In this document: one piece after another, positions 1-38,670 of the stretch
Layout: each line of letters begins with the position of its first letter
Numbering within the stretch: position 1 is the first letter of the stretch
Made by a program: the position numbers and the translations under genes
Notes under the pieces: model-generated
What the model saw: only the letters and a program-made list of their open reading frames with translations
What the model was told of the DNA's origin: nothing
The model's database searches: none
NCBI GenBank assembly: GCA_947446625.1
Contig: CANFIE010000001.1
Coordinates: 1 to 38,670, forward strand
Direction: 5' to 3'
DNA length: 38,670 bases
Source of the DNA: Acetobacteraceae bacterium
GTDB lineage: Bacteria; Pseudomonadota; Alphaproteobacteria; Acetobacterales; Acetobacteraceae

Positions 1-255
1 CAGGACGGATCGGCAGGCAATGGAAAGCGCAACTTCCGACCGCGCCAAGGACTACAATCTAGTTGTTTTTCATCGCCCTAAACCTTGTGGTGAAAATCAC
101 CCTACCCTCAAGGTCCGGAGAGAAATCCCTCTCTCCGCGGGTAATTTCCCGGTCATTCCTACCGCGCACCATCAAGGTGGTCGCGCCGACCCTGGCGAAA
201 CCTGCGCCTCAGCGCGGTGCCCCCAGAGGGGGAGACTATTTGTGGTGATCTCGAC

Positions 256-330
<75 letters not shown>

Positions 331-437
331 GCTCCGAGCGAGGCGGGCTTGTACCACCCCTCTCGGGGATTGCAAGCGGGGTTTTTCGGAAACTGCCAGA
401 AGATTTGCATCCGCGCGAAAAAAACTTCCGCCGCGCG

Positions 438-1793
438 TCACACCGCTGCCGGCAACCACACGCGGAAGCAGGCGCCCTCGCCCTCCCGGCTTTCAATCAT
501 CAGGCGCCCGCGGTGCCGATTGATAATGTGCTTCACAATGGCCAGTCCCAGACCAGTGCCGCCAGCGGCGCGAGAGCGGCCACGGTCCACCCGGTAAAAG
601 CGCTCGGTCAGGCGAGGAATATGCTCGCGCGGAATGCCGGGTCCATCGTCACTGATACTCAACGCCACGCCGGGCTGACCCTGCCAGGCTTCCTGAGTGG
701 TCCGCAGCACCACCTGGCCCCCCTGGCGGCCATGGCGTACGGCGTTTTCCAGCAGGTTGCGCACCACCTGGGCCAGTTGGTCGGCATCGGCCGGGGCGGC
801 CACCGCGTCGGCGGCCAGCAGTAGCTCCAACTGCACCCCACGGGCCTGCAGCAAGGGTTGCAGCGCCGCCGCTTCGGCTTCAGCAATGCTGCCAAGCACA
901 GCCTGGCCCGCAGGGGCCTGATGCTCGGTAATCTCAATACGGCTGAGGCCCAGCAGATCATCGATCAGCCGGCGCATGCGCTCGGACTGTTCGGCCATGA
1001 TGGCCAGAAAGCGGGTCCGGGCCGGGGGGTCATCTTCAGCTGGACCGCGCAAGGTCTCGATGAAGCCGATCAGGCTGGCCAGCGGCGTACGCAATTCGTG
1101 GCTGGCATTGGCCACGAAATCGGCGCGCATCCGTTCCACCGCGCGTTCGCGGGTGCGGTCGCTCACCACCACCACCAGAGCGCCGCCATCGGCCAGGGGC
1201 GGGTCCATGGGTAGCACCTGTGCCTGCAACTCGCGCAGCACCGGCACGGGCAGCACCAGGTCCGCCGTTTGGGGCAGGCCTTCCAACAGGGCGCGGTCCA
1301 CGGCCTCGGCCAGGGCGGGGTGGCGCAACAGGGCAGCGGTATCGGCGCCGAACAGCCGGCGCGCCGCCACATTGGCGCGCAGCGGCTGGCGGTCTGGCGC
1401 CAGCACCAGCAATGGGTCGGGCAGGTTTTCCACAATTGCGCCATCCGCCCGGCGCAAATGGTCCACCAGGGCGCCGCGCTCAGCCAGGCTGCGGGCCAGG
1501 CGGGCCACGCCGTCAGCCACGTCCACCGCATCGGGCAGCAGGGGGTTCAGGCTGGGCAGGAAGAAGCCGCTTTGCTCCGCTCGTTGCATGGCCTGGGTGA
1601 TCTGCCCCAGAGTATAAACCCAAAGCCAGCCAAGCCCCACGGCGGCCAGCCCGCACAGCACCACCGCCTGGGCAGCCCGGCGCGGCGGCACCGAGCCTTC
1701 CAGCCACAGCGCCAGCAGCACCAGCACAGGTACGCCGCCAATCAACAGGGCGGCCCGCAGCACCCGGCTGAAGGGCGCCCCTTGTACCGCCAA
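438..1793 (-). CDS. phoR: Phosphate-regulon-type sensor histidine kinase (PhoR-like; TM + PAS + HisKA + HATPase_c)
   Basis: 451-aa ORF. H-box DFVANASHELRTPLASLIGFIETLRGPAEDD followed by RMRRLIDDLLGLSRIE. G-box GTGLGLAIVKHIINRHRG. Hydrophobic N-terminal segments. Stop lies 2 nt after the upstream gene. Confidence 0.8.
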   Translation of the reverse strand: MAVQGAPFSRVLRAALLIGGVPVLVLLALWLEGSVPPRRAAQAVVLCGLAAVGLGWLWVYTLGQITQAMQRAEQSGFFLPSLNPLLPDAVDVADGVARLARSLAERGALVDHLRRADGAIVENLPDPLLVLAPDRQPLRANVAARRLFGADTAALLRHPALAEAVDRALLEGLPQTADLVLPVPVLRELQAQVLPMDPPLADGGALVVVVSDRTRERAVERMRADFVANASHELRTPLASLIGFIETLRGPAEDDPPARTRFLAIMAEQSERMRRLIDDLLGLSRIEITEHQAPAGQAVLGSIAEAEAAALQPLLQARGVQLELLLAADAVAAPADADQLAQVVRNLLENAVRHGRQGGQVVLRTTQEAWQGQPGVALSISDDGPGIPREHIPRLTERFYRVDRGRSRAAGGTGLGLAIVKHIINRHRGRLMIESREGEGACFRVWLPAAV

Positions 1794-1795
1794 GG

Positions 1796-2977
1796 CTAGC
1801 TACCCGCGCCGCCGGGCACCGGCGCGGGCTGCACCAGTTTCGGGTCACCCGAGCCATCCATTTGGAATACCGCAAGTCCGCGCGCCACAGTGCCGTCCGG
1901 CATCAGCCGTATGGGGCCGTCAGCGCCCAGAAAGGCCTCGCCAATCGGCAGCAGGCCGGTTCCTTCCCGCGCTGCGCGGGCAGCGAGGCCAGCCGCGTCA
2001 TAGGCCACACCTGCCAGCCGAGGCGGTCGCTCACCAAAGGCCTGCTGGTACCGGCTTTCAAAATTCAGCCGGGCTTGCGGGTCCGGTGCCGGAAACCAGG
2101 CGCCGGCCAAGGCGGGTTCCTGCGCGAGGCCAGGATCCAGGCTCCAGAGCATGGTGCCCAGCACCCGAGGCGGCCGGGGGAAGGCGGCGGCCAGCGCGGT
2201 AGCGGCCTGGCGGGCGGCCTGTCCGGTTTCCACCAACATAAGCGCATCCACCGGGGCTTCGCCGGCCTGGTTGGCCAGGTCGCGCAGCGCCTGCGCCATG
2301 TCCATCCGCGGCGGGTGCAGCAGCACGAAGGCCGCGGGCAGGCCGGCGGCCGCCAGCCGGGCGCGCAGCACCTGGGCCATGCGGCGGCCAAACTCATCCT
2401 CCGGCCCCAGCAGGGCGAAGCGGGTGGCGCCAGCGGCCTGGGCGGCGCCCACCATGCGGTCCACCTGTTGCGCCGGGGTAATGCCCAGCGCCCAAACGCC
2501 ATTGCCGGCGCCGGTTGCGTCGTTGGTGAAGGCCAGCACCGGCAGGCGGCCGGCCCGGGCGGGAATAGCGGCTGCGGCGGTCTCGGTGGCGGTCAGCGGC
2601 CCAGCCAGCACCCGGGCGCCGGCGCGCAGCGCCTGGCGGGCGGCCTCGCCGGCGCCGGCCGGGGTGCCGGCGGTATCCTGCGGCAGAAACTCCACGCGTG
2701 GGTCGGCCTGGTCGAACAGCGCCAGCTGCGCGGCGTTGAACATGGCCTCGCCCAGGGCCCGGTTGTTGCCGCTCAAGGGCAGCAGCAATCCTACCCGGGT
2801 TCGGCTAACCTGGGGCAGCGGCGCCGGCGGCGGGGCCTGCACGGTGGGCTGCACCATGCCGAAGCTTGGCACGCGGGGCTGGGCATTGCAGCCGATGAGC
2901 GAGAGCAGCAGCAGGCCCGAAAGCAATAGCCGAGACGGCCGGTGGGCAAGGCGAACAGGACTGAATGGCATTGGCAA
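1796..2977 (-). CDS. LpoA-like penicillin-binding-protein activator lipoprotein (type-1 periplasmic binding fold)
   Basis: 393-aa ORF with signal peptide and lipobox LLSLIG-C. Ala/Gly-rich Leu/Ile/Val-binding-protein-like body. Divergent from rsmI, the same arrangement as E. coli lpoA(yraM)/rsmI(yraL). Confidence 0.6.
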   Translation of the reverse strand: MPMPFSPVRLAHRPSRLLLSGLLLLSLIGCNAQPRVPSFGMVQPTVQAPPPAPLPQVSRTRVGLLLPLSGNNRALGEAMFNAAQLALFDQADPRVEFLPQDTAGTPAGAGEAARQALRAGARVLAGPLTATETAAAAIPARAGRLPVLAFTNDATGAGNGVWALGITPAQQVDRMVGAAQAAGATRFALLGPEDEFGRRMAQVLRARLAAAGLPAAFVLLHPPRMDMAQALRDLANQAGEAPVDALMLVETGQAARQAATALAAAFPRPPRVLGTMLWSLDPGLAQEPALAGAWFPAPDPQARLNFESRYQQAFGERPPRLAGVAYDAAGLAARAAREGTGLLPIGEAFLGADGPIRLMPDGTVARGLAVFQMDGSGDPKLVQPAPVPGGAGS

Positions 2978-3843
2978 TCGAATCTCCCGAACCGAACCGG
3001 CCCCTGGCAGGGCTGACGCTGGTGGCGACGCCGATCGGCAATTTGGCCGACCTGTCGCCCCGCGCCCTCGCCAGCTTCCGCGCCGCGGATGCGGTGCTGT
3101 GCGAGGATACCAGGGTAACCGGAGGAATGCTCGCCAAGCATGGCGTTTCGGTGACCATGATACCGCTGCACGATCACAATGAGGATGGGCAGATCCCCCG
3201 CCTGCTGGCCAGGCTGCGCGCCGGGGAGAATTTTGCCCTGGCCAGTGATGCCGGCACGCCGCTGGTCAGCGACCCCGGCTTTCGGCTGGTACGGGCGGCC
3301 ATTGCCGAGGGGCTGCCGGTTTCGGCCATTCCGGGACCGAATGCAGCGGTGATGGCGCTGACGCTTTCCGGCCTGCCGCCGCACCCGTTTCTGTTCTTCG
3401 GCTTCCTGCCGGTGAAGACGGCGGCACGCGTGGCCACGCTTGCCGGGCTACGGGCGGCCGAGCGGGCCGGGCTGAACGCCACGCTGATTTTCTATGAGGC
3501 ACCGCATCGCGTGGCCGAAATGCTGACCAGCGCCGCCGAAGTCTTCGGCGCCGAGCGCCCGGCCGCCGTGGCCCGCGAACTGACCAAGCGCTTCGAGGAA
3601 GTGCGGCGCGGCACCTTGGCCGAACTGGCTGCCTGGTACGCCGGCAACGAGGCACGCGGCGAAATGGCGGTGGTGGTTGGCCCTGCACCGGAGGAAGTGG
3701 CCGACGCGGTGAGCCTGGACGCGCAGCTGCAATCCGCCCTGGACCAGGGGCTGAGCCTGCGCGACGCGGCCGCCACGGTGGCCGAGGCCACCGGGCTGCC
3801 GCGCAAGCAGGTGTATCAGCGGGCGCTGGCGTTGAGGGGGTAG
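2965..3843 (+). CDS. rsmI: 16S rRNA (cytidine1402-2'-O)-methyltransferase RsmI
   Basis: 292-aa ORF. N-terminus LTLVATPIGNLADLSPRALASFRAADAVLCEDTRVT and later SDAGTPLVSDPG are typical of the RsmI tetrapyrrole-methylase fold. Confidence 0.9.
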   Translation: MALAIESPEPNRPLAGLTLVATPIGNLADLSPRALASFRAADAVLCEDTRVTGGMLAKHGVSVTMIPLHDHNEDGQIPRLLARLRAGENFALASDAGTPLVSDPGFRLVRAAIAEGLPVSAIPGPNAAVMALTLSGLPPHPFLFFGFLPVKTAARVATLAGLRAAERAGLNATLIFYEAPHRVAEMLTSAAEVFGAERPAAVARELTKRFEEVRRGTLAELAAWYAGNEARGEMAVVVGPAPEEVADAVSLDAQLQSALDQGLSLRDAAATVAEATGLPRKQVYQRALALRG

Positions 3844-3947
3844 CTAGAGCAATATCCGTCCTGATGAAATCATCAGAACGGATTTCTTGCTCTAGTATCA
3901 AATAGTTATAGAGCACGATGCGCCCTGACGGGCGCATCGTGCTCTAG
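3844..3947 (+). repeat. Double-hairpin low-GC intergenic element, copy 1 (orientation A)
   Basis: CTAGAGCAATATCCGTCCTGATGAAATCATCAGAACGGATTTCTTGCTCTAG-TATCAAATAGTTA-TAGAGCACGATGCGCCCTGACGGGCGCATCGTGCTCTAG. Termini are 8-bp inverted repeats. Starts directly after the rsmI TAG and ends 2 nt before the trpS stop. Confidence 0.9.
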
Positions 3948-3949
3948 AG

Positions 3950-4948
3950 TCAGCGCGGCAGCAGCCCCACCAGCCGCTCGGCCTCGGTGGCAATGGGGTC
4001 GGCAATGGCCGCCGCACGATGGGCGCCCTGGCGCAGTGCCGCATCCAGCGCACCATGGTCCTGCAGCAGCCGGGTCATTTCCTCGCGGATCGGCGACAGA
4101 TGCGCCACCAGCGCCTCGGTCAGCACTTCCTTGAAGGCACCGAAGCCCTTGCCGCCATGCTCGCGCAGCACGTTTTCCGGCATACTGTCGGTGATTGCAG
4201 CCAGAATGCCCACCAGGTTGCGCGCCTCGGGCCGGCCTTCCAGGCCCATGGTTTCCTCGGGCAGGGGTTCCGGGTCGGTCTTGGCGCGGCGGATCTTCTG
4301 GGCAATCTCGTCGGCGCTGTCGGTCAGGTTGATCCGGCTGGCATCCGAGGCGTCGGACTTGCTCATCTTCTTCGTGCCGTCGCGCAGGCTCATCACCCGC
4401 GCGGCCACGCCCTGGATCAGCGGCGTGATGTTGGGGAAGAACTCCACGCCGTAGTCGTGGTTGAACTTCTGGGCAATGTCATTGGCCAGTTCCAGATGCT
4501 GCTTCTGGTCATCCCCCACCGGCACCTTGGTGGCCTTGTAGGTCAGGATGTCGGCGGCCATGAGGTTGGGATAGACGTAAAGCCCGCTGGAAGCGGCCTC
4601 GCGGTCCTTGCCGGCCTTGTCCTTGAACTGCGTCATGCGGTTCAACCAGCCCAGCCGGGCGACGCAGTTGAAAATCCAGGCCAGCCGGGCATGCGCATGC
4701 ACATGCGACTGCACGAACAGGATGCACTTGGCCGGGTCCAGCCCGCAGGCCAGCAGGGCGGCGGCCATTTCGCGAGTCTGGCGGCCCAGCTCGGCGGGGT
4801 CCTGCCACACCGTCAGGGCGTGCAGGTCCACGACGCAGAAGATGCATTCGTGGTCGTCCTGCATCGGCACCCAGTTGCGGATGGCACCCAGGTAATTGCC
4901 AAGCGTGGGGACGCCGGTGGGCTGAATGCCCGAGAAAACGCGATCCAT
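3950..4948 (-). CDS. trpS: Tryptophan--tRNA ligase
   Basis: ORF 3950..5008. Conserved start region [22 protein letters not shown] and KMSKS motif ([11 protein letters not shown]). I chose the ATG at 4948; upstream in-frame starts at 4984 and 5008 remain possible. Confidence 0.9.
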
Positions 4949-5032
4949 GGTTGTGGACACCGTGGTTTGAGGGAGCGGGGTCATCCCCCGGCCCGGCAGG
5001 CGCGTCAAGCCTTGCGGCGCCGCCGCAGGGTC

Positions 5033-6574
5033 TTACGGCTTGCGACGACGGCGCAGGGTTTGCCGCAGTTCCGCCAAGCTGAGCGCACCGAAGCCCCAGG
5101 CGGCGGCGAAGTACACCGCCAGCCCCGTGCCCACCAGCAGCGCCAGCGCGCCATAGCGCCACAGCCCGCTGGCCGGGAACAGCACCATGCCCAGCAGCCA
5201 AAGCACCCCCGCCATCACCGCCGTGGCGGCCAGCAGCCGGGGCAGGCGGCGGCGCAATTGCCGGTCCGGCAACCAATGCCCGCGCCGATACAGCACCACG
5301 CCCAGCGCCAGGGCGTTGAACCAGGCTGCCAGGGCAGTGGAGAGCGCCACGCCCACATGCGCCAGCGCCTGCATCAGCACCAGGTTCAGCGCCAGGTTCA
5401 GCCCCACCGCGGCAAAGCCGATCTTCACCGGAGTGGCGGTGTCGCCCCGGGCGAAGAAGCCCGGCAACATCACCTTCACCAGCACATAGGCCGGCAACCC
5501 CAGCGCATAGGCCGAAAGCGCGGCGGCGGTGGCGGCGGCCTCGGCGGCGCCGAAGGCACCGCGCATGAACAACACCTCAATGATCGGGCCGGCCGCCAAC
5601 GCCTGGCCCAGCGCCGCCGGCAGGCAGAACAGCAGCGCCAGTTCAATGGCGCGGTTGGCGGTGCGATGCGCCGACAGTGGCTGCCCGGCGCGCACCTGGC
5701 GCGACAACAGCGGCAGCACCGCCGTGCCCACCGCTGCGCCAATGACGCCCAGCGGCAACTGCCCAATGCGGTCGGCGTAGTACAGGTAGCTCACCGCCCC
5801 GGTTGGCAGCAGCGAGGCGATGATGACATCAATGGCCAGGTTGAGCTGCGTGACCCCAGCGCCCACCAGCCCCGGCAGCATACGCTTCAGCACCAGCCGC
5901 ACCTCGGGGGTCAGCCGGGGCAGGCGGAACAGGTTCAGCGCCATGCCGGCCCGGGCGCAGGCCCACAGCACAATGCCAAGCTGCACCACGCCGGAAGCGG
6001 TAACGCCCCAGGCCAGCGCATGGGCGGGCGTGGCCACGAAGGGCGCCAGCGCCAGCAGCGACGCCATGGAGAGCAGGTTGAAGAACACCGGCGCGGCGGC
6101 GGCGGCGGCAAATTTCTCCAACCCGTTCAGCACGCCGGAAACCAGCGCCGTCAGGCAAATCAGCAACAGGTAGGGGAAGGTGATGCGGGTGAGTTCCACC
6201 GCCAGCTGGAACTTGGCCGGGTCGGTCGAAAAGCCCGGTGCCAGCACCGCCATCAGGTAGGGCATGAAGATCATGCCCAGCACGGTCAGCGCCGAGAGCC
6301 ACAGGCTCATCAGCACCGCCATGCGTTCCGCCAGTTGCTGCGCGGCGGCGCGGCCTTCCACCGCCAGCATGCCGGAAAAGGCCGGCACGAAGGCGGCGTT
6401 GAAGGCTCCCTCGCCAAACAGCCGGCGGAACAGGTTGGGCAGCTTCAGCGCCACGAAGAAAGCATCGGCCATGGGCCCGGCGCCCACCTTGGCGGCAATC
6501 AGCATGTCCCGGCCAAAGCCTAGCACGCGGCTGGCCATGGTCCAGCCGCCGACGGTGAGAATGCTTTTCAACAT
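5033..6574 (-). CDS. murJ: Lipid II flippase MurJ (MviN)
   Basis: ORF 5033..6769. Canonical N-terminus MLKSILTVGGWTMASRVLGFGRDMLIAAKVGAG begins at the ATG at 6574. Polytopic membrane protein of about 514 aa. murJ-trpS adjacency is common in alphaproteobacteria. Confidence 0.9.
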   Translation of the reverse strand: MLKSILTVGGWTMASRVLGFGRDMLIAAKVGAGPMADAFFVALKLPNLFRRLFGEGAFNAAFVPAFSGMLAVEGRAAAQQLAERMAVLMSLWLSALTVLGMIFMPYLMAVLAPGFSTDPAKFQLAVELTRITFPYLLLICLTALVSGVLNGLEKFAAAAAAPVFFNLLSMASLLALAPFVATPAHALAWGVTASGVVQLGIVLWACARAGMALNLFRLPRLTPEVRLVLKRMLPGLVGAGVTQLNLAIDVIIASLLPTGAVSYLYYADRIGQLPLGVIGAAVGTAVLPLLSRQVRAGQPLSAHRTANRAIELALLFCLPAALGQALAAGPIIEVLFMRGAFGAAEAAATAAALSAYALGLPAYVLVKVMLPGFFARGDTATPVKIGFAAVGLNLALNLVLMQALAHVGVALSTALAAWFNALALGVVLYRRGHWLPDRQLRRRLPRLLAATAVMAGVLWLLGMVLFPASGLWRYGALALLVGTGLAVYFAAAWGFGALSLAELRQTLRRRRKP

Positions 6575-6596
6575 GGCGCCGGGTTTAGCGCCTGGC

Positions 6597-7541
6597 TCAG
6601 CCCCCCGCCACACCCTGGGTGTTGACGTAGAGCGAATAGAGCGACTGCGCCGCCGAGATGAACAGCCGGTTGCGGTGCCGCCCGCCGAAGCACAGGTTGG
6701 CCGCACGCTCGGGCAGATGGATATGCCCGATCGGTGCCCCGGCCTTATTGAACACCCGCACGCCGTCATACTCGGCGCTCATGCCCCAGCCGCACCACAG
6801 GTTGCCGTCGATATCCACGCGGAAGCCATCCGGGCTTTCGCCGGGCTTGGTGACGATGAACTCGCGGCGGTTGCGCAGCGTCTTGCCATCCGGCGCCAGG
6901 TCATAGGCGATGAAGGCGCGCGGCTCGGCCCGGCTGGCGATGATGTAGAGGATGCTCTCATCCGGGCTGAAGGCCAGGCCATTCGGGTGGTTCACGTCGT
7001 CGCACACGCAGGTGATCTCGCCGGTATGGCCATCCACCCGGTAGGTGTGGGTGGCGGGCTGCTCGGCCTGCACCTTCTCACCCTCATAGAAGGCCAGGGT
7101 GCCGAAGGGCGGGTCGGTGAACCAGATGGAGCCGTCGCTCTTCACCACCACGTCATTCGGGCTGTTCAGCGGCTTGCCCTGGTACTTGTCGGCAATCACG
7201 GTGATGGAGCCGTCATACTCAAACCGCACCACGCGGCGGCCCAGATGCTCACAGGCAATGATGCGGCCCTGGCGGTCCCGGGTATGGCCATTGGCGTTGT
7301 TGCTGGGCTTCTGCCATTCGCTGACCTGCCCGCTGGCTTCGTCCCACTTCAGCACGCGGTTGTTAGGAATGTCGGACCAGAGCAGGCAGCGCGTGTCGCC
7401 CAACCACACCGGGCCTTCACCCCAGCGGCTGCCGGTCCACAGCCGCTCCACCGCTGAGAGCGCCAGGTGGTACTGCTTGAAGCTGGGGTCCAGCGCCACA
7501 ATGGCGGGGTCGGGGTAGCGTTCGCTCATCTGCCAGGTCAT
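6597..7541 (-). CDS. SMP-30/gluconolactonase/LRE family protein (no signal peptide)
   Basis: ORF 6597..7580. MTWQMSERYPDPAIVALDPSF..., NSPNDVVVKSDGSIWFTDPPFG, NGLAFSPDE, PDGFRVDIDGNLWCG. AGGGA Shine-Dalgarno 7 nt upstream of the ATG at 7541. Confidence 0.85.
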   Translation of the reverse strand: MTWQMSERYPDPAIVALDPSFKQYHLALSAVERLWTGSRWGEGPVWLGDTRCLLWSDIPNNRVLKWDEASGQVSEWQKPSNNANGHTRDRQGRIIACEHLGRRVVRFEYDGSITVIADKYQGKPLNSPNDVVVKSDGSIWFTDPPFGTLAFYEGEKVQAEQPATHTYRVDGHTGEITCVCDDVNHPNGLAFSPDESILYIIASRAEPRAFIAYDLAPDGKTLRNRREFIVTKPGESPDGFRVDIDGNLWCGWGMSAEYDGVRVFNKAGAPIGHIHLPERAANLCFGGRHRNRLFISAAQSLYSLYVNTQGVAGG

Positions 7542-7662
7542 TGGTCGGTCCCTCTCGGGGCGCCCATCTGCCGCGGGCACCTTGCCCGCAGCATGGCATG
7601 GTCGCCCCCTGCTTTGGCACCAATCCTGCGCGGATCGGCGCCCTGGGGGAAGAGGGTGCTGG

Positions 7663-8670
7663 TCAGCCGCCCGGTGCGCCCTGAGTGTTCACATACAGCG
7701 CGTAGAGCGACTTAGAAGCTGGCATGAACAGCCGGTTGCGGTGCCGCCCACCAAAGCACAGGTTGGCGCAGCGTTCCGGCAGCTTGATATGCCCAATCGG
7801 CGCGCCGTCCTTGTTCAGCACCCGCACGCCGTCCAGGCCGTCGGCGCCCATGCCCCAGCCGCACCACAGGTTGCCATCCACATCCACGCGGAAGCCGTCC
7901 GGCGTTTCGCCGTCACGCACCTGCAGGAACACCTTGTTGTTGGACAGCCTGCCATCGGTGGCGACATCAAACACACGGATGATGCGCGGCACCGCCGCTG
8001 CCTCGATCACGTAGAGCTTCTTCTCATCCGGGCTGAAGGCAAGGCCGTTGGGCCGATTGACCTCAGCGGTAGCAATGGAGATGCGGCCGGTCTGGCCATC
8101 CACCCGGTAGATGTTGGTGGTGGCCTGTTCGGGCGTGGCGGTTTCGCCTTCATACATCCCCAGAATGCCGAAGGGCGGGTCGGTGAACCAGATGCTGCCG
8201 TCGCTCTTTACCACCACGTCGTTCGGGCTGTTCAGACGCTTGCCCTCGAACTTGTCGGCAATGACAGTGATGGAGCCGTCATATTCGGTGCGGGTCACCC
8301 GCCGGGTCAGGTGCTCGCAGGTGATGAGGCGGCCCTGGCGGTCCCGGGTATTGCCGTTGCTGTTATTGGCCTGGGCGCGGAACACATCCACCCGCTTGGT
8401 GGCGTCGGAATAGCGCAGCATGCGGTTGTTCGGAATGTCAGACCAGATCAGCGCGCCCTGGTCGCCAAACCAGGCCGGCCCTTCGGACCAGCGGGCGCCG
8501 GTCCACAACCGCTCCACCGCAGCCAGCAGCAGGCGGTAGCGGTTGAAGCTGGGGTCCAGCACCACCACCGAGGGGTCCGGGTAGCGCTCGGAAGGCTCCC
8601 AGCCGGCCAGGGCCGGGGCGGCAAGGGCGGTCAGGGCGCCGGCGCCCAACAGGGCACGACGAGTGGTCAT
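7663..8670 (-). CDS. SMP-30/gluconolactonase/LRE family protein with Tat signal peptide
   Basis: Real gene is the C-terminal 335 aa of the 911-aa ORF 7663..10398. Starts MTTRRALLGAGALTALAAPALAGWEPSERYPDP (twin-arginine motif) with GGAGGA upstream. Paralog of 6597..7541. Confidence 0.85.
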   Translation of the reverse strand: MTTRRALLGAGALTALAAPALAGWEPSERYPDPSVVVLDPSFNRYRLLLAAVERLWTGARWSEGPAWFGDQGALIWSDIPNNRMLRYSDATKRVDVFRAQANNSNGNTRDRQGRLITCEHLTRRVTRTEYDGSITVIADKFEGKRLNSPNDVVVKSDGSIWFTDPPFGILGMYEGETATPEQATTNIYRVDGQTGRISIATAEVNRPNGLAFSPDEKKLYVIEAAAVPRIIRVFDVATDGRLSNNKVFLQVRDGETPDGFRVDVDGNLWCGWGMGADGLDGVRVLNKDGAPIGHIKLPERCANLCFGGRHRNRLFMPASKSLYALYVNTQGAPGG

Positions 8671-8784
8671 GGCGGTTTCCTCCGGTTGCATGGGGCTGCT
8701 TCGTTGGGCAGCCGTGCCGACCCTAGCACGCTTGGAACCACGCCCGGCCAGCGGCATGCTGGGGGTGGAGAAGGAAACGCCCGC

Positions 8785-10479
8785 ATGCCCGAAGCCCCCG
8801 CCGATCGCCTCGGCCCGCCCACCGGCGCCGATGCCGTGCCCGACGCTCATGGGCTGAACCTGTACGCCGCCGACCCCTGGCTGCGGCCGCTGCTGGGCCT
8901 GTACCTGCCGGCCGATCTGCTGGCCCATCTGGAGCCGCATCTGCACCGGCTGGGCGCCCTGGCCGGCGGCCAGCTGGATGCATGGGCCACCACCGCGGAC
9001 CATAACCCGCCCACCCTGGCGCCCCGCACCCGTCGGGGCGAGGATGCCCAGCGCGTCGACTACCACCCGGCCTATCGTGCCATGGAACAGGTGGCCTTTG
9101 CCGAGTTCGGCCTGGCCGCCATGAGCCACCGGGGCGGCGTGCTGGGCTGGTCCACGCCCATGCCGCCGGCAGCGAAATACGCGCTGACCTATTTGTTCGT
9201 GCAGGCGGAATTCGGTCTGTGTTGTCCCTTGTCGATGACCGACAGCCTGGCCCGCACACTCCGCAAATACGGCAGCCCGGAACTCGTGGCGCGCTACCTG
9301 CCGGGGCTGACCGCCACCGACCTGGACGCGCTGCAACAAGGCGCGATGTTCATGACCGAACAAGGCGCCGGCAGCGACGTGGCCGCCACCGCCGTGGAAG
9401 CCACCGAGAATGCCGATGGCAGCTGGGCGCTGCATGGCGACAAGTGGTTCTGCTCCAACCCCGATGCCGGCATGGCGCTGGTGCTTGCGCGTCGCCGTGG
9501 TGGGCCGCTGGGCCACCGGGGCATTTCGCTGTTCCTGCTGCCGCGGGAACGCCCGAATGGCAGCCGCAACGCCTATCGCATCGTGCGGCTGAAGCCGAAA
9601 CTCGGCACCCGCAGCATGGCCAGCGGCGAAATACGGCTGGAAGGCGCCACCGCCTTCCTCGTCGGCGACCCCGAGGCCGGCTTCCGGCAAATGGCCGACA
9701 TGGTCAACAACTCCCGCCTGTCCAACGGCATGCGCGCGGCGGGCATGATGCGCCGCGCGGTGACCGAGGCGATGTTCGTGGCCCGGCACCGCATCGCCTT
9801 CGGCCAGACCATTGTGAACATGCCCCTCATGCAGCGCCAATTGCTGAAGCTGGCCGTACCGATGGAGCAGGCCCGCACCATGGTGCTGCAAACTGCGGAA
9901 GCCCTGCGTCGGAGTGACGCCGGCGAGCCGGACGCCTACAAGCTGCTCCGCATCCTGACGCCACTGTTGAAATTCCGTGCCTGCCGCGATGCCCGCAAAG
10001 TCACTGGCGACGCCATGGAGGTGCGCGGCGGCTGCGGCTACATCGAGGAATGGGCCGACCCGCGTTTGGTGCGCGACGCGCATCTGGGCAGCATCTGGGA
10101 AGGTACTTCCAATATCGTGGCGCTGGATGTGCTGCGGGCGGCGCAGCGGGAAGGCTCGCTGCCCGTGCTGGCGGCGCATATTTCTGCTTGTGCCGGCAAT
10201 GCAGCGGAAGCCCCGGAACTGCCCGCCGCCCTCTCCCGCGCTGTGGCACTGACCCAGGCCGCCTTGCAAAACCCCGCCCTGGCTCGGCAGGCTGCCAGCG
10301 CCCTGTATCACCTGACCAGCGCCGCCGCGATGCTGTGGGAAGCGCGGCAGCTCAACATGCCAGCCCGGGCGGAACTGGCCCGGCTGGTGCTGCGCCACCG
10401 CGTGCTGCCACGCGACCCGCTGGCCAGCGAGGATGCCGGCGCCAGCGCCGAATTGCTCGGGCTGATGCTGGCAGCCTAG
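8785..10479 (+). CDS. AidB-like acyl-CoA dehydrogenase family protein
   Basis: In-frame ATG at 8785 within ORF 7582..10479, preceded by GGAGAAGGA. 564 aa. Contains FMTEQGAGSDV, WFCSNPDAG, IWEGTSNIVALDVLR. The TAG stop lies inside repeat copy 2. Confidence 0.8.
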   Translation: MPEAPADRLGPPTGADAVPDAHGLNLYAADPWLRPLLGLYLPADLLAHLEPHLHRLGALAGGQLDAWATTADHNPPTLAPRTRRGEDAQRVDYHPAYRAMEQVAFAEFGLAAMSHRGGVLGWSTPMPPAAKYALTYLFVQAEFGLCCPLSMTDSLARTLRKYGSPELVARYLPGLTATDLDALQQGAMFMTEQGAGSDVAATAVEATENADGSWALHGDKWFCSNPDAGMALVLARRRGGPLGHRGISLFLLPRERPNGSRNAYRIVRLKPKLGTRSMASGEIRLEGATAFLVGDPEAGFRQMADMVNNSRLSNGMRAAGMMRRAVTEAMFVARHRIAFGQTIVNMPLMQRQLLKLAVPMEQARTMVLQTAEALRRSDAGEPDAYKLLRILTPLLKFRACRDARKVTGDAMEVRGGCGYIEEWADPRLVRDAHLGSIWEGTSNIVALDVLRAAQREGSLPVLAAHISACAGNAAEAPELPAALSRAVALTQAALQNPALARQAASALYHLTSAAAMLWEARQLNMPARAELARLVLRHRVLPRDPLASEDAGASAELLGLMLAA

Positions 10480-10581
10480 AGCACTATGCGCCCTGTCGGG
10501 TGCATTTCGTGCTCTATAACTATTTGAAAATAAAGTAAGAAATCCGTTCTGATGATTCGATCAGAACGGATATTGCTCTAG
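10476..10581 (-). repeat. Double-hairpin low-GC intergenic element, copy 2 (orientation B, partly degenerate)
   Basis: CTAGAGCACTATGCGCCCTGTCGGGTGCATTTCGTGCTCTATAACTATTTGAAAATAAAGTAAGAAATCCGTTCTGATGATTCGATCAGAACGGATATTGCTCTAG. This is the reverse complement of the copy 1/4 architecture, with the inner base of hairpin A eroded. Confidence 0.9.
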
Positions 10582-10594
10582 CTGCCCCGCGGCT

Positions 10595-11371
10595 TCAGGT
10601 GCCGGTCCACTCCGCCGGCTTCTTGGCCAAAAAGTTCTGCACGCCGTTGCGGAAGTCATTGCTGGTGAAGCACATGGTCACCAGGTCGTCGCCATCCACC
10701 TGGCGGGCGGCCAGGCGCAGGCGGCGCATGGCTTCCTTGCTGGCGCGCATGGTCAGCGGCGCATGGCCGGCAATCAGCGTGGCCAGTTCGCGGACGCGGG
10801 CCTGCAAGGCGGCATGGTCGGGCAGCACCTCGGAAACCAGGCCAATGGCGCGAGCCTCATCGGCTTCCACCAGGCGGGCGGTGTAGATCAAGTCCAGCAC
10901 CTTGGCCGGGCCGAGCAACGCGGCCAGCCGGCCGTAATTCGCCATGGAAAGGCAGTTGCCCAGCGTTTTGGCGATGGGAAAGCCGAAGCGCATATTGGCG
11001 GCGGCAATGCGCATGTCGCACACCCCGGCAATGGCACCGCCACCCCCGGTGCAGGCGCCGGCAATCGCGGCGATGGTCGGCTTCGGGCATTGCTCCAGCG
11101 CCACCAGCACGGCGTCAATCCGGTGCTCGTAGGCCAGCGCATCCTCCGGCGTGCGGAACTCGCGGAACTGCGAAATATCGGTGCCGGCGGCAAAGGCCTT
11201 TTCCCCGGCGCCGGTAACAACCAGCACCTTCACCTTGGGGTCGTCGCCCACCGTCTCGGCAATTTCCTTCAGCCGGGCATACATCGGGAAGGTCATGGCG
11301 TTGCGTGCCTGCGGCCGGTTCAGCGTAATGGTGCCGATCCCGTCCGCGACCTCGTAGAGCAGTTCTTCCAT
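10595..11371 (-). CDS. Enoyl-CoA hydratase/isomerase (crotonase) family protein
   Basis: C-terminal 258 aa of ORF 10595..12556. MEELLYEVADGIGTITLNRPQARNAMT ... VLVVTGAGEKAFAAGTDISQF ... GGGGAIAGVCDMRIA. Confidence 0.85.
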   Translation of the reverse strand: MEELLYEVADGIGTITLNRPQARNAMTFPMYARLKEIAETVGDDPKVKVLVVTGAGEKAFAAGTDISQFREFRTPEDALAYEHRIDAVLVALEQCPKPTIAAIAGACTGGGGAIAGVCDMRIAAANMRFGFPIAKTLGNCLSMANYGRLAALLGPAKVLDLIYTARLVEADEARAIGLVSEVLPDHAALQARVRELATLIAGHAPLTMRASKEAMRRLRLAARQVDGDDLVTMCFTSNDFRNGVQNFLAKKPAEWTGT

Positions 11372-11458
11372 GGGGCTGGTCCTTGCGTGGTGGGCAACCC
11401 TTGCCGGGGAAGCCGCATCGGGGCAAGTCTGCCAGCGCTTTCGGAAGGAACCTTGCCC

Positions 11459-12631
11459 ATGCTGCCCTTGGCCCGCTTCACCGTGCTGGACCTCACCCGC
11501 GTGCGCTCCGGCCCCACCTGCGTCCGGCAGTTGGCCGACTGGGGCGCCAATGTCATCAAGGTTGAGGCGACCGAAGCGGTGGACACCGGTGGCGGCCTGG
11601 GCGGCGAGCGGCATGGACCAGACTTCCAGCACGTGCACCGCAACAAGCGCAGCATGACGCTGAATCTGAAGGACCCCGACGGGCTGAAGCTGTTCCACCG
11701 CATGGTGGCCCAGGCCGATGTGGTGGTGGAGAATTACCGCCCCGATGTGAAGGACCGCCTGGGCATCAATTTCGAGGCATTGTCGGCGGTGAACCCGCGC
11801 ATCGTGCTGGGCAGCATCGGCGGCTTTGGCCAAACCGGCCCCTATGCCCGCCGCCCGGGCTTCGACCAAATCGCCCAGGGCATGGGCGGCATCATGTCTG
11901 TCACCGGGCTGCCGGGGCAGGGGCCCGTGCGCGCCGGTATCCCGGTGGCGGACCTCACCGCCGGCCTCTACTGCGCCATTGGCATTCTGGTGGCGCTGCT
12001 GGAGCGTGAGCAGACCGGCAAGGGCCGCTGGGTCCACACCAGCCTGCTGGAAGCCATGGTGGCGATGATGGACTTCCAGGCCACCCGCTGGACCATGAAG
12101 CACGACGTGCCCGGCCAGGCCGGGAACGACCACCCGACCACGGTGCCCACCGGCCTGTTCCGCACCAAGGACGGCTTGATGAACCTGGCCGGTGGCGGGC
12201 AGGAGATGTGGAACCGCATCGTCGAGACGCTGGGCATTTTCACTGAGGCGAAGGACCCCGACCTGGCCACCGACAAGCTGCGCGCTGCCAACCGGGAAAA
12301 GACCAACGGCGTGCTGCAGAAGGTGCTGGAGACCGACACCAGCGCCCGCTGGATTGAGAAGCTGAACAAGGCCGGCGTGCCGGCCGGCCCGGTCTATTCC
12401 ATGGACCAGGTCTTCGCCGACGAACAAGTAAAGCATCTGGGCCTGGAATGGCCGGTGGAGCACCCGACGCTCGGCACGGTGAACCTGGTGCGTCACCCGA
12501 CGAATATTGAGGGCGTGGCCAACCCGCGCCGCCCCACGCCGGAACGCGGCGAGCATACTGACGCCATCCTGGCCGAGTTCGGCGTGAGCCCCGAGGAAGT
12601 TGCCGCGCTGCGCAAAAAGGGTGCGATCTAG
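11459..12631 (+). CDS. Family III CoA-transferase (CaiB/BaiF)
   Basis: In-frame ATG at 11459 in ORF 10763..12631. MLPLARFTVLDLTRVRSGPTCVRQLADWGANVIKVE, GFDQIAQGMGGIMSVTG. 390 aa. Divergent from the crotonase gene. Confidence 0.85.
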   Translation: MLPLARFTVLDLTRVRSGPTCVRQLADWGANVIKVEATEAVDTGGGLGGERHGPDFQHVHRNKRSMTLNLKDPDGLKLFHRMVAQADVVVENYRPDVKDRLGINFEALSAVNPRIVLGSIGGFGQTGPYARRPGFDQIAQGMGGIMSVTGLPGQGPVRAGIPVADLTAGLYCAIGILVALLEREQTGKGRWVHTSLLEAMVAMMDFQATRWTMKHDVPGQAGNDHPTTVPTGLFRTKDGLMNLAGGGQEMWNRIVETLGIFTEAKDPDLATDKLRAANREKTNGVLQKVLETDTSARWIEKLNKAGVPAGPVYSMDQVFADEQVKHLGLEWPVEHPTLGTVNLVRHPTNIEGVANPRRPTPERGEHTDAILAEFGVSPEEVAALRKKGAI

Positions 12632-13179
12632 TCACGCGTCAGCCGCACCTCCACCTCGCGCGTCACATAGCCCCATTCGGCGGTGGCGCGCAGGCGGGCG
12701 AGTAGTTGGTCAAAGGCCACTTCATGCTCGGGCGCGAATTCGAACCAGGTGAGGAAATCGAACTCCCCTCCCTGGTCGCGGCAATGGATCAGCCGCCGGG
12801 CCACGGCCGGCAGGTATTCCAGCCCGATGGCGATATGCTGGCTCTGCTCCTCCAGCAGGGCGCGGCGGGCATCCTGCGCCAGGTCCCACCAGGCCTCGCT
12901 CTTGCTCATCGGAATCAGTGCGGCGCGGGTTGCCCCTGGCCGGCCCAGCCCTTGCTGCACCCCGGCCAGGCGAGCGCGCTCGACCTCGGCGGTGTAGCGC
13001 AGGTTGCTGTTGGCCACCCCGCGCAATTGCCAGGCACCGGGCGGCGGCACATCTGGCCCCTCATGCATCGCCAGCCGCGCCGCCTGCGGCAGCGAGGCAC
13101 CGGCCAGGGCGGCAATGGCAGTGATCCGCCAGGGACCGGCCGTGCCGGCGGTGATGGCAATGGGGAGGGGCGTGGGCAT
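12628..13179 (-). CDS. Chlorite dismutase family protein (short clade-2 Cld-like, 183 aa)
   Basis: C-terminal 183 aa of ORF 12628..13719. IPMSKSEAWWDLAQDARRALLEEQSQHIAIGLEYLPAVARRLIHCRD...FDFLTWFEF. His and an Arg 13 residues downstream match the heme-ligand/distal-Arg spacing of characterised Clds (from memory). Confidence 0.7.
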   Translation of the reverse strand: MPTPLPIAITAGTAGPWRITAIAALAGASLPQAARLAMHEGPDVPPPGAWQLRGVANSNLRYTAEVERARLAGVQQGLGRPGATRAALIPMSKSEAWWDLAQDARRALLEEQSQHIAIGLEYLPAVARRLIHCRDQGGEFDFLTWFEFAPEHEVAFDQLLARLRATAEWGYVTREVEVRLTRD

Positions 13180-13190
13180 ATTCCATCCTA

Positions 13191-13240
13191 GCAAACCACG
13201 TGCCCAGCGAACCACGTGCCGCCGCGCACGCCACGTGCAG
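13191..13240. promoter_or_regulatory. Three CACGTG palindromes (two as AACCACGTGCC direct repeats) in a divergent promoter region
   Basis: CACGTG at 13197-13202, 13213-13218 and 13232-13237, with start-to-start spacing of 16 and 19 bp. They lie in the 126-bp gap between the Cld-like gene (start 13179, -) and the TarD-like gene (start 13306, +). Confidence 0.45.
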
Positions 13241-13305
13241 TCTTGACCCCGCCCCCGGCCTGGGCCAGCAATCTGCCATAGCAGTAGCAGAAGGCCCGCC
13301 CGAGC

Positions 13306-14484
13306 ATGCGCATTACCTCGATCCGCGACGGCGTGGTGCCGATCGCCTCCGACATCGCCAACGCCTTCATCGATTTCTCCAAGATGACCGCTTCGGTCGT
13401 GGCGGTGACGGTGGAGGACGGCAACGGACATAGCGCCACCGGCTATGGCTTCAACAGCAATGGCCGCTATGCCCAGCCCGGCCTGCTGCGGGAACGCTTC
13501 ATCCCCCGCCTGTTGGAAACGGCGCCCGCCGCACTGGAATATGGCGATGGCGGGCTGGAGCCGGCCGGCGGCTGGGCCGCCATGATGAAGAACGAAAAGC
13601 CCGGCGGCCATGGCGACCGCAGTGTTGCCGTGGGCGTGCTGGACATGGCGCTGTGGGACGCGGCGGCCAAGCTGGAAGGCGTGCCGCTGTGGAAGCTGCT
13701 GGCCATGCGCTATCGCCAAGGCCAGGCTGACGACAACGCCTGGGTCTATGCCGCCGGCGGCTACTACTACCCCGGCAAGGGCGTGGACGCGCTGGTGGAG
13801 GAAATGAAGCGCTACCTGGGCCTGGGCTACAGCGTGGTGAAGATGAAAATCGGCGGCGCCCCCGGCACCAGCGTGCGCGACGCACTGAAGGAAGACATCG
13901 CCCGGATTGAGGCCGTGTTGGGCCTGCTGGGCGGCGATGGCAGCCGGCTATGCGTGGATGTGAATGGCCGCTTCGGCCTGCATGCCGCCCTGGCCTATGC
14001 CGCCGCGCTGGAGCGCTACAAGCTGCGCTGGTACGAGGAACCGCTGGACCCGCTGGACTACAGCACCCACGCCACCCTGGCGGAACACTACCAAGGCCCC
14101 ATCGCCACCGGCGAAAACCTATTCAGCATGCAGGATGCCCGCAACCTGATCCGCCATGGCGGCCTGCGGCCTGACCGGGATATCCTTCAGTTCGACCCGG
14201 CGCTGTCCTACGGGCTTGTGGAATACCTGCGCACGCTGACCATGATGGCCGAGCATGGCTGGAGCCCGCGGCGCTGTGTGCCGCATGGCGGGCATCAATT
14301 CGCGCTGAACATTGCGGTGGGGCTTGGGCTGGGCGGCAATGAAAGCTACCCGGAGGTCTTCGCGCCCTTTGGCGGCTTTGCGGATGCTACCCCGGTGCGG
14401 GAAAGCCGCATCCGCATGCCGGATGCACCGGGCATTGGCTTTGAACAGAAGTCCAATCTGTGGGCGGTGCTGAAGGACCTGTGA
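13306..14484 (+). CDS. Enolase-superfamily enzyme, D(-)-tartrate dehydratase (TarD)-like
   Basis: 392 aa. DFSKMTASVVAV, GYGFNSNGRYAQPGLLRERF, MMKNEKPGGHGDRSVAVG, YAAGGYYYPGKG, VVKMKIGGAP, WYEEPLDPLDY, ATGENLFS and PHGGHQFALNIAVGLGLGGNESYP closely resemble my recollection of Bradyrhizobium TarD. Confidence 0.75.
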   Translation: MRITSIRDGVVPIASDIANAFIDFSKMTASVVAVTVEDGNGHSATGYGFNSNGRYAQPGLLRERFIPRLLETAPAALEYGDGGLEPAGGWAAMMKNEKPGGHGDRSVAVGVLDMALWDAAAKLEGVPLWKLLAMRYRQGQADDNAWVYAAGGYYYPGKGVDALVEEMKRYLGLGYSVVKMKIGGAPGTSVRDALKEDIARIEAVLGLLGGDGSRLCVDVNGRFGLHAALAYAAALERYKLRWYEEPLDPLDYSTHATLAEHYQGPIATGENLFSMQDARNLIRHGGLRPDRDILQFDPALSYGLVEYLRTLTMMAEHGWSPRRCVPHGGHQFALNIAVGLGLGGNESYPEVFAPFGGFADATPVRESRIRMPDAPGIGFEQKSNLWAVLKDL

Positions 14485-14490
14485 GCCGTT

Positions 14491-14513
14491 GGGGCCGGCC
14501 GGTGGCCGGCCCC
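14491..14513. terminator. GC-rich hairpin between convergent genes (candidate bidirectional terminator)
   Basis: GGGGCCGGCC-GGT-GGCCGGCCCC is a perfect 10-bp stem with a 3-nt loop, followed by GTTTCAC. It lies between the TGA at 14482-84 (+) and the stop at 14524-26 (-). Confidence 0.6.
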
Positions 14514-14523
14514 GTTTCACAGC

Positions 14524-15492
14524 TTAGTTGTTCTGCTGCACCGCGCTGAGCAGCCAATGGCCGCCACGGGCGCGCACAAAGGTCCAGGTCTCGGTGGCCT
14601 GGGTGCGCTGGGTGGTGCTGCCCTCGGCCACGCTGTTATCGGCCACGCGGAAAGTGGCATCCAGCATGGTGAAGCGCATGGCCACCGTGGCGTATTCCCG
14701 GCCATTCTCGGCCCAGGCTTCGGCCAGATCGCCCTGCTCCAGCTTCACATCGCGGGTTTCATTGCGCAGGCCCTTGCTGGCCAGTTCCGCCAGATCATCG
14801 GCGAAGTACTGCACCATCTCGGGCGTGCACAGCGTTTGCAGGGCGCGCATGTCCTGCTTCGACCAGGCGGCGTTCACGCCCTGCATGGTCTGCTCGAAGC
14901 TTTGGAAATCAGCATCCGCAATGGCTACCGGCGCCTCCGCCGGCGTGGCACCGCCGCCATTGCCACCCTGGAGCGGGCCTTCCGCCATGCGCGGCATGGC
15001 ATTGCCCGGCATGCCGGCCAAGGCCGGCTGCTGCGCGCCCATGCGGCGACGCAGGAAGCCCACCACCAGCCAGACCAGGCCGCCGATCAGCGCAACCTGC
15101 AGCAGCAGGCCGATAAAGCTGGCAAAGCCGAAGCCGCCGCCACCGAACATGCCATGGCCGAACAGCATGCCAGCCAAGCCCACGCCGATGAGGCCGCCCA
15201 TCAAGCCACCCATCAACCCACCGCCAAACAGGCCGGGGCGGGGTGCCGCCTGCGGCGCCGCCGGGCGGGCGGCATTGGGCGCACCCACGCCGGGGCGGCT
15301 GGGTTCGGTCATGCTGCGTTCAACCGGGCGGGCCGGAGCGGGGGCGGTATTGGTGGCCGGCGGCGCGCTGTAGGTGCGGCTGCCGCGGCTGCCCGCAGAG
15401 CTGCCGCCGCCAGGCCGGGCATCAGCCAGCACGGGGGCCAGCGCCATGGCACCGGCGGTGACAGCCACGAGCAGAAGGGAAGGGCGACGCAT
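14524..15492 (-). CDS. Tim44-like domain protein (signal/anchor + Gly-rich TM + C-terminal Tim44 domain)
   Basis: ORF 14524..15513; ATG at 15492 has AAGGAAT upstream. MRRPSLLLVAVTAGAMALAPVLA, GGLMGGLMGGLIGVGLAGMLFG. C-terminus FQSFEQTMQGVNAAWSKQDMRALQTLCTPEMVQYF...WTFVRARGGHWLLSAVQQ. Confidence 0.75.
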   Translation of the reverse strand: MRRPSLLLVAVTAGAMALAPVLADARPGGGSSAGSRGSRTYSAPPATNTAPAPARPVERSMTEPSRPGVGAPNAARPAAPQAAPRPGLFGGGLMGGLMGGLIGVGLAGMLFGHGMFGGGGFGFASFIGLLLQVALIGGLVWLVVGFLRRRMGAQQPALAGMPGNAMPRMAEGPLQGGNGGGATPAEAPVAIADADFQSFEQTMQGVNAAWSKQDMRALQTLCTPEMVQYFADDLAELASKGLRNETRDVKLEQGDLAEAWAENGREYATVAMRFTMLDATFRVADNSVAEGSTTQRTQATETWTFVRARGGHWLLSAVQQNN

Positions 15493-15783
15493 GCGTTGGG
15501 ATTCCTTGGGCATTCAACCGTGGGCAATATAGGCACGCATTGGCCACGTTGCGAGATGTTCATGTGTGAGCAAGTGTGACAGCCGGGTCGTCTGGCTATT
15601 CGGCAATTGTGCGCGGCTTCGGGGGCGTGTTAGACCGTCAGCGTTCATGCCCCATTGCGATTGTCCCGAACTGCGGCGGTTTGCGCTGCGCTTCCGGCCT
15701 GCTGTGTTGCGCTTGGCCATGTCTGTCTCGCCCGCGCCTGCCATTCCTGGCCCGGCGGCGGGCCTGCTTCTGGAGTATCCTGT

Positions 15784-16407
15784 TTGAAGCTCTCCCCTCA
15801 GCAGGTCGCGGCTGCCAAGGCCCGCGGTTTCGTCATGTTTCCCGCCACGCGCAGCCAAATTGACCGCATGACCATGCAGCGCCGGGTGTTTGACGTGGAT
15901 GGCAGGCCGCATCTGGTTTCCCGCGATGGGCTTTACTTTGAAACCCATGCCACGCTCGCCCCGGTTATTGCCGATGTGGTTGAGATGGCACCCCCGCCAG
16001 TAGCCGAGCCGCCCCCGGCGCTGCCGGTTGCCGCCCCGGTGGTGGAAGCCGCCGCCGCCGTGCCGGCGCCCGAACCCGCCGCCCCCGAGGCCCAGCCTGA
16101 CGCCGAGCCCACCACCGCCCGCCCGTTGCGCCGCCGCCTGACCAAGCCCGATTCCGGCCCGGTTGAGGGGATGCTGACATTGACTGCCCCGCCCGATGAG
16201 GGCGAGGCGCCGCGCAAGCCGGTGCGCCGCCGCGCCATGGCCGCCCGCGTGGCGGAACCGACGCTGCACGCCGAACCGATGGCCGAGGCCGAGGGACCGG
16301 CGCGTGAACCCGAAGCCCGGCCGGCCATTCGCCGGCTTTGGCAGGGTGAACAGCCGCGCTGGCAAGTGGCCGGCGCGATGCGTCGCGGCCGCACGCCGCG
16401 CGACTAG
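15784..16407 (+). CDS. Hypothetical protein: ~55-aa N-terminal domain plus Pro/Ala/Glu-rich disordered tail
   Basis: Within ORF 15655..16407. High GC3 coding-like codon usage. Candidate TTG start at 15784 sits 8 nt after GGAG; alternative ATG at 15835. No family recognised. The TAG stop lies inside repeat copy 3. Confidence 0.5.
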   Translation: MKLSPQQVAAAKARGFVMFPATRSQIDRMTMQRRVFDVDGRPHLVSRDGLYFETHATLAPVIADVVEMAPPPVAEPPPALPVAAPVVEAAAAVPAPEPAAPEAQPDAEPTTARPLRRRLTKPDSGPVEGMLTLTAPPDEGEAPRKPVRRRAMAARVAEPTLHAEPMAEAEGPAREPEARPAIRRLWQGEQPRWQVAGAMRRGRTPRD

Positions 16408-16508
16408 AGCACTATGCGCCCTGACGGGCGCATTTCGTGCTCTGTAACTATTTGATACCAAAGCAAGAAACCCGTTCTGATAATTCCATCAGAAAGGATA
16501 TTGCTCTA
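16404..16508 (-). repeat. Double-hairpin low-GC intergenic element, copy 3 (orientation B, partly degenerate)
   Basis: CTAGAGCACTATGCGCCCTGACGGGCGCATTTCGTGCTCTGTAACTATTTGATACCAAAGCAAGAAACCCGTTCTGATAATTCCATCAGAAAGGATATTGCTCTA. Confidence 0.9.
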
Positions 16509-16546
16509 ATGTTGGGCCGTACGCCGCGCGCGTGTAGGCCCGCCGG

Positions 16547-17497
16547 CTACTCGGGCTTCATTCCGGCGGCATCGGCCAGCCCGGTCATCAGGCTACGTTG
16601 TTCCGCCACGAAGCGGCCAAAGGCCTCGCCCTCCAGCAGCGCCGGCTCGGCGCCCACATCCGCCAGCCGGGCAATAACCTCGGGCTGGGCCAGGGCATGG
16701 CGCAGCGCTGCATGCAGGCGCCCCAGCACTGCCGCAGGGGTACGGGCCGGGGCATACAGAGCAATCCATTCCGTCAGCGCGAAGCCGGGCAGGGCTTCCG
16801 CCACGCTCGGCACCTGCGGCAGCACCGCCATGCGCCGTTCCGAGGACACCGCCATGGCGCGCAGCCGCCCACCCTGCACCAGCCCCACGGCGCTGGGTGT
16901 GGTGGCGAAGTTCAGCAGGGTTTCCCCGGTCACCACCGCCATGGCGCCGGTGCTGCCACCCCGGTAGGCCACCGCCTCTCCGCGAATGCCGATGCGTTGC
17001 AGGAAATACAGCCCGGCGAAGTGCGAGGCACTGCCCACCCCGGCCACAGCATAATGCAGCGGCACCGGCTGGCGGCCCAGCGCGGCAATGTAGTCGGCCA
17101 GCGTCTCGGCGCGCTCGGTCGGCGGCACCACCAGCAGCAGCGGCATCACGCTCAGCCGCGCCACCGGCTCGAAATCGGCCAGGTAGTCGAAGGCCAGATG
17201 CGGGTGCAGCTTGTGCCGCACCACAAAGGCCGAGGCATCGGCCATCAGCGTGTAGCCATCCGGCGCGGCCTGGGCCACCACCTGGCCACCATGGGTGCCA
17301 CCACCGCCTGAGCGGTTTTCAATCAACACCTGCTGGCCCAGAACCTGGGCCATGGGCGCTGCCATCAGCCGGGCGGTGGTATCGGCGCCACCACCCGGGC
17401 CAAACACCACAATCAGGCGGATGGGTCGGTCGGGGAATGGCTGTGCCTGGGCGCCGGCCGAGGCAAACAGCAGAAGGAGAAGCAGCGCGCGCAGCAT
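16547..17497 (-). CDS. Tripartite tricarboxylate transporter substrate-binding protein (Bug/TctC family)
   Basis: ORF 16547..17533; start at the ATG at 17497. MLRALLLLLLFASAGAQAQPFPDRPIRLIVVFGPGGGADTTARL is the hallmark Bug-family N-terminus. Confidence 0.85.
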   Translation of the reverse strand: MLRALLLLLLFASAGAQAQPFPDRPIRLIVVFGPGGGADTTARLMAAPMAQVLGQQVLIENRSGGGGTHGGQVVAQAAPDGYTLMADASAFVVRHKLHPHLAFDYLADFEPVARLSVMPLLLVVPPTERAETLADYIAALGRQPVPLHYAVAGVGSASHFAGLYFLQRIGIRGEAVAYRGGSTGAMAVVTGETLLNFATTPSAVGLVQGGRLRAMAVSSERRMAVLPQVPSVAEALPGFALTEWIALYAPARTPAAVLGRLHAALRHALAQPEVIARLADVGAEPALLEGEAFGRFVAEQRSLMTGLADAAGMKPE

Positions 17498-17498
17498 T

Positions 17499-18647
17499 TT
17501 ACTTGTCCGCCAGCCAGGCGCGGATTTCGGCATTGTGCTCGCCCAGGTCCGGCGCGCGGCGACGTACCGTGGCGGGGGTTCCAGCCAGGCGCACCGGCGG
17601 GCGCAGCGCCTTCAGCGTGCCGCGCTCGGGGTCCTCGAATTCCAGCACCATCTGCCGCGCCTGGGCCTGCGGATGCCCCAGGGCTTCGTCGTAGGACAGC
17701 ACCGGCTCGCTCGGAATGCCGGCCTTGCCCATTGCGTCCAGCCAGTGCTGCGTATCGCCCTTCACCAACTCGGCCTGGATCAACGGAATCAGCACAGCGT
17801 TATTCGCCACACGCTGGGCGTTGCTGGCAAAGCGCGGGTCGTCGCGCAGCTCCGGCCGGCCAATGATGCCGCAGAGTGCCTGGAAGAACTTCTCCTTGCT
17901 CGCCCCCAGCGTCAGCCAGCCATCGCGGGTCTTGAACACGCGATAGGGCGCGCTGCCACGATGCAACTGGCCCATGCGCGCCGGCTTGGTGCCATGCGTC
18001 AGCACATGCGCGGCCTCATACACGCCCAGCGAAATGCCAGCCTCCAGCAGAGATTGGTCGATATGCTGGCCTTCCCCGGTGCGGTGCCGGGCCTGCAGCG
18101 CGCCCAGCACGGCAATGGCGCTGTACATGCCGGCGGTGACATCGGTGATGGCAATGGGCAGGCGGTAGGGTTCGCCATCGGGCGGACCATTGCCGGCCAT
18201 CAGGCCCGACATGCCCTGGGCCATCATGTCCAGCCCACCATGCCCGGCCCAAGGGCCGGTCTGGCCGAAGCCGGAAATGGAGCAATAGATCAGCCGCGGG
18301 TTTTCCGCCCGCAGCACATCATAGCCCAGCCCCAGTTTTGCCAGGGTGCCGGGGCGGAAATTCTCCACCAGCACATCGGCGCGGGCGGCAAGCTGGCGCA
18401 CCATGGCCACGTCATCCGGGTTCTTCAGGTCGGCGGTGATGCTGCGCTTGTTGCGGTTCCACACGCTGAACGGCGCGCCGCGCCCCTCCACGAAGGGCGG
18501 CATGCGGCGCGCATCGTCGCCGCCATCCGGGCGCTCCACCTTGATGACATCGGCGCCCATGTCGCCCAGCAGCATCGTGCAGTAGGGGCCGGAGAGAAAA
18601 TTGGTCAGGTCCAGTACCAGCAGGCCATCAAGCGCACCACTCATCAT
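17499..18647 (-). CDS. Family III CoA-transferase (CaiB/BaiF), paralog of 11459..12631
   Basis: ORF 17499..18701; ATG at 18647 is preceded by GGAGGAG. LLVLDLTNFLSGPYCTMLLGDMGADVIKVE, GLDMMAQGMSGLMAGNG. The stop is 1 nt from the TctC start, indicating an operon. Confidence 0.85.
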   Translation of the reverse strand: MMSGALDGLLVLDLTNFLSGPYCTMLLGDMGADVIKVERPDGGDDARRMPPFVEGRGAPFSVWNRNKRSITADLKNPDDVAMVRQLAARADVLVENFRPGTLAKLGLGYDVLRAENPRLIYCSISGFGQTGPWAGHGGLDMMAQGMSGLMAGNGPPDGEPYRLPIAITDVTAGMYSAIAVLGALQARHRTGEGQHIDQSLLEAGISLGVYEAAHVLTHGTKPARMGQLHRGSAPYRVFKTRDGWLTLGASKEKFFQALCGIIGRPELRDDPRFASNAQRVANNAVLIPLIQAELVKGDTQHWLDAMGKAGIPSEPVLSYDEALGHPQAQARQMVLEFEDPERGTLKALRPPVRLAGTPATVRRRAPDLGEHNAEIRAWLADK

Positions 18648-18718
18648 CGTCTCCTCCGCGTTTTCAGGGCGGAGTAGAACGCGGCCGGCGCAGGCTGGCA
18701 ATCAGCCCAGCCTCGGCG

Positions 18719-19237
18719 TCAGTAGGGCCGCTCGCCCATCACATTGCCGGGCGGACCATAGTGGCAAACCAGCACATCCTGCCCCCGCCCCCGGGCAAAG
18801 CCGCAGCCCAGGGTGGTGGTGCCACGCCAAACCATTTGGCTGTAATGCCCCACATCCACCCAGTTGCCGGTGGAGGAAACCGCCGGGAAGGTGCCGTTGA
18901 CGAAGTGCCGGCGCTCATTGCCCCACAGGTCAACCAGCTGGGTCAGCGAGTAGGCCCCGGCCGTGCCCATCGCCAGGTTCTCGCCGGAACCGCTGTGCTG
19001 CATCCGGCCCAGCCCGGCCAGGTGAACCGCCCAGCGTTGCGCCGCCTCGGCCAGCGGGGCAGACCAGCGCAGCGGCGGCAAGGCCAGGGCGGTGCGATAG
19101 CGGTTATGCGCCGCCAGCAATTCCTGCGCGGCGCGAGGCTCCGGCGTCGCGGCAGCCGGCTGGTTGAGCAGCCCCAGCGCCAGCAGCGCCAGCGCCCCGA
19201 TTTTGGCCATTCGCGGCATCATTCCTGCAATCTCCAC
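18719..19237 (-). CDS. CAP/SCP/PR-1-like secreted protein
   Basis: 172-aa ORF with a GTG at 19237. Probable real start is at an internal ATG (19222/19219/19210), giving signal peptide MAKIGALALLALGLL. AHNRYRTALALPPLRWS, GHYSQMVWRGTTTLGCG, VCHYGPPGN. Confidence 0.75.
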   Translation of the reverse strand: MEIAGMMPRMAKIGALALLALGLLNQPAAATPEPRAAQELLAAHNRYRTALALPPLRWSAPLAEAAQRWAVHLAGLGRMQHSGSGENLAMGTAGAYSLTQLVDLWGNERRHFVNGTFPAVSSTGNWVDVGHYSQMVWRGTTTLGCGFARGRGQDVLVCHYGPPGNVMGERPY

Positions 19238-19308
19238 CCAGCGGTTTCACGCGGGCCGGGCAGGGCGTCGTACCAGGGCTTCCTGGCAAACAGATGGCAG
19301 CGCCGCGT

Positions 19309-19689
19309 TCAGCCCTGCGGCACCATGCGGCCCAGGCGACGCCCACCGAAGACATGCACATGGAAGTGCGGCACTTCCTGGCCACCTTCGTCGCCCATAT
19401 TGGTCAGCAGGCGGTAGCCGCGCGGCTCCAGCCCCTCGGCCTTGGCCACCTGGCCCACCAGCCGCCAGAAGCCGGCAATCTCCGCGTCGGAAGCCTCGGT
19501 GTGGAAATCGGCGGCGCTGACGAAGCGACCCTTCGGCACCACCAGCACATGCACCGGAGCCTGCGGGTTGATGTCCCGGAAGGCCAGCGCATGCTCGCTT
19601 TCCGCCACCTTCTGGCACGGGATTTCCCCGCGCAGGATGCGGGCAAAAATATTGGCGTCGTCATAGGGCGGCAGGCCGGAAACGGACAT
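19309..19689 (-). CDS. HIT (histidine triad) family protein
   Basis: 126 aa. IFARILRGEIPCQKV ... AFRDINPQAPVHVLVVPK ... histidine triad VPHFHVHVFGG. Confidence 0.9.
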   Translation of the reverse strand: MSVSGLPPYDDANIFARILRGEIPCQKVAESEHALAFRDINPQAPVHVLVVPKGRFVSAADFHTEASDAEIAGFWRLVGQVAKAEGLEPRGYRLLTNMGDEGGQEVPHFHVHVFGGRRLGRMVPQG

Positions 19690-19703
19690 GCGGGGGCTCT
19701 CCC

Positions 19704-20237
19704 TCAGGGCAGCTTGGTGGTCTTGGCCGCGCGAATGATGCCCTTGGGCCGCGCCGCCTTTTCAGCAATGCCGCTGATGCCTTCGCGGCGCTGCAACTCG
19801 GCCCATACCTCGGCGGGCTGGATGCCGGCATTCACCCACACCACAATCAGATGGTACAGCAGGTCGGCGCTTTCGCTCACCGTGCCTTCATGGTGGCCCA
19901 GCGTCGCCTCGATGACGCATTCCACCGCTTCCTCGCCCAACTTCTGCGTCACCTTGGCGGTACCGCGCGCCATCAGGCGGGCACTGTGCGAGCCTTCCAC
20001 ATCGCCAGCCACGCGCCGGCTTTCTACGGTTTGCCACAGCCGGTCCAGCACATCCGGCCCGGCGCCCACGGTGCTGATCTCCAGCGGCCGCAGCACCCGG
20101 GCCTCGGCCAGGGCCAGGGCGCGGGGTACGCGCTTGGTGGCCTTGGGCTTGGCCTTCAGCACGGCCTTCACCTTGGCCTTGGGCTTGGCTTTAGTCTTCG
20201 CCTTGGCTTTCGCCTTGGGCTTGGTGTCCTTGGCCAT
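19704..20237 (-). CDS. hisE: Phosphoribosyl-ATP pyrophosphatase HisE with a Lys/Ala/Pro-rich N-terminal extension
   Basis: 177 aa. The C-terminal ~110 aa ([12 protein letters not shown]...[28 protein letters not shown]...[13 protein letters not shown]) form the HisE domain. The N-terminus is [35 protein letters not shown]. The ATG is 4 nt after the hisF stop. Confidence 0.75.
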
Positions 20238-20241
20238 GGTG

Positions 20242-21021
20242 TCAGGCGGCCTTCAAGGCTGGGGGTAGGGGGCGCACCGGCAGGCCGGCAGCGGCCAGCG
20301 CCGCCTTGGCATCGCCAATGGAGAATTGCCCATAATGAAACACGCTGGCGGCCAGCAGGCCGGTGGCACCAACCTTGGCGCCTTCCACAAAGTGCTCCAC
20401 GCTGCCAACGCCGCCCGATGCCACCAGCGGCAGCCGAATGGCGGCGCGGACGGCGCGCAGCATGTCCAGGTCAAAGCCGGCCTTGGTGCCGTCGCGGTCC
20501 ATGCTGGTCAGCAGAATCTCGCCGGCGCCCAGGCTTTCCATGCGGGCGGCCCAGGCCACGGCGTCTATGCCGGTGGGGTTGCGGCCACCATGGGTGAAGA
20601 TTTCCCACCGCCCCTCGGCCACCTTGCGGGCGTCAATCGCCACCACAATGGCCTGGCTGCCAAAGGCCTCGGCGGCGCGGCGCACCAAATCGGGGTCGGT
20701 CACCGCCGCGCTATTGATGCTGGCCTTGTCGGCACCAGCCAGCAGCAGGCGGCGCACATCCTCAACGCTGCGGACGCCGCCGCCAACGGTGAGGGGAATG
20801 AACACCTCGGCGGCGGTGCGACTTACCACGTCATACATGGTGGCGCGGTTTTCATGCGTGGCGCCGATATCAAGAAAGGTGATCTCGTCGGCACCTTCGC
20901 GGTCATAAGCGCGGGCCTGCTCCACCGGATCGCCGGCGTCGCGCAGGGCCACGAAGTTCACGCCCTTGACGACGCGACCTTCCTTTACATCCAGGCAGGG
21001 AATGACACGCAGGGCGAGCAC
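20242..21021 (-). CDS. hisF: Imidazole glycerol phosphate synthase cyclase subunit HisF
   Basis: ORF 20242..21087. The conserved core starts at (V)[22 protein letters not shown]. The GTG at 21021 gives about 259 aa; the ATG at 21087 is an alternative. Confidence 0.9.
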
Positions 21022-21110
21022 TGGATCACCTGATGATTTGTCGGTTGGGCACGGTGCCACACCATGCGGCCCGTGCCATGCAGACAAACCCCCCCGCGGT
21101 CAAGCACCCA

Positions 21111-21524
21111 TCAGGCCGCGCCGCGCTTGGCGTCCAGGCTGAAGGGACCAGCGCCAGCCACGGTGAGGTAGAGGAAGACGAAGCTGTACAGCGCCGCCAA
21201 CTCGCCACCGTTCAAAATCGGGTAGAAGCCGCGCGGGTAGTGCGCCATGAAATAGGCCACGGCGGTGAAGCCCGAGGCAAGGAAGGCGGCCGGGCGGGAG
21301 AACAGGCCCAGCACCAACAGCACGCCACAGGCCAACTCGATCACGCCACTGAACCACAGCAGGTTGCCAAACTGCACCCCGGCTGCACGCGGGCCAGGGA
21401 AGTTGAACATCTTGACGCAGCCATGCTGCAACAGCAGCAGGCCGGACATGAAGCGCAACAGGCTGAGCAGCCGGGGCTGCCAGGCGGCAAGGGTGGCATT
21501 CATGGTGAAGCTCTCCGTTTTCAT
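21111..21524 (-). CDS. DoxX family membrane protein
   Basis: 137 aa (alternative start 21503). LLSLLRFMSGLLLLQHGCVKMF, four hydrophobic segments, GGELAALYSFVFLYL. Lies between hisA and hisF. Confidence 0.7.
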   Translation of the reverse strand: MKTESFTMNATLAAWQPRLLSLLRFMSGLLLLQHGCVKMFNFPGPRAAGVQFGNLLWFSGVIELACGVLLVLGLFSRPAAFLASGFTAVAYFMAHYPRGFYPILNGGELAALYSFVFLYLTVAGAGPFSLDAKRGAA

Positions 21525-21564
21525 GGGCCGGGCTGGTGCCCGGCGCGAAACGAAGGCTTAGCGG

Positions 21565-22299
21565 TTATCCCCGCGCCAAGGCCAGCGCTTCGGCGGGATT
21601 CACCCTACCGTCATACAGCGCCCGGCCGATGATCACGCCCTCAATGCCTTCGCTGGCCAGCGGCGCCAGCGCGGCCACATCGGCAATGGAGGCAACGCCG
21701 CCCGAGGCGATGACCGGCAGCGAGACCGCCTTGGCCAAGGCCAGCGTGGCATCCACATTCACCCCGCCCAGCATGCCGTCGCGGTCAATATCGGTGTAGA
21801 TGATGGCGGCAGCACCAGCATCCTCGAAGCGACGGGCGAGATCCACGGCGCTGACATCCGAAACATCGGCCCAGCCCTCGGTCGCCACCATGCCGCCCTT
21901 GGCATCAATGCCCACCGCCACCCGGCCCGGAAAGGCGCGGCAGGCGGCGCGGGTAAAGGCCGGGTCCTTCAGCGCGGCCGAACCGAGGATGACGCGGGTA
22001 AGCCCCGCCCCCAGCCAGGCTTCCACCGTGGCCATGGTGCGGATGCCGCCACCCAACTGCACCTGCTGGCCCGGAATGGCCTTCAAAATGGCCTCCACCG
22101 CCAGCGCATTGGCCGGCTTGCCGGCAAAGGCGCCGTCCAGGTCCACCACATGCAGCCATTCAAACCCGGCCTGGCGCCAGGCCAGCGCCTGAGCGGCGGG
22201 ATCGGCGCCATACACGGTAGCTTGGTCCATCTCGCCACGCTTCAGCCGCACCACCTGGCCAGCCTTGAGGTCGATGGCGGGGTAAAGGGTCAGTGCCAT
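21565..22299 (-). CDS. hisA: ProFAR isomerase HisA
   Basis: 244 aa. [60 protein letters not shown]. Confidence 0.92.
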
Positions 22300-22301
22300 G
22301 G

Positions 22302-22883
22302 CTACGCGCTTTCGCCCATCAACTTGTCGGTGCTGCGGCCCCGGCCTGGTTCCAGCAGCTTGAAGAAGTAATGCCCGGCCACGGTCTGCCCGGCCACGCG
22401 GGCATAGGCCGGGTGGGTGCCCCAGCGCTGATAGCCCATCACCTCAAACAGCGTGATGGCGGTGGATTGCGTGGCCCGCACGTCCAGGTTCAGCACCCGC
22501 AGCCCCTGGGCGGCGGCGCGCTCCTCCACCCGGGCCACCAGCAGCCGAGCCAGGCCATGGCCACGGGCATAGGGGGCAATGTAAGCGTGGGTCAGCTGGC
22601 CACCAAAGGCCTGGGCTTCATTGTTGCGCGGCGGTTTCACCAGTTGCGCGCTGCCCACCACAATGCCGTCCAGCCGGGCCAGGAACAGCTCGCGCTCCGG
22701 CACCAGCAGCACACCGCGGAAATGCCGTTCCAGCGCGGTGCGGCCCTGCGGCTCCACCCAGCCGAAGCCACCACTTTCAATAATCGCGGCGTCGGTCGCT
22801 TCGCACAGCTCGGCCATGTCGTGGTCGCTGATGGCGGTGACGAGTTCCACCGTCTGCACATGCGCCGGGGCGGTGCTGCTCAT
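22302..22883 (-). CDS. GNAT family N-acetyltransferase
   Basis: ORF 22302..22892. The ATG at 22883 overlaps the hisH stop as [39 protein letters not shown] is an acetyl-CoA binding motif A-like segment. Confidence 0.75.
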
Positions 22884-23545
22884 GGGGTCCACCGCAGAAA
22901 ATTGGCCAGGATGCGCAGGCCCACGGTCTGGCTCTTTTCAACGTGGAATTGCGTACCGGCGATATTGCCCCGCGCCACCATGGCCACAACCGGGCCGGCA
23001 TAGTCGGTGGTGGCAATGGTCTCAGCCGGCAGGCCGCCAGCCAGGGCGTAGGAATGCACGAAGTAGCCGTATTCCCCGGGCGCAATGCCGGCCAGCAGCG
23101 GGTGGGCGCCCGCAGCGGGAAAGTCGAGGCTGTTCCAGCCCATTTGCGGCAGTGGCAGGGCGGTGCCATCGGCGCTGCGCGGGTCCATGGGCGCAATCTC
23201 GCCGCTGATCCAGCCCAGGCCAGGGGTTACGCCATGCTCCAGGCCCCGCTCGGCCATAATTTGCATGCCAACGCAAATGCCCAGCAGGGGCGTGCCGGCG
23301 GCCACGCGCTGATGCAGCGTGGCGACCATGCCGGGCAGCGCCAGCAACCCGCCCATGCAGGCGGCAAAGGCACCCTGCCCGGGCAGAATGATACGGTCGG
23401 CAGCGGCAACCTCGGCAGCGTCGCGCGTCACGCTGGCGGCAATGGCCATGCCGGTGCCCTCGGCGGCGCGGTCCAGCGCCCGCAGCACGCTGGCCAGGTT
23501 GCCCGAGCCGGGATCAACCACCGCAATGGTCATGGGCTTGCTCAT
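22880..23545 (-). CDS. hisH: Imidazole glycerol phosphate synthase glutaminase subunit HisH
   Basis: 221 aa. IAVVDPGSGNLASVLRAL, LPGQGAF, GICVGMQIM (catalytic Cys), FVHSY, GTQFHVEKS. Confidence 0.92.
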   Translation of the reverse strand: MSKPMTIAVVDPGSGNLASVLRALDRAAEGTGMAIAASVTRDAAEVAAADRIILPGQGAFAACMGGLLALPGMVATLHQRVAAGTPLLGICVGMQIMAERGLEHGVTPGLGWISGEIAPMDPRSADGTALPLPQMGWNSLDFPAAGAHPLLAGIAPGEYGYFVHSYALAGGLPAETIATTDYAGPVVAMVARGNIAGTQFHVEKSQTVGLRILANFLRWTP

Positions 23546-23877
23546 GCCGCGGCATCCACCAGGCGTTGCGTGGCGCTGGCCTCATCCGGCGCGGCCACCA
23601 GGCCGGCGGGGGTCCAGCCCTGCCGGGCCAAGGCCCAGCGGCGAATATCCTGCGCGTGAAAACCCAGCAGCAGCGCCAGCCCCAGGCTGGCCCAGGGCGA
23701 AGCAAGCGCCGCCAGCACCGTGGCCAAGGTCACGGCCAGCGCCGGCAGCCACAGATGCTGCGCCAAAAACCACAGCGGCCCGAATAGCGCCGCCGGCCAG
23801 CAAAACGCCTCCGGCAGCAGCAGCGGCGCCGCTTCAGGGTTGGCGGCGGGCGGGGTGTACACGGTGAAGACGCGCAT
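23542..23877 (-). CDS. DUF2628-like small membrane protein
   Basis: C-terminal 111 aa of ORF 23542..24243. [10 protein letters not shown]...[25 protein letters not shown] overlaps at both ends (hisB stop and hisH start). This position between hisB and hisH is recalled as common in alphaproteobacteria. Confidence 0.65.
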
Positions 23878-24485
23878 CACGCCTCCAGCACGCCCTTGGT
23901 GGAGGGCACCGCCTCCGGGGCGCGGGGGTCGATCTCCAGCGCCATGCGCAGCGCCCGGGCCAGGGCCTTGAAGCAGGCCTCGGCAATATGGTGGGCGTTG
24001 GTGCCGGCCTTCAGCGTCACGTGCAGGGTCAGCCCGGCATTGAAGGCGAAGGCGCGGAAGAATTCCTCGAACAGCTCGGTATCCATCTCCCCCACCTTGT
24101 CGCGGGTGAAGGGCACCTGCCAGGCCAGGAAGGGCCGGCCGGAGATATCCAGCGCGGCTTCGGCCAGGGCTTCGTCCATGGGAATCACGGCACTGCCGTA
24201 GCGGCGGATGCCGCGCTTGTCGCCCAGCGCCTGCTTCAGGCACTGGCCGAGCACAATGCCCACATCCTCCGTGGTGTGGTGGAAGTCGATATGCAGGTCG
24301 CCCTTGGCGGCCACCGTCAGGTCCAGCATGGCGTGCTTGGCCAGGGCGGTGAGCATGTGGTCCAGGAAGCCGATGCCGGTCGCAAGGCTGCTGCGCCCGG
24401 TGCCATCAAGCACCATGGTTGCCTGGATATCGGTTTCGGCCGTGCTGCGGGAGACCGTGGCGCGGCGGGGGATGAGGGCCTGCAT
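23877..24485 (-). CDS. hisB: Imidazoleglycerol-phosphate dehydratase HisB
   Basis: ORF 23877..24608; ATG at 24485 gives 202 aa. [50 protein letters not shown]. Confidence 0.92.
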
Positions 24486-24527
24486 GGGCGGTGGAATACG
24501 CCCCTGGGCCGGGCTTCGCCACCCCCT

Positions 24528-24623
24528 GTTGCGGCTGGCCGCACCCGGCCAGTTTTGGCAGGCCGCACCCAACCCGTTGCGGCTGGCCGCACCAACCCGT
24601 TGCGGCAAGGCGCGGCATGCCCC
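24528..24623. repeat. Four tandem ~24-bp direct repeats in the hisB/hslV divergent intergenic region
   Basis: GTTGCGGCTGGCCGCACCCGGCCA / GTTTTGGCAGGCCGCACCCAACCC / GTTGCGGCTGGCCGCACCAACCC / GTTGCGGCAAGGCGCGGCATGCCCC. Units 1 and 3 share 18 identical nt. The array ends 12 nt before the hslV ATG. Confidence 0.8.
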
Positions 24624-24635
24624 ACATCAGGGGCC

Positions 24636-25199
24636 ATGAACACGACCTCTCATGATCCGCTCGGCTGGCACGGCACCACCATTCTGTGTGTGCGCAAAGG
24701 CAATCAGGTCTGCATGGCCGGAGACGGCCAGGTCTCGCTGGGCCAGACCGTGGTGAAGGGCAATGCCCGCAAAGTCCGCCGCATTGCCCAGGGCAAGGTG
24801 CTGTGCGGCTTCGCCGGCGCCACCGCCGACGCTTTTACGCTTTTAGAACGCCTGGAAACCAAGCTGGAACGCTTCCCCGACCAACTGGAGCGCGCCTGCG
24901 TGGAACTGGCCAAGGATTGGCGGACCGACCGCTACCTGCGCCGGCTGGAAGCCCTGCTGGCCGTGGCCGACCACAAGCGCAGCCTGCTGCTGACCGGCCA
25001 GGGCGATGTGCTGGAGCCCGAGGACGCCGTCATCGGCATCGGCAGCGGCGGCAATTACGCCCTGGCCGCCGCCCGCGCCCTGCTGCCGGTGGAAGGGCTT
25101 TCCGCCGAGGAAATCTGCCGCCGCGGCATGCAGATCGCGGCCGGTATCTGCGTCTACACCAACGGCAACGCCATCTTCGAAACCCTGGAAAGCGTCTGA
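24636..25199 (+). CDS. hslV: ATP-dependent protease subunit HslV
   Basis: In-frame ATG at 24636 in ORF 23988..25199. [50 protein letters not shown]. Confidence 0.93.
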
Positions 25200-26515
25200 T
25201 GGAAGCGGTGAACCTCTCCCCCCGGGAAATCGTCTCGGAGCTGGACCGCTACATCGTCGGGCAGAACGACGCCAAGCGCGCCGTGGCCATTGCCCTGCGC
25301 AACCGCTGGCGCCGGCAGCAACTGCCCGAAGGCATCCGCGAGGAAGTTGTCCCCAAGAACATCCTGATGATCGGCCCGACCGGCTGCGGCAAGACCGAGA
25401 TCGCCCGCCGCCTGGCCCGGCTGGCCCAGGCGCCCTTCCTGAAGGTGGAGGCAACCAAGTTCACCGAGGTTGGCTATGTCGGCCGCGACGTGGAAAGCAT
25501 CATCCGCGACCTGGTTGAGGTCAGCATCACCCAGCTGCGCGAAGCCGCCCGCAAGGGGGTACAAGCCCGCGCCGAGCTGGCCGCCGAGGAACGCCTGCTG
25601 ACCGCCCTGGTGGGCGAGGGCGCCAGCGGCGAGACCCGCATGAAATTCCGCAAGATGCTGCGCGAGGGCCAGTTGGAGGCCCGCGACGTGGAGGTTCAGG
25701 TGGCCGACACCAGCGGCGGCATGCCGATTGGCATGATGGACCTGCCCGGCCAGCCGCCGCAGATGCAGAACATGCAGGAGATGTTCGCCAAAATGTTCGG
25801 CGGCCGCAGCAAAGCCCGCAAGATGAGCGTGGCTGAAGCGCGCCTCGCCCTGACCAAGGAAGAAGCCGACAAGCTTCTGGACGCCGAGGCGCTGACCCGC
25901 GAGGCGGTGCTGAATGCCGAGAACAATGGCATCGTCTTCCTCGACGAGATCGACAAGATTGCCCGCAGCAGCGACGCCGGCGTGCGCGGCGGCGACGTAA
26001 GCCGCGAGGGCGTGCAGCGCGACCTGCTGCCGCTGATCGAGGGCACCACCGTCACCACCAAGCATGGCCCGGTGAAGACCGACCATATCCTGTTCATCGC
26101 CTCGGGCGCCTTCCACCTCTCCAAGCCCAGCGACCTTTTGCCGGAATTGCAGGGCCGCCTGCCCATCCGCGTCGAACTCAACGCCCTGACCCGCGACGAT
26201 TTCCGCCGCATCCTCACCGAGCCGGAACACAGCCTGGTGCAGCAATACGTCGCGCTGCTGGGCACCGAGGGCGTGACGCTCGACATCACTACCGACGCGG
26301 TGGACGCCATTGCCGAGTTGGCCGCCGATATCAACGCCCGGGTGGAAAACATCGGCGCCCGGCGCCTGGCCACGGTGCTGGAGAGGCTGCTGGAGGAAAT
26401 CTCCTTCAGCGCCAGCGACAAATCCGGCGAAAGCATCCGGGTGGATGCCGGCACGGTGCGCGACAAGGTGGCGCCACTGGCCGCCAGCACGGATCTCAGC
26501 CGGTACATCCTGTGA
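25199..26515 (+). CDS. hslU: ATP-dependent protease ATPase subunit HslU
   Basis: The ATG overlaps the hslV TGA (TGATG). [34 protein letters not shown], Walker [29 protein letters not shown]. Confidence 0.95.
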
Positions 26516-27270
26516 GCCTGACCGTCGCCAGCCTGCCGGAGGAAGCCCTGGCCGAGCTGCGGGCGGCGGCGGCAGTGCTGGACCATCCCTCGCTGGCGGT
26601 GCGGCTGGCCGGCATGGTCGGGCAGTCGGTGGAGGCGCTGAAACGGCAGCTGCCGGGCATGATGCAGCGCGGGCTGGACAAGGCGGTGCGCCGGGCGCTG
26701 GAAGCGGCCATGCAGGCGGCGCTGAAAAGCGAGCCGGTGCGCGAGCAAAGCTGGCTGCATCGCGGCATGATCGCGGCCTCCGGCATGGCGGGCGGCGCCT
26801 TTGGCCTGCCCGGCACGCTGGTGGAACTGCCCATTTCCACCACGCTGCTGCTGCGGCAAATCGCCGGCATCGCCGCCGAGGCGGGCGAGGATCTCAGCCA
26901 GCTTTCCACCCAAGCCGAGTTGCTGAAGGTGTTCGCCCTGGGCGGCGACGCCCCGGCGGATGACGAGGCCGAGGCCGGCTATTTCGCCGTGCGGCTGGCC
27001 CTGGCGGAAACCCTGAAGGGCGCCGTGGGCAAGAACCTCATCGGCTTCCTGCCGGGCTTCCTGGGCGCGGTGGCGGCGCGGTTTGGCGCGCCAGTGGCGC
27101 TGAAGCTTTCCGCCCAGGCGGTGCCGCTGGTGGGCGCAGCGGCCGGGGCTGCGGTGAACCTGGCCTTCCTGGAGCATTTCCGCGCCGTGGGCCGGGCGCA
27201 TTTCACCGTGCGCCGGCTGGAACGCCGCTACGGCGCCGCACTGGTGCGGGCGGCCTGGCCAAATCGATAA
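26512..27270 (+). CDS. EcsC family protein
   Basis: 252 aa. The GTG start overlaps the hslU TGA (GTGA). [64 protein letters not shown] and [12 protein letters not shown] match my recollection of Pfam EcsC. Confidence 0.7.
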
Positions 27271-27287
27271 GACTAGGACGGTAGGGC

Positions 27288-29174
27288 TCAGCCCAAGCCA
27301 AAGGCCCGGGCGAGTTGGAAGGTGACCAGCGCCGCCGTATAGGCCAGGGCGAGCATGTAGCCGAACAGAAACCACATCCAACGCCAACTGCCGGTCTCGC
27401 GCTTCACCACGCTCAGCGTGGCGGCGCATTGCGGGGCAAACACGTACCAGGCCAGCAGTGCCAGCGCGGTGGCAATTGACCATTTGCCTGCCAACAGGCT
27501 GCCCAATTGCTCGGGCGCTTCCTCGGCATTCTCAATGGCGTACACCGTGCCCAGCGCCGCCACGGCAACCTCGCGCGCCGCCATGCCGGGTATCAGCGCC
27601 ACGCCGATCTGCCAGTTGAAGCCAATCGGCGCCAATACCGGCTCCATGGCGTGGCCAATCTGCGCCGCCAGGCTGTACTCAATGGCCGGCTGGGTGGCGC
27701 CTTCCGGCGGGCGCGGCACGGTAGCCAGCACCCATATCACGCACATCATGGCCAGAATGGTGGTGCCGGCCCGGGTCACGAAGATCAGCCCGCGCTGATA
27801 CAGCCCCTGCAGCACGTTGCGTGCATCGGGCCGCTTGTAGTCCGGCAACTCCAGCATGAAGGGCTCGGGCGCCGCGCCCTGGAACACCAGGCGCTTGAGC
27901 AGGAAGGATACCGCCAGGGCCGAGCCGATGCCGGCGCCATACAGGCCAAACATCACCAACCCCTGCAGGCTCAGCACCCCAGCCACGGTACGGTCCGGGA
28001 TAAAGGCGCCGATGATGAGGGTATAGACCGGAATGCGGGCTGAGCAGGTCATCAGCGGCGCCACCAGAATCGTCGCCAACCGGTCGCGCCGGCTGTCGAT
28101 GACACGGGTGCTCATGATGCCGGGCACAGCGCAGGCGAAGGAGGAGAGCAGCGGGATGAAGGCGCGGCCATGCAGCCCGGCGCCACCCATGATCTTATCC
28201 ATCAGGAAGGCGGCCCGGCTCATGTAGCCGAAATCCTCCAGCAGCAGGATGAACAGAAACAGCACCAATATCTGCGGCAGGAAGACCAGCACGCTGCCCA
28301 CGCCGCCAATCAAACCCTCATGCACAAAGCTTTTCAGCAAGCCGTCGGGCAGCAGCGTATCGGTGTATCCACCCAGCGCATCAAAGCCGGCCTTGATGAG
28401 TTCCATCACCGGCGCCGCCCAGGTGAACACCGCCTGGAACATCAGGAACAGCACGGCCAGCAGAATGGCCAGCCCTGCCACCGGATGCAGCAGCACGCGG
28501 TCCAGCCGGGCGGTGGTGGTATTGGGCTCGGCCGGCAGGCGCACGGCGGCGCGTAGAATGCGGTCGGCCTCCTTCTGCAAGGCGCGCACCCCGGCGGCAT
28601 CAGGCTCGCTCCAGCCGGCGGCGATGTTGGGCTGATGCGGCAGCGCCAGGGCCTGGTCGATCTTCTCCAGCAGCGCCTGGGTGCCACCACGGCGCACCGC
28701 CACCGAGGTTACCACCGGCAACCCCAACTCGGCTTCCAGCCGGGGCAGGTCGATCTCAATGCCCCGGTGCCGGGCGATATCGGCCATGTTCAGCGTCAGC
28801 AGCATGGGCTGGCCAGTGCGCTTTATCTCCAGCACCAGCCGCAGGCATAGCCGCAGGTTGCTGGCATCGCCCACGCACACAAACAGGTCTGGCGGCGCCT
28901 CGCCGGCCAGCCGGCCCAGCACGGCGTCGCGCGTCACCACCTCGTCGGGGCTGCGGGCGCGCAGCGAATAGGTGCCGGGCAGGTCCAGCAGCATCACCTG
29001 CTGCCCGGCCGGGGTTTCCAGCGCGCCTTCCTTGCGTTCCACGGTCACGCCCGGGTAGTTCGCCACCTTCTGGCGGCTGCCGGTCAGCGCGTTGAACAGC
29101 GCGGTCTTGCCGCAATTCGGCCGGCCCACCAGGGCCACGCGCAGGCCCCTGGCGGCCGGGGTCAGGTCGGTCAT
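27288..29174 (-). CDS. feoB: Ferrous iron transporter FeoB
   Basis: ORF 27288..29420; ATG at 29174. LRVALVGRPNCGKTALFNALTG (G1), ANYPGVTVERKEG, DLPGTYSL. Long polytopic C-terminal domain. 628 aa. Confidence 0.92.
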   Translation of the reverse strand: MTDLTPAARGLRVALVGRPNCGKTALFNALTGSRQKVANYPGVTVERKEGALETPAGQQVMLLDLPGTYSLRARSPDEVVTRDAVLGRLAGEAPPDLFVCVGDASNLRLCLRLVLEIKRTGQPMLLTLNMADIARHRGIEIDLPRLEAELGLPVVTSVAVRRGGTQALLEKIDQALALPHQPNIAAGWSEPDAAGVRALQKEADRILRAAVRLPAEPNTTTARLDRVLLHPVAGLAILLAVLFLMFQAVFTWAAPVMELIKAGFDALGGYTDTLLPDGLLKSFVHEGLIGGVGSVLVFLPQILVLFLFILLLEDFGYMSRAAFLMDKIMGGAGLHGRAFIPLLSSFACAVPGIMSTRVIDSRRDRLATILVAPLMTCSARIPVYTLIIGAFIPDRTVAGVLSLQGLVMFGLYGAGIGSALAVSFLLKRLVFQGAAPEPFMLELPDYKRPDARNVLQGLYQRGLIFVTRAGTTILAMMCVIWVLATVPRPPEGATQPAIEYSLAAQIGHAMEPVLAPIGFNWQIGVALIPGMAAREVAVAALGTVYAIENAEEAPEQLGSLLAGKWSIATALALLAWYVFAPQCAATLSVVKRETGSWRWMWFLFGYMLALAYTAALVTFQLARAFGLG

Positions 29175-29178
29175 TGGT

Positions 29179-29487
29179 TCAGTCCAGGGCTTCCAGCAGC
29201 ACCGCCGCGGCCTCGCGCCGGCGCAGCGCAATGGTAACGCCGTCCACCCGCACCGCGATGGGGTCGGCGCCGAACAGGCCCTGGTGCAGCAACTCCACCG
29301 TGGCGCCTTCCACGAATCCCAGTTCCAGCAGGCGGCGCTCCATTTCCTCGGCCGGCAGGCTGCCGGCCAGCGGCTGCACTGCACGAATACGACCCCGGAA
29401 ACCAAGCGGCGCGGCGCCAAGATGCGCGGGCAACTGGTTCATCGGCCGGCTTGGCAGCGGATACGACAAGGCATGGGTAGCGGACAT
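29179..29487 (-). CDS. feoA: Ferrous iron transport protein FeoA
   Basis: 102-aa ORF (alternative ATG at 29442). RGRIRAV...EMERRLLELGFVEGATVELLHQGLFGADPIAVRVDGVTIALRRREA. Its stop is 4 nt before the feoB start. Confidence 0.85.
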   Translation of the reverse strand: MSATHALSYPLPSRPMNQLPAHLGAAPLGFRGRIRAVQPLAGSLPAEEMERRLLELGFVEGATVELLHQGLFGADPIAVRVDGVTIALRRREAAAVLLEALD

Positions 29488-29529
29488 GCGGCCCCTCCGG
29501 GGCGTTGGTCCCGGCAGTTAATGCGAATG

Positions 29530-29545
29530 GCTTGCAATTGCAAGC
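29530..29545. promoter_or_regulatory. Perfect 16-bp palindrome GCTTGCAATTGCAAGC upstream of feoAB (candidate Fur-family/metalloregulator operator)
   Basis: Self-complementary over all 16 nt. Lies 43 nt upstream of the 29487 start of feoA in an AT-enriched patch (GTTAATGCGAATGGCTTGCAATTGCAAGC). It is 71 nt downstream of the RND gene stop. Confidence 0.45.
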
Positions 29546-29615
29546 ACCCCTCAAAGACGTGGGCCAGACTGGCCGCTTGGCGCCGCCACGGCAAGGGCGG
29601 CGCCAAGGGATTTGA

Positions 29616-32600
29616 TCAGCCCTGCCTTGCGCCCCGGGCGCTGGCAGGCCGGCCGAACAGGTCGATCATGGCCGGGAACACTACCAGGATGAAGAGCGGC
29701 AGCACCGTGGTACCGCCCACCACCACCACCGCCAGTGGCTTTTGCAGGTCGCTGCCTATGCCGGTAGCAATCGCTGCCGGCAGCAGCCCCACCATGGCGG
29801 CCAGGCAGGTCATCATAACCGGGCGCATTCGGTCCACCCCGGCCTGGTCCAGCGCGGCGCGCCAGGGCATGCCCTCGGCGCGCAGGTGGTTGAAATGCGA
29901 CAGCAGGATGATGCCCTCCATGACCGTGATGCCGAACAGCGCCAGGAAGCCAATGGCCGCTGGCACCGAAAAGTGCAGGTCCATCAAATCCAGCGCCGTG
30001 ACCCCGCCGATGCAGGACAGCGGCAGCAGGCCGAAGATCAACAGCGTGTCGCGCAGGCTGGAGAATTGCACGTAGAGCAGCACCCCGATGAGCGCGAGCG
30101 CCACCGGCACCACCACCTTCAGCCGCTCGATCGCGTCCTTCAGGTTGCGGAACTCACCCACCCATTCCAGCCGGTAGCCGGGCGGCAGCGGCACATTGGC
30201 CACCACGCGGTTCTCGGCTTCCTGCACCGCGCTTTGCTGGTCGCGCCCACGCACCGAGAATTTCACCGGCACGTAGCGGCTGGAATCCTCGCGGTAGATG
30301 TAGCTGGCACCGGTGACGAGGGTGATATCCGCCACATCCCCCAGCGTCGCGCCCGAGGTGGCGTTGACCGGAATGCGGGCAATGGCGTCGCGCCCCTGCC
30401 GATACGGCGCGGCCGGCCGGACCGAGATGGCGAAGTTGCGGTCGCCCCCCGGCTCATACAGGCGCGAGGCTTCCTGCCCGCCAATGGCGGTTTGGATGAC
30501 GCTGTTGATATCCGCCACCGCCAGGCCGTAACGGGCGGCGCGGGCACGGTCGATACGGATGGACAAGGTGGGTTGGCCCAGGGTGCGGAAGGCGGCCAGG
30601 TCGGTAATGCCCTGCACCTGCTCCATTTCGTGCCGCACCTGCTCGGCCAGCCGGGTCAGCACATCCAGCTCGGGGCCAATCACCTTCAGCGCATTGGCGC
30701 CCTTCACGCCCGAGGCAGCCTCCTGCACGTTGTCCGAGATGTACTGGCTGAAGTTGAAGTCCACGCCCAGGAACTCACGCTGCAACCGGGCCTGGATCAG
30801 GCTCACCAGCGCATCCTTGGTGGGGGCGGTGGTCCATTGGTCCTGTGGTTTCAGCGGCACGAAGAACTCGGCGTTGAAGAAGCCGGCGCTGTCGGTGCCA
30901 TCATCCGGCCGGCCCTGCTGGCTGGTGATGGTGATCACCTCGGGGAATTCCAACAGCGCAGCGCGCATGCGGTTGACGTAGTTGTTGCCTTCCTCCAGCG
31001 AAATGGTCGCCGGCATGGTGGCGCGCATCCAAATGCTGCCTTCCTCCAGCGTGGGCAGGAACTCACCGCCCAGCCGGCCGAATTGCAGCACCGCCACCAG
31101 CAGCAGCACGCCCGAGACACCAATGGTGCCAACCCGCCGCCGCATGGCCAGGCCGTACCAGCTTTGGTGCACCCGGCCCATCCAGCGGACGATGGGCATG
31201 ATCTTTTCCTGCGTTTCGTCCCGGAACAGCGCGCCGGCCAGGGCCGGGGCCACGGTGAAGGTGGCGAACAGCGCGCCGCCAATGGCGTAGGCATAGGTCT
31301 TGGCCATGGGGCCGAAGATGCGGCCCTCGATTCCGCCCATGGTGAACAGCGGGATGAAGGCGGCCACGATGATGAGCGCCGAGAAGAAGATGGCGGTGGA
31401 AACCTCTCCCGAAGCGCGCTGCACAATCAGCGGCACGCCCGAAAGGCCGCGGCTGGCGGTAGGCGGGCCGGCCACCCCGGAATGGCGCATGTGCAAATGC
31501 CGGTACACGTTTTCCACCATGATGACGGTGGCATCCACCAGCAGGCCGAAATCGAGGCTGCCCAGGCTCAGCAGGTTGGCGCTTTCACCGCGCAACAGCA
31601 TCACCACCACGGCGGTGAAGAAGGCGAAGGGAATGGTGGCGCCCACCACAATGGCGCCGCGCAAATCCCCCAGGAACAACCACTGGATGAAGACCACCAG
31701 GGCAATGCCCATGATGATGTTCTTCACCACATGGTGGGTGGTCACATCCACCAGTTCCTTGCGGTCGTAGATCGGCACAATCCGCACGCCGGGCGGCAGC
31801 ACGCCTCCGGCATTGATGGTCGCAACCTCATGCTGCACGGCGGTGATGGTGGGCAGGGTCTGCTCATTGCGGCGCATCAGCACCACGCCCATCACAATGT
31901 CGTCCTCGCGGTCCTGCCCGGCAATGCCAAGCCGAGGCAGGTTGCTCACCTCCACCGCCGCCACATCGGCCAGCAGCACGGGTACGTTGTTGCGCACGCC
32001 CAGCACCACGTTGCGGATATCATCCAGGCTGCGGATCAGGCCCACGCCCTGCACCACGGCCGATTGCGGCCCAATGCCCACCACGCCGGCACCCACCGTG
32101 GCGTTGCCATTGCTGATGGCCTGCACCACGTCGGGGATGGAAAAACCGAAGGCGATCAGCTTCGGCAGGTCCACCACGGCGTTGTAGGATTTGGTCGGCC
32201 CGCCATAGGCGGTTACGTCGATAACCCCCGGCACGCGCTTGAAGCGGCGTTGCAGCACCCAATCCTGCAGCACGCGCAAATCGGTCAACGCAAAGCCGGG
32301 CGGGCCCACAATGCGGTAGCGCAGAATCTCGCCAATCGGGCTCCAGGGGCTGATCTGCGGCTGCACCCCGGCGGGCAGGCTGCCCAATTGTCCCAGGCGG
32401 TTCAGCACCTGCTGCAAGGCCTGTTCATAGTTGAAGGCGTAGGTGAACTGCACCGAGACCACCGACAACCCGAACAACGAGGTGGAGCGCACCTTCGACA
32501 GATTGGGCATGCCCGCCAGCCCGACCTCGATCGGCACCGTGATGTAGCGCTCAATCTCCTCGGCGCTCTGCCCGGCATTCTGGGTGATCACCACCACGGT

Positions 32601-32732
32601 GGGCGGCACTGGGTCCGGATAGGCCTCGATGTTCAGTTGTTGGAAGCCGGCGAAGCCGATGCCCAAAAAGGCGATGAACAGCAGGATGACCAGCGCGCGC
32701 CGCTCCAACGCGAAGGTGACAAGTGCGTGCAT
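29616..32732 (-). CDS. CzcA/CusA-type heavy-metal-efflux RND permease (no adjacent MFP/OMF genes)
   Basis: ORF 29616..33332; ATG at 32732 gives 1038 aa. MHALVTFALERRALVILLFIAFLGIGFAGFQQLNIEAYPDPVPPTVVVITQ. TM4 motif LDFGLLVDATVIMVEN has D-x5-D-x6-E spacing like the CzcA proton relay. Confidence 0.85.
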   Translation of the reverse strand: MHALVTFALERRALVILLFIAFLGIGFAGFQQLNIEAYPDPVPPTVVVITQNAGQSAEEIERYITVPIEVGLAGMPNLSKVRSTSLFGLSVVSVQFTYAFNYEQALQQVLNRLGQLGSLPAGVQPQISPWSPIGEILRYRIVGPPGFALTDLRVLQDWVLQRRFKRVPGVIDVTAYGGPTKSYNAVVDLPKLIAFGFSIPDVVQAISNGNATVGAGVVGIGPQSAVVQGVGLIRSLDDIRNVVLGVRNNVPVLLADVAAVEVSNLPRLGIAGQDREDDIVMGVVLMRRNEQTLPTITAVQHEVATINAGGVLPPGVRIVPIYDRKELVDVTTHHVVKNIIMGIALVVFIQWLFLGDLRGAIVVGATIPFAFFTAVVVMLLRGESANLLSLGSLDFGLLVDATVIMVENVYRHLHMRHSGVAGPPTASRGLSGVPLIVQRASGEVSTAIFFSALIIVAAFIPLFTMGGIEGRIFGPMAKTYAYAIGGALFATFTVAPALAGALFRDETQEKIMPIVRWMGRVHQSWYGLAMRRRVGTIGVSGVLLLVAVLQFGRLGGEFLPTLEEGSIWMRATMPATISLEEGNNYVNRMRAALLEFPEVITITSQQGRPDDGTDSAGFFNAEFFVPLKPQDQWTTAPTKDALVSLIQARLQREFLGVDFNFSQYISDNVQEAASGVKGANALKVIGPELDVLTRLAEQVRHEMEQVQGITDLAAFRTLGQPTLSIRIDRARAARYGLAVADINSVIQTAIGGQEASRLYEPGGDRNFAISVRPAAPYRQGRDAIARIPVNATSGATLGDVADITLVTGASYIYREDSSRYVPVKFSVRGRDQQSAVQEAENRVVANVPLPPGYRLEWVGEFRNLKDAIERLKVVVPVALALIGVLLYVQFSSLRDTLLIFGLLPLSCIGGVTALDLMDLHFSVPAAIGFLALFGITVMEGIILLSHFNHLRAEGMPWRAALDQAGVDRMRPVMMTCLAAMVGLLPAAIATGIGSDLQKPLAVVVVGGTTVLPLFILVVFPAMIDLFGRPASARGARQG

Positions 32733-32858
32733 GATGAAAATGGTAACCCTTGCGGCTGGCGCGCAGCTGAGAGGGTTGTTGCTTAGGCCCGGCCTGCTTA
32801 CCGGCAGGCATCCGTGGCGCTTACGTCGCAGCCATTTTTGTCGCCTTACGCGCTTCCC

Positions 32859-33596
32859 ATGGCATGGCAGAATACGCCAATGCCTGGACGCGCTTTCCCC
32901 ACCGGCCTGAAGGAAGCCCTGGCCGCCCCGGCACTGGCCATGGCCGCCACCTTCCTGGCCTTCGGCGCCGCGGTGCGGGAAGCCGGGCTGGAGCTGGGCT
33001 GGACGCTGGGTGCCGCCTGGCTGGTCTACGGCATGCCCGGGCAGTTGGTGCTGCTGCAATTCGCCGCGCCCGGCGCGGTGGGCGGTGGGGTGCTGGCGGC
33101 GGTGGCGGCGGCCAGCGCGGCCAATGCCCGCTTCCTGCCCATGGCGGTGGCGCTTACCCCTTGGCTCGGCCAGCGGCGGCGCTGGTGGGCGCTGCCCTTC
33201 ATCGCCATCACCCCCTGGGCGGCTGCCATGCGGCGCCTGCCGGTACTGCCCAGCCCCCAGCGCCTGCCCTGGTTCCTGGGCTTTGGTCTGGCCAGTTGGC
33301 TGGTGGCCGGCGGCGCGGCGGCGCTGGGCCATAGCCTGGCGCCCTGGCTGGGCGGGCAGCTGCGGCTGGCGCTGTTGTTCACCAACCCGCTCTACTTCGC
33401 CCTGCTGATGACACTGGACCTCAGCCAGCCCTCACGCGGGCGCCTCGCCCGGCTGAGTGTGCTGGGCGGCGCGCTGGCAGCCCCGGTGGCGCTGTTGCTG
33501 CCGCCGGCCTGGGCGCTGCTGGGCGCCGGGCTGCTGGGCGGCAGCGCAGCCTTTGCGCTGGAAGCCTGGCTGAAGGCGCGCCATGGCCGAGGCTGA
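32859..33596 (+). CDS. azlC: AzlC family branched-chain amino acid exporter subunit
   Basis: ORF 32814..33596; ATG chosen at 32859. Hydrophobic. AFGAAVREAGLELGWTLGAAWLVYGMPGQLVLLQF. Overlaps the following azlD-like gene by 14 nt. Confidence 0.7.
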   Translation: MAWQNTPMPGRAFPTGLKEALAAPALAMAATFLAFGAAVREAGLELGWTLGAAWLVYGMPGQLVLLQFAAPGAVGGGVLAAVAAASAANARFLPMAVALTPWLGQRRRWWALPFIAITPWAAAMRRLPVLPSPQRLPWFLGFGLASWLVAGGAAALGHSLAPWLGGQLRLALLFTNPLYFALLMTLDLSQPSRGRLARLSVLGGALAAPVALLLPPAWALLGAGLLGGSAAFALEAWLKARHGRG

Positions 33597-33909
33597 CCTG
33601 GCCCTGCTGCTGGCCGCCGGGGTGATGCTGGCGCTGCGCGCCCTGGGCTTGGCCCTGGCCGGGGCGCTGGCACCGGACCATCCCTTCATCGCCTGGGCGG
33701 CGGCGGTTTCTCAGGCCACGCTGGCGGCCTTGGTTACCATGGCGTTGCTGGCGCCAGCCGGCGGGCTGGCCCAACTCGCCCTTGTCGCCCGGCTGGGTGG
33801 GCTGGCGGCCGGCGTGCTGGCCCTGCTGGCGCTGCGGGGCCGGTTATTGCCGGCCCTTGGGGTGGGGCTGGCCGCGCTGCTGGCGCTGCACGCGGCCCTT
33901 GGTGGTTAG
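33583..33909 (+). CDS. azlD: AzlD family small membrane protein
   Basis: 108 aa with about four hydrophobic helices. Overlaps the azlC-like gene, the usual AzlCD arrangement. The TAG stop lies inside repeat copy 4. Confidence 0.65.
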   Translation: MAEADLALLLAAGVMLALRALGLALAGALAPDHPFIAWAAAVSQATLAALVTMALLAPAGGLAQLALVARLGGLAAGVLALLALRGRLLPALGVGLAALLALHAALGG

Positions 33910-34009
33910 AGCAATATCCGTTCTGATGGAATCATCAGAACGGATTTCTTGCTCTAGTATCAAATAGTTATAGAGCACTATGCGCCCGTCAGGGCGCATA
34001 GTGCTCTAG
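33906..34009 (+). repeat. Double-hairpin low-GC intergenic element, copy 4 (orientation A, best preserved)
   Basis: TTAGAGCAATATCCGTTCTGATGGAATCATCAGAACGGATTTCTTGCTCTAG-TATCAAATAGTTA-TAGAGCACTATGCGCCCGTCAGGGCGCATAGTGCTCTAG. Hairpin A has a perfect 13-bp stem and hairpin B a perfect 16-bp stem. Confidence 0.92.
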
Positions 34010-34056
34010 TGAAACTGATTCACCGCTTCGGCGTTTCTGCCTGCGCGGATCAGGCT

Positions 34057-35382
34057 CTACGCCGCGATGGCGCGAAGCGCCGTGTCCAGCGTCTCGAAGA
34101 TGCGGTCCACATGCGGCTTCTCGATGATCAGCGGCGGTGAGAGCGCGACGATATCGCCGGTCACGCGCACCAGCAGCCCGTCATCAAAGCACTTGCGGAA
34201 CACATCCATCGCCCGCGCCCCGGGCTTGCCTGCACGCGGCGCCAGTTCAATGCCGGCAATCAGCCCGTAGTCGCGGATATCAATCACCCCCGGCGCCGAC
34301 TTCATGCTGTGCGCGGCGGCCTGCCAATACGGCTCAATCTCCCGCACCCGGCCGGGCAGGTCCTCCTTGCGGTGGATGTCGATAGCCGCGATGGCGGCGG
34401 CCGCGGCCAGCGGGTGGCCGGAATAGGTATAGCCGTGGAACAGCTCGATCCCGGCCGGGCTGTTGTTCACCACGCCATCATAGATGAAGTTGGCCACCGC
34501 CACGGCGCCCATCGGCACGGCGGCATTGGTCAGCCCCTTGGCCATGGTGATGATATCCGGCGTCACGCCCAGGCGTTCACAGCCAAAGGGGCTGCCGATG
34601 CGGCCGAAGCCGGTGATGACCTCATCAAAAATCAAAAGAATGCCGTACTTGGTGCAGATCTGCCGCAGGCGTTCCAGATAGCCCTTGGGCGGCACCAGCA
34701 CGCCGGTGGAACCAGCCACCGGCTCCACCATCACCGCCGCGATGGTCTCGGCGCCATGCAGCGCCACCAGGTTTTCCAGCGCATCGGCCAGATGGGCACC
34801 GTGTTCCGGCTGGCCCTTCTGGAACAGGTTTTCGGTCAGGCCATGGGTATGCGGCAGATGGTCCACATAGGGCAGCAGCGCGCCGAATTGCTTGCGGTTG
34901 CCGCCAATGCCACCCACCGACATGCCGCCGAAGCCCACGCCATGGTAGCCGCGCTCCCGCCCAATCAGTCGCACCCGAGAGCTCTCGCCGCGCGCCTTGT
35001 GGTAGGCCAGGGCAATCTTCAGCGCGGTGTCGGCGCTCTCGCTGCCGCTATTGGTGAAGAACACGCGGTCCATGCCATCGGGCGTCATCTCCGCCACCTT
35101 GGCGGCGGCCTCGAACGCAATCGGGTGGCCCAGCTGGAAGGTGGGGGCGAAGTCCATCACCTCGGCCTGGCGCTGAATGGCCTCCACAATCTCGGTGCGG
35201 CCATGCCCGGCATTGCAGCACCACAGCCCGGCGGTACCGTCCAGAATCTCGCGGCCGTCGGTGGTGGTGTAGTGCATGCCCTTGGCGCGGGCGAGCATGC
35301 GCGGCGTGCCCTTGAAGAACCGGTTGTCGGAATAGGGCATCCAGAAGGCGTCCAGGTTGTTCGGACGCGGAATCTCGTTCAT
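34057..35382 (-). CDS. Class-III aminotransferase, omega-amino acid/beta-alanine--pyruvate transaminase-like
   Basis: ORF 34057..35442; ATG at 35382. LDAFWMPYSDNRFFKGTPRML, DGTAGLWCCNAGHGRTEI, FTNSGSESADTALK, LIFDEVITGFGR, ITMAKGLTN (PLP lysine). Confidence 0.85.
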   Translation of the reverse strand: MNEIPRPNNLDAFWMPYSDNRFFKGTPRMLARAKGMHYTTTDGREILDGTAGLWCCNAGHGRTEIVEAIQRQAEVMDFAPTFQLGHPIAFEAAAKVAEMTPDGMDRVFFTNSGSESADTALKIALAYHKARGESSRVRLIGRERGYHGVGFGGMSVGGIGGNRKQFGALLPYVDHLPHTHGLTENLFQKGQPEHGAHLADALENLVALHGAETIAAVMVEPVAGSTGVLVPPKGYLERLRQICTKYGILLIFDEVITGFGRIGSPFGCERLGVTPDIITMAKGLTNAAVPMGAVAVANFIYDGVVNNSPAGIELFHGYTYSGHPLAAAAAIAAIDIHRKEDLPGRVREIEPYWQAAAHSMKSAPGVIDIRDYGLIAGIELAPRAGKPGARAMDVFRKCFDDGLLVRVTGDIVALSPPLIIEKPHVDRIFETLDTALRAIAA

Positions 35383-35558
35383 GGCGGCGGGCCTCATGGC
35401 GGCGGAAGCGCGCAGGGAACACCCAGGCGCCCTGTCGGGCAAGCGGGGCTTTTGCCGCCCGGCCTCATCATGGCAGGGTAATGGCCTGCTTACCGCGCAA
35501 CCACCGCCACGGCCGCCCCGCCGGCGGGCAACGGCGCGCCACTTTGAAGGAGACGAGC

Positions 35559-36221
35559 ATGACCGAAGGCAGGCTGGTGATTGGCACCAAGCGCTATTCC
35601 AGCTGGAGCCTGCGCGGCTGGCTTGCCGTGCATATGGCCGGGCTGGATGTGGCGGAGGTGGTGATTCCGCTGAACAGCGCCGGCGCCTTCGGCACCCCGG
35701 GCATTGCCGCCGTTTCCCCCAATGGGCTGGTGCCGTTTCTGGAACACCAGGGCGCCCGGCTGTGGGAAAGCATGGCCATTGCCGAATACTGCGCCGAGCA
35801 GAAGCCCGGCCTGTGGCCCACGGACCGCCTTGCCCGCGCCCATGCCCGCAGCCTGGCCAGTGAGATGCATGCCGGCTTCGGTGGCCTGCGCCGCGCCATG
35901 TTCTTCAATGCCGGGCGCAGCTTTGCCGGACGAGGCCAAACCGCCGAGGCCCTGGCCGACATCGCCCATCTGGAAAAGGCCTGGGCCGCAGCGCTGGGGC
36001 AATATGGCGGCCCCTTCCTGTTCGGCACCGATTTCACCCTGGCCGATGCCATGTTCGCCCCGGTATGCAGCCGGCTGCGCACCTGGGCGCCGCCGCTTTC
36101 CGCCACCGCGCAGGGCTATGTGGATGCGGTGCTGGCCCACCCGCTGCTGCTGCGCTGGTATGCCGAGGCCCTGGCCGAACCCATGGCCTGGCAACTGGAC
36201 AAGTACGAGAACCCGGCATGA
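35559..36221 (+). CDS. Glutathione S-transferase family protein
   Basis: ATG at 35559 after GAAGGAGA. 220 aa. LVIGTKRYSSWSLRGWLAV, VPFLEHQGARLWESMAIAEY, and a C-terminal helical domain. Confidence 0.75.
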   Translation: MTEGRLVIGTKRYSSWSLRGWLAVHMAGLDVAEVVIPLNSAGAFGTPGIAAVSPNGLVPFLEHQGARLWESMAIAEYCAEQKPGLWPTDRLARAHARSLASEMHAGFGGLRRAMFFNAGRSFAGRGQTAEALADIAHLEKAWAAALGQYGGPFLFGTDFTLADAMFAPVCSRLRTWAPPLSATAQGYVDAVLAHPLLLRWYAEALAEPMAWQLDKYENPA

Positions 36222-37129
36222 GCGGCACCGCAGACGGGCGCATGAGCAGCGCCGCGGCGCTGGACCATGTGGGCGTGGCCGCGCAGGACCTGGCCCCGCT
36301 TGTGGCGCAATACAAGCGGCTGGGGTTTGACCTTTCCCCCCTCGCGCAGCAATCCGGCAAGCGGCGGCCCGATGGCCCAACCGAGTTGTTCGGCAGCGGC
36401 AATCGTTGCGCCTTCTTCCGGCATGGCTATATCGAGCTGATCGGCATTCTGGACCCCGCGCTGTTCGGCAACGCGGTGGACCAGTTCGTGGCGCGCTATG
36501 CCGGGCTGCATATCGCCGCCTTCGCCATGCAGGATGAAGCCGCCAACCTGGACCGGCTGCGCGCCGGCGGGCTGGCCATTCCGGGCATTGCCTATCTGGA
36601 ACGCCCGGTGGAAGCCGGCGGCCCCATCGCCCGCTTCGCCCGGCTGCCCTTCCCGGATGCGCCGGAGGGGCGGGTGCAACTGATCCGCCACCTGACACCG
36701 GAATTGGTCTGGCAGCCGCGCTGGATGAACCACGCCAACAAGGTGGAGGCGCTGGAAGCCCTGGTGATGGTCTCGGCCAACCCGGCCGAGACGGCGGCGC
36801 GGTTCTCCCGCCTCACCGGCCTGCCGCTGGAGCCGGACCCGGTCGGCGGCTTCCGCCTGGTGCTGCCCGGCGCGGCTGGGGCGGCGGGGCCGGAAGCGCC
36901 AGTGATGCAAACCCAGGTACGGATGCTGCCGCCCGAGGCGCTGGCCAGCGTGCTGCCCGGGGTGGAGGTGCCCTGCCTGCCCTTCATGGCCGGCATGGTG
37001 CTGCGCACCAGCGATGCCACTCAGGCCGCCCGGCAGCTACTGACCGGGCTGCCGCTGGTGGAACTGCCCGGCGGCGCCCTGCTGGTACCCCCCGCCCTGG
37101 CCGGCGGCGCCGCGCTGGTACTGCGATGA
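36218..37129 (+). CDS. VOC (glyoxalase/dioxygenase-like) family protein
   Basis: The ATG at 36218 overlaps the GST stop (ATGA). LDHVGVAAQDLAPLVAQYKRLGF ... FFRHGYIELIGILDP. 303 aa. Confidence 0.6.
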   Translation: MSGTADGRMSSAAALDHVGVAAQDLAPLVAQYKRLGFDLSPLAQQSGKRRPDGPTELFGSGNRCAFFRHGYIELIGILDPALFGNAVDQFVARYAGLHIAAFAMQDEAANLDRLRAGGLAIPGIAYLERPVEAGGPIARFARLPFPDAPEGRVQLIRHLTPELVWQPRWMNHANKVEALEALVMVSANPAETAARFSRLTGLPLEPDPVGGFRLVLPGAAGAAGPEAPVMQTQVRMLPPEALASVLPGVEVPCLPFMAGMVLRTSDATQAARQLLTGLPLVELPGGALLVPPALAGGAALVLR

Positions 37130-37173
37130 GCCGCAAGCGGGCAGCCTTGCCATCACGGACAAAGGGTTGAGCC

Positions 37174-37764
37174 ATGCCAAGCTTCCTGCATGTGGGCTGC
37201 GGTCACACGCCCAAAAGCAACACCACGCCCATTCTCTCCGGCCCGGAATGGCATGAGGTGCGGTTGGATATCGACCCCAATTCCAACCCTGACATTGTGG
37301 CCAGCATGACCGACATGGCCGCCGTGCCGAGCGCCAGCATGGATGCGCTCTACGCCCACCATACGCTGGAACACCTGTTTCCACATGATGTGCCGACCGC
37401 GCTGGCCGAATTCGCCCGCGTGCTGCAACCCGATGGCTTCGCCATCATCGGCTGCCCCGACCTGCAACAGATCGGCGCCCTGCTGGTAGAGGGCAAGCTG
37501 CTGGAGACCGCCTATTTCTCGCCAGCCGGACCGATTTCGGCGCTGGACATGCTCTATGGTCTGGGTGCCGCACTACGACAGGGGCACCACCACATGGCGC
37601 ATCGCGGCGGCTTCACCCGGACCTCGCTACGCCAGCAATTGCGCCAGGCTGGCTTCGCCACGGTGGTGACGCGCCAGCAGAGCTACAACCTCACCGCCTA
37701 TGCCCTGCGCCGGCCGATGCCGGATGACGAGGCCATCGCCTGGGCGCGCACGCACTTCGTGTGA
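37174..37764 (+). CDS. Class I SAM-dependent methyltransferase (Methyltransf_11-like)
   Basis: 196 aa. Motif I-like FLHVGCGHTP, then DALYAHHTLEHL and LQPDGFAIIGCPD. Confidence 0.6.
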   Translation: MPSFLHVGCGHTPKSNTTPILSGPEWHEVRLDIDPNSNPDIVASMTDMAAVPSASMDALYAHHTLEHLFPHDVPTALAEFARVLQPDGFAIIGCPDLQQIGALLVEGKLLETAYFSPAGPISALDMLYGLGAALRQGHHHMAHRGGFTRTSLRQQLRQAGFATVVTRQQSYNLTAYALRRPMPDDEAIAWARTHFV

Positions 37765-37792
37765 GCCTGCCGAAGCCTATGGCCCGCGAGGC

Positions 37793-38353
37793 TTACGCCT
37801 CGACCTGCTCCACGCTGCGCACTTCCGGCACATAGTGCTTCAGCATGTTCTCCACGCCATGCTTCAGCGTGGCGCGGCTGGAAGGGCAGCCCGAGCAGGC
37901 GCCCTGCAGCTTCAGCTTCACAATGCCCTCGCGGAAGCCACGGAACACGATGTCACCGCCATCGCCGGCCACCGCCGGGCGCACGCGGGTGTCGAGCAAT
38001 TCCTTGATCTGGTCGACCACCTCGGCATCGGCAGGGTCGTAGTCGCCCGCATCATCATCGGCGTCCTGGTCCAGCACCGTACCGCCACTCACAAAGTGCT
38101 CCATGATGGCGCCCAGCACGCGCGGGCGCAGCGCCTGCCAGCCTTCGGCGCCATCCTCGGTCACGGTGATGAAATCGGCACCCAGGAACACGCGGGAAAT
38201 GCCGGGCAGGGCGAACAGCTTCAGCGCCAGCGGGCTATGCGTGGCAGCGTCGGCATTGGCGAAGTCGGCAGTGCCGCGCTCACCCATCACCTCACGCCCC
38301 GGCAGGAATTTCAGCGTGGCGGGGTTCGGCGTGCCTTCGGTTTCGATGAACAT
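37793..38353 (-). CDS. NifU/Nfu-type Fe-S cluster scaffold/carrier protein (Nfu_N + NifU_C domains)
   Basis: 186 aa. MFIETEGTPNPATLKFLPG (Nfu_N). VRPAVAGDGGDIVFRGFREGIVKLKLQGACSGCPSSRATLKHGVENML (CxxC). Confidence 0.88.
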   Translation of the reverse strand: MFIETEGTPNPATLKFLPGREVMGERGTADFANADAATHSPLALKLFALPGISRVFLGADFITVTEDGAEGWQALRPRVLGAIMEHFVSGGTVLDQDADDDAGDYDPADAEVVDQIKELLDTRVRPAVAGDGGDIVFRGFREGIVKLKLQGACSGCPSSRATLKHGVENMLKHYVPEVRSVEQVEA

Positions 38354-38670
38354 GATGCGGTTCCCAAAGCGGCGTCTGTTTCCCGACCTATTTGGTCCGG
38401 ATTGGCGCAGCCTGCAAGGGCCAGGGAAGCGAGAGGGAGGGGGGCGCCGGTGGACTGGTCTCAGGGGGAGGGAGAGAGGGGGTAGTAACCCGGGGGTGAG
38501 GAGTGGGGGTCCCGGGCAGCCCGGTCGTGTCCCGGGTGGTGGTGTAGGAGCGACGGAGCCCGGGGCGCGTAGCGAAGCCCCAGGCGAAGCGTAGCGGAGC
38601 GCCCCGGGCGGCCACCGCGGTGATCCTTGGTAGGGTTTGGGTTGTCGAGACCTTCAACCTGAGACCAGGA

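Follow-up and report, generated by a model that had tools for sequence, protein, structure and literature searches.

The DNA analysed here, a 38.7-kb stretch that we call the window, is a metagenome contig from an uncultured Roseomonas-clade Acetobacteraceae species. We found four copies of a noncoding sequence in it, 104–106 bp each and without a noteworthy open reading frame, all at junctions of convergent genes. Copy 1 occupies the entire gap between the RsmI stop codon (TAG, 3841–3843) and the TrpS stop codon (3950–3952). Copy 2 is flanked by genes for an AidB-like acyl-CoA dehydrogenase (+) and an enoyl-CoA hydratase (−), copy 3 by a hypothetical gene (15784–16407, +) and a TctC/Bug gene (16547–17497, −), and copy 4 by AzlD (+) and a class-III aminotransferase (−). 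By position, the features are:

3844–3947, + strand: copy 1, Y (young) subfamily; unit A 3845–3894, linker 3896–3908, unit B 3909–3946; model score 120.3 bits
3896–3908, + strand: linker of copy 1, TATCAAATAGTTA, with a perfect IHF consensus, WATCAANNNNTTR (window-wide consensus scan)
10476–10581, − strand: copy 2, Y subfamily, the most decayed of the four; model score 115.7 bits
10477–10479, + strand: TAG stop codon of the AidB-like gene, which is the terminal TAG of copy 2 (gene calls)
10517–10529, − strand: linker of copy 2, TTTCAAATAGTTA, IHF consensus with one mismatch (from the sequence)
10554–10558: GAATC at the apex of hairpin A, copy 2 (motif scan)
16404–16508/16509, − strand: copy 3, Y subfamily; model score 117.2 bits
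16405–16407, + strand: TAG stop codon of the hypothetical gene 15784–16407, which is the terminal TAG of copy 3 (gene calls)
16445–16457, − strand: linker of copy 3, perfect IHF consensus (window-wide consensus scan)
33906–34009, + strand: copy 4, Y subfamily; unit A 33907–33956, linker 33958–33970, unit B 33971–34008; 125.6 bits
33907–33909, + strand: TAG stop codon of AzlD, which is the terminal TAG of copy 4 (gene calls)
33929–33933, + strand: GAATC (GANTC, the CcrM methylation motif) at the apex of hairpin A, copy 4 (motif scan)
33958–33970, + strand: linker of copy 4, perfect IHF consensus (window-wide consensus scan)
34010–34060, − strand: decayed unit A' of an older sibling (S) copy; 34.1 bits with model R2 over 33969–34060

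Three distinct sub-motifs of 18–22 nt each match precisely these four places (0.00–0.02 matches expected from shuffles), confirming the four copies of about 104–106 bp that a sequence-only reading of the window had proposed at these coordinates and strands. The same reading had put the element at about 44% G+C in surroundings of about two-thirds, in line with our measurements of 41.5–47.1% for the element and 67.9% for the window. Pairwise identity among the four copies is 86–92%, the mean column identity of an element-only alignment is 94%, and copy 4 is nearest to the Y-subfamily consensus. Because the copies differ by 8–14%, recent bursts are not indicated. The decayed unit at 34010–34060 abuts copy 4, so that three hairpin units follow one another, and its head, TAGAGCC, includes the aminotransferase stop codon (34057–34059). 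The window is a MEGAHIT assembly, which would leave room for mis-assembly at repeats; however, this explanation, like chance similarity, is effectively refuted by the shuffles, by the recurrence of these joins in a separate MAG and in assemblies made independently from different samples, by an element length below the assembler's largest k-mer (k141 in contig names), and by the divergence between copies.

Each of the four copies is predicted to form two very stable hairpins. The RNA minimum free energies range from −45 to −70 kcal/mol (z = −6.8 to −12.9), the DNA fold has −41.9 kcal/mol (z = −13), and both strands fold equally well. As a whole, the element is two-fold symmetric. It consists of two related hairpin units with TAGAG...CTCTA feet, which are inverted relative to each other and separated by a 13-nt A+T-rich linker. 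When copy 2 is reverse-complemented, it still fits the element model along its entire length (49.2 bits), and the TA/GAAA asymmetry of unit A recurs as a mirror image in unit B. Unit A is A+T-rich and unit B G+C-rich, with unit lengths of 38–52 nt. Both hairpins had been recognised from the sequence-only reading, and both are real; the stem of hairpin B, given there as 16 bp, is 17 bp long and perfect in copies 1 and 4 and is interrupted by the GAAA/TA asymmetry in copies 2 and 3. The 8-bp terminal inverted repeats described there are likewise correct, and the likeness of the Y-subfamily ends extends beyond them to 18 of 23 nt (manual reading). Mutations among the four window copies mainly break pairs or create G-U pairs, and we saw no covariation among them, the changes being mostly disruptive. 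This pattern is expected of a selfish element that decays after insertion.

In copies 1, 3 and 4, the linker is a perfect IHF consensus as predicted from sequence; the window contains no other perfect site (three observed vs 0.09 expected). The decayed copy at related locus L025 has a near-consensus site at the equivalent position, and the sibling subfamily described below has no IHF consensus. IHF therefore cannot be a general requirement of the family. We also considered an outward promoter in the linker and dropped the idea, as no promoter-like site was found within 3000–17500, a region that holds three of the four copies.

Unit A has a conserved bulge on its 3' side and a conserved loop, GATGGAATCA, that carries a GANTC site. 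This site is mutated in copies 1 and 3 and is thus lost from two of the four. Across the window, GANTC is three-fold depleted (23 observed vs 75.8 expected). The apex GATGGAATCA is kept at L025 and L041, and GAATC is also found at the unit A apex at L028. We rejected an alphaproteobacterial LexA box in hairpin A: GTTC...GAAC is inverted there and not a direct repeat.

Convergent gene pairs flank all four copies, though just 8 of the 38 gene junctions in the window are convergent (estimated p ~0.001). The remaining four convergent junctions carry no element and have spacers of −4 to 39 nt. In three of the four copies (2, 3 and 4), the terminal TAG of the element is the stop codon of the neighbouring gene. 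The AidB-like gene of a relative, L031, has the same GCC-TAG end without the element there. The copies occur in either orientation relative to the adjacent genes, and gene neighbourhoods are altered compared with relatives at copies 1, 2 and 4. At L045, for example, the order is TrpS-ROK-RsmI, and in the window copy 1 stands in place of everything between the two stop codons, an interval of 1.2 kb. The inverted symmetry, the IHF consensus in the linker, the apex GANTC, the placement at convergent genes and stop codons, and the fifth unit are additions to the sequence-only reading.

That reading could match the element to no named family, and neither could our searches of Rfam, plasmids, viral contigs and the literature. 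In the Rfam search it had proposed, only a tRNA passes the gathering threshold in the window; at permissive settings, the best matches of the element are generic hairpin ones to microRNA models, scoring about 20 bits where the cut-offs lie at 74–84. With blastn at E up to 10, 72,556 plasmids, among them rhizobial megaplasmids, produced a single chance match of 29 nt, two pattern scans of viral contigs gave zero matches, and a literal sequence search of the literature returned only unrelated primers. An exact-pattern scan with TCAAATAGTTANAGAGCAC across 185,579 species genomes yielded 13 matches, against an estimated 17 or so by chance, and the same scan of JGI metagenomes yielded 9, also at chance level, none in either set extending into the element. 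The pattern joins the linker to the unit-B foot, and it was a poor choice, the linker having since been found to be subfamily-specific. These scans lent no support to the high genome-wide copy number that the sequence-only reading had derived from four copies in under 40 kb, which is conjectural. Matches at L008 and in Opitutales were rejected as homologues, being just 21–23 nt long and in unrelated context. A composite protein query made of six-frame translations of the element, which would pick up mis-called open reading frames over other copies, found nothing.

The very stable predicted structure, together with stems that covary between subfamilies (see below), might suggest small RNA genes or cis-regulatory RNA motifs. 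We consider this highly improbable, given that no Rfam family reaches threshold, that 3000–17500 holds no promoter-like site, that both strands fold alike as DNA palindromes should, and that the copies take either orientation relative to their neighbours.

In related genomes, the Y subfamily is absent and a diverged sibling subfamily is present. One full sibling copy lies at L041:1203–1308 (24.3 bits with model R1, E ~0.002) and a second at L028:3339–3445. A decayed sibling copy begins on the aminotransferase stop codon at L034, L035, L036 and L041 (46.3 bits, E ~1e-10), and is a fuller ortholog of the window unit at 34010–34060. Model R2 was built solely from the L041 and L028 copies, with none from the window; in the reciprocal search, it recovers window copies 1 and 4 at 42 bits. 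Between the subfamilies, the feet, the unit-A loop with its GANTC and the linker core are conserved and the stems covary, with both sides changed at 6 of the 11 pairs of unit A and at 10 of the 17 of unit B. In DNA palindromes, template switching from one arm to the other can also make stems covary, with no selection involved. The two ends of the sibling element resemble each other at just ~8 of 17 positions, essentially the GAG foot (manual reading).

The sibling copy at L041 lies at a Glx-methyltransferase junction where the element is absent from L034, L040, L042, L037 and the window. The filled site reads CCC-TA[GAGTC...CGCTC]CA-GGGAAAG and the empty sites of the four relatives read CCC-TGA-GGGACCG, with flank homology resuming directly on both sides. 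These clean empty sites show the sibling unit to be a discrete insertion of about 104 bp at a stop codon. This sibling copy provides the sole clean pair of empty and filled sites, and none exists for the four copies in the window. Searches for proteins identical to RsmI, AzlD and HisB returned the same species alone and yielded no strain-level empty sites for those copies. L025 and L028 also differ in the presence of the element, at a VIT1-TctC junction. In the L025 copy, the inner hairpin A is identical at 30 of 30 positions and the remainder has diverged by ~40% (manual alignment).

Such conservation of one hairpin amid divergence could reflect selection by the host. Like Caulobacter CIR or E. 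coli BIME-1, the element might serve the host by terminating transcription in both directions or by stabilising 3' ends, with an IHF site and an apex open to CcrM methylation, and recombination or gene conversion would have spread and homogenised it. Its strict confinement to convergent junctions fits this, as do the UUUCUU after the inner hairpin A, a terminator scan that flags copy 2 as terminator-like, the perfect IHF consensus of the linker, and the retention of the GANTC apex across subfamilies despite the depletion of GANTC in the window. However, mutations among the four copies mostly break pairs, GANTC is gone from half of them, the sibling subfamily is missing the IHF consensus, the other four convergent junctions of the window do without the element, and so do orthologous sites in close relatives. 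Low G+C and patchy distribution also suit an invader better, and we regard a host-selected module as improbable.

Our favoured joint explanation, to which we give a probability of roughly 45%, is that the four sequences are copies of a ~105-bp noncoding, non-autonomous and probably mobile dispersed repeat that is moved in trans. The sibling subfamily with its clean empty sites supports an element that, judging from these sequence comparisons, is or formerly was mobile. The element would enter at the TA of a YTAG/YTAR site, which in a 68% G+C genome would mostly be a stop codon, and its first G would rebuild a TAG stop. An enzyme encoded elsewhere would do the moving. Copies would persist only between convergent gene ends, where they would be harmless and would probably act as twin 3' hairpins, stopping transcription or protecting mRNA 3' ends in both directions, possibly with a bend imposed by IHF. 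Later, they would decay, gain G+C and serve as recombination substrates that change gene neighbourhoods. The mode of entry leaves two variants, TA duplication and insertion 3' of TAG without duplication, which predict the identical pre-insertion sequence. A target duplication of 3 bp or 4 bp was rejected, the left and right flanks of copies 3 and 4 being in disagreement.

The ends can also be read in another way. The element may be a classical MITE, an internally deleted DDE insertion sequence (IS630/Tc1-mariner, or the IS427/IS1031 type of the IS5 family) with GAG... termini; it would have entered the TA of CTAG/YTAR by double-stranded cut-and-paste with duplication of the TA, and the hairpins would be by-products or RNA structures selected later. 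IS630 elements prefer the TA in CTAG, and GAG ends are found in groups of the IS5 family. All four copies have TA at both ends with symmetric ends inside (TA/GAGCA...TGCTC/TA), the reconstructed targets are CTAG, CTAG, TTAG and TTAG, the filled site at L041 reads TG...TA where the empty sites show a stop codon, and the Y-subfamily ends match at 18 of 23 positions, where MITEs have terminal inverted repeats of about 15–30 bp. Size and central IHF consensus are also paralleled in the Neisseria Correia element (PMC10969869, PMC3184786). On the other hand, the G after the right-hand TA in all four copies is equally well part of the element, and neither the 72,556 plasmids nor the viral contigs yielded an insertion sequence with matching ends. 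Past GAG, the two sibling ends agree at just ~8 of 17 positions, a weak likeness if one transposase had to bind both. Each end folds into a hairpin of its own, whose stem covaries and whose foot alone is conserved, a feature for which a DDE enzyme that binds double strands has no need. Overall, we think a classical MITE rather unlikely.

For the repeat moved in trans, we tentatively favour an HUH/Y1 transposase of the RAYT or IS200/IS605 type, which would recognise hairpin and foot on single-stranded DNA; a DDE transposase that duplicates the TA is the alternative, and only slightly less likely. The absence of a transposase or RAYT gene from the window, already remarked on in the sequence-only reading, was borne out by gene tables and Pfam scans. 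No transposase appears in the gene tables of ~400 kb of related loci either, and the partner enzyme is thus hypothetical. In a more daring and quite improbable version, the mover would dock on the TAG stop (YTAG) and need only the TAGAG foot plus any hairpin, with the CcrM apex gating extrusion or cleavage by hemimethylation behind the replication fork. If true, this would be a cell-cycle-coupled, stop-codon-homing element, and its transposase a lineage not previously linked to such repeats.

The family appears to be new, comprises at least two subfamilies, and lies within the well-known class of small palindromic bacterial repeats. A REP, MITE or RIME class had been suggested from the sequence alone; the dispersed double-hairpin repeat is real, and the sibling subfamily and empty sites support mobility, but the GTAG head is absent. 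REP sequences are imperfect palindromes of 20–40 nt whose 5' foot carries a conserved GTAG (or CGTC) tetranucleotide (PMC3333891, PMC3733652). A likeness to REP/REPIN units, with their conserved tetranucleotide next to a palindrome, had been proposed, but this hallmark is lacking here: the element consensus contains neither GTAG nor CTAC, and CGTC occurs solely in the unit B loop. RAYT-associated families of this kind have more than 100 copies per genome and a Y1 (RAYT) gene with the repeats on its flanks; the density here is 4 copies in 38.7 kb. As in REP, BIME and REPIN elements, two inverted palindromic units enclose a linker; as in MITEs, the element is small, noncoding and present or absent at orthologous sites (the sibling copy at L041; L025 vs L028).

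From these comparisons, the closest resemblances appear to be to E. coli BIME-1, Neisseria Correia and Caulobacter CIR elements. BIME-1 (RIB-RIP) is a REP doublet with an IHF-binding linker (PMC3333891, PMC3184786). Both have two related but non-identical, inverted palindromic units with imperfect stems (y and z1 in BIME-1), a long and well-conserved linker, frequently with an IHF site in BIME-1 and with a perfect consensus here in copies 1, 3 and 4, and one copy per locus at the 3' ends of transcription units. The units here are 38–52 nt rather than 30–40 nt, however, with unit A being A+T-rich; the foot is TAGAG preceded by C, T or A and not GTAG; its TAG doubles as a stop codon; and the IHF consensus is confined to one subfamily. 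Correia elements (NEMIS) are MITEs of ~100–155 bp with TA at both ends and a central IHF site, and are co-transcribed as RNA hairpins (PMC10969869, PMC3184786). The present element shares with them the size class, TA at both ends, position next to genes and, in the Y subfamily, terminal inverted repeats and a central IHF consensus. Sequence similarity is absent, no promoter-like motifs were detected here (3000–17500), and Correia ends pair into one long hairpin, whereas here each end forms its own hairpin and the sibling ends are barely alike.

Caulobacter CIR repeats are ~110 bp long, alphaproteobacterial and strictly intergenic, with a GANTC methyltransferase site (PMC3184786, PMC10969869). 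Compared by description only, unit A here also carries GANTC at the centre of an inverted repeat, though the site has been lost in two of the four copies. Chen and Shapiro reportedly described in 2003 the inverted-repeat organisation of CIR1 and CIR2, with a CcrM site central in one repeat. We know of no description of stop-codon docking for CIR. RIME1 is alphaproteobacterial and intergenic, with two large palindromes and a spacer (PMC2573895). The element resembles RIME1, compared by architecture, and Pseudomonas REPINs in being intergenic, ~70–110 bp long and built of two palindromes or inverted REPs with a spacer. It has no blastn match among the plasmids searched, which include rhizobial megaplasmids, and it differs from REPINs, whose arms pair together and which have GTAG-type heads and an adjacent RAYT gene, in having no GTAG head. 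PATEs derived from IS200/IS605, with subterminal hairpins in the same orientation and no inverted ends, were rejected as a match; the hairpins here are terminal and the units mutually inverted.

These results add a repeat family from a poorly studied, mostly uncultured branch of the Acetobacteraceae, and account for the islands of low G+C and the very strong hairpins seen where genes end in these genomes. They also flag stop codons supplied by repeats and mark places of changed gene order, and with the two covariance models the repeats in MAGs can be masked or counted. The conserved feet, the conserved loop with GANTC, the freely covarying stems and the docking on stop codons suggest that structure is recognised, and not terminal sequence. 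Once its mechanism were known, the family would offer a compact system for asking how REP-like doublets spread, a matter that is unsettled even for the BIMEs of E. coli.

We read all four sites directly and found at each the 104-106-bp repeat described by the sequence-only reading. The copies, together with the only RNA gene that Rfam and ARAGORN found in the window, are as follows:

256-330, - strand, tRNA-Gly (GCC)
3844-3947, + strand, copy 1
10476-10581, - strand, copy 2
16404-16508/9, - strand, copy 3
33906-34009, + strand, copy 4

Three independent 18-22-nt sub-motifs, searched with up to 3 mismatches, each matched exactly the four copy sites (0.00-0.02 expected from shuffles). Pairwise identity among the copies is 86-92%, with a mean column identity of 94% in the element-only alignment, and a search of the window with R1, a covariance model built from these four copies, turned up no fifth full copy. 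The copies have a G+C content of 41.5-47.1%, compared with a window value of 67.9%, in keeping with the earlier estimate of about 44% in a G+C-rich context. The repeat family is real, and it appears to be undescribed. The window derives from a metagenome assembly. Mis-assembly is unlikely, since independent assemblies of two ENA samples (ERZ27280181 and ERZ27263722) both yielded the region and two contigs of MAG GCA_947449795.1 carry the same copies at the same joins. TrpS and an aminotransferase place the host in the Roseomonas branch of Acetobacteraceae; its TrpS shares 84% identity with Crenalkalicoccus, Paracraurococcus and Belnapia sequences, and the nearest uncultured relatives reach 87-92%.

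RNA folding gave two separate hairpins in every copy (-45 to -70 kcal/mol, z from -6.8 to -12.9), equally good on both strands, and single-stranded DNA folding gave -41.9 kcal/mol (z = -13), so the double-hairpin structure proposed from sequence held up. The longest fully complementary palindromes of the window are found among these hairpins. The terminal inverted repeats, put at 8 bp before, are present and were understated: of 23 positions compared, 18 agree between the left end and the reverse-complemented right end. The arms of hairpin A are asymmetric in a conserved way (5' arm ...AA-TA-TCC, 3' arm GGA-TTTC-TT), and in copies 2 and 3 the mirror image of this asymmetry appears in hairpin B (CAC-GAAA-TGCG against CGCA-TA-GTG). 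Because of this mirroring, and because the reverse complement of copy 2 fits R1 end to end (49 bits), the element reads as a pair of related palindromes inverted around a linker, unit A having an A+T-rich stem and unit B a G+C-rich one; the foot of each is TAGAG...CTCTA. Unit B is a perfect palindrome in copies 1 and 4, with one position altered in both arms (copy 1 having G-C and copy 4 T-A), and its loop is inverted between copies (TGAC or GTCA); perfected arms and inverted loops are typical behaviour of DNA palindromes. No covariation was found among the four window copies, where changes mainly break pairs or give G-U pairs, which looks like post-insertion decay rather than structural selection.

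The 13-nt linker, TATCAAATAGTTA, perfectly matches the IHF consensus WATCAANNNNTTR. Such perfect matches occur three times in the window (0.09 expected), one each in copies 1, 3 and 4 and always in the linker, and the copy 2 linker has one mismatch. Hairpin A bears the CcrM methylation motif, GANTC, within its apex sequence GGAATC. This motif is depleted about three-fold in the window (23 sites, for example at 2980, 11662 and 33929, vs 75.8 +/- 7.7 expected from shuffles), as is typical of alphaproteobacteria with CcrM.

Placement was read from a map of 39 protein genes, rebuilt from gene calls on identical contigs and Pfam scans; it holds no transposase, as the sequence-only reading had said of transposase and RAYT genes. 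Each of the four copies occupies a convergent (3'-3') junction, a class making up only 8 of the 38 window junctions (hypergeometric estimate, p ~0.001). Copy 1 fills the gap between the RsmI and TrpS stops to within 0 and 2 nt, and the terminal TAG serves as the stop codon of an AidB-like gene at copy 2, of a hypothetical gene at copy 3 and of AzlD at copy 4. Removing one TA as a putative duplication yields the targets CTAG, CTAG, TTAG and TTAG (the last two being CTAA on the other strand), and every reconstructed site leaves the gene with a TAG or TAA stop. Identical gene ends occur without the element in relatives, GCC-TAG for the AidB ortholog in L031 and AGG-GGG-TAG for RsmI in L045.

The family has two subfamilies. 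The nearest relatives, represented by ~150-200 kb of non-redundant DNA, yielded no full copy of the young subfamily, to which the window copies belong. Model R1 and a foot-anchored hairpin search identified copies of a diverged sibling subfamily (S):

L041:1203-1308, S copy
L028:3339-3445, S copy

These two are ~85% identical to each other and share the 105-nt two-hairpin layout of the young copies. Homology is reciprocal, as model R2, built from them only, recovered window copies 1 and 4 full-length (42 bits, filters off). A decayed S copy begins on the aminotransferase stop codon in L034, L035, L036 and L041 (46.3 bits, E ~1e-10), and its unit-A' remnant persists in the window at 34010-34060, abutting copy 4. 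Sequence is conserved between subfamilies in the feet (TAGAG/CTCTA), the unit-A loop region GATGGAATCA including GANTC, and the linker core TCAAATAG. The stems differ but remain paired, with both-side changes at 6 of 11 positions in the unit A inner stem and 10 of 17 in the unit B stem. S linkers lack the IHF consensus, and the two ends of S copies, read by eye, are alike at only ~8 of 17 positions.

Partial matches are also found. An exact 30/30 match to inner hairpin A occurs in L025 (18959-18988), at the junction where VIT1 and TctC converge; outside the hairpin, the spacer is G+C-richer and ~60% similar to the element by manual alignment, with a near-consensus, inverted IHF site at the linker position. 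The orthologous junction of L028, which is close to L025 (TrpS 99.1% identical), holds an unrelated G+C-rich hairpin, CGTCCGCG-GCGCTGG-CGCGGACG (19690-19715), that may represent another REP-like repeat with a CGTC head. In the closest relative, the region upstream of murJ (L031:2995-3045, - strand) holds, in this order, TTAGAGCAAA, an imperfect G+C-rich stem of 13 bp closed by a GAAA loop, and TAATTTGC; foot and geometry match unit A and the stem differs (R1 14.3 bits, E 0.87); this is possibly a third subfamily or a solo unit. Linker-pattern scans of genome and metagenome collections returned chance matches only. Among them, the 22-23-nt matches in Opitutales MAGs (L001, L004, L010, L012) belong to an unrelated repeat or gene family: they sit in a ~90-nt low-G+C segment repeated at least twice in one MAG (L001 and L012 read), and the 22-nt core recurs twice in a second MAG.

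One sibling copy is a discrete insertion. The S copy of L041 lies between a glyoxalase-like gene and a methyltransferase gene, which are 10 nt apart, with no element, in L034, L040, L042 and L037. Along the coding strand of the upstream gene, the empty sites read CCC-TGA-GGGACCGCCG-ATG and the filled site CCC-TA[GAGTC...CGCTC]CA-GGGAAAGCCAT-ATG. Flank identity picks up at once on either side (25/27 by our own count, plus the 10-nt spacer), and the first G of the element rebuilds the upstream stop as TAG. The divergent AidB/SGL spacer likewise holds a full S copy in L028, remnants in L025 and L045, and a bare CTAG in the window (8723-8726).

At the three comparable window copies (1, 2 and 4), one flanking gene is syntenic with relatives and the other is not. 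At copy 1, TrpS is followed in relatives by ROK and/or MlaA; the L045 order, TrpS-ROK-RsmI-LppC-HisKA, is the window order plus ROK, and copy 1 replaces its 1.2-kb stop-to-stop interval (11000-12203; ROK-family gene of 1059 nt). ROK itself is absent from L025 and present in L028 and L031, so it was lost or gained more than once. AidB is followed in relatives by an epimerase or another gene, not by the hydratase of copy 2, and the aminotransferase at copy 4 is followed in all relatives by ParD and/or CobW, not AzlD, with the old S remnant still on the aminotransferase side. Synteny is broken at 3/3 element junctions vs ~2/9 others (rough Fisher p ~0.05). These changes fit recombination or deletion between dispersed copies; alternatively, they could reflect the tolerance of convergent junctions for breaks as well as insertions. 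The ParD toxin-antitoxin module is absent from the window; in L034 (11395-11420) and L037, a palindrome just upstream of the antitoxin gene, TTGGCATAATCTGCCAA, is probably its operator. A perfect 16-nt palindrome in the window, GCTTGCAATTGCAAGC (29530-29545), lies in the spacer upstream of feoA-feoB, where it could serve as the operator of an iron-responsive regulator.

Taken together, the repeat very likely belongs to the REP-doublet/MITE class as a non-autonomous mobile element in decay, which would have been moved in trans and entered at the TA of YTAG/YTAR. TA is rare at 68% G+C (488 in the 38.7-kb window) and harmless TAs lie mostly in TAG or TAA stops, which would explain the stop-codon docking. 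At 12628-12631, a convergent CoA-transferase (+) and chlorite-dismutase-like gene (-) share 4 nt, a palindromic CTAG that gives both their TAG stop, a preferred target by this rule yet unoccupied. A DDE enzyme duplicating TA and HUH/Y1 insertion 3' of TAG without duplication predict identical sequences. IS630, acting at CTAG, exemplifies the former, and such an enzyme is only slightly less likely here. We lean weakly and tentatively towards HUH-like recognition of hairpin plus foot, because the ends form separate hairpins, conservation is confined to foot and loop as the stems drift, and sibling ends are barely inverted repeats; REP/BIME with TnpA-REP is a precedent (PMC3333891).

The closest architecture is that of E. 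coli BIME-1/RIB, with inverted y and z1 units around a conserved linker bearing an IHF site, at 3' ends (PMC3333891, PMC3184786). The element lacks the REP-defining GTAG head. Membership among MITEs depends on the TA duplication, which is unproven. By description, Neisseria Correia elements are similar (~105-155 bp with a TA at either end and an IHF site in the middle; PMC10969869), and Caulobacter CIR is closest in lineage and motif content (~110 bp, strictly intergenic, with a CcrM site; PMC3184786, PMC10969869).

Once inserted, the element may provide twin 3' hairpins, a putative terminator (the terminator-like UUUCUU comes after inner hairpin A), an IHF-induced bend and a methylatable apex, all of them possible roles. 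Its most unusual traits are the docking on stop codons with regeneration of the stop, and the conserved GANTC apex.
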